A stretch of DNA of 63,969 bases, counting the filler, from Folioceros fuciformis (lineage: Eukaryota), in assembly GCA_049999805.1 (NCBI GenBank). It is 7 parts of 7 records of this genome, joined end to end, with 100 filler letters (N's around TTAATTAATTAA, not from the genome) between each part and the next. Parts side by side here need not be neighbours in the genome. Positions count along the whole stretch, not along the records: positions 62,910 to 63,969 come from JBNGIO010005945.1; 6 more parts are not named here. The stretch is one strand, 5' to 3'. The notes beneath the pieces are model-generated. The model was not told the origin of the DNA. It saw nothing but the letters and a program-made list of their open reading frames with translations, and did not search any database. The translations under genes were made by a program, and so were the position numbers. Within the stretch, counting starts at the first letter, position 1; each line of letters begins with the position of its first letter. Shown here piece after piece: positions 1-63,969 of this stretch.

Positions 1-268
1 GAGGTAGGGTGTGTTGCATTTGTAGCAATTATGTAAACTCTCGTCTGCTTTCAACGATGCTTGACAACTCTGTGGGCATAAACTTTAAGTGGCTTTTTGC
101 TGTTGTATACAAAGAAGCTCCAAGCGATCGGCTGGTTATGGGACTGGTCAATACCCGCAGAACCAGATGCACATGTCAAGGCAGACCCCGAGTCAGTCCA
201 TCGCCTTTCTCACACCTCGCATCTTTCCTTCCCTTCTCTCCTTCCACTCCCAAGCAAAAACGAGTTGA

Positions 269-2614
269 TTACAGATCCCGTCTGTAATCTGACCCAGTGG
301 TTCGATGTCGGACGTGCTCCATGTCACGACCACGTTTCCCGTGGCCAAGTCGAGGAGAAAACCCACCAGAGTCGCCACCGCCATCCCATCGGTCATACTC
401 GTCAACTCGCTGGCTGCTGATGGCAGGGCCAGATTTCTGTGGATCTGCTACCACCTGGCGAACAGCTCTCTCCTTCTGGCGGTTCTTTTCGCGCCAGTCG
501 TATGTATCCTTTGAGCAGTCAAGGTCCTCCCTCCGCACCTTCGATCTCCGTCCAGCATGATCCTCCAGATTTGTCCTCAAAACCCCTTCTGCTTTCGTGT
601 GTCTGGACTGCCCAGAGCCCTTGTCAGAGGTTCTAAACTCCGGGGGATCCCGCGTCTGGCTCCTGTTTGTGTTGTCTTCACGCAAACTGCCACTGCCACT
701 GCCACCCGAATCACTATTTTCGCGCGTCTCCTTTCCTGTCTTCGCCCTCTTGGGTTTGTCCCTTACGTCCCGCATATCAATGGGCACCCTGTCGTAAGTT
801 CTAGGCTTAGGGGCATGATGTTTCGAGCTCCTGCTTTTGACGTCTTCGCGCAAGCTGTTGTTGCTATCTGAGTCACTAGTTTCTCGTTTCTCCTTTCCTT
901 TCTTCTCTCTCCTGTTTCTGTCCCCTACATCTCGCGAATCATCAGACTCCCTGTCATGAGTTTTGGACTTCGGGGCATGAGAGTCATTCCGCTTCGAGGT
1001 CCTCCTTTTGACATCTTCACACAAACTTCTACTGCTGTCCGCATCACTGGTTTCGCATGTCTCCTTTCCTTCCTTCTCGCCCCCTTTCTTGTTCCTTGCA
1101 TTTCGCAAATCCTTGAATTCCTTGTCGTAAGTTCTGTACTGCGGGGTAGGAGGGTCATTCCGCTTTGAGCTCCTGCTTCTAACATCTTCACGGCAACTGC
1201 TACCACTATCCGAATCACTAGTTTCTCGTCTCTCTCGTATCTTCTTCTTCCTCCCGCTTGTATCCCTCACAACTCGCAAATCTTTGGACTCCCTTTCAGT
1301 GCCATAAAAATGTCTACCCACAAGACTGCCGTTGCGCTTCTGCTTGTTGATGAAGGTCTTGTCATCATCCCTTGCAGTGTCAGTTTCATGAGTCCGTTCC
1401 TTTGCATGACTGTGTCCCTTATCTCCGTCGCGGCTCATCTGAGGGTCTGAAAGGCATATTTTACCCTTACTGCTCAGGGCCCTCTCAGCATTCCACCCTA
1501 TATCAGTCTTTCGATCATGCTCTCTCGAATGACGACTCCTATTGCTTCTCACTTTGCTCTTGGAACTGAAAGCCCCGTCATCGTTCCTTGCTCCACCAGA
1601 TACACGAATCCGTTTCTTAGCATGCCGACCCTCATCGGTGCTCACCTCAGAATCTGAAAGGTCTGCCTTCCGCTTCTTGTCTCGTATGATGTGTCGCTTC
1701 CCTTCTGGATGTCGCTCTCGCTTCTTCTTGCGTTCTTTAGAGACCATGGCCAGAACATCCGGAACCTCAGATCCAGCAAGGAATCCTCCATACTCATCGA
1801 AAATATCTGTGGGGATAATTTGCTGGTTTGGGTCGTCGGGTCTAAATCCACCTCTTGCAGGACTGAGACCACCCGGCAGCTGCTTCAGCTCCCACTTCAG
1901 TGCCTCATTGCCACTTTGGGCTATGATGATGTTCAATGGGTCATCTCTAGCTAAACGGGCCTCTTCGCTAGGCATAACCACATCTCTCATAGGGCAATCT
2001 CTGTCCCCACTTTGATGCCCAAAAGCACCACATCTGGCGCACTTCACATTCCGTATCTCCACAGCAAAAGGCTTCACCCGCCCCGGAGCCCCGGTGTCAA
2101 ACCGGGGCGCATTCTTGAGCACTGCAAACTCATCCTCAGTAGCCAGCGACATCCCAAACACATCCTTAACCCTGCCTCTCTTTCTGTCCATTTTGCCCTG
2201 CCCATCTTCAGCCGTGTCAGATTTGGAGGAGCTAGCTTGAGGATCGGGCAAGAGACCCAGCTTCTTCCTTTCGTCCGCAATCTCTGCTGCCCGAGCACTC
2301 TCTGCATTATACCCCGGTGGCCTCATGTACATGAAGCTCACTGCCTGCATAGCTTCCACCTTCTCCTTCTGCTTTTTGGACAACATAGAAGTCTGCTGGA
2401 AGAACTCTTGCTCCTGCGCGAATTCCTTGGCAACCTCTGTCTTCTTGTTCTCTTGCCTTGCGTGTGTCTGCTCCGCAATCCATTTGCGCCGCTGATTGGG
2501 GTACGAGAGCGGGTGCCATGGCTTCTGATTCAAATAAGAGTGGCTCCACGCTGTCCCAGATATCTGCTTGTACTCCACCTCCACAGGCTTGATCTGCTGC
2601 TTGCGATGCTTCAT
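269..2614 (-). CDS. CBF1-interacting co-repressor (Cir_N) domain + CCHC zinc knuckle protein, intronless, 781 aa, with a long R/S/D/K-rich tail
   Basis: N-terminal YLNQKPWHPLSYPNQRRKWIAEQ fits Cir_N; FMYMRPPGY; zinc knuckle CARCGAFGHQSGDRDC; single uninterrupted ORF. Confidence 0.85.
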   Translation of the reverse strand: MKHRKQQIKPVEVEYKQISGTAWSHSYLNQKPWHPLSYPNQRRKWIAEQTHARQENKKTEVAKEFAQEQEFFQQTSMLSKKQKEKVEAMQAVSFMYMRPPGYNAESARAAEIADERKKLGLLPDPQASSSKSDTAEDGQGKMDRKRGRVKDVFGMSLATEDEFAVLKNAPRFDTGAPGRVKPFAVEIRNVKCARCGAFGHQSGDRDCPMRDVVMPSEEARLARDDPLNIIIAQSGNEALKWELKQLPGGLSPARGGFRPDDPNQQIIPTDIFDEYGGFLAGSEVPDVLAMVSKERKKKRERHPEGKRHIIRDKKRKADLSDSEVSTDEGRHAKKRIRVSGGARNDDGAFSSKSKVRSNRSRHSREHDRKTDIGWNAERALSSKGKICLSDPQMSRDGDKGHSHAKERTHETDTARDDDKTFINKQKRNGSLVGRHFYGTERESKDLRVVRDTSGRKKKIRERRETSDSDSGSSCREDVRSRSSKRNDPPTPQYRTYDKEFKDLRNARNKKGGEKEGKETCETSDADSSRSLCEDVKRRTSKRNDSHAPKSKTHDRESDDSRDVGDRNRREKKGKEKRETSDSDSNNSLREDVKSRSSKHHAPKPRTYDRVPIDMRDVRDKPKRAKTGKETRENSDSGGSGSGSLREDNTNRSQTRDPPEFRTSDKGSGQSRHTKAEGVLRTNLEDHAGRRSKVRREDLDCSKDTYDWREKNRQKERAVRQVVADPQKSGPAISSQRVDEYDRWDGGGDSGGFSPRLGHGKRGRDMEHVRHRTTGSDYRRDL
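620..1290 (-). repeat. Four degenerate in-frame ~171-bp (57 aa) repeats in the CIR-like C-terminus
   Basis: RE(T/N)SD(S/A)...S(L/C)(R/C)ED motif recurs at about 1221, 1050, 879 and 717 (spacing 171, 171, 162). Confidence 0.8.
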
Positions 2615-2932
2615 TCCGGGAGCTCAGGAGAGAGCCGTGAGTTTCCAGTTCTGAATTACTATCAACCCTAATTTGACCCAACAGAAGTGGCCACTACCCC
2701 GTGAGGCATCAATACCCGCGGAACAATCGCTCACACCGATGGGCTCTTCCAGCGTCAACGACCCAATATCAATAGAACCTACCAAGGAGGCCTGCTTATA
2801 CCGATCCCAACGTACCAACCCACCTCGGAAATGGTAACCGGACCACCCCGCCTGTATGAAGAAAGGGACAAACCAAAGCAGGATACAATCCCTTGACAAG
2901 TGAGACACGACAGACGTGGCATGCAGTGTGCC

Positions 2933-3566
2933 TCAGTCCACGATTTCGATTCTCTGCTTCCCAGTTCCAGCAGGCTTCTTCCGCTTCTTCTCAAGCTGTT
3001 GCTGCTCCTTAAGCTCTTGAGCTAGAGACTTCAGGGGAGTTGCCACATCCTCGTTCCTCCTAGCTGCCAACAACAATCGCCCAACTGTTAAACAGCAGGA
3101 AACCCAGCTTAGCCGACGCACGGCGGACAAAGCATACAAACGTGACTAACCCGCAAGCACAACGTCATCCACGTGCACAATCTTCCTGCCTGCATGATGT
3201 GCAAACATCTCAAGCTCCTTTCCCAGTTGCTCTGCAAATGTAGAATCGATCAGTCCAGTCGCGGTGCACGTAGGGCATGAAATACTGGACTGTACAGGGA
3301 CCCACGGGAATAGCTCAAGGTGAGGTCGGCCAACGCAGACATAACCGGAGCAGATACTTCCATCTGATGCTTCACCGCTGCAGCCAGCCACGAGAACGTG
3401 ATTTTCCCACCGAACAAAAAGCAGTTTTAAAGGCTAAGACTGCTGAACGCTTCTTGCCTTCAGCTTCCGCAATTGCGAAGCAGGACAAGCGCATCCGGTC
3501 ATTGAGGCGCTGTGCGCGAGAGTCGAGCTCCTGGTCTTCTTCCTCGAACTCGTCCTCATCTTCCAT
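2933..3566 (-). CDS. MHF1: MHF1 / CENP-S histone-fold protein, 4 exons (3566-3458, 3377-3306, 3231-3151, 3063-2933)
   Basis: Spliced product ...LNDRMRLSCFAIAEAEAVKHQMEVSAPVMSALADLTLSYSQQLGKELEMFAHHAGRKIVHVDDVVLAARRNEDV... matches plant MHF1 (FAHHAGRK...DDVVL); frame preserved with a GC-AG first intron and two GT-AG introns. Confidence 0.92.
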
Positions 3567-3718
3567 GACTCGCAAGACTAGTTCAATTGAATTTTCCGGT
3601 TTTTAAACCCTAGGCCTTTGCAGACTGTCGAAACACAAATGGACTGTGGGGTCGCCTAGCCTCTTTGACAGTAAATCGAAGGACCCGGTGGAGTTTTGTT
3701 AGCGGGGGAGAAAGGGAA
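3567..3718. promoter_or_regulatory. Putative bidirectional promoter between MHF1 and Whirly, with a telo-box-like AAACCCTAG at 3605-3613
   Basis: Divergent ATGs at 3566 (-) and 3719 (+) are only 152 bp apart. Confidence 0.6.
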
Positions 3719-5350
3719 ATGGCGTCAGGGATGCATGTGGCAGGAACGTCGTTCTCGCGGGTGCGCCTGGCGTCCCCGTCGTGGTAGGTTCTCCAGCGTG
3801 GTGAAAATTCAGCCTTCGAGCTGAGCTTGAACGTGCGGTAGCATTTGAGTTGTGTGCTATCTCGACTGATTGCCTTGCCTTGATATAGGGCATTGTTTGG
3901 AGATCCTTGGAAGTTGTTTTCCAGAGCCAGCTCGGAGCGGGTGTCCGTCAGCCGTGGGCTTCACAAGACTGTGTTTGCCAGCTACGCTTCGGCATCAAAG
4001 GCATCAGCGTCAGCCCGGTTATCGCCTGAAAATGGTGAGAGAATCATAGTTAAAGCTGTTGTGCATCCCCACATCCTCCTAGGACGAAGCGTGCAGATGG
4101 CCACCATCAAAGAAGGACTCTTATAGTGTGCGACCAGGAGGCGAGCGGAAAGTGTACGTAAATCACACTTTTTATAAGGGGAAATGCGCGTTGGCAATGA
4201 GGCCACTGAAGCCGACATTCAGATTGATAGAAGTAAGCGAAACCTCTCTGCTGCACACCCTATCTTCGTGTGTGGCAGCTTTGACGACATTCGTCTGTCT
4301 TATACTTCTTCCACGACGGTTGTAGAACGGCGGGGCAGCACTGGAGAAGGAAGGGTGTATCTTTTTGGAGTTTGCACAGTCTACAGGGGTGCGGCAGTAT
4401 GACTGGAATAACAAGGCGGTAATGACTCTTTCAAGTTCTGGCACCAGGATGTCACTGCCTGTTGGAGTGCCACTATAGCCACTCAGGGAACATGCTACAG
4501 CTTGTTCGTACCGCCCAAACAACCTGGCGAAGTGTTTCTGAACACTTGTTGATATGTGCCGAGAGTGGCACTCGTGGTAGAGACTTATTGCTCCATGGTG
4601 CTGTTTTCCAGGTGTTTGCCCTCTCCGTGGGAGAAATCGGACAATTGATCTGCCTTGGTCCAAACGATAGCTGTGAATTCTTCCATGATCCGGGCATGAA
4701 AAGGTCTGGTCTACACCATACATTACACCCATGACTGCAGAGTTGTGTCTGCTGCTACCTGTGTACTCAATTCAGGCGTTTCCCGTTCATAAAGCTTTTA
4801 GCCTTTGCAGTGATCAGGAGGGGTTGGTGAGAAAGTCTTTGAAGATCCAACCGATGGCTGACAAGACTGGGTTTTTTTTCAATCTGAGTGAGTCAATGCT
4901 GGGTGATGGTTTTTCGAGCTCAGAATGTTGACGCTTATCTTGTCCGGGACTTTGAACACAAACATGCAAGCTGTTCCGGCTGTGCAATCTTGCAGACTAC
5001 ATGATTTATTGGTATCCTTGTGACTTTGATGCATGCAGCTGTGGCCAGCAAAAGTGAAGCTTCTGAGGATCGCTACAATATGGCCATCACCAAGGCTGAG
5101 TATTTCGTTATGCGCACTGCTTTCACTGTAAGATGGGGATCGGAAAAGTTGTGCTGTTCCAGCATTTTCTGGATGCTACAAGTTTTGTGTTTACAAATTT
5201 GATAAAGCTTTCAGTAATGCCCTGCAGTATACACTTCCAGTTCTGATGGGATGGCATGCTGTGGTTGATCCCTCACTGGTTGACGAACTCATGAGTTCGC
5301 CGACACCTGAGGGTATGGTCACCGATCGAGCCAAGGAATGGGCCAAGTAA
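3719..5350 (+). CDS. WHY: Whirly ssDNA-binding protein with organellar transit peptide, about 8 exons (core exons 4138-4232, 4326-4418, 4612-4703, 4811-4887, 5039-5127, 5228-5350; first intron boundaries uncertain)
   Basis: Spliced motifs VYVNHTFYKGKCAL, FLEFAQSTGVRQYDWNNK, VFALSVGEIGQL, SCEFFHDP, VRKSLKIQP, GFFFNL, AITKAEY, LMGWHA and C-terminal EW are Whirly-domain hallmarks; GT-AG junctions in frame. Confidence 0.93.
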
Positions 5351-6155
5351 AGTCATTGGCAATGCTGCAGTTTTTGGTGGTCCTTTGCCCTACCGTAGGG
5401 CGCGGGAATTTGGATCTTGTGAAGCTTCAAATTCCGTGCAAAATTTGGAAGCGCGGCAGAGAATTCTTTCATGGGCGGTATATTTTCTCGCATTAACGTC
5501 ATGACATTGCTCCGGAACTCCATATCAGGCAGTGGCCAGGGTTCACCTTGAGTGAGCTTACGGGATGCGTCCAGCAGTGACAGGTGTAAGAGCTGTATGT
5601 CTCTTCAGCGAGTGGCTACGCAATGGAAGGGCTGCAAAGGTTCTCGTTATCTCAGAGGCTTTGAAGACCTGATAGCCACTGACGGGCCAGAAGATTTTCA
5701 TTCAAAAAGGTCATTTGAAAACCGGACGTTTCACGGTCACTAGCCCTTGGAAATTAAAAAATTAGCGCATCCAGCCAAGGTGTACAATATTAAACAGGTC
5801 GAAAATTTGAGTCAGGCGGCTTAACTATAGCTGTGAGTGTGAGGGCGTGGTTTTCAATGGAACAACACCTATGTGGTTCGCGGTTTGTTTTAGAATGTGG
5901 CATCCCGAGCAATTGTGCAAAGCTAGGAGGGTATAGGATAACTTCTTACAACATAAGGCGCTCGAGACACTCTCTCCATATTTGTCTCTCCATATTTTCT
6001 TGTGTCTCATGTTATTTCCTTTGGTTGTTCCTTTTGCACATGGCACTTTCTATCTCTTTTTTAATAATAGAAAATAATATGATCTCACATGCCTATGATC
6101 CAATTCAAGGTAAGGTTCCCTAAGTATGATACCATCTCCCTATGTTATTGTTTAT

Positions 6156-6379
6156 AGGCAAGATCTTCCGAAGAACCATTTGCAACAAGGGTAGCTTCTA
6201 TGTTGTAAGAGGCAAGAATTTCCAAAAGATAGCTTTGCAATAGAGGATCTCTACGGCATACAAGGCAAGATTTTCCAAACATAGGTTTGCAACAAAGGAT
6301 CTCAATGGCATAAAGGCAAGATTTTTCAAAAATGTTTGTAATGACAAGGAAAGCTTTCAAAAGAATGCTTTGCAACAAG
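6156..6379. repeat. Degenerate ~52-55 bp tandem repeat (about 4 units) in AT-rich DNA upstream of the PEBP gene
   Basis: Recurring GGCAAGAT(T/C)TT..AA...TTTGCAA(C/T)A..GGATCTC. Confidence 0.6.
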
Positions 6380-6624
6380 AGTGTGCTTCATGACAATGGA
6401 AGGTCCTAGCTATGGTATTTTGCTTGTTCACAACCAACTTGCTATGATCTACTTCAAGGCCAAGCTTGTTTTGTGGTTCCTCTATGGTAACGCAATGGGA
6501 GGACGAAGGGAGGTTAAGCGGTTGTGCAAGTAGACTATATTTCTCCTTCTAAATTGACAAAACATTGTAATGTTTAGAAGGTATGATAAAGTCTGTTGAC
6601 CATCTAAGATGTTATATAACTGGC

Positions 6625-6633
6625 ACACGTGTC
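6625..6633 (+). promoter_or_regulatory. ABRE/G-box (ACACGTGTC) about 235 bp upstream of the PEBP start codon
   Basis: Canonical ACGTGTC core; an ABRE-like GCCACTTGTC follows at 6662. Confidence 0.35.
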
Positions 6634-6866
6634 GTAAACACCCGCAGCTGCGAAGCACGAAGCCACTTGTCCCACAGGCATGGTCGCAAGAAGGCATCCA
6701 GTTGTACACCTGGGTGCAGTGTGCTTCAAGGTCGCAGGGCCATCTACTTGGATGGAAGGAGTGAATCCTGACAGACTACTACCATTCCGTGAATTCTGCG
6801 TTGCGTCAGGAAAGGGTGTCGAGCAGGCCCTCGCGGCAGTGCAGCTAAATTCGGAGCGAGGAGATC

Positions 6867-7652
6867 ATGGCGGCCCCTATACCAGGTCCCATCACGGTGG
6901 AACAGTTCTGGGGAGCAAGGGTTGTCCCAGATGTGATAGACCAGTTTGCAGACAAAGTTCTGGAGATTCGAGTGCACTATGGTGAGGTAGAGATCGCCAA
7001 TGGAGTGAAGTTGCGGGTTGCCCAGGCTACACGCAGGCCTCATGTGGAGTTCCCGGACCGTGATTTTGGCGATCATCTCTACAGTTTGGTGACTGTTGAC
7101 CCTGACGAACCTAGTCCTGAGAGTCCCACCTTACGCCACTTCGTCCACTGGGTGGTTACGAACATTCCAGGCTCTACTCCTCCGAGCAGAGGTAGGTTGC
7201 TTAGTTACTTCCCTTCAAGGTCTGAAGCTCGTACCTGAATGTAACGGAGGAGACGTTCAAATCGAGACTGGTGTTGGTGTGCCGCGCGGTCGCAGAAATT
7301 TGGGAGGAGGGCCAGGAAGTGGTGCCCTACATGGGCCCTGCTCCTCCCATAGGCGAGCATCGTTACGTGTTTCTAACCTACCGTCAGGTGAGGACTTGTT
7401 GACTACTGCTGGACACAAAGGGCGCTTGTAGCTTCCAAGAGGACGGAAGTGATTCATGATTTAAGGTCATTACTACCTGCATGGTGGTTGCAGCCAGGAA
7501 AGCTGGATATCAAGGAACAGCTGGAACGCGAGAATTTCAACCTCAAGGGATTCGCTCAGAAGCACAACCTGGGGCATCCTGTTGCAGGTGTCTACTTCAC
7601 AGCCAAGCATGGTGACGATCTGGACTACTCGGAGAGGCAGGTTCAGCCTTGA
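6867..7652 (+). CDS. PEBP-family (MFT-like) protein, 3 exons (6867-7191, 7296-7387, 7494-7652)
   Basis: VVPDVID, LYSLVTVDPDEPSPESP, HWVVTNIPG, YMGPAPPIGEHRYVF, NFNLKGFA, LGHPVAGVYF; GT-AG introns keep frame. Confidence 0.9.
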
Positions 7653-8436
7653 CGTGTAGGTCTGGGAATTTTTTTTTTTGGAAACACGGAGAATAACAGA
7701 AGTTTTTAGTAAGGCAGCTTTGAAGCCCTGATACCAATTGTACAGAATGTACCTACGTGTACAGAAACGGAAATTCTTGAAACTTCAAACGCCTTGAGAT
7801 ATTCGGATGTCATCACAAGTAAACAGTAACTTGCTACCCTACCACCATCAGCGGTTGCGGAAAATCTTTCCAGGAAAGTCACCGTGTAACAGGTGTAGCG
7901 TTGTGGTGAAAACAAAGGCATCCAGCTTCCTTGACAATTAGATCACCAAGAAACTTGCGCGAGACTGCCCTCCTGCTGAACAGATTCTCAAAGTCACACC
8001 ACATTGCGACCAGAAGCAAACACCTGCACGTACTGGCATCAGCAGAGCTCCTGAAAACAGTGAACCCTTACCAGCGTCTCAAGAATTTTGTTGGATTGTG
8101 CATGCGTTTCCAGCGCATTGGGGCCCTCGCCTTCCGAGAAGTAACACGTTAGGATGCGACCAGACTCCACACAGGAGTGACTTCTCCAAATATCCTAGCT
8201 TCCTTCCCACTTTCCCCTTAAAGTCAGCCCGTGCTTATATCCTGGAGCCATAAATGCCATACAAACAGGCATATAAGAGGGAAGAGCTGACGAGAGAGAG
8301 AAGGGAATGCTGGGTACTCCCTTTCCCCTGAGTCACAACACAGTTGAATGACACATCAGTAGGAGAAGCACACGCTGAAACAATTGTTGTACTTAATGTA
8401 GGAGATCATACACACCTTGCACCGTGTCCAACGTGT

Positions 8437-9777
8437 TTACTCAAAGCTGCGTCTGGTTTCACCCGCCTTGTCTACCCTTCTGTCTGACCTACTGCTGCTG
8501 GATGTCTTGACAACGGACCTAGGTTTATCCTCGGTCTCTCTCCGCTTCGGCAGCCAGGTATTCGGATAGCCACTTCCCGCAGTAGCGGCCAGCCTTGCAC
8601 TGGACGCACTCGCTGCAGCTGCTGCAGCGGTAGCAACAGCCAGGGGATCCTTTGTCCCCATCTGAAGGGGCGCACCGGACTTGTCCTCATCCACCCTGTC
8701 CCACTTGGTCTTCTTGCTCCGTCCCTCCGTCTTGACTGAAACGTCCCCGTTCACAGCCACCACTGTAGCACTAGAAGATGCCCTAAACGAAGACTGCACT
8801 GCGACGTTTGCCCCAGAAAACGATTTCTGCCCTGCCAACAACTGCACGATGGGCTTCGGGCGAGCATCAAGCATGGCAGGCACAGAAGCCACAGTACCCC
8901 GCACAAACTGGCTTTGCTTCTTCTCCTGCTCCTTCCTCTTCAACTCCTTCTTCTGCTCCGCCGAAATGGCATCATAGAAGTCCCCAGCGTCATACCCGTG
9001 CGGATCAAACACCTCCGTCTTGAAGCAACTCCCTATCTGATCAATCTCCTGATGCCGCACAGCGCGCTGCAGAAAATCTGGATTCCGGTACCCCTTGGAA
9101 TTCCTCAGATCCTCGTTGAAGCTTCTCCCGCTGTTTTTGAGGGCAAGGTATTTCGCGAACTTGCTTTGCAACTCCTCCGAGCACTTTCCCGTAGGCGGAG
9201 GAGGCAGGAAATCATCCAAACTCCCCTCAGCATCTACGAGCGCGTTCTCACCCCCCGGCTTCCCATTAGCAGCAGCTTCCACGTCCCAATCCCGCTCACC
9301 CGCCACCGCCGGTCGCTCCCCGTCCTTCCCTGCATCATCCACCTCGACCAAAGGTTCCACGTGCGAGCCCGTTCCTGCTGCAACAGGAGCAGCCGCAGCC
9401 GGCGACCTCCTGGCCTCCTCCTCCAAAACTCCATTCCCCGTATCCAATTGATGGTACACAATTCCAGCCGCCGAGCCCTTGCCATCGTGCCCCCGGCCTT
9501 CGTTCTCGGGCGACAAGGCAGCCTCATCATGTGCGTAGTCCACAATCCCCCTTCCTTCACGCCGCACTCCCGCTCCCACAGCCTCAGCTCCACCGTCTCC
9601 TGCCCTGCCCTCCTGGTGCAGCACAACCTCAATCCCTGCCGGCTCCGTTTCCGGGGCTGCATCCGGCATAGCCTCGTCCTCATCCTCATCCTCCATGTCC
9701 GCATCCTCCTCATCCTCGTCCGCATACATGGAGAGCAGCGCTATACCCTCCCCCTTCCGCTTCACGGCCGCCGCCAT
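8437..9777 (-). CDS. SAP30BP: SAP30-binding protein (HCNGP family), intronless
   Basis: GIALLSMYADEDEE, IVDYAHDE, FLPPPPTGKCSEELQ, FNEDLRNSKGYRNPDFLQRAV..IDQIGSCF..VFDPHGY, KKTKWD; first ATG taken at 9777. Confidence 0.9.
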   Translation of the reverse strand: MAAAVKRKGEGIALLSMYADEDEEDADMEDEDEDEAMPDAAPETEPAGIEVVLHQEGRAGDGGAEAVGAGVRREGRGIVDYAHDEAALSPENEGRGHDGKGSAAGIVYHQLDTGNGVLEEEARRSPAAAAPVAAGTGSHVEPLVEVDDAGKDGERPAVAGERDWDVEAAANGKPGGENALVDAEGSLDDFLPPPPTGKCSEELQSKFAKYLALKNSGRSFNEDLRNSKGYRNPDFLQRAVRHQEIDQIGSCFKTEVFDPHGYDAGDFYDAISAEQKKELKRKEQEKKQSQFVRGTVASVPAMLDARPKPIVQLLAGQKSFSGANVAVQSSFRASSSATVVAVNGDVSVKTEGRSKKTKWDRVDEDKSGAPLQMGTKDPLAVATAAAAAASASSARLAATAGSGYPNTWLPKRRETEDKPRSVVKTSSSSRSDRRVDKAGETRRSFE

Positions 9778-10241
9778 TGCTGCTGCCGAGCAGGAAGGAG
9801 CAGCTTGGGCGGAGACAGCGAGAACCAAAAGCTCCTCCGGGGCGCAGAGACTCAGAAATATAGTCGAGAGTGTTGAGCACACCCGAGCAAAGTTGTTGCT
9901 TACGGTTAGGACGTAGTAAGACACAGTTCTAACAACGAAATTCCATCACAGCGAGGTGCCTTCTCCATTGGGGAAGGAGTCGTTCCCCCTGGGCGTATCC
10001 AGTTGTCTGGCATGAGGGAATCAGGGGCGCGAGCGAGACCAGCAGGCTGAATGTGGCTGCTCTAGAGCTCGCACCGCGTCCACATGTTGGCAGGGAGGAG
10101 ACTTCGCGGCTTGCGTGGCTGTTGCAATGGTGTTGGGCTGCGCTCATTGCGGCAGAGACTCATCGCGCCTTCGTGTTATTGCGGAGACGGAGGTTGCATG
10201 GGAGCTAGAATCCGGGCGTGGTCAGCTGCCCAGAGGGTTCA

Positions 10242-11989
10242 ATGGCCGTTTTCGAGTGGGGCAGTTTTGAAGCGGCTGCTGCCTCCCCATGCTACCAGCT
10301 CCCTGCGTCTTGCGTGGGGATAGGCATGGCTGCTTTGCGAGAGTTGCTGCCCTTGCTGCCCGCCTTTCGTTCTGCGGGAGCCTCGACACCTAGCTCTCCT
10401 TCCATCGTGTGGGTCCGTGGGAGTGAAAGAAACGTTTCTTCTTGCCGATGTGCTTCATCGCCGCCTTTCTCCAGGTGTTTGTGAGTCTGCCGTGGTGCAG
10501 TGTGCTGGAGAGCGTGGGGTTGCTCACTCCATGGTGGTGGTTGGTGATGATGTGTGACTGGGCGACGTGGTGTGTAGGAAGGATCGGTTCAAGCCTAACA
10601 AAAGCCTTGTGCAAGACCACGGTCTATCAATTGAGGGGGTTGAATCACGGGCTTGTGACCTGGTTACGGATGCGACACCGGCAGCGGATACTGACTCCGC
10701 ATTGCTTGCGGTGGGTGCCGGTGCCGAGGCTTGTTCCGATTCTCTCATGGATGTGCAGGTAGGTATCTAGGTCTGCGTCGTTTTTTCCCCATCAGTCATG
10801 CATGCATGTTGATATGAGCTTTTGAGGCTTGTAAGGATTTGATGAGGCTGAAGCAACAACCGTACTGTGGTTGGCAGGTGTTGGACCAGAAGGTGCTTGG
10901 TGGAATCCAGTCCCGTCCTGAAGAGCTGTTTGGTATGGCTTTACGCCCCATCAGAGTGGCAGTGAAGCTGTGTTGTAGTGCATGCCTATTGAAGATCTGT
11001 CATTTCGGCTCTAGGTCCTAACTCTAACCTGGCTGTTGCAGTGGAGGCTAGAATCAGTAATGCTCTCCCTCAAGAGATGGAATCAACCTCGCTGCCAGGG
11101 CATGTTGCAATCATCATGGATGGCAATTCGAGGTGGGCTTCCAGGAAAGGCTGGCCAGCAAGTGTGGGTCACGAGATGGGAGTTAGAGCGTTGAGGAAGG
11201 TGATTAAGCTGTCCTGTAAATGGGGGATACCAGCGCTCACAGTCTTCGCTTTTTCTTCAGAAAACTGGCGTCGACCCAAGGTGCGTCTCTGATCTGAACT
11301 TTTGAGCAGGGTGTAAGTTGCAACATGGTCGGGTAGAGTCGATCCAGTAGCCTGATGTGTCTCCTACTTCCTGCAGATTGAAATAGCGTTTCTGATGGAC
11401 CTGTTTGAGCGGGTCCTGGAGCAAGAGCTCATCAACCTGATCAAGTGAGTGCCTGAAGGCTTTAAGCTTGACCGAGGACTACTCCTTGCTGCTCCTCACG
11501 ATCGTCCTGCTTTACGAATCGGAACTTGGTGGGTGCAGGGAGGATATCCGCGTTGCCGTCATGGGAGATTTGTCACTCCTTCCTCCATCCCTCAGAACCC
11601 TCATCCTCCGAGCTTGTGACAGCACACGAGCCAACAAAGGACTCAAACTCACTGTTGCCCTCAGCTACAGCGGACGACAGGACATTGCCCAAGCCTGCAG
11701 ACGCCTGGCCATCAAAGTGGCTGACGGGACTCTGCAGGCGTCTGACATCACAGAGAGGGTTGTGGAGCAGGAGTTGGGAACGAGCTGGATGGAAGAATTG
11801 CGGGATCCCGACCTGCTCATTCGCACCAGCGGGGAGCAGAGGTTGAGCAACTTCATGCTCTGGCAAATTGCGTACACCGAGCTCTACTTCAGCAACTCCC
11901 TTTGGCCCGACTTCGGGGAAGCGGAGTACGCGGCTGCCATTGAAAGCTACAGGCATCGGGATCGGAGGTTTGGTCGACGAACATCTTAA
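10242..11989 (+). CDS. cis-prenyltransferase (UPPS/DHDDS family), probably plastid-targeted, about 6 exons
   Basis: HVAIIMDGNSRWA, TVFAFSSENWRRPK, LSYSGRQDI, PDLLIRTSGEQRLSNFMLWQ, LWPDF, C-terminal RRFG; exons 10878-10932, 11042-11280, 11377-11444, 11539-11989 splice in frame; start either 10242 or 10326. Confidence 0.9.
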
Positions 11990-12438
11990 ATGGGATGCCC
12001 ATCTCCTGTACATATATGCGTCCACGAGCCTAAGACGACCAACGGTGCTAGCTGTTGTCCTGAATGAGGGAAAGACGCAGGTTGGAACGTTCCTAGAAAT
12101 CTTCGATGGCTGAAAGCAAGACGCTCTCAAACTAGCAAGATGTGCTGATGTAGTCGAAGCAGAAGTATGCTGCCGTACCCTCCGTAAATCAGCTGTGTTC
12201 CGCTTACACTCCAATACATATGAGTCATAGCCATACTCGCATCTCAAGATCAGGTATATAGGAATGTTGGATTCGCTTAAGAGTCCTTGACGTGAATTTT
12301 AGTGACCTAGGTGAAATTTTAATGGATGAGAATTGCAAATGCAAGTTACCTTGAAGTTTGTGGCTGCAGTTTGCCCTCTTGTTTGTATTGCAGATTTCAC
12401 ACTACACATAGCCCTACAGGTTTAGGGTGCGGATTCCC

Positions 12439-12582
12439 TTGGTACAAGCTATGTGGAACCCTTGGACATTGTGTTGCACGTGACCAGATCCAGTTTAGTT
12501 GCAAAAACCCTTGGTACAAGCTATGTNNNNNNNNNNTTGGACATTTTGTTGCACGTGACCAGATCCAGTTTAGTTGCAAAAA
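12439..12582. repeat. ~72-bp tandem repeat spanning a small N gap
   Basis: TTGGTACAAGCTATGT and TTGGACATT(G/T)TGTTGCACGTGACCAGATCCAGTTTAGTTGCAAAAAC each seen twice; may be a gap overlap artefact. Confidence 0.55.
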
Positions 12583-13439
12583 CTGTTGCTTCTACCTCCA
12601 ACCTTGTCTTCCATATCTCCTTGCAACTTACCATTGCAGCTTGCTTTGTAGGTTGCATATTCCAATCGTAGTCTCTGAAAATGCCTTCCATACCGTTATG
12701 TGTGTTGTGCAAGCTTTGCATGTTGCCTGGGACAATGCATGTGCAAAGGGCTTGGAGGGTATGAACCTCCTCCCCGACATGTATCAGCTTCACTTGGCTT
12801 TAACGACGCTGCGCAGAGAGTGCAAGAGCAGGATGAAGCCATTGAAGGTGTACCTGCAGTCAAAGACGGAGGAGGAGTCCACTCCATGGGCATGGAGCAA
12901 CATTTGCCTTCTTCAGTCTTCGCAATAGTGTGGGGTCTTCTTGTAGAGGCCCATGGAGTCTGTGATTTTGTCTGAAACTGTTGTTGGGTTATTTTGCCCT
13001 CGTAGGCTAGGAATAAAGAGTATATGGTTCTATTCTCCCTATTGTATGGTTCCATTCCTCTTACCTTTTTGTAGCCAAAGGTGTTGCAACATGATTGTTG
13101 CCTCAAGAAAGATGGACTTTGATTGGCCATGAATCTTGCCTTGAGGGAAAATGGACTTGGTTCACTTGAAGGAGGTCATAGCGAGCACGATGACTTGGTT
13201 CACATCATGTGCCCCCATCTTTGTTGGGTGATGGCCAGACTAGGATGCTCTAATAGCCACATATTGTTGATATGGTCATGTCTATTAGGTTAAAAATATG
13301 GGAATGTATGCTATAGGGGGTGTCCATATTGGTATTCCACAAGCGAGTCCAATTCTACTTTCTTCCTTTTCAAGATTTGTTCTCCAGGAGTATAAGAAGA
13401 AGAAGAAGAAGAAGTTGCTAACATAGAGAGGCACTGAAG

Positions 13440-13647
13440 CTTACAAGCACTAACCCTGGAGAGAGGCACAGCAGCACACAAGCAATAATTTTGGAGAGAT
13501 GCATAATAGCACACAAGCATAACCCTAGAGAGAGGCACAATAGCACATAAACAATAACCTAGAGAGAGGCACATTAGCACACAGGAAACAATAACTTGGA
13601 GAAAGGCACAATAGCACACAAGCAATAACTCTAGAGAGATGCACAGT
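13440..13647. repeat. ~32-34 bp degenerate tandem repeat (about 6 units)
   Basis: Recurring GAGAGAGGCACA(A/T)TAGCACACAAGCAATAAC. Confidence 0.7.
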
Positions 13648-14098
13648 AGTTGTGGACTGAAATTTTGTGTTCGGGGTCACTGCAAGGTCCACACTAACCC
13701 TCTATGTCGTTGTAGCCATAGGATTCGCTCCCAAGGGAATGATTTGTGCCAAGTAACATAGGTTTCTTCTACTACAGACTCTTACCCAGGTCAGGCCTTA
13801 TCCACTACTGGTTCTACTACCTACTATGCCCTACCACTACCCCTCAGTTAGCCTAGCTACCGCGAACCCTACTCTACGACTCCGGGTCCTACTCTACGAC
13901 TGCGGTCACTGGTTTCGTGACCGGTAGTGGTCTCCACGACCGTGCTGGGTCCCACCTAAAACCCTAACTAATATTTTCCGGCGCACGCGCCACCGTGGTT
14001 TTCCACCACGGGTTTCTACCCCAAGGGCTTCCAGACTCATAGATTTGGTCTTATCGGATGCTCTCCACATATGCAAATGCCAATCCTTGGGGGGGCAA

Positions 14099-17000
14099 TG
14101 TAGGGTTATTAAAGCCCAATGTGCTTAGACTAATGTTTTTAGTCTAAAATTAGTGTGTAGTTAAGTATAATTAGTTTAGATTAGCTTAAGCTAATATATA
14201 GGAAGCTTCTTGTGCAACTTCCTGTGTGCTTCTTGTGAAGCTTCCTTGGGAGCTCTTCTAGAGGGTATAAATATGCCCTTGAGCTCCTTGCTATAGAGAC
14301 TCTGTGTGAGAGTGTGACCTCTCTTTCTCCTCTCCTCCTTCACCATGTAGCTTCTCTAGCGATCCTTCAACTGGTATCAAAGCAGATGCAGAGCAAGATA
14401 GTGATGTCCATAGGTGGTGAGGACAAGATGAGGATGGCAACATCGGAGTGAACGGAAGTCCGTGTGTGGCATCCAGGGTGCAGGGTCTCAACCCCACTAT
14501 GCTCAGGTCATGGCAGCGCGAAGCGGGAGCGGGAGCGCGGGGCACGAGTGCTGCCGTGCCGCAAGAGGTGTCTGCCCCGGGGGGCCATTCGCACCAGACG
14601 CCCGGGGCGCGGGTGTTTAGGATGCCGTAGGCCGCAGGCGCTGCCAGCACACTAGGTGCGGGCGCGGGGAGCACCTGGCCCGCGGGGGCGCTGCCAGAGT
14701 CCCCACGGGCGGGCCATTAGGCCTCCAACGGGGGCGCCCGACCCGCCTAGGGGCGCCAATCGGCGCCATGCCCTCCGAGCGCCGGAGCGTCGGGGCGCAG
14801 CTAGTCCGCCAGATCGCGGGGCACCGCTGGACGCAGGAGTCGTAGACGCCACGATAGTCGAGGCGCGGGTGACGCAAGTAAACGCGGGATTGCAGGCGAC
14901 GAAGAGCCAACACCGAGAGCGAGGGTGCGGGTGCCGAATCGATCCCAGCCGCTGAAGTCAGGATCTTGATCGGACAACGGGAGACATTCCAGTTGTGAGC
15001 GATCGAGGCCTAAATTGTGATTGTAAACAACCAATTCGGAACGAGTTGTGAGAGTAACAAAATCTACATTACTTTCCGGCAGTTTCTAACTAGCCTTTTG
15101 CTTGATTTGCATCGATTTTGAATCATGACGTCCTCAGAAAACGTCATGTTCAATATCGAGAAGTTAGAGGATACTAACTTCCCGTTCTTGAAAGAACAAG
15201 TGTATAATGTTCTAGTGTAGAAGAACTAGATCAAGCCTATAAAGTTGCTAGGAGTGAAACCTGTTAGCATGACTCAAGATGAGTGGCAGCTCGGGTGTTA
15301 CGAGCTATGGCAGAAGTTGTGTGACCTGTATGAGAAGCAGAGTGCAGCTTCTCAGGAAGAAAAATACATTTTCTTGACTTAGGAGCCAACTTGTCCCAAA
15401 ACTCCTTAGGAACATGGGAGTATGCCTCGCAGCCAAACACTCGTAGATGCTTATAAGATTGGGCTCCCCTCCTGCGGCCGAGGCCTGCCCGCTCCCCCGC
15501 GGGCTTGCGGCCTCGCCGATTGAGCCTGCCCACGCCCCGTAGGCTGGCTCCGGTATGACAGGCACCTGAGCGCACTGTGCCCGACAGCGCGCCCAAGCCT
15601 CGGCGTCCCCCGAGGTATGGCAGGCACTTGGGAGCACTGCGCCCGCGGCGCCCTCTTGCTCCCGTGGCTGGGTCTCCCGCTCCGGTTCCTACTCCCGCTC
15701 CCGCACTGCAATACCCGTACTTCAATGTGAAAGACAAGACCACAAGTTATGAGCTATGGCAGAAGTTGTGTGATCTGTATGAGAAGCAAAGTGCGGCTTC
15801 TCAACTGTACTGGTTGAAACAGCTGGTGGACTTGAAGATGAAGGAAGGGACGAGGATGTCCGATCATCTGAATGGGTTCAATACCATTTTCAGCCAGCTC
15901 TCATCTCAAGGTATCTCGTTCCCAGATTCCGTGAGAGCTATGTTTGTGTTGGTCACATTACCAGAGAGTTGGGACACCTTTCGTATAGCTCTGAGTAATT
16001 CCGTTCCTGCTAGTGGTCTTACCGTTGTAAATGTAGAAGGTAGCCTATTAACAGAGGAGGTGAACAGGAAGAATATGGAACCTTCGAAAGGTTCCAATGC
16101 CCTCATGGTGAGAGGAAGGTTCACTTCAAAGGGGAAGCACAAGGAGCAAAGTCTTTCCCGAAGAAAATCTCGTAGTCGTAACAATGTTGAGTGTTATCAT
16201 TGTCACAAGAAGGGACTACAAGAAGTTCAAGAAGGACAAAGGAAAGGAGAAGAAGCAGAGCGACAACAAGGCAAGTCCAAGTATCAAGCCTAACGAGGTG
16301 AATTCTATTGACGATGGAGATGTTCTTATCTCTTCTTTCTTCGATTCTGCACAACTGACAGCCGTGGAGAGTCACTTTTTCTCTAATTGGATAATTGACT
16401 CTGGAGCATCTTTCCATGTTACTCCGCATAGGGAGTGGTTTAGCACTTATGATGCTACTAGGAAAGGATGTGTTTGGCTTGGAAATAACTACCCATGCGA
16501 GACTGCAGGCGTTGGTGATGTGCAGCTGAAGTTTGACAACAGGTCTTCATTCGTATTGAAGGATGTTAGGCATGTTCCAAAGTTGACAAAAAGCATGATT
16601 AGCGCAGAGCAGTTGGATGAAGCTAGCTACCACTGTTGGTTTGAAGATAATTCTTGGAAGATCTCCAAAGGTTCTCTTGTGTTAGCTCGTGGATCGAAGT
16701 GTGGCACTTTGTACTCACTTCAGGTGACCCTTGTCAAGGATCATGTCATTTGTGTAACAGAACAGCCAAATGTTTCTTTGTGGCATTGTCGGTTAGGACA
16801 TATGTCTCAAAAAGGAATGAAGATGCTATCTCGTTTTGGTTACGTCCCTGCTTTTGACTTCTTTGATTTCTCCGTGTGTGAGCATTGTTTGTATGGGAAA
16901 CAGACGAAATCGCCACATGGAGCAAGAGATAAACACAAAAGTAAACCTCTTGAATTGGTTCACAGTGACGTTTGTGTTTAGGGTGCCCACTGTATCGTTA

Positions 17001-20000
17001 GGCGGTGCATCCTATTTCGTCACTTTCATAGATGATTTCTCACGCAAGGTGTGGGTTTATCCCTTGAGGAAAAAAGATGATGTTCTACGTAGGCTGAAAC
17101 CCTTGCCCCCGATGGGAGGACCTGTGAACTTCATCCGTAGCTTAACACCTCGCGAGGACGGAACAGCCAAGGTATGCCTGTGTCGGAGACGAATACTGTA
17201 CCCACAACGACGAAACCTATTTGCGAAGCATGATCTTACATCTTATCCAGATACCCTACCCTATCTGCTGTGTTTGCTGCCATATTGGCTACTCTGTCTG
17301 ACGTCGTTGCAGCCAGATTGTCAAGAGTCATCACCCTTGTGGAGAATCAGTTTGACCTCCGACTAAAGTGTCTAAGGACAGACAATGGGGGAAAGTATGT
17401 TTCAAAGGCTTTCCAGTCATTCTGTGATTCCAAGGGAATCAAGAGAGCGTTGACTGCCCCGTATACTCCTCCCCAGAATGGTGTGGCTGAACGGATGAAT
17501 AGGAGACCATTCAAGAAAGGATGCGTAGTTTGTTGTCAAACTCTAGATTGTCTAACGGATTTTGGGCAGAAGCAGTGGTTACTACGGTGCATCTTATTAA
17601 CAGATCTCTTAATAAGTCTATGGATGAGCAAGTTCCAGAGGAGATGTGGTTTGGAAAGAAGCTATCATACAAGCATCTACGAGTGTTTGGCTGCGAGGCA
17701 TACTACCATGTTCCGAAGGAGTTTCGAAACAAGTTGGCTCTCAAGTCGTGAAAATGTATTTTTCTTGGCTATGGTGAATCTGGTGAGATGAGATACCGTC
17801 TATGGGATCTAGAGGCCAAGAAGGTTGTTTGCAGCAATGACGTGTTCTTCAATGAGACCAAGATGCATAAGAAGCCTACTTCAACTGTGGAGGTGCGACG
17901 GGTGGTCTTCCAAGAAGATGTGAAGGATCGCTTCAGGAGCTACATGAGGAAGGAGGAGAGGAGAAAAGAGAGGTTACTCTCTCACACAAAGTCTCAATAG
18001 CAAGGGAGCTGTAGGGGTATTTATACCCTCTAGAAGAGCTCCCTAGGAAGCTACATAAGAAGCGCACAAGAAGCTGCGCAAGAAGATTCCTATAGATTAG
18101 CTTAAGCTAATCTAAACTAATGGTACTTAATTAGACACTAATCTTAGACTAAACACATTAGTCTAAGCACATTGGGCTTTATTAACCCTACAACCTCCCA
18201 CTTAAAGGCCAATTTACCTTCATAGGAGAGCGGTCTACCTCATGCCCATGAGTGTTCGAGCTTGTGCGAATTGCTCCGAAGAAATCCCCTTGGGAAGAAC
18301 ATGTGCAGGGTTCTAACTGATGTGAACTTTGACAAGCTGTACCCTCTTGTCTTCCAACACCTCTTGAATGAAGTGATACTTCACTTCCACATGTTTGGTC
18401 TTCGCATGAAACACTGGATTCTTCGCCAATTGGATAGCACTCTGGCTGTCACAATGCAACAATGGCAACTCAACCTTGATTCCCAAATCTCCCACTAAAC
18501 GAGCAAGCTACATGGCTTCCTTGCAAGCCTCAGTCGCTGCAACATACTCTGCCTCTGTGGTAGATAGCGTTATGCACGATTGCAAACGAGATCGCCATGA
18601 GACTACCCCTCTAATGCACACAAAGACATAACCTGATGTGGACCACATTTTGTTTGGGGGTCTGACGGCGCCTGTCTCGGGCGCCTGGCGCCCCGGCCGA
18701 GGTGGTGCCCTTGCTACGGGGCCTGGCACCCCTCCTGAGGCCTGGTGCCTGCGGGCCGGCCGGGGACCTTAGTGCCCCGCGGCCTCGGCGTCCCCCGAGG
18801 GATGGTAGGTACATGGGTGCACTGTGCCCGGCGGCCTCTTGCACCCGCGGCCCCCTCCTGCTCCTGCGGCCAAGTCTCCGGCTCCGACTCCAGCTCTCGC
18901 TCCCGCTCCCGCACTGCAAGGGGGTTGAAGACCTTGCACCCAGCAGCGTGTTCACTCCGAAGCCGCCTTGTGCACTTTGTCCGTAGCAACGAGGGCCATC
19001 ACCCTTGCTCCACAACCTGCTCTGATACCACTTGAAGGATCGCTCCAGGAGCTACATGGTGAAGGAGGAGAGGAGGAGGCAAGGAGGAGAGGAGAAAAGA
19101 GAGGTCACTATCTCGCACAGAGTCTCAATAGCAAGGGAGCTATAGGGGTATTTATACCCTCTAGAAGAGCTCCCTATGAAGCTTCACAAGAAGCGCACAA
19201 GAAACTGCGCAAGAAGCGTCCTACAGATTAGCTTTAGCTAATCTAAACTAATGGTACTTAACTAGACACTAATCTTAGACTAAACACATTAGTCTAAGCA
19301 CATTGGGCTTTATTAACCATACAAGATGGACTTGACCGTCTCGCGCAGGTTGAACGTGGTGATGTGCAGGAATAAGTTCCTCCACTTGTAGAAGAGGAGA
19401 GGGTGCAACCATCTCTGGTCGAGGTGCCAGTGCTTCGTAGGTCAGGAAGGATTTCACGTCCTCTTGACACGTATGTTGATCTCTTGATTATGTCATGCTA
19501 ACAGATTGTAGGGAGCCCTCTTGTTATCAAGAGGCCATGTCAGTGACTAACAAGGACAAGTAGGAGAAGGCGATGCAGTCGCAGATGGATTCGCTCCATA
19601 AGAACCAAACTTGGCAGTTGGTTCAGTTGCCTAGGGGCAAGAAGGCGTTGCCATGCAAATACATGTATAAGATGAAGGACATACCCCATTATGGCAAACC
19701 CAAGTACAAGGCATGATTGGTTGCTAAGGGTTTTAAGCGACAGCAAGGTATTGACTTTGATGAGATTTTCTCACCAGTTATCAAAATGACTACTTTGTGA
19801 TGTGTTCTTGCTCTGGTTGCGAGGAACGACATGGAACTTGTCCAGATGGATGTGAAGTCGGCATTTTTGCATGGTGATCTCTAGGAAGAGGTATACATGC
19901 AACAACAAGAGGGTTTCATTGAGAAAGGCAAAAAGAATCTGGTGTGCAGGTTGAAGAAGAGCCTTTATGGTTTGAAGCAGGCACCCAGGGAGTGGTATTT

Positions 20001-20108
20001 CAAGTTCCACTCATTTATGCTTTCTCAAGGCTACAAGCGTAGCGATGAGGATCATTGCCTCTATACGAAGCAAGCTAAGGATGGAAGCTTGCTCATTCTG
20101 GTCCTCTA
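14099..20108 (+). mobile_element. Ty1/copia family A, copy 1 (degenerate, 3' truncated in RT); 5' LTR 14099-14369, PBS 14372-14383, gag ATG 15125
   Basis: TG...CA 271-bp LTR, PBS TGGTATCAAAGC, gag UBN2 and CCHC remnant, protease WIIDSGAS, GAG-pre-integrase LWHCRLGH, integrase RTDNGG, RT YGLKQAPREW; multiple stops and frameshifts. Confidence 0.93.
17921..19323 (-). mobile_element. Non-autonomous 1.4-kb deletion derivative of copia family A nested in copy 1 (LTRs 17921-18192 and 19033-19323)
   Basis: 5-bp TSD AGATG at 17916-17920 and 19324-19328; PBS reverse complement at 19019-19030; PPT reverse complement at 18193-18203; internal part is only a GC-rich leader plus RNase H tail. Confidence 0.93.
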
Positions 20109-21406
20109 GAGTGTCATTATTGTGTTGTACGCTTATCACGACCATCTTGTTGTATTGTGCTTCTCGACTATCCTTACTATTATTACTGCGCTTTCTTATG
20201 CTCTTTTTACTATTTATATTATATTATATTATATGTATAGTATTAGTATATTAATATTATATTAATATTTAGGGTTGTGTGTTGTTGCTTGTTGATCTAT
20301 ACTCATAGGGGACACGTAGGTGGCTTTCTCATTGCTTTTTCTTCTTATTTGTGAGCTACTTGTGTATGAAGCTCTTGTTGTGATAGTTTGCATCTTTGTT
20401 CGTCTATGTAGTGTATTTGGATCTTGAGAAGCTTCCTAGTCTATATAAAGGGCCTCTCTTGGGCTCGTAATAGAGTGTCATTATTGTGTTGTACGCTTAT
20501 TATAGATAGAGTTAGGATTATTTATTTAGTATTTATTAATCAGCCTTTATTTAATTAGTGAAACACTAGATTATTAAGGGTGCAACGTAGCGTCGTGACC
20601 TGAATTAGAACGACACGTTTTAGGGGCACCATGAACCGAGGCCTCTGCCCTTTATCAGGCCAAATATCCCTAACAACAATTAATCAGTTTTTCTCTTGTG
20701 CCTTCTTGATTCTCAGCATCTATTGATCCTACAACTAGTTCTTTGTGGTATCAGAGTTAGCATAATGGATCCTGCCATGCCACCAAAAATCTATGAGGCC
20801 TGCTAGAGCACAAATTTCATTAACAATCTCTCCTATGATCAATTCATAGCAGTAGTTTCTGGTCTCAAAGCAGCCCTCACCCGTTTGGGTAGCATGACGG
20901 ATGTATTTCTCCCCACTCGTTTTCTACTTGTGTTTTCAGTGATAGTTTGCTTGTTTGTTAGCTACTTGTGTATGAAGCTCTTGTTGTGATCTTAGCACCT
21001 TTCATCGTTTTCTACTTGTGTTTTCGTTGATAGTTTGCATCTTTGTTCATCTATGCAGTGTATTGGGATCTTGAGGAGCTTCCTAGTCTATATAAAGGGC
21101 CTCTCTTGGGCTCGTAGTAGAGTGTCATTATTGTGTTGTGCGCTTATCATGACCATCTTGTTGTATTGTGCTTCTCGACTATCCTTACTATTATTACTGC
21201 GCTTTCTTATGCTCTTTTTATCATTTATATTTTATATTTAGGGTTGTGTGTTGTTGCTCGTTGATCTCTACCGGTGGGGGACACGTAGGTGGCTTTCTCA
21301 TTGCTTTTTCTTCTTGTTTGTTAGCTACTTGTGTATGAAGCTCTTGTTGTGATCTTGGCACCTTTCATCGTTCTCTACTTGTGTTTTCATTGATAGTTTG
21401 CATCAA
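20109..21406 (+). repeat. Tandemly repeated ~360-bp LTR-like units of another retroelement, plus a PBS at 20746 and a stub gag start
   Basis: TGATAGTTTGCATC recurs at about 20381, 21028 and 21391; TATA-like CTATATAAAGGG in two units; TGGTATCAGAG followed by ATGGATCCT. Confidence 0.6.
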
Positions 21407-22296
21407 TGTAACACATTCTTAGAACAACCTTAGTCTTACAACATCATTGCTAAATTCTCTACATAGGAGTTGGACATTGGTTACTCTTTGGTTTGGACAA
21501 TATGCATATAGTCATTTAGTTTTGGTTAAGATAGGTGAGCGTAGACTGCCATTTCTTGATAAGTATTTTAAGCTATATATGAGTAAGTGTTTTAAGCTAG
21601 ACAATGCTAGAGGTTATGCGCTTTGGTTAATATGTAAGTTGAGTTACTCGTTCACCTTTGTGGGTTGTCTATACATAGTTGTCCTTAAGGTTTGTTTAAT
21701 GCTGCTTTGAAAGCTCTCCTTCTGGTTTAAGAGGAGGGTATGATAGGAATAGTAGATTTTAAGGTTCATGCTTATATCAATCATCTTGTTACTTTACTTG
21801 TTGATGATCTTAGATGCACTCTCTTTTGCTTGTAATGGAGTGTTATTATTGTGTTTTATGTTTATCACAATCATATTGATACTGTGCTTCTTGATAATCT
21901 CGGTTATTGTTAGTATGCTTCTCAATGCTCTCTATTGTTGTTGCTTGATGTTCTCTATTGTTGTTGCTTATGCTCTCTATTGTTGTTGCTTGATGCTCTT
22001 TACTATTGTAACAAGGTCTAATCCAAATGGGCAAATTCCACAAAGCCCGTTTTGCGCTTTTTGAATTTGGTTTGATCTGCGCTCCATATCTGCATTTTAT
22101 CTCTTTTCCCGAAGAAGAAGGCCACCGACATGTTTGCATACTTTTTTTATTCAAAAAACGTGAATAACACAAAAACTATTCAGTACTCATTGTGAGTTTT
22201 CTTTACAAAACTTGTTATTTTGCAACTAGTGGATGTGGTGCGCCGGTTTACCGGCGCATGACCTATTTAAATAACACCATGTTCATGTTAAGGATG

Positions 22297-22755
22297 ATAG
22301 GCTCACACAAAAACAGGGTCATCCTGGTTGGCCTCGGAATCAATAACTACATCAAAATCTCTAAGCCGCTATGCATCCGTGTCGCTAAATTCATCGCCTC
22401 CAACACGTAGCATAGAAAAGTGGGGGTCATCTACTGTTTGGGGTGGCAAAGTACCATTCTCATCCCACACGGTGATGGCATAAAGGTCCTCTGTTGGCCT
22501 ATCATCATTCCGCGACATCACCTCTCCTTTCTTCCCCAATAGATTGAACACTTGCATTTTGCGGTCAACGCTGCCATCCCCACACACTTCTTTTGCCCAA
22601 AACTTGGATGGGCCACGTGTGAAAGATTTTGTCGTAATCTCTTCATTAGACTTAGGCAAAGACCTTAGACCGATAATCCGTTGCATGATATATGTAGTGC
22701 ACCTCACATTGAGATCGATAGCCACCGCATGCCTTCCATGTTGAACTGCACAATG
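22297..22755 (-). pseudogene. Coding relic whose 5' end resembles the C-terminal motif of beta-class N6-adenine/N4-cytosine DNA methyltransferases
   Basis: CAVQHGRHAVAIDLNVRCTTYIMQRI has the spacing of AxxxGRxxxGxE/D-x11-R; upstream motifs absent; in-frame TAG at 22369. Confidence 0.35.
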
Positions 22756-23390
22756 TTGCTTGATGCTCTCTACTTTCTACTACAATTGCTCAATGCTCTC
22801 TATTGTTATCTATTGTCATTTCGTGATGCTCTCTACTCTCTATTATAGTTGCTCAATGCTCTTATTCTTGCTTGATGCTCTCTACTCTCTACTAGATGCT
22901 CTCTATTGTTGTTCATTTCTACTCTCTACTCTCTATTGTGGTTGCTCAATGCTCTTCATTACTCTCTATTGTTCCTTCTTGATGCTCTTTACTCTCTACT
23001 CTCTATTGTTGTTGCTCAATGCTCTCTATTGTTGTTGCTCGATACGCTCTACTCACTACTCTCTATTGTCTATTCATTCTCTCTACTGTTGTTGCTTGAT
23101 GCTCCCTATTCTTGTTACTTGATGCTTTCTACTATTGTTTGCTCGATGCTCTCTATTGTTGTTGCTAGGTGCTCTCTACTACCGTTCTTGTTCGTTGCTC
23201 TCTATTGTCGTTGATGGATGCTCTTTGTTAGAGTTGCTATTCATTGTTCTCTTCTCTCTACTTTGCTAGATGCTCTCTACTCTCTACTTTGCTATATGCT
23301 TTTACTCTCTAGTATTTATTTGTTGGATGCTCTCTCTACTTACTCTATTGTGCTTGATGCTCTCTAATCTTTATTTTGTTGGATGCTCTC
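22754..23390. repeat. Low-complexity minisatellite (ATGCTCTCTATTGTTGTTGCTTG-like units); a smaller block lies at 21915-22008
   Basis: Many degenerate ATGCTCTCTA(C/T)T units. Confidence 0.85.
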
Positions 23391-23929
23391 TGTTAGATTG
23401 ATAACCTCTTAGGATTAATTATACATACTTAAACATACTTTATTTAGGGTACCTACCCTATTTGTATATGTGTTCATTTGTGTTCTTTTAAGTTAGCTGA
23501 ACATTACATTTTGTTTTGGTGCTTCTTTCCCTCTTACATGAAGAAAAGTTTTATAAAAAAAGAGGAGAGATCGTTAGATGCACGGACACCTTATATACAT
23601 CCGGCAGTTAGGGTTCCAAGCTTTAGGACATATTGTATTTGGTTATTTACATATAATTCTATTTACATGTTTACTTTATATGCTGCAGCTAGACTATACT
23701 ATTTCTATCTAAATTTTTCTACTCCCACTTAGGCTAGTTGCAGCATACATATCTCGTCTTCACGCTTCACGTTGAACAATCAGCTTCATATCTGCAGAAA
23801 ATAAATTCCTTAACTCGATTTTTGCTCTTCGACTGCTCCAATCCCTAGTGCTTTCATATGTTTCTAGTGTGCTTCTTTTGCAAGTGCCTTTGTCAATTGA
23901 TCTACCATATTGTCACTTGTACTAACTAG

Positions 23930-25050
23930 ATGGCCGAGAGAGGCTCTTGGTGCCAGCGGAGAAAGTCAAGCGGGTACTGGCGGGGTTATATGAGGGAGAA
24001 GCAGGGGGGGGCACTTTCATGCACACATCACCTGCAAGAAGTTGCTGGAAATGGGCTACTGGTGGCCGACAATGTACAAGGACACAGCGGCATACGTCAA
24101 GAAATGTGACACGTGCCAGAGAGTGGGCAAACCAACCGCGATGACGCAATGGCCCTTAATTCCCATTATGGCTTTAGCCCCATTTGAAAAATGGGGGATT
24201 GACTTCGTGGGGCCTATCTAGCCGAGGACCAAGGTCAGGCAGAATCAGTTCATCTTGGTTGCAACGGATTATTGCACGAGGATGATGGAGGCACAGCCCC
24301 TTCACGTGGATACAGCTCAGGTGGTAGCTAAATTTTTGTTTGAACAGATGACTGCCTGCTATGGGTACCCCTTGAAGTTGGTAAGCGATCGGGGAATCCA
24401 TTTTTTCAACGAGGTAATCACCCACATGGCGGAACATTTCAATGTGCAACACCGACGGACGACTCCCTATAACCTGAAGGCCAACGGATTCACAGAGAAG
24501 GCAAATGGTATCCTTTGCCGAATCTTGAACAAACTGACGGTGAAGTACGCCTACGACTGGGACCTCAAACTCTACTCGGCATTATGGGCGTACAGGACAT
24601 TGCAACGGATTACGACATAGAGAACGCCCTACTACCTCACCCATGGGCACCATCCAGTGATGCCAGTAGAATTTGAAGTTCCAACCCTGCGCATCCAGAG
24701 GGAGAAACGAATGTCAGTGGAAGAGAGTCAGCTAGAGCGGTTGGTCAGTTTTGTGAGGCACGCTGAGAACCGGGAACAGGCGATGGAGACCATGCAGGAA
24801 ATGCAAGCTAAACGTAAGGAATGGCATGATCGCAGTTTCAAGAAGCAAGAATGGGTGGTTCCCGGGGATTTGGGTTTGCATAACAGGTACATGCATTTCC
24901 CGGGAAAACTGCATCTGAGGTGGATGGGGCCATACCGGGTGATCGAAGTTTTTACTAACGGGTCCATACAGCTACAGTAGTTGGACGGCCACCTCCTGCC
25001 AACCAGAGTCAATGGCTGGCAAGTGAAGAAATACCATGCTTAGGTTGGTG
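23930..25050 (+). mobile_element. Ty3/gypsy integrase remnant (non-chromovirus, Athila/Tat-like)
   Basis: GGHF...GYWWPTMYKD...CDTCQR zinc-binding region, PFEKWGIDFVGP, LVSDRGIHF, TPYNLKANG, LWAYRT, KLHLRWMGPYRV (GPY/F). Confidence 0.88.
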
Positions 25051-25429
25051 AGGACGCCAACAAATGAGAAGGGGAGTATGTAGAGGAAAAAAATGTTCAG
25101 GAACCGCTTTCTCGGCGTCAGAAGATGTCGACTTTGTTTTTTTTGGTGTAAACAGGTAAGCAAACCGGCCTAGTAAGTATGAATGTGAGTATATTTATAC
25201 ATAAAGACTCCTTGGCCTATGGCATTTTGGGCAACCTATGGTAGTGGAGTTGGGTGTCGAGATGAGCAGGTTGGCCCTTGGCCTATGGTATGAAGGGTCT
25301 TGCAGGAAGTTTATATATGCACCCCCCCCTTACCTTCAAAATAAAGAAATAAGGTAGGAACTCGGCATAGGTAGTTATGGACTTAGGCTAGGAAATCGGA
25401 GTGTAGTGGCTTAGTGACGATGGCTGAAG

Positions 25430-26046
25430 CTGAGCCACCATCGCGGAAAATCGGACGGCAACCTCGATAGTGGAGCTCGACAACCTGGTAAGGATAAAAC
25501 CCAGAAGGGCAAAAGGTCAAGTGCCATTTTTAGGAACGCAATTGGGTGAACAACCAAGGTAGACGAGGCGGGTGGAGCGCAACAACAGAGCAGCTCAGGC
25601 AAGAGCCGAGGACAACAGGTTGGGGGCGCGCGCGGCGGCAGCGGCTAAGCTACGGGAGCAGTTACCACGCTTGAAGGAGATGGCGCGAGAGGAAAAGCCT
25701 GCACAATTAGCAGCAGCGGAGGGCACTTTGGGGCAAACCCCAACGCCGAAGGTAGAGACAGCCTTCTGGCTAAACATGGAGCACTAACGCGCAAGGGATG
25801 GCGGGCTGGTGGAGGAGTTTAGCCTGGGCTTTATGGCTCAACGCTGGAACCATGCAGCTCCAGGGCTGGTGCAGGAGTGTGCCCAGCACTTGCGGAGTCC
25901 GCGCAAAGAAGGAGCTATCCAGAGGAACCCACATGAGTGGAACCTAGATTTGGTGAGGAGAGTATACGGGCACAGTCTAGAAGAGGAAGGAGGTTTGGTC
26001 CTCAAGACGCCGAGGAAGAAGAGCATGGTGACCACGGGACAGACGT
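25430..26046 (+). pseudogene. Degenerate additional ORF downstream of the gypsy integrase, interrupted by copia copy 3
   Basis: Same-frame ORFs 25572-25787 and 25809-26051 separated by one stop; GLVQECAQHL...WNLDLVRRVYG loosely resembles Athila-type accessory ORFs. Confidence 0.35.
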
Positions 26047-29000
26047 TGTAGGGTTATTAAAGCCCAATGTGCTTAGACTAATGTGTTTAGTCTAAGATTA
26101 GTGTCTAGTTAAGTATCATTAGTTTAGATTAGCTTAAGCTAATCTATAGGAAGCTTCTTGCGCAGCTTCCTGTGCGCTTCTTGTGAAGCTTCCTAGGGAG
26201 CTCTTCTAGAGGGTATAAATACCCCCTTGAGCTCCCTTGCTATTGAGACTCATTGTGAGAGTGTGACCTCTCTTTCTCCTCTCCTCCTTCACCATGTAGC
26301 TCCTATAGAGATCCTACAAGTGGTATCAGAGCTTGGTGTGGAGCTTGGTTTTGTGGAGCAACAAGGCGTGTGGTATGGAGGAGTGGGCTGCGAAGCCTGG
26401 TCAAGGCGCTGTTGCCTTGTTCGCGCACATGGCAGTGTGTAAATCCTAGCAACGCGGAGCATCGAGGAGGGCGCCACAGTGCCACCCCGCAGCTCGAGGT
26501 GCTACCCCAGAGCGGGTGCAGAAGGGCGTGGGCAGGTGCAGCGGACAGGCCGCCGGGGCGCAACGAGGGCCGCCGGGGCATAGGAGGGCGCCGTGCCGCC
26601 AGGCTCGCATCCTGGCGTCATGGAGGACGCCAGGATGCCGCCGGGGTGCCAGGTCCCCCCAGGCGGGGGGGTGCCAGGCCGGCAAGCCACCCAGGGCGCC
26701 AAGGGCCATGAAGGTGCCCCCGTCGAGGGCGCCTGACCCTGGGTGCCAACCGATCGAGTCCGCTGGGCGTTGGCCCTCTGAATCATCGGGCTTGGGCCTC
26801 ACCAGATTGTGGGGCGTCGCCGGAGCGTGGGCGTCACGGCCGCCGAGCGCCGGTGAGCGAATGCCGCATTGCGGTCACCAAAGTGCCGACGCCGAGAGCA
26901 AGAGTGCGGGCACCGAACCGATCCCAGCCACGAAAGTCAAGATCTCGATCGGACAACGGGAGATATTCCACTTGTGAGCGACCGAAGCCTAAATTCTGGA
27001 CAGCTGTTTCGTTTTAAGGGTAACTTTTTACATTTCGACCACTTTGTAACTAGCCTTTTGGTTGATTTGCATCGACTTTGAAACATGACGTCCTCGGGAA
27101 ATGTCATGTTCAATATCGAGAAGTTAGACGGTACTAACTTCCCATTCTGGAAAGAACAAGTATATAATGTTCTAGTACAGAAGAAGCAGATCAAGCCCAT
27201 CAAGCTACTAGGAGTGAAACCTGTTAGCATGACTCAGGATGAGTGGCAGGATGTAAAAGGTAGCCTGTTAACAGAGGAGGTGAACAAGAAGAATATGGAA
27301 CCCTTGAAAGATTCCAATGCCCTCATGATGAGCGGAAGGTCCACTTCAAAGGGGAAGGACAAGGAGCGAAGTCTTTCCCATAGTAAGTCTCACAGTTGTA
27401 ACAATGTTGAGTGTTACCATTGTCACAAGAAAGGTCACCTCAGAAGGGATTGCAAGAAATTCAAGAAAGGACAAAGAAAAGAAAAAGAAGCAGAGCGACA
27501 ACAAGGCAAGTCCGAGTGTCAAGCATGACGAGGTGAACTCTGTTGATGATGGAGATGTTCTTACCTCTTCTTCCTTCAATTGTGCACAACTGACAGCCGT
27601 GGAGAGTCACTTATTCTCTAATTGGATAATTGACTCTAGAGCATCTTTCCATATTACTCCGCATAGGGAGTGGTTTAGCACCTATGATGCTACTAGGAAA
27701 GGATGTGTTCGGCTTGGAAATAACTATGCATGCGAGATTGCAGGCGTTGGTGATGTGCAGCTGAAGTTCGACAATGGATCTTCATTCGCACTGAAGGATG
27801 TTAAGCATGTTCCGAAGTTGACCAAAAACATGATTAGCACAGGGCAGTTGGATGACGCTGGCTACCACTGTTGGTTTGGAGATCATTCTTGGAAGATCTC
27901 CAAAGGTTCTTTTGTGTTAGCTCGTGGATCGAAGTGTGGCACTTTGTACTCACTTCATGTAACCATTGTCAAGGAGCATGTGATTTGTGTCACGGAACAG
28001 CCAAGTGTTTCCTCGTGGCATAGTCGGTTAGGACATATGTCTAAAAAAGGAATGAAGATCCTATCTTGTTTTGGTCATGTCCTTGCTTTTGACTTCTCTG
28101 ATGTCTCCGTGTGTGAGCACTGTTTGTATAAGAAATAGACGAAGTCACCACATGGAGCAAGAGGTAAACACAAAAGTAAACCTCTTGAGTTGGTTCACAG
28201 TGACGTTTGTAGACCTATGCCCGCTGTATCGTTAGGCGGTGCATCTTATTTTGTCACTTTCATAGATGATTTCTCACGCAAGGTGTGGGTTTATCCTTTG
28301 AGGAGAAAGGATGATGTTCTGACAGTGTTTCAGAAATTCATCACCCTTGTGGAGAATCAATTTGGCCTCCGACTGAAGTGTCTAAGGACAGACAATGGGG
28401 GAGAGTATGTTTCGAAGGCTTTCCAGTCATTCTGTGATTCCAAGGGAATCAAGAGAGAATTGACTGCGCCGTATACTCCTCCCTAGCATGGTGTGGCTGA
28501 ACGGATGAACAGAACCATCTAGGAGAGGATGCGTAGTTTGTTGTCAAACTCTGTATTGCCTAATAGATTTTGGGCAGAAGCAGTGGTTACTGCGGTGCAT
28601 CTTATTAACAGATCTCGTAATAGGGCTGTGGATGAACAGGTTCCAAAGGAGATGTGGTCTGGAAAGAAGCTATCATACAAGCATCTACGAGTGTTTGGCT
28701 GTGAGGCATACTACCATGTTCTGAAGGAGTTTCGGGACAAGTTGGCACCCAAGTCCAAGAAATGTATTTTTCTTGGCTATGGTGAGTCTGGTGAGATGGG
28801 ATATCGTCTATGGGATCTAGAGGCCAAGAAAATGGTTCGCAGCAATGACGTGTTCTTCAATGAGGCCAAGATGCACAAGAAGCCTACTCCAACTGTGGAG
28901 GTGCGACAGGCGGTCTTCCAAGAAGATGGACTTGACCGTCCCACGCAGGTTGAACGTCGTGATGTGCAGGAACCAATTCCTCCACTTGTAGAAGAGGAGA

Positions 29001-29506
29001 GAGTGCAACCAACTCCGGTCGAGGCGCCATTGCTTTGTAGGTCAGAAAGGATTTCACGTCCTCCTGACATGTATGTCGCATCTCTTGATTATGTCATGCT
29101 GACGGATTGTGGGGAGCCCTCTTGTTATGAAGAGGCCATGTCAGTGACTAATAAGGACAAGTGGGAGAAGGCAATGCAGTCGCAGAAGGGTTCGCTCCAT
29201 AAAAACCAAACTTGGGAGTTGGTTCGGTTGCCTAGGGGCAAGAAGGCGTTGCCATGCAAATGGGTGTATAAGATGAAGGACATACCCCATTATGGCAAAC
29301 CCAAGTACAAGGCACGATTGGTTGCTAAGGGTTTTAAGCAACAGCAAGGTATTGACTTTGATGAGATTTTCTCGCTAGTTGTCAAAATGACCACCTTGCG
29401 ATGTGTTCTAGGTCAAGTTGCGAGACACGACATGGAAATTATCCAGATGGATGTGAAGTCGGCATGGTGATCTCCTGCAAGAGGTATACATGGAGCAACC
29501 AGAGGG
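26047..29506 (+). mobile_element. Ty1/copia family A, copy 3 (5' LTR 26047-26318, PBS 26321-26332, gag ATG 27085 with internal deletion, truncated in RT)
   Basis: LTR homologous to 14099-14369; perfect PBS TGGTATCAGAGC; CYHCHKKGHLRRDC, integrase, [11 protein letters not shown]. Confidence 0.93.
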
Positions 29507-29867
29507 ATGCTTCAGATCAAGAATTTTATCTTCTATTGCCTTACGAATGAAATGCTGCTTTACATCTATATGCCTTGTTCGAGAATGTGCCACAGGATTC
29601 TTAGCAATGGCTCTCGCCAACTGATTATCGCACCAGATACACAAGGGTACTTTCTGCTCATATCCAAATGTGCCCAGCAGGGACCTCATATGCATTACCT
29701 CTTGAGCTGCAGAAGTAACAGCAGAATATTCGGCCTCTGTCGATGATAGGGCAACGACTGACGGCTTCTTGGATGACCTACTCACCAGGTTTCCACTTGC
29801 TTAACACAAAACGCCGAGATTGATCTTCTTGTGTCCTTATCTGATGCCCAATCTGAATTTGCATAAC
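29507..29867 (-). mobile_element. Inverted RNase H fragment of a different copia element
   Basis: SSKKPSVVALSSTEAEY...CDNQ...HSRTRHIDVKQHFIR on the minus strand, abutting copy 3 RT. Confidence 0.8.
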
Positions 29868-29967
29868 NNNNNNNNNNNNNNNNNNNNNNNNNNNNNNNNN
29901 NNNNNNNNNNNTTAATTAATTAANNNNNNNNNNNNNNNNNNNNNNNNNNNNNNNNNNNNNNNNNNNN
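29868..29967. other. Artificial contig spacer (44 N + TTAATTAATTAA + 44 N); the same spacer occurs at 45132-45231, 53557-53656, 56738-56837, 61470-61569 and 62810-62909
   Basis: Identical 100-nt construct with stops in all frames repeated six times. Confidence 0.97.
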
Positions 29968-30743
29968 GAGATCTGAAATCAGGCAAGCTTGTCCATGAGG
30001 ATGTCTTAAACTGTCAGGCTGAGTCCAATCTGTTTGTTGGCAGCGCTCTCATACACATGTTTGCAAATGGTGGGAGTTTGGAGGACGCCCACCAAGTATT
30101 TGAAAGGGTGTCCACAAGGAACGTTGTCATTTGGAATGTGATGATAGCAGGATATGCTCAATATGGGCTTGGTGTGAAAGCCCTGGAGTTGTACAAAACG
30201 ATGCTCGAGGAGGGCTTGTCACCAAATGACGTCACATATGTAAGCATACTAAAAGCGTGTGGCAGCATAGGAGCCTTGCAGGATGGCAAACAGATCCATG
30301 CTCAGATCCTTGCCGAGGGACTCCATGCTAGTGTCTTCATTGGGAGGTCCCTGATGAACATGTACAGGAAATGTGGGAGCTTGCGGGATGTGCAAATATT
30401 ATTTGATGGACGGGTGAACAACAATGTGGTTACATGGAGGTCCATGATCGCAAGAAATGCTCAACATGGGCTTGGGCGTGACGCCCTTCGGCTTTACTCG
30501 AGAATGCAGGAAGATGGCAGTGTGCCAGAACTCATAACATTTGTCAGCATTCTAAAGGCTTGTGCAAGCGTTGGAGCCATGCAAGATGGCAAGCAGATAC
30601 ATCGTCAAATTTTGAAACGGGGACTTGGAGGGGATGCGCTTGTTGGAAGTGCCTTGATGAACATGTATGTGGAGTGCGATGACATAGATGATGCTCGAAT
30701 TGTATTTGATGGATTGTCAGAAAGAGATGTGGTGACGTGGACC
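29968..30743 (+). pseudogene. PLS-class PPR fragment (first copy, 5' end cut by the contig edge)
   Basis: P/L/S motifs RNVVIWNVMIAGYAQ, TYVSILKAC, VFIGRSLMNMYRKCG. Confidence 0.85.
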
Positions 30744-30789
30744 GTAACTCTTGCCTTCAAATTAGGAGTTAAAGCCCGGCTCGCCTGGA

Positions 30790-31617
30790 TGTGCCAAGCA
30801 GTAGCAGAATTTGAGAAGAGGTTGCCTTCCGATGGCTGGGCGAATGATGAAAGTAAGGTCTCACAAAACTCATACACAGAAGATTGCAAGTCAGAGAGTT
30901 TCCTGCAACGTTTGGAGCACGGGCTGCCGGTAATACCCGGTTCTCTGTTCACCAGGATTTACGTGGTTTCCCTCTTGCCAGGCTCTACTAGAAGCCTGAG
31001 GATATTCCCAGTGGAAGCAGTGCTGGTAGTGTAGAAGAGAGCTATTATCTCGAAACGACCTTGGACTCCGCAGACCGACAATTTGGTGAAAGAGTTAGTT
31101 TCAGTGACCCCAGACATTTTGGCAAAGGTTGATCACGCCTGCTACGTTGGAGCAGGTAGAAGCCCATCTACGCCAGAAAGAAGGAGAACTGGCATCATAC
31201 ATGGCCCGACTGGTCTGTATCTCAACGGCTGTTTTTGGTAGTGAAAGTGCTCCAGCCAGGTCTGGAGTCAGGGTCGCTAGGTCTGGAGTAAGCAGGAATC
31301 TCATGCTCTTGTTTGGTACTTCAGTTATCGCTCTTGTTATCTTGTTGGTTCACTTTCTACTCCTTGGTGCAGAATTCTTTGGGAAGTACTCGGAACTCAC
31401 TGGCAGACGAGCTTGTGAAGCTCACCACACAGGGACGTTCGGTTTCAGAATGTGGACTAGGCTGCTTCGCGCACTTGATGAAATTTAGCCTCAGCATCTG
31501 CAGTGTGAACACTATGGTCTGGAGGCACCTTCACTACCAGCATTGCGCGCTGAGTTTGATTCACTCCGCCGTCGACACACGTCAGCTTTGGAACTCATGG
31601 GGGAACGTGATGAAGAG
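30790..31617 (+). pseudogene. Intron-containing 3' fragment of a golgin candidate 5 / TMF1-like gene (second copy 41593-42420)
   Basis: SAGSVEESYYLETTLDS, ITP..EAHLRQKEGELASYMARL, RNSLADELVKLT and LRAEFDSLRRRHTSALELMGERDEE match the plant GC5 C-terminus; donor at 31433 reads GG; last exon not found. Confidence 0.8.
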
Positions 31618-33671
31618 GTAATCTACGTTGCAGACAGTGGCCGCAATTGAACCTTCCGGATGAGTGTGACACTCGTCTGTTCCCAGTTGTCACAAGCTAA
31701 GAATGATGTGGCATGTGCTCAGTGCTACCTGGAAGACGAATCCACACATAATTCCCTCTGCTCCTCCAGAAGCCATTATGGTGGCGCCGCCTGCACCTCT
31801 TGTCATGATGATTAAAGGCCTCGACATACCGGAAGGGTACTGACGAACGCAGTCAACTGGTGTTCATAGAGGTTCTGGAAGCTTACCTTGCCATATGTGA
31901 GTTCATAGTGTTGAGGTGTAGAATGTCCACGTAACAGGAGTAGGGCCGGTTGTACAAAACTGTTCTACTTTCCTATGAACAGTATGAGCCTTCTCCTCGG
32001 AAGTCGTTGGCTATGGGGCGGCTGATGACGCCAGCGACTCCAAGACGACAACGCCCTTGAAGGTCGATTTGATGAATTTATCGTTGCTTCTGTGGACTGT
32101 AGGGCTTCAGTGCCAAGCTGGGATGCGAACCATACTGTTGGACATGTATGAATATATCACTCGATTCAGTGGATAGAGAATCTACCAAGTAACAACGCAA
32201 AGTGCCTGGTGTTGTACTGTAGCTGCAATCTGTGTCGGAACAAGTACTCGAACCCGTGTAAGAACATGGGAGCTTCCAGGTGAATCTGTGAGAGTGCAGT
32301 TCCCTTGACAAACGTTATCCCTTGGGCACCATGAAGACGTTCGAGTGATGGAGGCCATTCTCGCAAGTGCTTACTCCATATGAAACATTTACGCGCACAA
32401 CTCGGAGGTGGGTAACCTGGTGTGTCTCTGTTGCGCGGTGGCACCGAGCAGGCAGAAATTCAGAAGCCTCGTGGCGCCGCATTCAGCCCACCTCTTGTAC
32501 GAGTCCGCTGTCCAGCGTGAAGCATGAGGTGGCGCCTCGTCGGCGACGCGGGAAGGCAGACCGGTTGCGCGTGGCGAATGCGTCCCCAGTCTGCTAACGA
32601 GGAGGCCAGCTCTATCTGCTGGCGCCCTGCGAATCGCAACTTCGCTTCCCAAACGTCCCGAACAAAACAAAACCCTGAACGCCGTAGGGCATGGTAGCAC
32701 CACCCCCAGTGGCGGTAGCGGTCGGAACCCACCGTCCCCATTGGGTACTGCATAGCACGCTTAGGATCTGCACAGGAGATAGCGGTTCGCTCTGTTCACT
32801 GCACGTGTCATCGCTGGAAGATGAGCTTGCTAAAGTGAGCTCCCTTGCCGCACGCGTAGCTTCCACAACCCCTTCAGCTGCCACTTTGTTTGGAATAGTA
32901 TGGATTCTTCCCTAGTTCCGCAAGGACCGGATCCGGAGGACGATGAACGATGAACATCAGTATCTCAGATGCGTCAGTTGAGCTGGCCGTTGAGAATCCA
33001 GAAGCTGTCTCATCGCTGGAAGATGAGCTTGCTACAGTGAGTTCCCTTGCCGCATGCTTTAGCTTCCACGACTCCTCGGCCGCCCGTTTGACTAATTTTG
33101 CGTTAGCTCCGCTAGGATCATAGCCGGCGACGTTCAATGACAAACGTCAGCGTTTCAAATGCGTCAGTTGCGCTGGCGTCGCGAATCCGGAGCCTTAGGG
33201 CTTGAAAGGTGGCCTTTTTCAGCGGGACTTCAGGTTTATCGGCAGACCACCCTGTCTTGGCAGAGGACAAATTCTGGAACCGGCAAAGGACCTAGCTGAA
33301 ACTGATGTAAGGGTTTTATTACAAAGGTTCTTCAATATACAAGAAGGGTGAGTGACTTGATATTCACTAGCCAGTGCATCCGAGAAACACGTGCACATCC
33401 ACCTCCCACTACAGTAATTACGATCTAAGATTGATGTACCACGCACCTTCTGATCTGTGATGTGGTGATGGCTTCCTGGAGCCCAGAGTGAGCTAACGAG
33501 CTACGAACAACCACAGACTGTACAGAACCACCTCAGCCAGCCACACAGGACGGTCTTCAGAATCTGCTGGATGAACGGACGGTCTTCAGAATCTGCTGGA
33601 TGAACTGCCATCGTCGCTGCATCCTGACTATCCTTCGCAGATGTCTTCACTTGCTCTACAGATTTCATGAT

Positions 33672-35575
33672 TCACTCATACAGGTGGGAAGGTAAACGAG
33701 GCAGAGGGTTAGCCAGAAGAGGCTTGGCTCGAGGCAAGGTTAGGCCAAACTTCTCCTCCATATCCAACTCATCAGGTGCCTGACCCTGTGGCAGAGACCA
33801 ATCAAAGCTGTGCACCAGCCTCGCAAGAGAGTATTGCACCATAATCAGCCCCATGTGTATTCCAGGGCAAGATCGCCGCCCGGAGCCAAAAGGGAGCAGC
33901 TGGAAGTGCTGGCCTCGCACGTCGATGTCGCAGTTGAGGAATCTGTCAGGTTGAAATTCCAGCGGGTTCTCCCACACGTCGGGCTGCCGGGAGATGCTCC
34001 ACACGTTCACGAAGGCGGTGGTCCCGGGAGGGATGTAGAAGCCCCCCACCTCGCAAGCCTCGCTGCTCACATGTGGAACCAGTAACGGCGCGACTGGATG
34101 AAGGCGGAATGTTTCCTTGACCACAGCCTGTAAGTAGGGAAGGTTTGCGAGATCGGATTCTGTCACCACCCTCTCTTTTCCTACAACCTCGTCCAGCTCT
34201 TGGTACAGTTTCTGTAGAGTCTGGGGATTTCGGAGCAGTTCTGACAAGCCCCACTCCATTGTGATGCTAGATGTGTCCGTGCCGGCAGTGATCACGCTCT
34301 GCACAACATGCACAAACGATGTTCAGGGAACACTGAACAGTGTACTAATGCATCAAACATCCTCGACTGAACTGGACTGGACGTAAGCTTTTTAACATGA
34401 GGTGTACCATGGCCAGAGCCTTCATGACAACCTCCTCCATATGTGGAGCACCGTCTTCTCCAGGTAGGGAGAGCAAGATATCGACGTAGTTCCTGGCTTC
34501 GTGGTCATTCCTGGTCTGCCTATGCTCCTCGAGCACTGCTGTCAGGAAGGAGTCAAATCGCTGGTGAACTCGGCGCATTCTCTTCTCGTAGTTCATAATT
34601 CGGTCCAGGAAGGCCAAGGATGGGATGACATCTCCTATCAAGGAAACTCCATTCAGGAAAAAGAGTTCCTGGACCAGACTTCTAAATTCTTCGGCCAAGT
34701 CCTGCCCAGGAATTCGCAGGCTCAGAATAACATAACGCCGGCGAGCGAGATTCGTCCGTTAATTGGGACCAATTACGTACCTTTTCATCCCCTTTGTCGG
34801 ATTGACAGGATTTGGTGTAAGAGAAGAACTTTGTGCTCATCAAGATACGTGTCATTACGTTCATGGTGAGGAAAAACGTCCTTTGCTTCAAGTCCACTAG
34901 TGGGGACCTCTGACTGTCCTCCAGGATGGACTTCACCATTCTGGCCATCTCCTCATCCCTCACAGACTGGAACTGCTGAACCCGCTTCGCACTTAGAAGC
35001 TCGGAATTTGCAACCCTCCTGCGTTCCAATGTATCATGCATATGCAGCGGTAGCCAACGCAGCACACGTATGGACTAGAGCAGGTGTTTGGAATTCGATC
35101 GACCTGGTCGCTGGAACAGGTCCTACTGAACCAGCACGATGATCAGAATCGTGAATACTGACCTAAGAAATCTCCAGTGTGAGTTGTAAGATGCGAAGCC
35201 CATGGTGTTCTCCCCGTACGCCATGGCATCCTTGGCAGTCGTGGAGCGGCGGTTTGCGAACTCCCGGTCCTGAGTCTTGAGCACCTCTTTTGCCATCTCC
35301 GGAGAGGACACAACGATCGCCAGCCTCGACCCCAGCCGCAATGACATGATGGGGCCATACTGTCGGGCTAAGCGGTGTAGCTCCTCGTGCGGATGGCTGG
35401 AAGTTACAAGAAGGAAAAGGTTGCCGAAAACTGGCACCCCTGGCGGGCCGGGCGGTAGCCTCTCCTTCTGCCTGCTGCTCTGCTTCCAACGCTGCAGCAA
35501 CACAGCCAGCGCCGCCAGTACTAGCGCCAGGTACAACAACCAGTCCTTCAGATCGTGGGCCACGTACTCAGCCAT
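33672..35575 (-). CDS. Cytochrome P450, CYP71 clan (A-type), 4 exons (35575-35163, 35018-34781, 34701-34408, 34298-33672)
   Basis: Membrane anchor + LPPGPPG, AGTDTSS I-helix, KETFRLHP, PDRF, heme motif PFGSGRRSCPG; GT-AG introns in frame, no stops. Confidence 0.93.
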
Positions 35576-35849
35576 CTCCCTAGCTGCAGAGCTTCAAAAT
35601 GGTTTATGCGGTCCACGAGCCATTGACGATCAAACATGGGAAGGGATTCGAGGACGTACAGGGGGCCGTACAGCAGTTTCCACTACAGCCGTACAGCCAC
35701 CTGGACGCACGCCCACCAATCCATCTTCTTTTTGTTCATGGGATTGCCAACAAAGTATTATGCACAAGGCCATCAGCCTCAAACACAATCCCATCGTGCA
35801 TGTACACACAATAGCTTCTTTTCCTTCAATTCTTGATATCTAGGCTTAT

Positions 35850-36700
35850 GACAATCTATTGGAGGTGGTACGCTTGGGGTAGAATACTCATCCAATGAAG
35901 CCGGAAAGGTAGTCTCATCGTCATGTGTACAGTGAAGCCAATTTAACCATAATGTTGTGTCCACGTCCTCCCCTTCCTTTCCGTTACTAGCTGCAAACTT
36001 GCAATTAAGGGCTGACATATGAGTAAACACCCCAAGCATCTGCTGAACTTTTACAACATGCTTGCATAAAATACCTTGTTGTCCTTGTGGACAGCTAAAA
36101 GTTGCCCACATGGACATTGGATTGGTGACCACATAAGCTGGCTTCCAAGGATTTGCTGTTGACATACACTTAGCCACACCATAAGGCACCATAAGAAGGG
36201 TCACCATATCATCAAGGATATCATTTGCATCTGCTATTGCATGTTTGTGCAACTGTTTTTGCTTAGTATTCACAATATAACCTCTTCCTTACAATGATTT
36301 TGGTACCAAAAATGAGGAGCAACTACGAAACACAATTGATACAGCAACCAATCAACTCAACGAGCATGAATGCCAACTTTTGACTTAGCTAACCTCTCCT
36401 TCAAGAATCTATGTCAAGCTTCAATAGGGGAGGTACAATCCTGTCCAACATGAGGCATGGTGCGAGATGCCTTCATGAACATATATGGAAACAAGGCAAA
36501 TCATTTGAAATGAGCACATTTGATGTTGTTCACAAACACCATGTTGTACACTTTTTGCTGAAAGCTTACAAAACACACTCACCTAACTAACTGGCCTTCC
36601 CAAATGTGCTGAATGTAATCCACAAATTGCCATTATGCTTCGCTCCACTTGTTGTAAAATGCTTGGAGAAGTTCTCTTCCTAGAGCAATGGAGTCAATCA
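35850..36700 (-). mobile_element. Degenerate Mutator-like (MULE) transposase relic with SWIM zinc finger
   Basis: QDCTSPIEA*HRFLKERL...R*VDWLLYQL...HFW followed by FSCPQGQQGILCKHVVKV (SWIM-like CxC..CKH). Confidence 0.65.
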
Positions 36701-37444
36701 AGATTGGAGAAAGAAATGAACACCGAAAGTCAGGATGTGAGAAAAACCTTTTCTTGCAGCATCCTGCTCAAATGTGCTCAACATTGGACACATAGCATAC
36801 GGTTAGATTCAGCTCACTAAGGCAAACAGTTTGGTATATGATTTGATAAGAACAGAGTGTAGTGGAGCAGACTCTACCATTATGAAAAGTGAGGTTGTGA
36901 AGGCATGATGTGACATTTGAAAACGATTTGAAAGAAGCAATCTGAAACCAATGTACCTAACTACTGAGATAGGAGAATCTGATTTGGGCTGGCTTAATTG
37001 TAGTAATTGGCTGAGCCCTTTTGTCCAAAGATGAGGGCGATTCTAGCCTCCTTTATTTGTCTTGGAGCTGAAGAATGCTTGTACAACAACTTGCCACGTG
37101 AGATGACATTCTCGAAATGAGCCAGGATGTGGTACTTCGATCGAGAATGGACAATCTATTGGCAAGTCAAAATCCATGACAGGTATCATGCTTTGGTAGT
37201 AAGCAGTACCAGGCACATCATTCGGTGGTAAGCGAGGTCAGGTTAGGATCAGCTCTGTCCATCTAAGGGGTGCGACTTCGGCACCAATTTCGTGCACCGC
37301 CAAGTAAGTAAATATAAGTAAGTAAGTAAGTATTTCGGTGTAAGTAAATCACGATTTGAAATTAGGGTTTCAGTAACTATGGTTTAATTTAACCCGATAG
37401 CAATGATTTAGTTTAACCCAATGGCAGACACAATCGTTAGCCGG

Positions 37445-37603
37445 TGAAGCCTATATGGTATATGGTGTATGTATGATGGTCACATGTTATGTGGCAACAT
37501 GAAACCTATACGATATATGGTGTATGTATGATGGTCACATGTGGCAACGTGAAACCTATACGGTATATGGTATATGTATGATGGTCACATGTTATGTGGC
37601 AAC
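37445..37603. repeat. ~50-55 bp tandem repeat x3
   Basis: TGAA(G/A)CCTATA...TATATGGT(G/A)TATGTATGATGGTCACATG(TTATG)TGGCAAC three times. Confidence 0.85.
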
Positions 37604-40215
37604 CTTTGCAGGCACACTCGTGTAAGAAGAGTGTCAGTGGGGCCCAGACCTGGCCACCTGATTTTCACGGCTAGCCCACCAATCCCCTCCCAGCAGTAAG
37701 CCACATTTTGGTTCCATCACGCATCCCGAGCTGCAGTGTTGTTGTCGGCCCAATTCAGGGTCCTCAACTGCACCAATCTGCTTAGCTCTACGCAGATTTC
37801 TAGCGGCCCAGGAAGGCTGACAAATGGGGTGCCAGGTCAAGGAATATGCTAGTTTAGTGACTCCGGGAGGAATGAGGTGGCTGCGACCACTTTATTCCGA
37901 GCTTGCTTTTCGATGGAACGCAACAAGGAAACGTGTGTCATGCGGGCAGCTATCTGCATCTGGAATCTGAAGTGGTTGGCAGGAACTTAAGATATTGAAA
38001 AGCAAGAGCTGAAGTTGCGTCCCATTTGGACTCCGTTACACTTGATCGTGAATATTGTGCAGACTGCATTTGGACTCATCCGTTCCAGTCCTCAAGACCA
38101 TCATCATCATGTTCGAAGACCAATTTAGATGTAGCTGGCGTGGTACACCTTGCTCAGGTCGGATGCATCTGAAGTGAGAGTGAGCTTTAGAATCAGCCAT
38201 TTTGTACTACAGCAGGAGAGGGTGACCAACAAGGACACAAAGACGCTCAGGATCGGATTCAGAGGTGCAGATGGAAGGCAAGCAATTAGACGGCACCGAA
38301 CTTCTCATTGCCTAGGCAATTTACCAACCCTCTGAGAAAGCTAACAGACTTCACGATAGGGGAATTGGCTGCGATGACATTGTGAAGGGCAGTCTCAAGC
38401 TCAGCTGCACCAGGGCGCGATGTCAGACAAGCTTTGCGCTTTTCTTTGAAATTAGCCTAGTGTTTCGACATACCATCGTCGCAACTGTGCGTACTTTCTT
38501 GAATCCATCTAGTCATGGAATATTTTTTTACACACTTGTACTTGTCACCTTCCTCCACGTAAACGAGCCAAGGTCTCCCGCTTGGAGCTCCACGCTTGGC
38601 ATGCTTCATCTCGACCCCCTCTGTTTTGCTGAAAAACCCCTGAATACACGTAGACGTCAAGGAGGCAACCTTGATGGAAGACAGCAGAGCCTTCTTAGAT
38701 GCGTACGCATCCTCGTCTTTTGGCCAGTATGAAGTCACAGCAACAACGGGCCCCGTTCCCGCTTGCGCGACGATTTAGGGTACGGCAAGCGCATGCAGCA
38801 ACCGTGGTCCAACCACGCAAACGCAAGAGCACGCCGGTGGTACAGCAGCGCCCTCCACCAGACTGAGAAAATGAAGTCGGGGAACAGAACCTGTGGAAGA
38901 ACTTCCTTCCCTGGCAAGCTCCTGGATAGAACTGTCTGCAAAGCAAAGAGGGCAATCTCTGTGAGTAGGCCCTTCTTCCATGTCACCAAGGCTGACACGA
39001 TATCCGGCGACAGGGTTAGAAGAGATGCCGGTGAGTCGTCCAGCTCCGGAATCTGTACCCTAAGCCGCAGCTGCCTGTGATCCTTCCGCTGCTTCACCAT
39101 GGCTGGTCCCTGCTCCTTGAGAGATTTCTCCCAGAGTGCAGCCAGTGATGCTCCTGCCTGCTGCACTGCATCTGCTCGGCCGGAGGGCGGTTGATCAGAA
39201 GCTGGATCAAGCCCATCCTGCACCTGTAACGCCTTCTCCGGCCAGAGCGTAGCCGAGATTGTCGCTTGCTTCCCGAGCCACAGGAAAGAGAGGTGGAGAG
39301 ACAATACTGAGAAGGAGGTGAGCACGCCTGTGACACATGCAGGTAACACTGCGGGGAGGCTCGAACGTAGAGGCAGCAGCTGCTGCACACACTCGTTGAA
39401 GGCAACCAGTACGGTTTAAACACAACCGGGAAGTTCAGGGGGTGCAGCCTACAAATACCCCCCACCTTCATGTCTCCATAGCAGCTCGTGAAATGGCACC
39501 CACCTGAAATAAGGCTGGAATCACAAACGCGAGTCACAAGACGCTGTCATATTTGCTCCGGGTGGTCGATAAAGTGGGATCAGCAGGTTGAGCTGCGAAC
39601 TAGCCAGATTGTATGACCTAGGAAAAATGCCTTCCGGCAGGAAATGACCATGAAGAGCAGGACACCGGCAGCTGGCAGCCTTGTCAGTCGATGCTTCCGA
39701 AATTGCAAACCCAGCAGTGGAGAGAAATGGGAGAGGCGTGATTTGACGCTGGATTTTTCGATGGGCAGGCATTGGTTTGGTGCTAGCTGCGGTGAGTGAT
39801 CATGTTGGTGGTTGAGAACTGGAAGGGTTTTGGGTTTTCATGGTTTGGGCTGGCGCTGCAGATGCCATTGCTTGAAACGAGGGTCTGAAGTCAGAATCTT
39901 TTGTGAAGCCTCCGCGCTGGTCGATCAAGATTGCGCAGGAGGTGGGGCTGTATATCGGACGTTTTTGTGGTAACTGCTTAATTATGTGGTTATGCTCCAG
40001 CAGGAGAATGAGTCGTTGCTTGGTCCTCAGTTTGCAGTTGATAATGGGTGATCGCACAGACAGACCTCGAGTGTGCGGACGACGTGAACAGCACAGCAAC
40101 GGAGACCTTTAGGCCTTCACCGAGCCTGTCGAAGGTGAGGAAGGACATTCCTTTTCTGCATGGGCACCGTCCTCGACACATGTTGGAGATTATCGGGGTT
40201 CTGTCAAGTATCCAA

Positions 40216-41546
40216 ACTAAGGCCCATCTCTGTAGATGGTGAATGGCTGGCCCATGCTGCTGAGGTTCTCACGTTGCTTCAGCTGGTCTGGACAGAGTGT
40301 CAGGAAGTGGCAGCCATGTGGAGTATGGAAGGGTGTCAGAAGATTGGAGCAGATTACTGGAGGAAGGCCGGCTGCATGAGGCGGTCCAAGCTTTGGACTT
40401 GTGTAGGGGTGGATCGTACATATCTGCAGAGAGGCTGTACAGGCTTCTGAAGGAGAACATTATAAACAGGGACCTGGAAGCGGGCAAATACATCCATGCT
40501 CTTACTGCCCATAGTGGGCATGAGGTGGATTCTTTTCTAGGGAACCACCTCATCCGCATGTATGCTTCTCACGGAAAATTGCTGGAAGCTAGGGATGTCT
40601 TCAGTAAGCTGCCTGCCTCTAATGTGTCATATGGGCTTCACTGATCTGAGCTCATGCTGATCGTGGACACGCTCAACGTGCTATACAACTGTATCAGAAA
40701 ATGCGGGACTCAAGCATAGACGCTAACGACAATATATTTGTGGCAGTCCTGAAAGCCTGTGCAAGTCAAGGAGATCTGAAATCAGGCAAGCTTGTCCATG
40801 AGGATGTCTTAAACTGTCAGGCTGAGTCCAATCTGTTTGTTGGCAGCGCTCTCATACACATGTTTGCAAATGGTGGGAGTTTGGAGGACGCCCACCAAGT
40901 ATTTGAAAGGGTGTCCACAAGGAACGTTGTCATTTGGAATGTGATGATAGCAGGATATGCTCAATATGGGCTTGGTGTGAAAGCCCTGGAGTTGTACAAA
41001 ACGATGCTCGAGGAGGGCTTGTCACCAAATGACGTCACATATGTAAGCATACTAAAAGCGTGTGGCAGCATAGGAGCCTTGCAGGATGGCAAACAGATCC
41101 ATGCTCAGATCCTTGCCGAGGGACTCCATGCTAGTGTCTTCATTGGGAGGTCCCTGATGAACATGTACAGGAAATGTGGGAGCTTGCGGGATGTGCAAAT
41201 ATTATTTGATGGACGGGTGAACAACAATGTGGTTACATGGAGGTCCATGATCGCAAGAAATGCTCAACATGGGCTTGGGCGTGACGCCCTTCGGCTTTAC
41301 TCGAGAATGCAGGAAGATGGCAGTGTGCCAGAACTCATAACATTTGTCAGCATTCTAAAGGCTTGTGCAAGCGTTGGAGCCATGCAAGATGGCAAGCAGA
41401 TACATCGTCAAATTTTGAAACGGGGACTTGGAGGGGATGCGCTTGTTGGAAGTGCCTTGATGAACATGTATGTGGAGTGCGATGACATAGATGATGCTCG
41501 AATTGTATTTGATGGATTGTCAGAAAGAGATGTGGTGACGTGGACC
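40216..41546 (+). pseudogene. PLS-class PPR pseudogene lacking E/DYW domains
   Basis: ORF 40297-40644 and ORF 40701 onward join via a 1-nt frameshift at about 40630 plus an in-frame TGA at 40646; PPR motifs end at DVVTWT. Confidence 0.85.
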
Positions 41547-44474
41547 GTAACTCTTGCCTTCAAATTAGGAGTTAAAGCCCGGCTCGCCTGGATGTGCCAA
41601 GCAGTAGCAGAATTTGAGAAGAGGTTGCCTTCCGATGGCTGGGCGAATGATGAAAGTAAGGTCTCACAAAACTCATACACAGAAGATTGCAAGTCAGAGA
41701 GTTTCCTGCAACGTTTGGAGCACGGGCTGCCGGTAATACCCGGTTCTCTGTTCACCAGGATTTACGTGGTTTCCCTCTTGCCAGGCTCTACTAGAAGCCT
41801 GAGGATATTCCCAGTGGAAGCAGTGCTGGTAGTGTAGAAGAGAGCTATTATCTCGAAACGACCTTGGACTCCGCAGACCGACAATTTGGTGAAAGAGTTA
41901 GTTTCAGTGACCCCAGACATTTTGGCAAAGGTTGATCACGCCTGCTACGTTGGAGCAGGTAGAAGCCCATCTACGCCAGAAAGAAGGAGAACTGGCATCA
42001 TACATGGCCCGACTGGTCTGTATCTCAACGGCTGTTTTTGGTAGTGAAAGTGCTCCAGCCAGGTCTGGAGTCAGGGTCGCTAGGTCTGGAGTAAGCAGGA
42101 ATCTCATGCTCTTGTTTGGTACTTCAGTTATCGCTCTTGTTATCTTGTTGGTTCACTTTCTACTCCTTGGTGCAGAATTCTTTGGGAAGTACTCGGAACT
42201 CACTGGCAGACGAGCTTGTGAAGCTCACCACACAGGGACGTTCGGTTTCAGAATGTGGACTAGGCTGCTTCGCGCACTTGATGAAATTTAGCCTCAGCAT
42301 CTGCAGTGTGAACACTATGGTCTGGAGGCACCTTCACTACCAGCATTGCGCGCTGAGTTTGATTCACTCCGCCGTCGACACACGTCAGCTTTGGAACTCA
42401 TGGGGGAACGTGATGAAGAGGTAATCTACGTTGCAGACAGTGGCCGCAATTGAACCTTCCGGATGAGTGTGACACTCGTCTGTTCCCAGTTGTCACAAGC
42501 TAAGAATGATGTGGCATGTGCTCAGTGCTACCTGGAAGACGAATCCACACATAATTCCCTCTGCTCCTCCAGAAGCCATTATGGTGGCGCCGCCTGCACC
42601 TCTTGTCATGATGATTAAAGGCCTCGACATACCGGAAGGGTACTGACGAACGCAGTCAACTGGTGTTCATAGAGGTTCTGGAAGCTTACCTTGCCATATG
42701 TGAGTTCATAGTGTTGAGGTGTAGAATGTCCACGTAACAGGAGTAGGGCCGGTTGTACAAAACTGTTCTACTTTCCTATGAACAGTATGAGCCTTCTCCT
42801 CGGAAGTCGTTGGCTATGGGGCGGCTGATGACGCCAGCGACTCCAAGACGACAACGCCCTTGAAGGTCGATTTGATGAATTTATCGTTGCTTCTGTGGAC
42901 TGTAGGGCTTCAGTGCCAAGCTGGGATGCGAACCATACTGTTGGACATGTATGAATATATCACTCGATTCAGTGGATAGAGAATCTACCAAGTAACAACG
43001 CAAAGTGCCTGGTGTTGTACTGTAGCTGCAATCTGTGTCGGAACAAGTACTCGAACCCGTGTAAGAACATGGGAGCTTCCAGGTGAATCTGTGAGAGTGC
43101 AGTTCCCTTGACAAACGTTATCCCTTGGGCACCATGAAGACGTTCGAGTGATGGAGGCCATTCTCGCAAGTGCTTACTCCATATGAAACATTTACGCGCA
43201 CAACTCGGAGGTGGGTAACCTGGTGTGTCTCTGTTGCGCGGTGGCACCGAGCAGGCAGAAATTCAGAAGCCTCGTGGCGCCGCATTCAGCCCACCTCTTG
43301 TACGAGTCCGCTGTCCAGCGTGAAGCATGAGGTGGCGCCTCGTCGGCGACGCGGGAAGGCAGACCGGTTGCGCGTGGCGAATGCGTCCCCAGTCTGCTAA
43401 CGAGGAGGCCAGCTCTATCTGCTGGCGCCCTGCGAATCGCAACTTCGCTTCCCAAACGTCCCGAACAAAACAAAACCCTGAACGCCGTAGGGCATGGTAG
43501 CACCACCCCCAGTGGCGGTAGCGGTCGGAACCCACCGTCCCCATTGGGTACTGCATAGCACGCTTAGGATCTGCACAGGAGATAGCGGTTCGCTCTGTTC
43601 ACTGCACGTGTCATCGCTGGAAGATGAGCTTGCTAAAGTGAGCTCCCTTGCCGCACGCGTAGCTTCCACAACCCCTTCAGCTGCCACTTTGTTTGGAATA
43701 GTATGGATTCTTCCCTAGTTCCGCAAGGACCGGATCCGGAGGACGATGAACGATGAACATCAGTATCTCAGATGCGTCAGTTGAGCTGGCCGTTGAGAAT
43801 CCAGAAGCTGTCTCATCGCTGGAAGATGAGCTTGCTACAGTGAGTTCCCTTGCCGCATGCTTTAGCTTCCACGACTCCTCGGCCGCCCGTTTGACTAATT
43901 TTGCGTTAGCTCCGCTAGGATCATAGCCGGCGACGTTCAATGACAAACGTCAGCGTTTCAAATGCGTCAGTTGCGCTGGCGTCGCGAATCCGGAGCCTTA
44001 GGGCTTGAAAGGTGGCCTTTTTCAGCGGGACTTCAGGTTTATCGGCAGACCACCCTGTCTTGGCAGAGGACAAATTCTGGAACCGGCAAAGGACCTAGCT
44101 GAAACTGATGTAAGGGTTTTATTACAAAGGTTCTTCAATATACAAGAAGGGTGAGTGACTTGATATTCACTAGCCAGTGCATCCGAGAAACACGTGCACA
44201 TCCACCTCCCACTACAGTAATTACGATCTAAGATTGATGTACCACGCACCTTCTGATCTGTGATGTGGTGATGGCTTCCTGGAGCCCAGAGTGAGCTAAC
44301 GAGCTACGAACAACCACAGACTGTACAGAACCACCTCAGCCAGCCACACAGGACGGTCTTCAGAATCTGCTGGATGAACGGACGGTCTTCAGAATCTGCT
44401 GGATGAACTGCCATCGTCGCTGCATCCTGACTATCCTTCGCAGATGTCTTCACTTGCTCTACAGATTTCATGAT

Positions 44475-45101
44475 TCACTCATACAGGTGGGAAGGTAAAC
44501 GAGGCAGAGGGTTAGCCAGAAGAGGCTTGGCTCGAGGCAAGGTTAGGCCAAACTTCTCCTCCATATCCAACTCATCAGGTGCCTGACCCTGTGGCAGAGA
44601 CCAATCAAAGCTGTGCACCAGCCTCGCAAGAGAGTATTGCACCATAATCAGCCCCATGTGTATTCCAGGGCAAGATCGCCGCCCGGAGCCAAAAGGGAGC
44701 AGCTGGAAGTGCTGGCCTCGCACGTCGATGTCGCAGTTGAGGAATCTGTCAGGTTGAAATTCCAGCGGGTTCTCCCACACGTCGGGCTGCCGGGAGATGC
44801 TCCACACGTTCACGAAGGCGGTGGTCCCGGGAGGGATGTAGAAGCCCCCCACCTCGCAAGCCTCGCTGCTCACATGTGGAACCAGTAACGGCGCGACTGG
44901 ATGAAGGCGGAATGTTTCCTTGACCACAGCCTGTAAGTAGGGAAGGTTTGCGAGATCGGATTCTGTCACCACCCTCTCTTTTCCTACAACCTCGTCCAGC
45001 TCTTGGTACAGTTTCTGTAGAGTCTGGGGATTTCGGAGCAGTTCTGACAAGCCCCACTCCATTGTGATGCTAGATGTGTCCGTGCCGGCAGTGATCACGC
45101 T
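44475..45101 (-). CDS. Last exon of the duplicated CYP71-clan P450 (rest cut by the contig end)
   Basis: Same translation as 33672-34298. Confidence 0.85.
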   Translation of the reverse strand, partial: SVITAGTDTSSITMEWGLSELLRNPQTLQKLYQELDEVVGKERVVTESDLANLPYLQAVVKETFRLHPVAPLLVPHVSSEACEVGGFYIPPGTTAFVNVWSISRQPDVWENPLEFQPDRFLNCDIDVRGQHFQLLPFGSGRRSCPGIHMGLIMVQYSLARLVHSFDWSLPQGQAPDELDMEEKFGLTLPRAKPLLANPLPRLPSHLYE

Positions 45102-45231
45102 CTGCACAACATGCACAAACGATGTTCAGGGNNNNNNNNNNNNNNNNNNNNNNNNNNNNNNNNNNNNNNNNNNNNTTAATTAATTAANNNNNNNNNNNNN
45201 NNNNNNNNNNNNNNNNNNNNNNNNNNNNNNN

Positions 45232-46166
45232 GCGTGAGTTGTAAGGAAACCTCTGGGATGACCATTCCCATCAAAGGCTCTTTGAACACGCACCTCTGGG
45301 AGATTATCAGGATTTCGAGGTGGAAGGGCAATTGCCAAGTGGCGCTGGTTAGGAAAGAGTACTTCAATTAAGGTATTGAATGATTCTCTTACTTCAAGAG
45401 CAAGCACAGGCTGATTTTGATTTTTGAAAATCCATTCAATTGTATGCTGATGAAGTTGCTCAACAACTATGTCTCTTGCAACTTCTGCTCCAGGTCCTCT
45501 GCGGCGATTATAGTGTTGTGGAATTCGCTCGGCAGGGCGAGGCTGCCACTGGTGCCCATTCAGTCGATTGGCCATTCATCAGGCCAGGTCTGATGTTGTT
45601 AAATGCTTTCTTTAAACATTTAATTTTTCTATATTTATTCTAATACTTTTCTTGCAGATTAGGTAGTTGTCCTTGAGCATTTCTGCTGAATTTGCTTTAA
45701 CAGCAAATCAGGAAAAATGCGCAAGGACGACTGCCTTATGTGCCAAGAATTGTGTCCAAAACTATAGAAAATAAACAACATAGACTTATTTTCTTGTTTT
45801 TATCTTCTTGATGAAGAACACATTTTTTTTTTAAAATCAAGAACTATAAAAACTATATGTAAATGCTTCTTTTTCAATGCATTTTTTAATGCAAATATAA
45901 ACCAATTAAATCTGCATATGGCTCTGATACCATTTCAGATTAAAGAAAATATGCAGAAACATATTTACATTAATTGGCTATATTACATTACATTCATACT
46001 TGTCATGTGTATGTATTCTTGATAAATAAGCCCAACTTAAACTACAGCTACTTACGAAACGGTACACCCCTTTGCTAAGCAGTGTAACCCTAGCGAACGG
46101 GTAAGTTAAATTATTTTAAACTGTAATAACTAGCCGCAATTATTAATTAGCACATATTATCCAACA
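45232..46166 (-). mobile_element. 5' end of an AT-rich LTR retrotransposon (LTR about 45933-46166, PBS 45921-45932, ORF from 45575) inserted into the gypsy element
   Basis: GCTCTGATACCA (reverse complement of the Met-i PBS); LTR start TGTTGG on the minus strand. Confidence 0.65.
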
Positions 46167-49129
46167 CTACCAACACACCAAGTCAGCCAAGGAGGACCTT
46201 GCCCACGGTGGTCAGTTATCCTGGTTCCTATGCATATAGGAATAATGGCCCTGGTATGCTCTTTAATGAGGATACCAAGGTGTGTGATGACGAAATATGT
46301 TGGTCTAATATAGCCCGCTTCCCGGAGCTAAGCGTAGTCTTTAGGTTAAGCATATACGCGGAATACGAACGGGCACGAAGCGTGCCCTAAAGAACCACTA
46401 CACGTCAACCGTCATACATGTTCACGGGACACGGCCATAAAAGATCTCACTCACACACATTAATTGAATTCATTCATCTTTCCTACTCTAGCCTGTCGAT
46501 CCTGTTCACGCTATGGGAGGAACCTACAGTGGAGGAGAGAACGGATAATGGGTTTTCATACTCACAGCATAGTAGCACCCCAAGCTTCCAGGGCACATAG
46601 ATTTGCAGCACTTGGCCGTGCTATAGATGTGAGTGATTTGACTTGGCTACTTAGCCTTTGTTTGGCTTTCCAGGTGTTCACCAGACCTCGGGACCAGGGT
46701 CCCCACATCCAGACCCTATCCTATCATCCGGATGTTGTTTCTACCATTCCCTAGATTTCGTTACCAATCCTATCAGCTTGATGTAGGGGGGGGAGCACAT
46801 GTCTCCCAAACTTGTTTTTGCTCCGTCGGAGCTAGATTCAGGACCAGGATTGTCAGCAGCTGTCAAACCTCCACCTATTGCGGAGGCCTTTAAGTGGATT
46901 ATGGGTCCTCAGCTAGACTCGAGGCATAAATAGCAGATTCGGGCCCTTATTTCGCAACACTCGGACTATTTTGTCTTCAGCATGAAGGATTTGAAGAGGT
47001 GCAAAGTTATGACGTTCAGGATCAACCTCAACACTACTGAGCCGGACTATACGTGCAAGTATAGGTTGAGCCAATCTAAATGGGAGATTGTGGAAGCACG
47101 CTGCCAAGAGTTGTATCAGGCTGGACTAATCAGACCTTCTAGCTCTGATTACACAGCCGCCACTGTCCTTCCACCCAAGGAGGACAACCAAGGCTTTTGG
47201 ACTAAAAAGCAAATGTGTGGGGAGAACCGCCCCATCAATGCAGCAACAACACTTGATAGGTATCCTAGGCCTACGCCGGAAGAGCTGTTCGACAACATTG
47301 GACAATCCAAATTTCTTCTCCACATTGGATCTGCAATAGGGTCTCAACCAGGTGCCAGTGGTACAAGAGGATATACCCAAGACAACATTTCATGGAGCTC
47401 ACCAGTTGTGGGAGTGGCTGGTCATGCCTTTTGGGTTCAAGAATGCACCAGCAACCTTCCAAAGAGTCATGGACAAGGTACTGGTAGGGGCCCCTCACCT
47501 TTTGTGCTACATAGATGATATGCTGGTACACAGCGTGGACTTTGACACTCATCTAATCCATCTAGAGGACCTATTTCGAAGGCTGCAAAAAGCTCAGCTA
47601 ACGTGCCACCCAGCCAAGTGTGAATTCGCCATGGATACGGTGGCCTACCTAGGTCACAGGATCCTACCATATGGTATAACACCACATGCTGCCAAGGTTC
47701 AGGCAATCCAGCAGATCCAGGCTCCAACCAATGTGTCCACTCTTAGGGCATTCTTAGGACTGTGCAACTACTACAGGGCTTTAGCAGCATTGCTAAGCCT
47801 CTGAATGATCTGTTGCGCAAGGAAACAGCTTGGGACTGGGCAGATAATTGTCAAGCTACATTTGAAAGTTTGAAAAGCAAACTAATGCAGATGCCAGTTA
47901 TGGCCAGGCCTAACTTTGCCAAGCCATTTTTTCTCCATACAAACTGGAGCACTTGGGGCTGGGAGCTGTATTAGCACAAGTGGATGCTGAAGGTCAGGAG
48001 AGGGTCATTGCCTATGCCTCAAGAAGCAACAACAGGGCATAAAGCAAACTACTCCGGCTATAAAGGGGAGCTGCTTGCAGTAGGCAATTTGTCATTTTCG
48101 GCCTAACCTATATAGGCGAAAGTTCATATTGGTGACAGATCATCAGCCCTTGAAGTGGCTGATGTCCAACATCAAGCTTAGCAGAAAGCTTGCAAGGTGG
48201 GCCATGATACTCTAAGACTATGAGTTTGAGGTGGTTCACAGGCCTGGAACTAAGCACCAGAATGCAGATGTGTTGTCACATCAGCCTGGGCAGAGTAGTG
48301 ATGACAACACTAACGCTCGCCAGGACAGTGACATGGAAGAGGCACCTAATGCTGCAGCTTTGGTAACTATGTTGTGCGTGGCACAGGGTTGCACTAACAA
48401 TCTTTTCCAACCACACAAGGATGTGTGGAGTGATGAAGTCACACTTCAGTACATGAAGACTGGACACATGGATGTTAGTCTGAATGCACACCAGCAAGAG
48501 AGGGTGAAGCAGAGAGAGCAGCTCGCTATGAGTGGAGGGATGGTTATTTGTTGAGAAGACTGACCAAAAGGAATGAACGACTGGTGCCACCACCACATAA
48601 GCATGTAGGACTGATTCATAGAGTACATGAAGACTTAGGTCACTTTGGTGTGAAGCGCAATTATAGCTTGCTTCTCCCCCATTTCCACTGGCATGGAATG
48701 TTCACACAGGTGCATGAGGAAGTAGCCAAGTGTGCTCAATTTGACAGTCAAGGCCTCCTTTAGCAACCCTCACTTAGAGTTATAGCCACTGCCCATCATG
48801 GGACTATTCTTCAGGTGGTCCTGTGACTTGGTTGGGGAATTTCTGCACACACCAAGTGGAAATGTTTATATCATGGTCATGATTGAACACTTTTCAAACT
48901 GGGTGGAGTTGGTGGCGCTGCCAGACAAGGCCTTATGCAACACAGCTCAAGCCTTCTTACACAATGTGCTTAGCCAGTTTGGGAGCAGCGCCGAGGGTTT
49001 GACTGAACAGAGGGCTGAATTCAGGGGCTAGATGCTACGCTCATTGATCATTGGCGGACCAGTCGCAATCACCCTCAGGTAGATGGATTGGCCGAGAGGA
49101 TGGTGCAAACCATCAAACGTGCATTGAGG
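46167..49129 (+). mobile_element. Degenerate Ty3/gypsy pol: C5 DNA methyltransferase C-terminus (46167-46680), then RT, RNase H and integrase
   Basis: RT KKQMCGENRPIN, MPFGFKNAPATFQR, YIDD; RNase H ERVIAYASRSNN, TDHQPLKWLM; integrase H..LGHFG..C..F, RWSCDL; upstream peptide resembles DNMT motifs IX-X. Confidence 0.85.
46280..46510. mobile_element. 231-bp solo-LTR-like insertion splitting the DNMT-like region
   Basis: Removing it joins ...FNEDTK to LWEEPTVEER in frame; ends TGTGA...TCAC(G); no clear TSD. Confidence 0.5.
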
Positions 49130-51852
49130 TGTTGAAATGGATGGACTCCACAGTACATTCCTTATGGTGCATAGGATGCTACATATATAGCCTTCAGGCG
49201 GGGCCACCTTTGATAAGGTAAGCCTTAGTCTCGAAGGTGCAATATCTTGGTATATCCTGATAACACTTAGGTGGTAGATAACTACGAATTCAATATGGGA
49301 TAATCTACACTATCCTAAGTGTTGTATGCTCTTAATAACAATTCAATTAGAGCTTGATTTCTAACACTCCCCCTCAAGCTCAGACTATTTGTAACAATCC
49401 AAGTAGTTCACGAAAGTGTAAGAACTTATCTGCTACCTGGTCTTCGGTCTTCACGTGCCAAAGATCTATCTTCTCAGATAATACCACTTCCTTGATGAAA
49501 TGATAATGTACTTCTATGTGCTTCGACCGAGCATGAAACACAAGATTAGTAGCCAACCTCATGCTACTCATGTTGTCACAGTAGATTGTGACCTCGCTGT
49601 TCACTATATTTCCAAGATCATGTACCAACTTTTGCAACCAAGCTGCTTCACAGGCTGCTATTGCAGCTCCTCGATACTCTGCTTCTGTGCTTGGCAAAGC
49701 AAATGTCGGTTGTTTCTTGCTTTGCCAGCTAATCATACTACTTCCCAGACTGAATGCATATCCACTGGTTGATCTTCTGTCATACGCACAACCAGCCCAA
49801 TTAGCATCTGTATATCCTATCAGTTCAAGATGCTTCCTATGCTCATAGAGTAATCCAAACTCAGTAGTTCCTTTCACATATCTCATGATTCTTCTAACTG
49901 CATCCAAGTGCGGTTTCCTTGGGTTCTACATGAATTGACTAATCAGTCCTACTTCATAACTTAAGTAAGGATGTGTGATAGTCAAGTAGATCAAAGTTCC
50001 AACCATCTGTTGATACATGGTCACATTTTCTAGCTCAGTTCCTCCATCCATTTGCAGCTTAACGTTCTACTCCAATGGTGTATCCATCACTTTGCAATCT
50101 GCCATGCCATACTTCTACAGCATATCCTTATCATATTGTTTTTGCAATAGCCAGATTCCTTGAGGTGTAGACACAACCTCAATTCCTAAGAAGCATCTGA
50201 GTTCACCAAGATCCTTCACCTTGAACTCTTTTTGCAGATTCGCCTTGACATCTGTAATACCATCTGCATTATCTTCTGTGATGATCAAGTCCTTAACATA
50301 AACGACAAGACACACTTGTCCTACCTTGGTTTGTTTTACAAATAGACTGTGATCTGCGTCTCCAATCACAAACCCTCGCTCCTTCAAATAGCTTGTGATA
50401 CAAGCATTCCATGCTCTAGGTGCCTGTTTGAGTCCATACAATGCCTTCTTCAATTTGCATACGTACGTTGGAAACTTAGGATGAACATAGCCTGCAGTCT
50501 ATTCCACGTACACTTCCTCCTGCAACTCACCATTCAAGAAAGCATTCGTGACATCCATTTTCCATAACTTCCATCCTTTAGCTGCTGCTAATGCTATGAC
50601 TGTCCTTACAGTTGTCATCTTGGCTACTAGACTAAAGGTTTCCTCATAATCAAGACCATACTGTTGTGCATATCCCTTTGCAACCAACCTGGCCTTGTAA
50701 CGCTCCAGCATTCCATCTGACTTGAACTTCAGCTTGTACACCCACTTAGAACCAATAGGAACCTTGCCATCAGGCAATTGAACCAAATCCCACATTCCGT
50801 TCTCAACTAATACTAAGTATTCTTCATCCATGGCTTGACACCACTTATCATCTGTCACTTCCTCAGCAAACTTGGTTGGCTCCTTACAAGCTGTGCAAGA
50901 TATTAGGCCCGGATATTAGGCCCTTGTCATATACGCATAATGTTGCATATTGTAGCTTGTATAGGTGTACCTGTGAATGGGTCTCCTTGGTCTTAGTTCA
51001 GTTTGAACCTGCCTTATATATCATTGCTCCTTAGCACCTGCCGTTTCCACAAACGGAATGCCAACCTCACTGTCAATGCTCTCACTACTTGAGGATTCAT
51101 ATCCCTCATTTCCAATTTTGCTGCTTTCTACTCTCCCCCTCACTGACATGTCCGGGTCAGTGGTCTTGGGTTTACCATTCCGCAGTCTTCTAGACCATGG
51201 ATTCACCGTTGGTGATCCACCATTGGTCACATCCTCACTCTTTGCTGGAGTACTCTTAACAGTACTCTCCCCTGTGGGTTTGTCATAGGGTAGTGCAACT
51301 GAGTTGCTATACCAGGAGGCTAACTCATCAAATACCACATCCCTGCTTATCAAGATCTCATGTGTGGATGGCACATAACACTTATCTGCCTTCCTATTTC
51401 GTGCATACCCCAGAAAAACACTCTTCACTACTTTAGGATCCAGCTTCCTACGCTTCTCATCAGGTACATGCACATATGCTATGCACCCAAACACTTTAAA
51501 GTGCCTAATATCCGGCTTATAGCCATATAGTCTCTCAATTGGTGTAGCATCATGAATTCCTGCCGTAGGAGTTTGATTTAGTACATACACTGCTGTCATC
51601 ACTGCTTCTGCCCAATAATCATTAGGTAACCACTTCTCATTCAGCATTGCCCTTGCTGTTTCCATGACTACCCTGTTCTTCCTCTCTGCAACACCATTCT
51701 GCTGAGGTGTGTATTTGCAAGTCAGCTGTCTTCGTATACCATGATATGGAAGATACCTGTCAAACTCATTTGAGACATATTCTCCCCCTCCATCCGATCT
51801 CAGTCCTTGAAAGACTCGAACACTTCATCCTTATGCTTCAATATGTACAGCC
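49130..51852 (-). mobile_element. Ty1/copia family B, 3' part (3' LTR 49130-49366, RNase H, RT, integrase), inserted in the gypsy integrase
   Basis: TG...CA LTR followed by PPT reverse complement CTCCCCCTCAAG; motifs [35 protein letters not shown]. Confidence 0.9.
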
Positions 51853-53556
51853 TGTAGGATCACTAGAGGAGCATGGTGGAGGAGAGGAGGCAGAGAGGAG
51901 AGGAGAAAAAGAGGTCACATTGAGAGTGATTGGCAAGGGAGCTCAAGGGGGTATTTATACCCTCTAGAAGAGCTCCCTAGGAAGCTTCACAAGAAGCTCA
52001 CAGGAAGCTGCGCAAGAAGCTTCCTACAGATTAGCTTAAGCTAATCTAAACTAATGATACTTAACTAGACACTAATCTTAGACTAAACACATTAGCCTAA
52101 GCACATTGGGCTTTAATAACCCTACAACCTCCCACTTAAAGGCCAATTTACCTTCATAAGAGAGTGGTCTAGCTCATGCCCATGAGTGTCCGAGCTTGTG
52201 CGAATTGCTCCGTAGAGAGCCCCTTGGTAAGAACATCTGCAGGGTTCTGACTAGTGTGAACTTTGACAAGCTGTACCCTCTTGTCTTCCAACACCTCTCG
52301 AATGAAGTGATACTTCACTTCCACATGTTTGGTCTTCGCATGAAACACTGGATTCTTCGCCAACTGGATAGCACTCTGGCTATCACAATGCAACACTGGC
52401 AGCTCACCCTTGATCCCCAAATCTCCCACTAAACGAGCAAGCCACATGGCTTCCTTGCAAGCCTCAGTCGCTGCAACATACTCGGCCTCTGTGGTAGATA
52501 GCGTTATGCACGATTGCAAACGAGATCGCCATGAGACTGCCCCTCCAGTGCACATGAAGACATAACCTGATGTGGACCTCCTTTTGTCCATATCCCCTGC
52601 ATAATCAGCATCCGTATATCCCACTACAGATGCATCTTCACTACCAAAACATAAGCACAAAGCTTTTGTACCATTCAAATACCTCATAACTCCTTTCACT
52701 GCCTCCCAATGCTTCCTGCCAGGGTTTGACATGAACCTGCTAACCACTCCCACTGCAAAAGCAATGTCAGGACGTGTAGCAATCATTGCATACATCAAAC
52801 TCCCTACAGCTGATGAGTATGGAACCTTCTCCATTTCAGCTTTATCCTCCGCAAAACTTGGGCAATCCTTGCTCGAAAGTTTCACATATGGAGGCAACGG
52901 AGTACTTAAGACCTTCCCCTTCTCCATATTGAAACGTTCAAGCACCTTGTTAATGTATTCTGTCTAAGATAAGTACATCAAACGCTTCTGTCTGTCTCGA
53001 CAAATACGCATGCCAAGAATATGGCTTGCCTCCCCCAAGTCTGTCATGTCAAAGCGACCATTCAACTTTGACTGCAACGCTGAAATCTCATCAATGTTAG
53101 TCCCAGCAATTAGCATATCATCCACATAGAGGACTAGAATGAGCAGGCTTCCATCCTTAGCTTGCTTCATATAGAGGCAATGATCCATATCGCTACGCTT
53201 GTAGCCTTGAGAAAGCATAAATGAGTGGAACTTGAAATACCACTCCCTGGGTGCCTGCTTCAAACCATAAAGGCTCTTCTTTAACTTGCACACCAGACTC
53301 TCTTTGCCCTTCTCAATGAAACCCTCTGGTTACTGCATGTATACCTCTTCCTGGAGATCACCATGCGAAATGCCGACTTCACATCTATCTGGACAAGTTC
53401 CATGTCGTTCCTCGCAACCAGACCAAGAATACATCTCAAGGTAGTCATTTTGACAACTGGTGAGAAAATCTCATCAAAGTCAATACCTTGCTGTTGCTTA
53501 AAACCTTTAGCAACCAATCGTGCCTTGTACTTGGGTTTGCCATAATGGGGTATGTC
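51853..53556 (-). mobile_element. Ty1/copia family A, 3' part (3' LTR 51853-52126, RNase H, RT), inserted in the family B integrase
   Basis: LTR homologous to the 14099 and 26047 LTRs; PPT AAGTGGGAGG; LYVDDMLI, YTDADYAGD, STTEAEY. Confidence 0.93.
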
Positions 53557-53656
53557 NNNNNNNNNNNNNNNNNNNNNNNNNNNNNNNNNNNNNNNNNNNN
53601 TTAATTAATTAANNNNNNNNNNNNNNNNNNNNNNNNNNNNNNNNNNNNNNNNNNNN

Positions 53657-54547
53657 TCCTGTACGATCTGGTTAATACTGTCACTGGCCATTCTTGCCAC
53701 CACTCAAGGTTGACACTCAATCCTTTCTTGAGTACTCACACCTGATAAATGTCTGAAAGAACCAGACTGCTTCTGACTGGAGTTTTACTCACAAGACCTT
53801 AAGTCTCTTCTTCCTAAGAGCAATCTGGTGCGGAATCACGGTGCCTTGCGTGAACCAGATTGTCTCATGCTCCGTGTCCTTACAGACTCTTGACTGTCTG
53901 CCCACAAAGCTCCCGTGAGATTTCCTGTCAATTCCTTTCCTGCTGCCAAGCTAGGGTTAGCACACTTTCTTGCAGCTGCTGAGGCTATTGCAGCTGTTGC
54001 CTCCACTTGTCAGCCCTTCCACAGAGCTCTGGGGATCAACAGCTAGTCCAGTAAGCTGACAGGGCCTTGTCGCCCTTCTCCTCACTTCCTGCACACACCG
54101 ATATGAGAGTTAGCTACCGGGACGCTTGCTGCCGATCTCCCTCCAAGCTGCTCCAACTTCTCGTAGCTGCTCTAGCTTCTGGTGTGCACTCTTGCTGCCT
54201 CTTGCAGCACCTCCTACGCCGATCTTGCACCGCCTGCACCGAGCTCTGATACCATGTCAATAGGATCGACTCCAGTCTACGTGCAAGTGTAGGAGAGGAG
54301 AGGAGAGAAGAGAGGGTGGTATTGGTGATCACAACCATGAAAACAATACACATCACCACTGTCTTACTATGGAGGTCCGAGGTTTCCATTTAAGTAGTAC
54401 ATTTAGGGCTACACAACTTCCAGGTTCAATATGGGATAATCTACACTATCCTAAGTTCACTAATAACTAGAACTAGTCTAGTATGAACCCAACTGGGATA
54501 ACTAACACCACATGAGTTTAGCTCATATAGAGCTCGATAACTCAACA
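53657..54547 (-). mobile_element. 5' LTR (about 54255-54547), PBS (54243-54254) and leader of a family-B-related copia
   Basis: GCTCTGATACCA then TG; shares TTCAATATGGGATAATCTACACTATCCTAAGT with the LTR at 49130-49366; LTR outer end uncertain. Confidence 0.7.
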
Positions 54548-54789
54548 AGAAAGCCCTTAGTACAGGCGTGCTCCTAGTGGGTGGGAAGCCTAGTGATGGT
54601 TATGTTGGCAGAGAGGGTGGGTTGTCACTTCTGATGCCAAGCCTACAAGGTGCTCATTCAGGGGCACTAGAGGGGTAGTTTTTCCGGGTNNNNNNNNNNN
54701 NNNNNNNNNNNNNNNNNNNNNNNNNNNNNNNNNNNNNNNNNNNNNNNNNNNNNNNNNNNNNNNNNNNNNNNNNNNNNNNNNNNNNNNNN

Positions 54790-56737
54790 CATTGGCTTAG
54801 TAAATATATCGGCTATCTGCTCGTCTGTGTTGACATACACAAGATCAATAGCTCCAGATAAAATCCTTTCGCGAAGAAAATGATAATGTATTTCAATGTG
54901 TTTTGTCCTGGCATGAAACACTGGGTTTCGCGCCAACTGTATGCTGCTAAGATTGTCACAGTAGATAACAACCTTGTCGTTGACCTGCAATCCAAAATCT
55001 CCGAGTAACTTACAAATCCAAGTCACTTCACACGCTGCCATTGCTGCGCCTCTGTATTCAGCTTCTGTACTAGACAAAGCCACTATAGGCTGCTTCTTGC
55101 TACTCCATGTAATTGCTGCACTCCCAAGTGAAAAAATGAATCCACTTGTAGATCTACGATCAGTAACACTGCCTGCCCAATCTGCATCTGTGTACCCATA
55201 CAGGTTTATTTCTAAATCTGCAACATAAAAGAGAGCATGATCCATAGTTGCCTTCACATAGCGCAACGTTCGCCTTACTGCATCCAAATGTGGCTTTCTT
55301 GGCGCCTGCATAAACTGACTTTGCAATCCCACTGTATAGTTCAAATCTGGTCGGGATAGAGTGAGATATATCAAGCTACCCACAATCTTCCTGTACATTG
55401 TTGGATCTTCAAGTGCTTCACCATCATGAGCACTGAGCTTTAGATTTTGATCCAAAGGAATCGAGATTGGCTTGCACTCAACCATACCATACTTAGTTAG
55501 TACATCCAACGCATACTTCCGCTGTGACAGCCAAATGCCTGTGTTGGTTTGTATAATTTCAATGCCCAAAAAGAACCTCAGTTCACCTAGGTCCGCCATC
55601 TTGAACTCTTGTTGTAGAAGTTCCTTGATCTGCTCCACTTGATCCAACTGATTACCTCCAATGATTAGATCATCCACATAAATGGTCACAAAGACCAGTC
55701 ATTTTGTACTTTTGCACACATACAACGAATGATCCGCATCTGCCATGTTGAATCCGATGTGAATCAGATGCTGAGCAAGACGCTCATGCCAAGCCCTCGG
55801 GGCTTGCTTCAGTCCGTACAACGTTTTTTTCAGCTTGCACACATGATTTGGATGATCCAAATCCTCATAACCTGGTGGCTGGTCCATGTATACTTCTTCC
55901 AGCAAATCTCCATGTAAAAACGCATTCTTCACATCCATATGATGTAGGACCCAACCTTTCGATGCCGCTAGTGCGATCACGGTTCGAATTGTTGCCATTT
56001 TGGCAACTGGACTGAACGTCTCCTCAAAATCTATTCCACATGTCTGGGCATATCCCTTGGCCACAAGCCTTGCCTTGTACCTGTTGATACTACCATCTGC
56101 ATTGTGTTTGACCTTGTACACCCATTTGCAACCTATTGGTTTTTTGCCTTCAGGTAATTGTACTAGGTCCCATGTTGCATTCTGATTTAACGCATTCATT
56201 TCTTCATCCATAGCATGTTCCCACTTTGTGTCTCCAATAGCTTCTTCAAAGCTTCTTGGTTCCACATCCTGTACAACCTTTGCCATATAGGCATGGTGCC
56301 TAGCTACATAGCTATCATAGGTCAACCGCTGTATTGGAACCTTCTGCCTTCCAGATCTCCGTGGGATTGAACCACTTCCAGGGGTTGATTGAACCTCTTT
56401 TGCACCAGGTGTTTCGATTTTCGGTACACCGAATTCCTCATCCAAGCTCTGCTCAGAGTCGCTTGAATCATCCGCACCTGCACTTAGGTCTGGTATCTTT
56501 GAATCCTGGACTTTTTCCTTCCCTTTGCGAGACACAGCTGTGGAGCTCGTAGGACTCACACTACCTCGCAACCTGCCACTCCATGGATTCTGAACATTTG
56601 TCGAGTTTGATGACGCTTGCGGTCCACTCAACACTTGTGATTGTTGACCTGCATTGCTTGTTACCTCAGTTTCAAGCACATCAGCTACACTACTTCCTTG
56701 TACTTCAAAGTACCAGCTACCCATTTCATCAAAGACT
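54790..56737 (-). mobile_element. Ty1/copia family-B-related RT/RNase H
   Basis: [32 protein letters not shown]; linker NPWSGRLR shared with ORF 51021-51665. Confidence 0.92.
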
Positions 56738-56837
56738 NNNNNNNNNNNNNNNNNNNNNNNNNNNNNNNNNNNNNNNNNNNNTTAATTAATTAANNNNNNN
56801 NNNNNNNNNNNNNNNNNNNNNNNNNNNNNNNNNNNNN

Positions 56838-59800
56838 TATTTGGGCATTACGTATGCGAGGAGCATTAAGACAAAGAGCATTATGGGGTATCGTTGATGG
56901 ATCCATAACAAGACCAAGGTCTCATGAAGAACGTGAACTTCAGATTTCCTAGGACGCCAGGGATGAGAAGGCACAAGATTTATTGATAAGTGGACTCTCT
57001 CAACAAATGGTTAGGCATGTTGCACATGCAAAAACATCTCATGAAATGTGGTCTCACCTTGCTCAATTATATTCATCACAAGATGTAATGAGTATTGTGG
57101 CAGCCTCTCGTAATTTCCGTAACTTGTCTATGAAAGAATCCGATACAATTGAACATCATATTAATGCTTTCAGACAAGCACGCTCCCAAGTTGAATCTGC
57201 GACTAGTGTTCCTATATCAAAGATGGAAGCTTATGTCACTCTTCTGTCTTCATTGCCTTCCTCCTATCGTCCATTCATCACTACTCAAAACGCAGTTATA
57301 CGTAATTCACGGAGAATTGCAGATGATGGCACAAAAGGGTTTGACATAAGTGTTTCTGAATTGATCGAAGCACTTCTTCAGGAGGAGGCAAGTAGGCGCC
57401 ATACTCACTCCAGGCCTAATAAACAACAAGTAATGTACTTGCAGAGAGGCAGAGGAAGAGGACGAGGCAGAGGCAGAGGCCGAGGTTTCTCTTCCCAGCG
57501 TCCTCTATATTCTTCGCCAAGTACAAACATTGGAGAAAGCTCTTCATCCACACCTTCAAAGGGTAAAAAGAAGAGCGGCATCATATGCAATTGGTGTAGG
57601 ATCCCTAATCATATGGAAAAGGACTGTCGCAAAAAGAAGAATGGTGAACCTCGCAAGGAGGCTTCACATGGAGTTAATGTAGCATCCAAAAAGCAAACTT
57701 CATCAACTCCAACAGTGCTCACTGTATGTTTGGCATCATCCAAGCCTGCTAATACCTCATGGTATTTAGACTGTGGAGCAACATCACATAGATGTTACAA
57801 CAAAAGTTATTTCCAATCATACTCACCAACCACAGGACATCAATCTATCCTCTTGGGAGATGATCACAACCCGCCTATCGAAGGTATTGGTTCTGTTGTA
57901 CTGACATGTGATTCTGGACAAGTCCTTCACCTCCACCAAGTCCTCCATGTTCCATCAATGTGCAAGAATTTATTATCAGTTGCAAGTATCTGTCAAATCC
58001 ATTCTATGCAAGTGACCCTCTTTACAGATAGTTGCTTTCTCTCTTACGTAGGTGATAGCAATCATATCATTTGTAGTGGTACTTTAGAAGATGGCCTTTA
58101 TAAATTGTCGTCCTAGTAGGAGGTCAACAATCTGCTCATGTCGCCAGTTCTTCGCCTCAAAGTCCCTCTCCCACAATGTTATGGCATTGTCGTCTTGGTC
58201 ATCCAAATAGTCAAAAATTAGTACAAATGTCTAAGGCAGGAAATTTATACCGCACACCCTGCCTCTCTCACATTCAACACGTCTCATGGTGTGAAACTTG
58301 TGTCATTACCAAAAGACATCAAGCCCCCTTTAAGAACATCTCCCCACAGAGGGCGAAATGTCCTCTAGAGCTTGTTCATACATATATTCGTGGCCCTATC
58401 TCTACACCTTCTTTCAGTGGTAGCAGATATTTTATGACCTTCATCGACGACTACTCTCGGTTTACCCTTACCTATATCTTAAGTCATAAAGGAGATGTTT
58501 ATCGTTACTTCCAGGACTATATGGTATGGGCTGAGAGGCTAACTGAGAAGAAACTCAAAACCTTACGTTCTGATAATGGTGGCGAATTCACTTCCAATCA
58601 ATTTACGGATTTTTGTCGCCTTTGCGGTATTGCTCAACAACTTACTGTTGTTTATACTCCGCAACAAAATGGCGTAGCTGAAAATAAAAATCTACGTCTT
58701 CAAGAGATTACTAGCTGCCTGTTAAACCAAGCAAAGTTACCGAAGGTATACTGGGCCGAAGCACTCCTCACATCCACATATCTCATGAATCGACTGCCCA
58801 CTTCAGCAGTCCAAGATATGACACCTTATAAAGCCTTTATAGGCAGAAAGCCCTCCATAGAACACCTCCGCATTTTTGGATCTCCGGCATATGTATTTGT
58901 CCCCAAGGCATTAAGAAGGAAGGTCGACCCAAAGGCCGTAAAATATACCTTTATTGGTTATTCAGAAGGAATCAAGGGTTATAAATTGTTTGATCCTTTT
59001 ACTAAGAAGCTTCTCTATGCTCGCAGCGTCACTTTTCATGAACATTCCCTATTTTCATCTTCAGTGGGAGATGTTTTGTCTCCTCACCTTTCATCTAAAG
59101 ATATAGAATATGAATGTTCTTCCTTTGATGCTAGTGACTATATTGTGGATTTTCCTGATCCCGCTCTCCAACTTCCCTTCGATGGACCTGTCATGCAGGA
59201 GGAGGAATTAGGACCTGAACGGCGTCCTGACACACCCGCATCCGACACCGACACAGCGGAGGAGGAGGAGCAATTTCCACATTCATCTGATCCCATTGAG
59301 GCCATTTCGGAAAATGCAGTACCTCCTGTTTTAGAAGACAATGATCAGTTGGAAGCTGATGATGTTGAAGAAATGGACCCTTTAGAACATGAAGATGAAC
59401 TAGTTCCTGTGAAAGATACACTTGCACCAAGGTACAACCTTAGATCACGTCCACTAATCTTCGGCCCTGCTGGTTGAAAAGAACCTCCTTTGGGATATCT
59501 TGCTATTTTTCCTGATTCTAACTTTCCTGAGTCTCTTTATAATCAAGCTGTGTATGCAGCCACTGTAGACTTAGAAGAGCCCCTTACCCTAAAACAAGCC
59601 TTCTCCTCTCCCTCCAAACATCTATGGAAGGCAGCTGTAGACTCAGAGTATAATTCCCTTATTAGTAATTCTACATGGAAATTAGTTGAACCTCCTAAGG
59701 GTAGAAAAATAGTAACCAGCAAATGGGTATTTAAGATAAAGAGAAAAGGAGATGGATCGGTGGAAAGGTATAAAGCACGTCTAGTTGCTAGAGGTTTTAC

Positions 59801-61217
59801 TCAAGTCCGTGGACTAGACTACATACCTTGGGCCACTTATGCTCCTGTAGCTAAGTTTGCTACTCTTCGTATGATTTTCGCTATATGTGCCCAGTATGAT
59901 CTTGAACTTCATATGATGGATGTGAAGACACCATACTTGTATGAGCGCTTGAAAGAAGAAATATACATGAAGCAACATGAGGGTTATGAGGTCAAAGGAA
60001 AGGAGCATTTAGTATGTAAACTCATTAAGGGCATATACGGACTCAAGCAATCCGGCAAAAATTGGAACTTGACTATCCACATACAACTCTTGAACAAGGG
60101 ATTTAAGCAAAGTAAAGGTGATGCTTGCTTATACATTTACCTTAAGGAAAATGATATATTTTACCTTTTACTATACGTCGATGACGTTTTTATGGCAACA
60201 AACTCTCTCATTCTCCTAGCTGAGATAAAAGCATGGCTTCGCACATTATATGAGACGACCGACTTAGGAGAAATGAATTATGCACTTGGAGTAAATATTA
60301 TCCGTGATAGGAGTAATAAAAAGTTGAGCATAGTTCAAACCAAGTATATAAAGGAGAGTTTAGCAAAGTTTGGAATGGAAGATGCAAAGCCTGCACCCAC
60401 ACCTTTTGCTAGTGGCATNNNNNNNNNNNNNNNNNNNNNNNNNNNNNNNNNNNNNNNNNNNNNNNNNNNNNNNNNNNNNNNNNNNNNNNNNNNNNNNNNN
60501 NNNNNNNNNNNNNNNNNNGAGAAATTGGAAATGGCATCTGTCCCATATCGACATGCTGTTGGCACACTCATATATTTAAGCAATTTTACTAGACTTGATA
60601 TTTCTTTTGAAGTCAGCTCTTGTTCACAGTTTTTGGAGAACCATGGACATCAACATTGGATGTCAGTTAAGCGTATTTTCCGTTACCTTAAAGGGACTAT
60701 GCAAACAGGACTGACATTTAAGCATACACCAACAATCAAAACATTAACACTTACGGCATATGCCGATGCTGATTATGCTGGTAACCCTGATACACGAAAA
60801 TCCGAATCAGGTTATGTTTTACTTCTTGAAGGAGCTCCAATATCATGGTCCAGTAAGAAACAGCCTACCATAGCCTTGTCTAGTATTGAATCTGAATATT
60901 GAGTACTAACCTCTGTTTCCAAGGATATTGTATGGTCTAGGCTAGTCTTAAGTGAACTTAATCACCTTTAGCAAAAATCAACACCTCTCTTTAGTGATAG
61001 TCAGGACGCCATAGCACTTGCTAGAAACCCTGTTTTCCATTCTAGAACTAAACACATAGCTATTGAATATCACTATATCAGAGAAAAGTTGGAAGATAAC
61101 ACTATAGATATCACTTATATACCAACACAAAACAATCTAGCTGATTTATTAACAAAGTCATTAGGGAGAGATCTACATTTAAAACACATGAAAATGTTAG
61201 GAATTCAAGAGGTTTAA
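56838..61217 (+). mobile_element. Ty1/copia family C, nearly complete gag-pol (few stops and frameshifts), LTRs not seen
   Basis: gag with RG repeat and CNWCRIPNHMEKDC, protease WYLDCGAT, LWHCRLGHP, RSDNGGEF, LYVDDVF, ADADYAG, RTKHI. Confidence 0.93.
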
Positions 61218-61569
61218 GACAACTAGCTAGTCTGTGTAATTGTATTTTTCCTACAGTCCACACATCTGGTCTAGCATAGTAATTTCCTCCCCTAACTCTA
61301 TGTAGTCTTCACTATACTCCTTATCTTCTCTCTCTAATGCCCAGAAGGATCTTCCTTAGTATTAGGATCATCACGATCTTCCTCAGTACCTGGTATTTGT
61401 GCCGCCTTGCGGTACCACATGAGGTTTGTATGATTTGCCAGCTTCCTTTCTTCTTTTTTCCTCGCAAGCNNNNNNNNNNNNNNNNNNNNNNNNNNNNNNN
61501 NNNNNNNNNNNNNTTAATTAATTAANNNNNNNNNNNNNNNNNNNNNNNNNNNNNNNNNNNNNNNNNNNN

Positions 61570-62809
61570 GTACCAATGAGAGTGCCAAGTTCTGGTGGGA
61601 TGGTGCCCTGTAGCTGGTTGAGGGACACATCAAATATTGTATTCGCCTTGAGGAGATACGGGAGTGGCTCCTTACTGAAGGGAAAATATATTGCTTCATA
61701 TACAGTGGTCCTTGCAACATCTGGGTCCACCGTTGCATGTTGGAAACCTTTCAGGCCACTGAAAATCTCGCTGGGAATGGTTTGAGTGAAAGAGTTGTTG
61801 GACAGCACCAGTGCCTGCAGCTGAGGCAACCCTCCCAGCCACTTGGGGATCGCCCCGGTGAGATTGTTGCTGCCGAGATTCAACACGCGCAAATCCACAA
61901 GCTTCTGTAGCTCTGAGGGAATGCTTCCGCACTGCTGGTTGTCGTGGATGTCTAAGACAATGAGAGCAGTGCAATTTCCCAAACTCGTTGGTATACGACC
62001 AGACAAGGCATTTGATCCTAAGACCAAAATCGTTAGCTTCTTCGCGTTTCCTATATTCTCTGGAATGGGACCTGGCATTGGGGTTGACATGACAAGCATT
62101 AGGTCTCGGAAGAGTCCCTGGAAGCAATGTAAATTACACTTTGCAATCTGCACAATGAAATGGCATATGAACGAGGTACGAGCAGAGGTAACTGTACCTT
62201 CCACATGACCGCCTTGGAGAACGAACCTCTGTAGCGATGTCATATTTTCAAACAGGTTGCTAGGGATCGATCCGTTCAGCCTAGCCGACGAGATCTCAAC
62301 ATCTGTGAGCTGTGACAACTTGCCAAACCCTTCAGGAATGGAGCCCTCTACATTGGTGTGCCCGAGATTGAATACTGTGAGCTGTGACAAATTGGTAAAC
62401 CCTTCAGGAATGGATCCCTCCACATTGGTGCCCCCGAGAATGAATACTGTGAGCTGTGACAACTTGGTAAACCATTCAGGAATTGTTCCCTCAACATTGG
62501 TGTCCGCGAGATTGGCTTCTTGAAGGCCGGAGAGACTGCCCATTGAAGCCGGAAGGGGACCTTCAAAGCCGTTGTTGTTCAAGTAGAGTCGAGTCATGTT
62601 CACATTCATATCGGGGATGGGTCCCGACAGATTATTATAGCCCAGATTCAAGTGGGTGAGTGGTAATTTTTCCCATCTCGAGGGGAGCTTCCCGTAGAAA
62701 TAATTGTTGCTTAACTCGAGAAATATTAACCTACCAAGCCTCAGCATGCTGGGGGGGATGCTGCCAGACAGACCGCAGGATCTCAAATCCAAGTATGTGA
62801 GAGAGTTGA
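61570..62809 (-). CDS. Leucine-rich-repeat receptor-like protein/kinase, internal fragment; probable intron 62197-62072
   Basis: Plant extracellular LRR consensus LxxLxLxxNxLxGxIP repeated; island-like segment before NTIFDVSLNQLQGTIPPELG; both ends cut by spacers. Confidence 0.88.
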
Positions 62810-63085
62810 NNNNNNNNNNNNNNNNNNNNNNNNNNNNNNNNNNNNNNNNNNNNTTAATTAATTAANNNNNNNNNNNNNNNNNNNNNNNNNNNNNNNNNNN
62901 NNNNNNNNNCATCGAGCTAGAGTGAACTAAACCATGTTACAAGGCTTGCTTGCGGCTAATCCAAAAGGGCATGCACAACCACAAGCACAAAAGGAACCAT
63001 ATGGCGCACAAGATACTAGCTCGTCGCCGCGTTGGAGTGCCAAGTGCTCCAATTTACTTTGAGGCACTAGTTGCCATGAACGTTG

Positions 63086-63676
63086 TCAATGGACGCGGTA
63101 GTACTCCCAAAGGCTTATGCGTGGCTTTGGATCCACCTGCGGTTTTCTTGGTGACCACCAATCGTACTTTCCAGTGTCCTGCGTATCCATCGCATTCGCA
63201 TGACTACTCGGCCACAAGATTTCCGATGAACCTACCTCACATAGGTTCTCAACACCAAACTCCTTGGATTTTCCAGCTCCTTTCAAGATGCAAAGTACGG
63301 TCATCGCCAAGTGCTTTCCCTTTTGTAGTCCATCTTCTAAAAGGGCATCGAGTTTTGGATCACGAGGAAGTTGGAGAACCACGGCTCCACCATTCTTTCC
63401 ATGTTGTAAGGTTACCCGTTTCGGCCCTTGAGATGCTTGGCTTATTGGCATCACTGAGTACTTTGCGCGTAAAACCTCAACCACGTGACATTGCTTGGAG
63501 TGTAGGATGTAGTCATGGACTTCTTGATGCGTGAGAACGTCTTCTCCCCTCAAGAAGTAGAACTTTCCGCCTTTTGTGTTCTCTCGTACGATACATGGCC
63601 GACCTCCTAGAAGGATGTTGTCTCCGATAGCGACATCAGCTACTTGCTTCAAAGCAAGACCCGGCAAGTGTTGCAT
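63086..63676 (-). CDS. Divergent eIF5A-like protein lacking the hypusine loop, intronless, 196 aa
   Basis: Colinear with eIF5A: GDNILLGGRPCIV ~ GGHIVIKNRPCKV; GEDVLT..VHDYILHSKQCHV..V.R..Y ~ AIDIFT..LEDIVPSSHNCDVP.V.R..Y; LQLPRD ~ LKLPTD; GLQKGKHLAMTVL ~ GFDEGKDIVVSVM. Confidence 0.7.
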   Translation of the reverse strand: MQHLPGLALKQVADVAIGDNILLGGRPCIVRENTKGGKFYFLRGEDVLTHQEVHDYILHSKQCHVVEVLRAKYSVMPISQASQGPKRVTLQHGKNGGAVVLQLPRDPKLDALLEDGLQKGKHLAMTVLCILKGAGKSKEFGVENLCEVGSSEILWPSSHANAMDTQDTGKYDWWSPRKPQVDPKPRISLWEYYRVH

Positions 63677-63969
63677 TTGAGCCTAGAGAAGTCTTTTGAT
63701 TTGAGAAACAAGTATGGATGAAAGAACTTGGAGGGCGTTGGTAGAACGTCGCACTCTCCCGCTGTGGTGCAATAAGGTGCGTGTGTGTACTCGAGGACTA
63801 CCTACACCCTCTACATATAGTGGAGAGTCTCCTTGGGCTTTGAGTTTGAGCTTTATAGCACATTCTTATCACTATTCATGGTGATTTTGTGAAAGCGTCC
63901 TTGGGCTTTGAGTTTCCGCTCGATTGTGAAAGTCTTTGCGGGACTTTGAGTAGTTTTGGTGCATATAAT

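Follow-up and report, generated by a model that had tools for sequence, protein, structure and literature searches.

A dead Ty3/gypsy copy with the remnant of a probable DNMT3-type cytosine methyltransferase in its pol region

Introduction

Hosts rely mainly on cytosine methylation to hold transposons in check, so that a transposon with a de novo methyltransferase of its own is counter-intuitive. Is the segment ahead of a gypsy reverse transcriptase (RT) in Folioceros fuciformis the trace of such an element? The DNA analysed here (hereafter the window) is a stretch of 63,969 nucleotides, filler included. The original prediction described the segment as a DNMT3/DRM-like cytosine methyltransferase domain inside pol, named Klebsormidium and dinoflagellates as earlier known hosts, and took embryophyte elements of this kind to be uncharacterised. 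These hosts agree with the passages of de Mendoza et al. 2018 (PMC5890265) that describe DNMT-encoding retrotransposons. In the full-text literature we found DNMT-carrying retrotransposons only from Klebsormidium and dinoflagellates and no description of them in land plants, as had been supposed.

We report that positions 46167-49129 (plus strand) are, very probably, a dead Ty3/gypsy copy, truncated 5' and 3', of a family whose pol carries a DNMT3-type cytosine-5 methyltransferase between protease and RT. The element is a land-plant member of an already known DNMT-retrotransposon design.

Results

Organization of the element

From 46167 to 49129 the plus strand encodes about 95 amino acids of a methyltransferase C-terminus, followed by a linker, RT, RNase H and integrase (Table 1). 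The pol order RT-RNase H-integrase, as in Ty3/gypsy (Metaviridae), was recovered with RVT_1, Integrase_H2C2 and rve matches and with tblastn alignments colinear with the relatives P0012 and P0020; the integrase aligned to P0020 residues 793-1010 with identity up to 79% at its end (tblastn). The aspartic protease and gag, present in relatives, are missing from the window copy.

Table 1. Features in and around the truncated element, in window positions
Feature	Position	Strand	Evidence or remarks
AT-rich block, 573 bp	45594..46166	.	directly 5' of break; TGTTG start, CAACA end
DNMT target-recognition region end (...PTVVSYPGSYAYRNNGPGMLF...)	46167..46282	+	5' truncation point; hhalign, colinear tblastn, contig divergence
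231-bp copy-specific insertion, splits DNMT reading frame	46283..46513	.	missing in relatives; skipped by X1, X2 and X4 contigs
DNMT motifs IX (EERxRIMGF) and X (LGRAID), then conserved helix (LTWLLSLCLAFQ); 2-nt frameshift near 46534	46514..46690	+	phmmer, hhalign
DNMT-RT linker, degraded: in-frame stops, frame change near 46739-46760	46691..46933	+	tblastn with P0012
Reverse transcriptase, YIDD box present, one frame change near 47300	46934..47804	+	Pfam RVT_1 E 9.2e-21
RNase H, heavily degraded, several stops and frame changes	47780..48380	+	tblastn with P0012, P0020, P0031, P0035, P0037, P0039
Integrase zinc-binding domain and catalytic core, cut at 49129	48479..49129	+	Pfam Integrase_H2C2 E 3.1e-9; rve E 7.7e-6, under curated cut-off
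Start (TGTTG...) of very high-copy element truncating integrase	49130..49400	.	contig depth jump

There is a real break at 46166/46167, since contigs of other copies depart from the window exactly there. The loss of motifs I-VIII at 46166 had been attributed to an LTR insertion; the divergence of the contigs bears out the cut, for which an LTR is only a candidate cause. The AT-rich block next to the break could be the LTR of an element that inserted. This reading is a lead only, because the termini of the 573-bp block match over just 5 nt, which is near chance, and no second copy of the block was found within the window. A tRNA scan and a repeat search detected no tRNA-like SINE, LTR pair or target-site duplication in 45232-49400. 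For the element itself, which is truncated at both ends (46166 and 49129), the window yielded neither an LTR pair nor a primer-binding site or polypurine tract. Beyond the integrase, the summed contig depth in X1 (X1, X2 and X4 are contig sets from sequencing runs of the same organism) rose from 76 to 5948-14664 at 49136-49400. Among the runs, X4 may be RNA, and another from the same sample, X3, has the look of bisulfite or enzymatic conversion. A copia pol on the minus strand begins at 49380. A CYP71-clan-like P450 and PPR and LRR genes point to a land-plant host.

The methyltransferase remnant

Frame 2 of 46151-46279 encodes ...TNTPSQPRRTLPTVVSYPGSYAYRNNGPGMLFNEDTK. Past the extra block, frame 2 resumes with ...LWEEPTVEER and frame 0 then gives RERIMGFHTHSIVAPQASRAHRFAALGRAIDVSDLTWLLSLCLAFQ. 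Both reading-frame pieces were thus found as described, on the same strand as the RT, which lies directly 3' of them (RVT_1 E 9.2e-21). The window methyltransferase peptides were named P0001 and P0002, the latter being the 96-aa piece.

When P0002 was searched against 1.84 billion proteins with phmmer, 8 matches were obtained at E<=0.001, of which 7 are true relatives (E 5.1e-8 to 1.6e-4). The eighth, P0004, is a repetitive protein aligned only over residues 8-29 and was rejected. Against the family alignment A2, hhalign placed P0001 at positions 365-398 (probability 97.8%, E 8.2e-13) and P0002 at positions 410-479 (98.0%, E 1.8e-13), so that the two peptides fall on adjacent profile positions. 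A2 positions 411-451 align in turn to residues 246-286 of DNMT3A (2qrv), which hold motifs IX-X. Similarity to C5 methyltransferases, the check proposed for the segment, is therefore present through the family (hhalign 98% for the window peptide; E 3.9e-26 from family to DNMT3A). The window peptides alone gave no Pfam match at E<=10 and none in PDB in single-sequence searches, and word-index protein searches with P0002 and with the linker/RT read-through (TAG as X) returned no matches. The first small profile, A1, reached only E 0.37-1.4 to DNMT3A and DRM2, although these two enzymes made up 18 of its 21 matches. In the Protein Atlas, 14 of 30 matches of P0002 fell in one set, 12% of whose members carry PF00145, which we regard as a lead only. 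We also considered ...DVSDLTWLL as the end motif of a degraded protease; this was rejected, as the family profile matches DNMT3A and the protease of the relatives lies upstream of the DNMT.

What survives of the enzyme is its final ~95 residues, which comprise the end of the target-recognition region and motifs IX-X; a later 231-bp insertion and frameshifts interrupt them. Motifs I-VIII, including motif I (F-x-G-x-G), the Pro-Cys of motif IV and the E-N-V of motif VI, had no match anywhere in the window when 51 relatives were used in tblastn. The copy is functionally dead and lacks any catalytic motif; its frameshifts, stops and truncation accord with what had been said of it.

Other copies in the same organism

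Contigs jump 231 or 232 bp between 46282 and 46514/46515 (two in X1, one in X2, two in X4). The block is therefore placed at 46283-46513, with an uncertainty of 2-3 nt, and has the same length as the earlier estimate of 46280-46510. A 2-nt length difference at 46534 was seen in four contigs of X1, three of X2 and one of X4, and another in other copies' contigs at 46739. Both repairs originally made to restore the reading frame, the removal of 231 bp and of a 2-nt shift, are thus backed by contigs of other copies. The CpG observed/expected ratio of the block is 1.35 compared with 0.35 for the element, and the core of the block showed higher summed depth, with loose ends at 46361 and 46441.

Some other copies have neither the 231-bp block nor the 2-nt shift, and in them DNMT-like coding continues upstream of 46167. 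Two X4 contigs extend about 172 nt farther upstream; their final codons (...ERAPWF) match ...PPWFPAN of the relatives. Overlapping contigs of other copies span the DNMT piece, the linker and the start of RT. Less damaged copies of the element therefore exist in the same organism.

Relatives with methyltransferase and retroelement domains

A profile search returned 28 proteins (E 1.8e-35 to 1.4e-14). Precomputed PF00145 was present in 18, retroelement domains in 15 and both in 6. In P0012, the Pfam scan located DNA_methylase at 39-125, RVT_1 at 502-655 and RNase H at 718-816; in P0017 it located the protease at 605-700, with the DNMT after it. P0018 has a zf-CCHC knuckle, and P0074 is a single ORF of 2300 aa with the arrangement protease-DNMT-RT-RNase H-integrase-PHD. 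The methyltransferase module was seen at two pol positions among relatives, before RT or between RNase H and integrase. The liverwort Calypogeia fissa is the annotated source of at least one relative; Pyramimonas is also named in the table of relatives from the profile search.

By tblastn, 9 of 51 proteins tested aligned colinearly to the DNMT piece and to the window RT; the opposite outcome, family members without the segment beside RT, had been given as grounds for abandoning the idea. The linker is part of the same match, with P0012 residues 347-537 aligned to 46760-47308 at 45.6% identity. Over 146 aa, the clean ORF of the window RT shares 61.6% identity with P0012. In the RT tree the window groups with the DNMT-RT proteins P0012, P0058 and P0030 (support 96/93). 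An RT 62% identical to that of a DNMT-RT relative therefore joins the DNMT and RT parts into one element. These colinear relatives, together with the multi-copy contigs, uphold the view that a land-plant genome has hosted a retrotransposon family encoding a methyltransferase inside pol.

DNMT3 type and catalytic motifs

With a threshold of E<=0.01, the A2 profile matched 57 PDB sequences. Without exception, the first 29 are DNMT3A, 3C or 3B (76-95 bits, E 3.9e-26 to 1.9e-20), and tobacco DRM (41 bits, E 7e-10), M.HhaI (38), DRM2 (33) and DNMT2 (32) come next. Ranked by these PDB profile scores, the family is closer to DNMT3 than to other C5 methyltransferase families. Of the DNMT3/DRM-like label given to motifs IX-X, the DNMT3 part stands; 'DRM-like' is unfit because the motif order of the relatives is not rearranged and DRM scores are far lower.

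Relatives have motifs I, IV, VI, VIII, IX and X in canonical order, with none rearranged, and all six are present in P0019. Motif I is of the LFGGI type. In 25 relatives scored by pattern match, motif IV reads GWPCQ in 12 and GWECQ in 13, many of these rows being close copies of one another; P0039 has GTPCQ. Motif VI is ENV or ENT, and ENT usually accompanies GWECQ. Hardly any variation was seen across the family in the nucleophile Cys, the motif VI Glu, the motif VIII R-x-R or motifs IX/X. Glu-Cys thus replaces the canonical Pro-Cys of motif IV in about half of the relatives, including those nearest the window by RT, and may indicate altered or lost catalysis. Modelled by AlphaFold with alignment A2, P0019 reached a mean pLDDT of 46.3 and a pTM of 0.36. 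Foldseek ranked DNMT3A/B/C first for this model (E about 2e-7, TM<=0.42, rmsd about 14), but at such quality it lends no independent support.

Discussion

Origin and possible role of the methyltransferase module

A chance motif likeness in the degraded protease or spacer of an ordinary gypsy pol would be suggested by the usual place of the protease upstream of RT in gypsy elements, by the empty single-sequence Pfam and PDB searches and by a best of just E 0.37-1.4 with profile A1. It is extremely improbable and already contradicted by homology, with E 1e-13 from window to family and E 1e-26 from family to DNMT3A, and the protease of the relatives sits upstream of the DNMT. Hardly more credible is a fragment of a host DNMT3 gene or pseudogene adjoining an unrelated gypsy element by accident. 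DNMT piece, linker and RT are colinear with nine separate proteins, including single ORFs across DNMT and RT, the linker itself matches P0012 at 45.6% identity, and contigs of other copies run over DNMT piece, linker and RT start; colinearity and contigs thus contradict an accidental neighbourhood, even though the remnant is short and truncated and non-seed land plants possess host DNMT3 genes, according to passages of PMC6453930.

We consider it unlikely that in a sub-lineage the domain is a catalytically dead or repurposed pseudo-enzyme, retained in pol for DNA or chromatin binding and non-methylating. The GWECQ form, usually with ENT instead of ENV, occurs in 13 of the 25 regex-scored relatives, among them P0012, P0013 and P0042; P0012 is nearest to the window by RT identity, and both P0012 and P0042 are colinear with it. 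The remaining relatives nevertheless keep Pro-Cys, and the near-invariant Cys, motif VI Glu, motif VIII R-x-R and motifs IX/X form the pattern expected of a working enzyme.

On the preferred reading, that of a Ty3/gypsy family with a DNMT3-type enzyme within pol, the enzyme of intact relatives would be translated within Gag-Pol in the order gag zinc knuckle, protease, DNMT, RT, RNase H and integrase, often with a C-terminal PHD finger last. The enzyme of an intact copy would presumably methylate cytosines de novo, and its target may be the element's own newly made cDNA or its insertion site. Methylation of element cDNA or of the insertion site is the hypothesis put forward for DNMT-carrying retrotransposons in passages of de Mendoza et al. 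2018 (PMC5890265), whose Discussion describes the role of such enzymes as still unclear.

The range of the phenomenon is widened to land plants, with a degraded multi-copy family here and full-motif proteins annotated in a liverwort; such hosts lend themselves to genetic work and methylome profiling. Taken with the PHD finger and the Glu-Cys variant, the existence of two domain orders suggests that epigenetic domains have been reshuffled as modules within a single lineage of retrotransposons. More tentatively, and somewhat short of probable, land plants (at least a liverwort and the window organism) may harbour an old, diversified Ty3/gypsy clade with its own DNMT3-type methyltransferase and integrase PHD finger, in which the module either precedes RT or lies between RNase H and integrase, and occurs in Pro-Cys and Glu-Cys forms. 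If this is true and some copies are active, embryophytes would have element-encoded de novo methylation beside host RdDM and DNMT3, and its dissection would be feasible in bryophyte model systems.

Comparison with known systems

Like KnitGypsy-Dnmt3 of Klebsormidium nitens, as it is described in PMC5890265, the family has a non-rearranged DNMT3-type enzyme inside a gypsy-type Pol in a streptophyte host; intact copies of KnitGypsy-Dnmt3 keep key catalytic residues, according to the same description. In contrast, the window most probably derives from a land plant, with one relative annotated as liverwort. In the relatives a PHD finger can follow the integrase and the DNMT takes two positions in pol, features that may set them apart from KnitGypsy-Dnmt3.

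SymbioDIRS-Dnmt3 and SymbioLINE-Dnmt of Symbiodinium likewise have a C5 methyltransferase encoded within or beside retrotransposon pol (described in PMC5890265), and the SymbioDIRS form performs de novo CG methylation according to the Discussion of that paper; the Symbiodinium enzymes were expressed in yeast for 5mC profiling. They differ in retrotransposon class, having a tyrosine recombinase or a LINE endonuclease in place of a DDE integrase, and also in host lineage and acquisition.

Among host enzymes, DNMT3 of animals and non-seed plants (DNMT3A/3B structures; PpDNMT3b, described in PMC6453930) gives the best profile matches, with the same I-X order and a similarly short motif VIII-IX distance of about 100 aa. 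The family is embedded in a retroelement polyprotein without PWWP/ADD or the companion domains of plant DNMT3, and its motif IV is GWPCQ or GWECQ whereas DNMT3A has G-S-P-C-N at the aligned place. DRM2 shares a DNMT3-related catalytic domain and weakly alike motifs IX-X; it scores 33 bits compared with 95, and the DRM order is circularly permuted, as stated in PMC5890265, whereas that of the family is normal.

The EpiLTRs and DAM-LTR retrotransposons, as characterised in a preprint (bioRxiv 10.64898/2026.05.21.726589), are also Ty3/gypsy-like and combine a DNA methyltransferase with chromatin-reader modules. Those elements, from chlorophytes and euglenids, use adenine methyltransferases and a DNMT4-related C5 enzyme with chromodomains, whereas the family of the window combines a DNMT3-type enzyme with a PHD finger.

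Domain content and decay of the copy

At 46167-49129 (+) lies a real Ty3/gypsy retrotransposon of a kind that carries a DNMT3; the copy is dead and truncated, and its host is most likely a land plant. The peptides quoted in the original prediction were present in the window as given: TLPTVVSYPGSYAYRNNGPGMLFNEDTK ends the frame 2 reading of 46151-46279, LWEEPTVEER is read in frame 2 again beyond an extra block of 231 bp (46283-46513), and RERIMGFHTHSIVAPQASRAHRFAALGRAIDVSDLTWLLSLCLAFQ is the reading of 46533-46690 once the frame is shifted. Pfam detected a reverse transcriptase (RT; RVT_1, E 9.2e-21) downstream on the same strand. Beyond it lie a degraded RNase H and then an integrase, matched by Integrase_H2C2 (E 3.1e-9) and rve (E 7.7e-6).

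At least eight frame changes and several in-frame stops were found across 46167-49129, and tblastn with 51 family proteins gave no match to motifs I-VIII in the whole window, in agreement with the view that these motifs are cut off and the copy is dead. The CpG observed/expected ratio was 0.35 for the element and for the neighbouring copia, 0.61 over the window as a whole and 1.35 within the 231-bp insert, as is typical of an old repeat, methylated and deaminated, that carries a younger insert. The 573 bp of the 5' flank begin with TGTTG and end with CAACA, compatible with an LTR in a match so short that it is about chance level; an LTR insertion is therefore no more than a possible cause of the 5' cut. 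No second copy of this block was found within the window, and a gap (N run) occupies 45132-45231 upstream of the 5' cut.

Relatives of the methyltransferase piece

Taken singly, the window peptides had no Pfam match at E<=10, no PDB match and no match in two word-index protein searches. Exhaustive phmmer of the 96-aa piece (P0002) against 1.84 billion representatives gave eight proteins at E<=0.001. P0004, a repetitive protein with an alignment limited to residues 8-29, was dropped. The remaining seven, all short proteins with E 5.1e-8 to 1.6e-4, aligned over the whole conserved stretch; they lack the extra block, and PTLVSYPGSHAFR..GPG continues directly to EP..ERERAMGF...LGQAMD...TW...CLAFQ. 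A profile from these short relatives retrieved 28 longer proteins (E 1.8e-35 to 1.4e-14), 18 with a precomputed PF00145 (C5 DNA methylase), 15 with retroelement domains (RT, RNase H, integrase, protease or gag knuckle) and six with both. A single 2300-aa ORF makes up P0074, which shares a cluster with P0017. One family cluster (nine named members, representative P0019) is annotated by NCBI as Calypogeia fissa, a leafy liverwort, which is independent evidence of land-plant occurrence.

Domains of family proteins (Pfam scans) and tblastn matches of P0012 to the window
Protein	Feature	Residues	Window position
P0012	DNA_methylase	39-125	
P0012	RVT_1	502-655	
P0012	RNase H	718-816	
P0017	protease	605-700	
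P0017	methylase	from 924	
P0018	gag zinc knuckle, methylase		
P0074	protease	635-730	
P0074	DNA_methylase	954-1085	
P0074	RVT_1	1395-1548	
P0074	RNase H	1612-1741	
P0074	integrase	1877-2042	
P0074	PHD finger	2252-2296	
P0012	tblastn match	209-248	46172-46291
P0012	tblastn match	254-324	46536-46739
P0012	tblastn match	347-537	46760-47308
P0012	tblastn match	533-820	47295-48143

Relation of the methyltransferase piece to the RT

The tblastn matches of the 51 family proteins were colinear from 46166 to 49129; nine of the proteins aligned first to the DNMT piece and then to the RT region, and the alignment of P0020 extended through the integrase to 49129. Identity of the window's clean RT ORF was 61.6% to P0012, 58% to P0058, 56% to P0030 and 51% to P0074, compared with 34-40% for relatives of the other domain order. 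In a tree built from 11 RT rows, this ORF grouped with P0012, P0058 and P0030 (support 96/93). The methyltransferase piece and the RT are thus parts of one element.

The DNMT3-like domain occupies two places in gypsy pol. Thirteen proteins (P0012, P0016-P0018, P0020, P0022, P0024, P0027, P0030, P0034, P0048, P0053, P0055) have it between protease and RT, the arrangement of the window, and nine (P0029, P0031-P0033, P0035-P0039) between RNase H and integrase. One branch of the RT tree divides the two orders, with weak support (79/92). At 24000-24998 (+) lies a second integrase of gypsy type, distantly related (about 26% identical to P0020), with no DNMT-like match near it.

Kind of methyltransferase

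The relatives have motifs I (LFGGI), IV (GWPCQ or GWECQ), VI (ENV or ENT), VIII (HRLRxxWTN), IX (ERERAMG) and X (LGxAMD) in normal order, and all six are present in P0019. Profile A2, built from 14 family members, matched 57 sequences in the PDB at E<=0.01, and the top 29 of these were all DNMT3A, DNMT3C or DNMT3B (E 3.9e-26 to 1.9e-20, 76-95 bits), followed by tobacco DRM (7.3e-10), M.HhaI (5.6e-9), DRM2 (2.4e-7) and DNMT2 (about 5e-7). This ranking against solved structures identifies the domain as putatively DNMT3-like. A DRM-like enzyme was ruled out because the motif order of the relatives is not rearranged, so that only the first half of the label "DNMT3/DRM-like" was retained.

As the third stretch aligned in the PDB search, A2 positions 411-451 matched residues 246-286 of DNMT3A in 2qrv, exactly the part surviving in the window. 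With hhalign, one window piece matched A2 positions 410-479 (probability 98.0%, E 1.8e-13) and the other 365-398 (probability 97.8%, E 8.2e-13). The assignment to motifs IX-X was borne out by these alignments; the proposed profile check of the peptide failed against Pfam with the peptide alone and succeeded against the family.

In motif IV, Glu-Cys (GWECQ) replaces the canonical Pro-Cys (GWPCQ) in about half of the family members, in both domain orders and usually paired with ENT, not ENV, in motif VI. The relatives closest to the window copy have the Glu-Cys form.

Further copies of the family in this organism

Four runs of one organism (X1-X4) were aligned with a likeness threshold of 80%. 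Since each is a set of contigs, depth does not equal copy number. Contig pieces fitting the stretch numbered 464 in X1 and 421 in X2 across all identity classes, so the family is multi-copy. Contigs skipped 231 or 232 bp between 46282 and 46514/46515 (two in X1, one in X2, two in X4) and differed in length by 2 nt at 46534 (four in X1, three in X2, one in X4), with a further 2-nt difference at 46739. The insertion and the 2-nt frameshift assumed in the original prediction are thus lesions that only this copy, or only some of the copies, have. Summed contig depth of the 46283-46513 block was above its flanks, with loose ends at 46361 and 46441, so its core is present elsewhere in the genome; neither a tRNA-like structure nor a target-site duplication was found for it.

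Contigs of other copies diverged from the window exactly at 46167, with differing upstream sequence of 86 nt in X1 and X2 and of about 172 nt in X4. The X4 consensus ends in codons ERAPWF, in frame with TNTPSQ of the window, and relatives have PPWFPAN at this place. Since this extension is in frame and resembles the relatives, the family in this genome contains methyltransferase sequence that this copy lacks.

On 45300-49400, X3 showed C>T at 209 places and G>A at 128, with 2-27 of each other kind. This suggests that X3 is a library from the same sample converted by bisulfite or enzyme, which could yield the methylation state of the DNMT-gypsy family.

Surroundings of the element

The integrase stops at 49129, where an element beginning TGTTG starts and summed depth was 5,900-14,700 in X1. 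At least four copia-type pol fragments, lying on both strands, form a nest across 49130-60902, 3' of the gypsy fragment; summed contig depth in its first 270 bp reached 14,664 in X1. The window also contains a P450 gene (Pfam p450, E 2.6e-66), placed by Atlas among CYP76C/71B-like clusters of Streptophyta, and PPR and LRR genes (Pfam). These genes point to a land-plant host. A 4361-bp stretch with a PPR gene and the last exon of a P450 gene occurs twice at 100% identity (29968-34328 and 40771-45131). Both copies adjoin N runs, and in the second the P450 is truncated by the gap. The repeat has two explanations, a tandem duplication of very recent date or an artefact of assembly. The N runs (45132-45231, 29868-29967, 53557-53656 and others) have a fixed pattern of 44 N, 12 bases and 44 N.

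Comparison with known elements

DNMT-encoding retrotransposons are known from Klebsormidium and dinoflagellates, as the original prediction stated: de Mendoza et al. 2018 (PMC5890265) report DNMT3 within Pol of a Klebsormidium nitens gypsy element and, in Symbiodinium, DIRS and LINE elements that carry DNMTs. For the streptophyte case, this paper is the sole citation in the available text of two later papers, PMC12344493 and of bioRxiv 10.64898/2026.05.21.726589. No description of DNMT-carrying elements in embryophytes was found in the full-text literature searched, which leaves subscription journals mostly outside, or in the available part of a land-plant TE review (PMC9033089); such elements are likely absent from print, in line with the original prediction, to which no characterised embryophyte case was known.

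Methylation of cDNA after reverse transcription is one of several ideas put forward in PMC5890265. Given the conserved catalytic motifs of the relatives and this published work, the enzyme encoded by intact copies may methylate the element's own cDNA or surroundings de novo.

A PHD finger (PF00628) ends the integrase in P0020, P0032, P0033, P0035, P0037, P0074 and P0093, and the window copy is cut upstream of this position. Where these DNMT-carrying relatives have the PHD finger, chromoviruses have a chromodomain. The design of a DNMT3 within gypsy pol is already published; what is new here is a further member, most likely in a land plant.

Follow-up and report, generated by a model that had tools for sequence, protein, structure and literature searches.

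The locus and its setting

The open reading frame (ORF) considered here runs uninterrupted from ATG to stop over 196 amino acids at 63086..63676 on the minus strand (stop codon included), where the first-pass annotation had reported an intact frame without stops or frameshifts; the same frame is closed by another stop two codons before the ATG. From its N- to its C-terminus, and always on the minus strand, it comprises a counterpart of the SH3-like N-terminal domain of eIF5A (residues ~10–68, with an approximate boundary; 63473..63649), which includes a degenerate remnant of the hypusine loop (residues 32–43, ENTKGGKFYFLR; 63548..63583), a counterpart of the OB C-terminal domain (residues ~69–148, with insertions of 4 and 9 residues; 63233..63472), and a tail of 48 residues (149–196; 63089..63232) that has no eIF5A counterpart and ends in RVH. 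The first domain was delimited by hhalign, MAFFT, and AF2 run with the family alignment, and the second by MAFFT, hhalign, and tblastn. At 63448..63448, the assembly has a G where the contigs of both DNA runs of the source sample (X1 and X2) have an A, so that codon 77 reads TCA (Ser) instead of CCA (Pro).

GC content by codon position in the ORF is 0.60, 0.38, and 0.48. The upstream flank (63677..63969) holds direct repeats, at 63823-63852 and 63891-63920, which are 83 % alike and 68 nt apart; part of the repeat recurs at 63941-63951. Directly before the ATG stands a putative splice acceptor (ttctctag|G), so the gene may have an upstream exon. An uninterrupted frame would suit the retrogene proposed at first, but the 176 nt downstream of the ORF, which like the other flank end at the contig edge, contain no poly(A) tract. 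A Pfam search of the ORF, the tail, and an antisense ORF returned nothing at E<=10, and the only Rfam match of the contig, at 20.3 bits where the gathering score is 85, is put down to chance.

The window—the whole stretch of 63,969 nucleotides analysed—is a chain of pieces with seven identical N44-TTAATTAATTAA-N44 spacers, which are interpreted as linkers that put stops in all six frames where unplaced contigs are joined. The spacer at 62810..62909, recognised from the sequence itself, parts the last piece (62910-63969; 1,060 bp), an unplaced contig on which the ORF stands alone, from the rest of the window, and self-comparison found no sequence shared between the two. The GC content of this contig (0.475) is similar to that of the host pieces. 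Genes on the other pieces include PPR, LRR, copia, Cir_N, and HCNGP/SAP30BP, which identify a plant genome; long single ORFs also occur among them, and the unplaced pieces around the ORF contig are largely copia elements.

Relationship to eIF5A

A phmmer search against the PDB at E<=10 gave one real match, eIF5A-2 from Arabidopsis (3hks_A; E 7.5e-5, 25.7 bits, query 13-130 against chain 32-151), together with two rows of unrelated proteins at E ~1. Neither HEX-1 chains nor the IF5As of human, yeast, or archaea appeared in this search. For a broader reference, the back-translated hypusine-loop motif was searched against metagenome contigs; it yielded 120 loci, 27 of which gave a full-length single-ORF IF5A under a length filter, while the remaining 93 were dropped. 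The ORF matched 15 of these 27 proteins at E<=0.01, the top one being a protein of green-lineage type (L069; 32.3 bits). A protein search with L069 returned 2,656 matches, of which the best 120 were kept as a green-lineage eIF5A set; the named rows of that match list are plant, green-algal, and marine-transcriptome entries, and many rows are unnamed. By phmmer, the ORF matches all of these best 120 sequences, with 8.8 to 37.0 bits.

Profile comparison led to the same family. Against an alignment of 82 green-lineage eIF5As (lengths 155-172, after 38 of the 120 had been dropped by length), hhalign reported a probability of 96.4 % and E 1.2e-9 over 114 columns at 32 % identity, for query residues 11-129. 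Eight plant eIF5As compared with the contig by tblastn gave one HSP each, all in the frame of the ORF and the longest reaching residue 148, so that both eIF5A domains are covered and the alignment over the two domains, previously drawn by eye, is borne out; in the other frames, searched for frameshift relics, there was nothing better than E ~0.7. The top three clusters in the ESM Atlas are all eIF-5a families (score 0.89, 191/256 features), at a 'recognition' of 1985, which is under the 2300 that most real families reach. The ORF likewise stays below the Pfam gathering scores for eIF5A (PF21485 IF5A-like_N and PF01287 eIF-5a), with no family at E<=10.

By these comparisons, the ORF is a true but very distant homologue of eIF5A, and its greatest likeness to the plant or green-lineage form is supported by the sequence matches. 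Its identity to the 82 green-lineage eIF5As is 24-32 %, whereas those proteins are 61-98 % identical to the first member of the set. In a tree of 41 sequences, the end branch of the ORF measures 3.72 changes per column where the median is 0.14, a length at which its position among the green-lineage eIF5As lacks support.

Lost and gained features

The hypusine loop (S-K-T-G-K-H-G-H-A) is invariant in all 82 reference eIF5As and is not preserved in the ORF. Opposite TSKTGKHGHAK, the ORF reads NTKGGKFYFLR, with two residues deleted before and four after. A Lys still stands at the position of the hypusine Lys, but H-G-H has become F-Y-F; a remaining Lys and the loss of the HGHAK context had been noticed at first. 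The available text of a cryo-EM study describes the conserved loop SKTGKHGHA as entering the active-site tunnel of deoxyhypusine synthase (DHS; PMC10042821). With the enzyme-entering loop destroyed, the ORF protein would presumably neither be hypusinated nor do the job of eIF5A on the ribosome.

The losses extend well beyond the loop. In the MAFFT alignment, 43 of the 140 aligned residues equal the plant eIF5A consensus, and among the columns at least 95 % conserved in eIF5A, 19 of 64 are kept and 7 gapped; the R-P-C motif is among the features retained. The ORF lacks approximately 10 residues of the eIF5A N-terminus, and the protein is basic (pI 8.8) in contrast to the acidic plant eIF5As (5.3-5.6). 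The tail does hold the aromatic residues ascribed to it (4 Trp and 3 Tyr), although its length is 48 residues rather than the ~55 given before; it has no Pfam match and its structure is predicted with low confidence. The ending RVH, read from the translation, agrees with the earlier statement that the protein lacks a HEX-1-type PTS1.

Predicted fold

From the ORF sequence alone, AF2 gave an unusable model (pLDDT 36). With the eIF5A alignment, the pLDDT rose to 68: the N domain reached ~90 and the C domain 66-84 up to residue ~130, from where values stayed below 55 to the end, including the last part of the OB counterpart and the tail. In a Foldseek search with this alignment-based model, eIF5As came first (1xtd and 3hks; E ~5e-8, rmsd 5-6 A), and HEX-1 entries followed from rank 7 (E 3.5e-6, rmsd 8-9 A). 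Since the model inherits the signal of the eIF5A family, the search indicates that the ORF is compatible with the fold and has no power to separate HEX-1 from eIF5A.

These results bear on the idea, raised in the first-pass annotation, that the ORF encodes a neofunctionalised protein, either a structural or self-assembling plant counterpart of HEX-1 or else a decoy for eIF5A partners. Such a protein would share its start and first step with HEX-1, namely an eIF5A fold without the hypusine site; Hex1 proteins are described as carrying an eIF5A domain in the available text of PMC5656841, HEX-1 structures are among the fold-search matches, and the ORF bears signs of coding constraint (see below). 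However, no HEX-1 chain was retrieved by the sequence search at E<=10, HEX-1 ranks under the eIF5As with a larger rmsd in a model that does not discriminate between them, the protein end offers no PTS1, and the transposable element (TE)-like methylation described below is ill-suited to an abundant structural protein. A decoy of DHS is opposed by the destruction of the very loop that enters the enzyme. Neither the sequence search (E<=10) nor the fold search held anything specific to HEX-1, which leaves this proposal very unlikely.

Decay or constraint

The gaps of the ORF relative to eIF5A are all in-frame (-2, -4, +4, and +9 amino acids), and it contains none of the disabling stops or frameshifts by which a pseudogene is recognised. 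The main question is whether such a frame could have stayed open by chance in an eIF5A retrocopy or pseudogene that is old, dead, and devoid of any function, past or present. Neutral drift was simulated by substitution only, with no indels, from the natural coding sequence of L069, an algal-type stand-in for the unseen parent gene of the ORF, down to 31 % identity. At the 0.60 changes per site that this took, 59 of 20,000 runs remained stop-free, a statistic weakened by ascertainment because the ORF was picked for being intact.

The retention of the hydrophobic core and the lack of frameshifts are free of that weakness. Of the 41 columns that are hydrophobic in at least 90 % of eIF5As, the ORF is still hydrophobic in 32, compared with a retention of 0.61 +/- 0.07 in the neutral runs, where 7 of the 311 re-aligned runs (the top 2 %) reach 0.78, and with 27-29 of 41 in three archaeal-type IF5A controls of similar identity. 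Neutral drift of such extent should, as is general for pseudogenes, bring many frameshifting indels, and the ORF shows no frameshift, with all eight tblastn queries in one frame and all four gaps in-frame. CpG is also undepleted, with observed/expected ratios of 0.84 (ORF) and 0.79 (contig) where the other window pieces have 0.36-0.67, and this argues against long decay under methylation.

The replaced residues themselves tell a different story. The mean BLOSUM62 score of non-identical pairs is -0.65 for the ORF, compared with -0.78 +/- 0.16 in the simulation and -0.29 to -0.45 in the functional archaeal controls, and the hydropathy correlation is 0.20 versus 0.22 in the simulation; both values are near neutral, so the replacements are no more conservative than drift. 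Near-invariant columns (19/64) are kept at the same rate as all columns (43/140), which would fit a pseudogene, as would a tail that resembles read-through beyond a lost stop and the failure of database searches to find orthologues; rare chance-open frames are, moreover, expected when very many windows are scanned. Set against the stop-free runs, the missing frameshifts, the core, and the CpG content, these points leave a plain dead copy improbable.

The scarcity of stop-free neutral runs, the in-frame indels, and the kept core instead suggest that the ORF was translated for most of its history, and selection would have preserved the frame and the core and not the old functional surfaces. The earlier impression that simple decay would have left a less orderly divergence is therefore upheld by the in-frame indels and the core.

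Search for relatives

No relative of the ORF beyond canonical eIF5A was found in the protein, metagenome, IMG/VR, and Atlas searches. A word-indexed protein search at near lengths gave 166 candidates, none at E<=0.01. The metagenome contigs searched with the ORF gave 140 pattern matches, none of which was confirmed, and neither were the 6 and 53 pattern matches obtained in IMG/VR with the ORF and with an alignment, respectively. In the ESM Atlas, removal of the eIF5A families left unrelated bacterial and phage clusters only, with scores <=0.85. The literature searched held no report of hypusine-less eIF5A paralogues or pseudogenes in plants.

The sole match in a HMMER scan of 1.84 billion representatives (P0002) was rejected as a repeat artefact: in this tandem-repeat protein of 972 aa, residues 104-124 of the ORF are matched 14 times over, once by each repeat.

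The weight of these negative results depends on how well the host is represented in the collections. The SAP30BP of the window, a conserved nuclear protein, has a best database match of 54 % identity, and it is ~38-47 % identical to those of conifers, ferns, a lycophyte, and liverworts. A best match so low points to a host lineage without a close relative in the collections, and the absence of orthologues of the ORF is thus weak evidence.

Source reads and methylation

The runs of the source sample are the only ones that contain the ORF stretch, and none of those listed is an RNA run, a result that does not bear on expression. Two of them are DNA runs, with unitig depths of 42.7 and 33.2, and the X1 unitig (2,071 nt) spans the piece fully and reaches 193 nt and 818 nt past its two ends. 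A third run of the sample can be recognised as a bisulfite-type library, since all its departures from the assembly are C>T (62) or G>A (79).

On the minus strand of 63101-63406, 38 of 40 CHH sites are converted among the changes listed, compared with 0 of 13 CG and 1 of 8 CHG sites (Fisher p 7e-13). The same pattern holds for the totals per unitig, where 86, 35, 37, 7, 9, 7, and 3 changes stand against CHH counts of 88, 36 or 35, 37, 8, 9, 6, and 3: the two agree within 2 in all seven records and exactly in four, and the DNA upstream of the ATG, where CG and CHG sites are likewise unconverted, is included. The call covers unitigs of one run and one sample, with the site-level figures referring to the changes listed. 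The ORF and its upstream DNA are thus methylated at CG and CHG and not at CHH, a TE-like pattern, and the CG plus CHG methylation of coding sequence that characterises TE-like methylated (teM) genes is present here in this one sample.

Symmetric CHG methylation is a hallmark of plants, and the plant-type CG and CHG methylation argues against an origin of the contig in a contaminating organism. What had made that worry legitimate is that the ORF is an orphan sequence on a tiny unplaced contig without a link to the rest of the assembly. Against contamination stand not only the unconverted CG and CHG sites and converted CHH sites in the bisulfite-type data from the same sample, but also the sequence matches, the best of which are plant eIF5As; the GC content is similar to that of the host pieces, and the contig is found in two DNA runs of the sample at the depths given above. 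Contamination is, in consequence, extremely improbable, and the caution entered against the contig at first is answered.

Because TE-like methylation covers both the ORF and its upstream DNA, the ORF is probably transcriptionally silent in the sampled tissue, and present expression is doubtful. In maize, according to the available text of PMC10550312, most genes whose exons and flanks are methylated at CG and CHG are silent; such genes are poorly conserved and many are pseudogenes, so that this mark, lying mostly on non-functional annotations, also speaks for the dead copy considered above. Exceptions are reported in the abstract of a preprint, where such genes are demethylated and highly expressed in endosperm (10.1101/2025.09.26.678861).

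The same methylation is what would be expected if the ORF had arrived as a passenger gene in recently acquired DNA, such as a mobile element or an endogenous viral insert, in which an eIF5A captured long ago evolved fast while remaining translatable and the young insertion was then methylated by the host. A CpG content not yet depleted, a 1-kb unplaced contig amid largely copia pieces, the direct repeats upstream, and the orphan status of the ORF would all suit such an insertion. Footprints of giant viruses are, in addition, found in moss and lycophyte genomes, and giant viruses carry eIF5A genes, as seen in a BFVD fold search. In that search, however, giant-virus eIF5As showed 10-18 % structural-alignment identity, compared with 24-25 % for the Arabidopsis protein, which tells against a viral origin, and two IMG/VR scans produced no relative. 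Neither is there a transposon or viral gene on the contig, where both long ORFs lack a Pfam match, nor any similarity to the copia pieces or other DNA of the window; its GC content is host-like, and the X1 unitig is unbranched over its 2,071 nt, unlike what a diverged multi-copy family would give. This alternative is unlikely.

Proposed history of the gene

The explanation that we tentatively prefer, while granting it slightly less than an even chance, is that of a lineage-specific, very fast-evolved duplicate of eIF5A that lost the hypusine function, was for long a translated, fold-bearing gene, and is now silenced in a TE-like manner, being either recently retired or narrowly expressed. A plant eIF5A gene would have been duplicated and then have undergone an extremely fast lineage-specific divergence, mostly as a translated gene under selection on foldedness rather than on the old functional surfaces. 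The hypusine loop, ~70 % of the near-invariant residues, and the acidic charge would have been lost in the process and a 48-aa tail gained, with one unbroken frame that still encodes the hydrophobic pattern of a two-domain fold (SH3-like in the N-terminus and OB-like in the C-terminus).

Today, the ORF is probably a silenced or recently retired gene. It may have been retired recently or may escape silencing only in a restricted tissue or stage, and recent retirement is slightly favoured over narrow expression. Its product, if made, would be small, basic, and rich in beta structure, would carry a flexible Trp/Tyr-rich tail, and would act in a way unrelated to hypusine.

A bolder reading would make the ORF a functional non-hypusinated protein of eIF5A fold in a land plant, a second independent co-option after HEX-1, switched on from silenced chromatin in a special tissue or stage. 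It would be expressed, for example, in reproductive cells, in a role unrelated to peptide-bond formation, such as nucleic-acid binding through the newly basic surface or assembly through the Trp/Tyr-rich tail. We regard this co-option as rather improbable.

Comparison with known systems and significance

Like plant eIF5A, exemplified by eIF5A-2 from Arabidopsis (PDB 3hks), the ORF shows the same order of elements and the same hydrophobic core pattern in both domains. Unlike it, the ORF has no intact hypusine loop, is basic, has ~10 N-terminal residues fewer, and adds a tail of 48 residues; it also falls below all Pfam thresholds, on a branch of 3.72 against a median of 0.14. The fungal HEX-1, the major protein of the Woronin body (PDB 1khi and 8qlw, among others), shares with the ORF an eIF5A fold—predicted in the case of the ORF—without the hypusine site. 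Contrary to HEX-1, from which it is separated by the lack of detectable sequence similarity, of a PTS1, and of an equally good structural fit (worse than that to eIF5A), the ORF belongs to a plant and not to the Pezizomycotina, and lies in probably silenced chromatin.

Homologues of eIF5A in giant viruses are, like the ORF, eIF5A descendants with a non-canonical role; in the BFVD structural alignments they show only 10-18 % identity to the ORF. No viral contig in IMG/VR holds a relative of the ORF, and its closest sequences are those of plants. Plant teM genes, as characterised in the available text of PMC10550312, resemble the ORF in their CG and CHG methylation of coding sequence and flanks, their short coding sequences, and their poor conservation. 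They constitute an epigenetic class from maize rather than a protein family, and its meaning in the non-seed-plant-like lineage of the ORF is assumed.

The case is a thin one: a single genome has yielded a single copy, which lies on an unplaced 1-kb contig under TE-like methylation. It also illustrates that bisulfite-type runs of a source sample can settle the question of contamination and flag ORFs that are likely to be silent.

The protein eIF5A is among the most conserved of eukaryotes and, to our knowledge, the fungal HEX-1 is the only well-known re-use of its fold. A plant copy that has lost the hypusine loop while keeping its frame and core would show that the eIF5A fold can escape its duty in translation more than once, and would offer a natural 'hypusine-free' scaffold for study.

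Composition of the window

The window strings together unplaced contigs that are distinct from one another; the spacer between them, of the form N44-TTAATTAATTAA-N44, holds stop codons in all six frames and is found at positions 29868-29967, 45132-45231, 53557-53656, 56738-56837, 61470-61569, and 62810-62909. Since the contigs are separate and joined by these spacers, neighbourhood across a spacer carries no meaning. Further N runs are located at 12527-12536, 54690-54789, and 60419-60518, and those of 100 N look like ordinary scaffold gaps.

The second piece (29968-45131) is identical at both ends over its terminal 4,361 nt (29968-34328 vs 40771-45131; 100% identity), with a repeat period of 10,803 nt, and it is owing to this repeat that a PPR ORF and a 213-aa ORF are present twice. 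This piece looks like a contig with overlapping ends, derived either from a circular molecule or from a tandem repeat that was collapsed during assembly. In the small unplaced pieces, much of the content corresponds to fragments of copia-type retrotransposons (gag, integrase, and RVT_2; 28529-29470, 55699-56724, and 56983-60902), whose CpG o/e is 0.36-0.50.

Long uninterrupted ORFs and the retrogene argument

Two other genes of the window consist of a single long uninterrupted ORF, both on the minus strand: a Cir_N/zinc-knuckle protein of 781 aa (269-2614) and an HCNGP/SAP30BP protein of 495 aa (8437-9924). Either these are retrocopies, or the genome is intron-poor for such genes. Their presence therefore weakens the argument that the eIF5A-like ORF (63086-63676, minus strand) would be a retrogene because it is intronless.

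The eIF5A-like ORF and its contig

Most of this ORF is overlapped in antisense by a 194-aa open frame with a TTG start (62950-63534, plus strand), which matched nothing in Pfam and is probably a by-product of the codon make-up of the sense strand. P0002, the single match of the ORF product in a HMMER scan of 1.84 billion representative proteins, is a 972-aa predicted protein from outside the window, built of tandem repeats of ~68 aa. Its motif NALFEDGYQKKKH is similar to DALLEDGLQKGKH (residues 104-124 of the ORF product), and its E value of 1.2e-11 is misleading, as it stems from 14 repeated short matches; P0002 was consequently set aside as an artefact of these repeats.

Near the contig end, a 59-nt unitig (depth 15.1), preceded by 29 differing letters, joins at 63923-63952 in the DNA run X2, while the DNA run X1 has no such branch. 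This branch is either an error or the trace of a minor variant or of a second copy.

Run X3, which comes from the source sample as well, differs over 62910-63969 solely by C>T and G>A changes, identifying it as a bisulfite-type library. Throughout this contig, conversion affects CHH and spares CG and CHG, and CHH methylation thus seems to be essentially absent from it.
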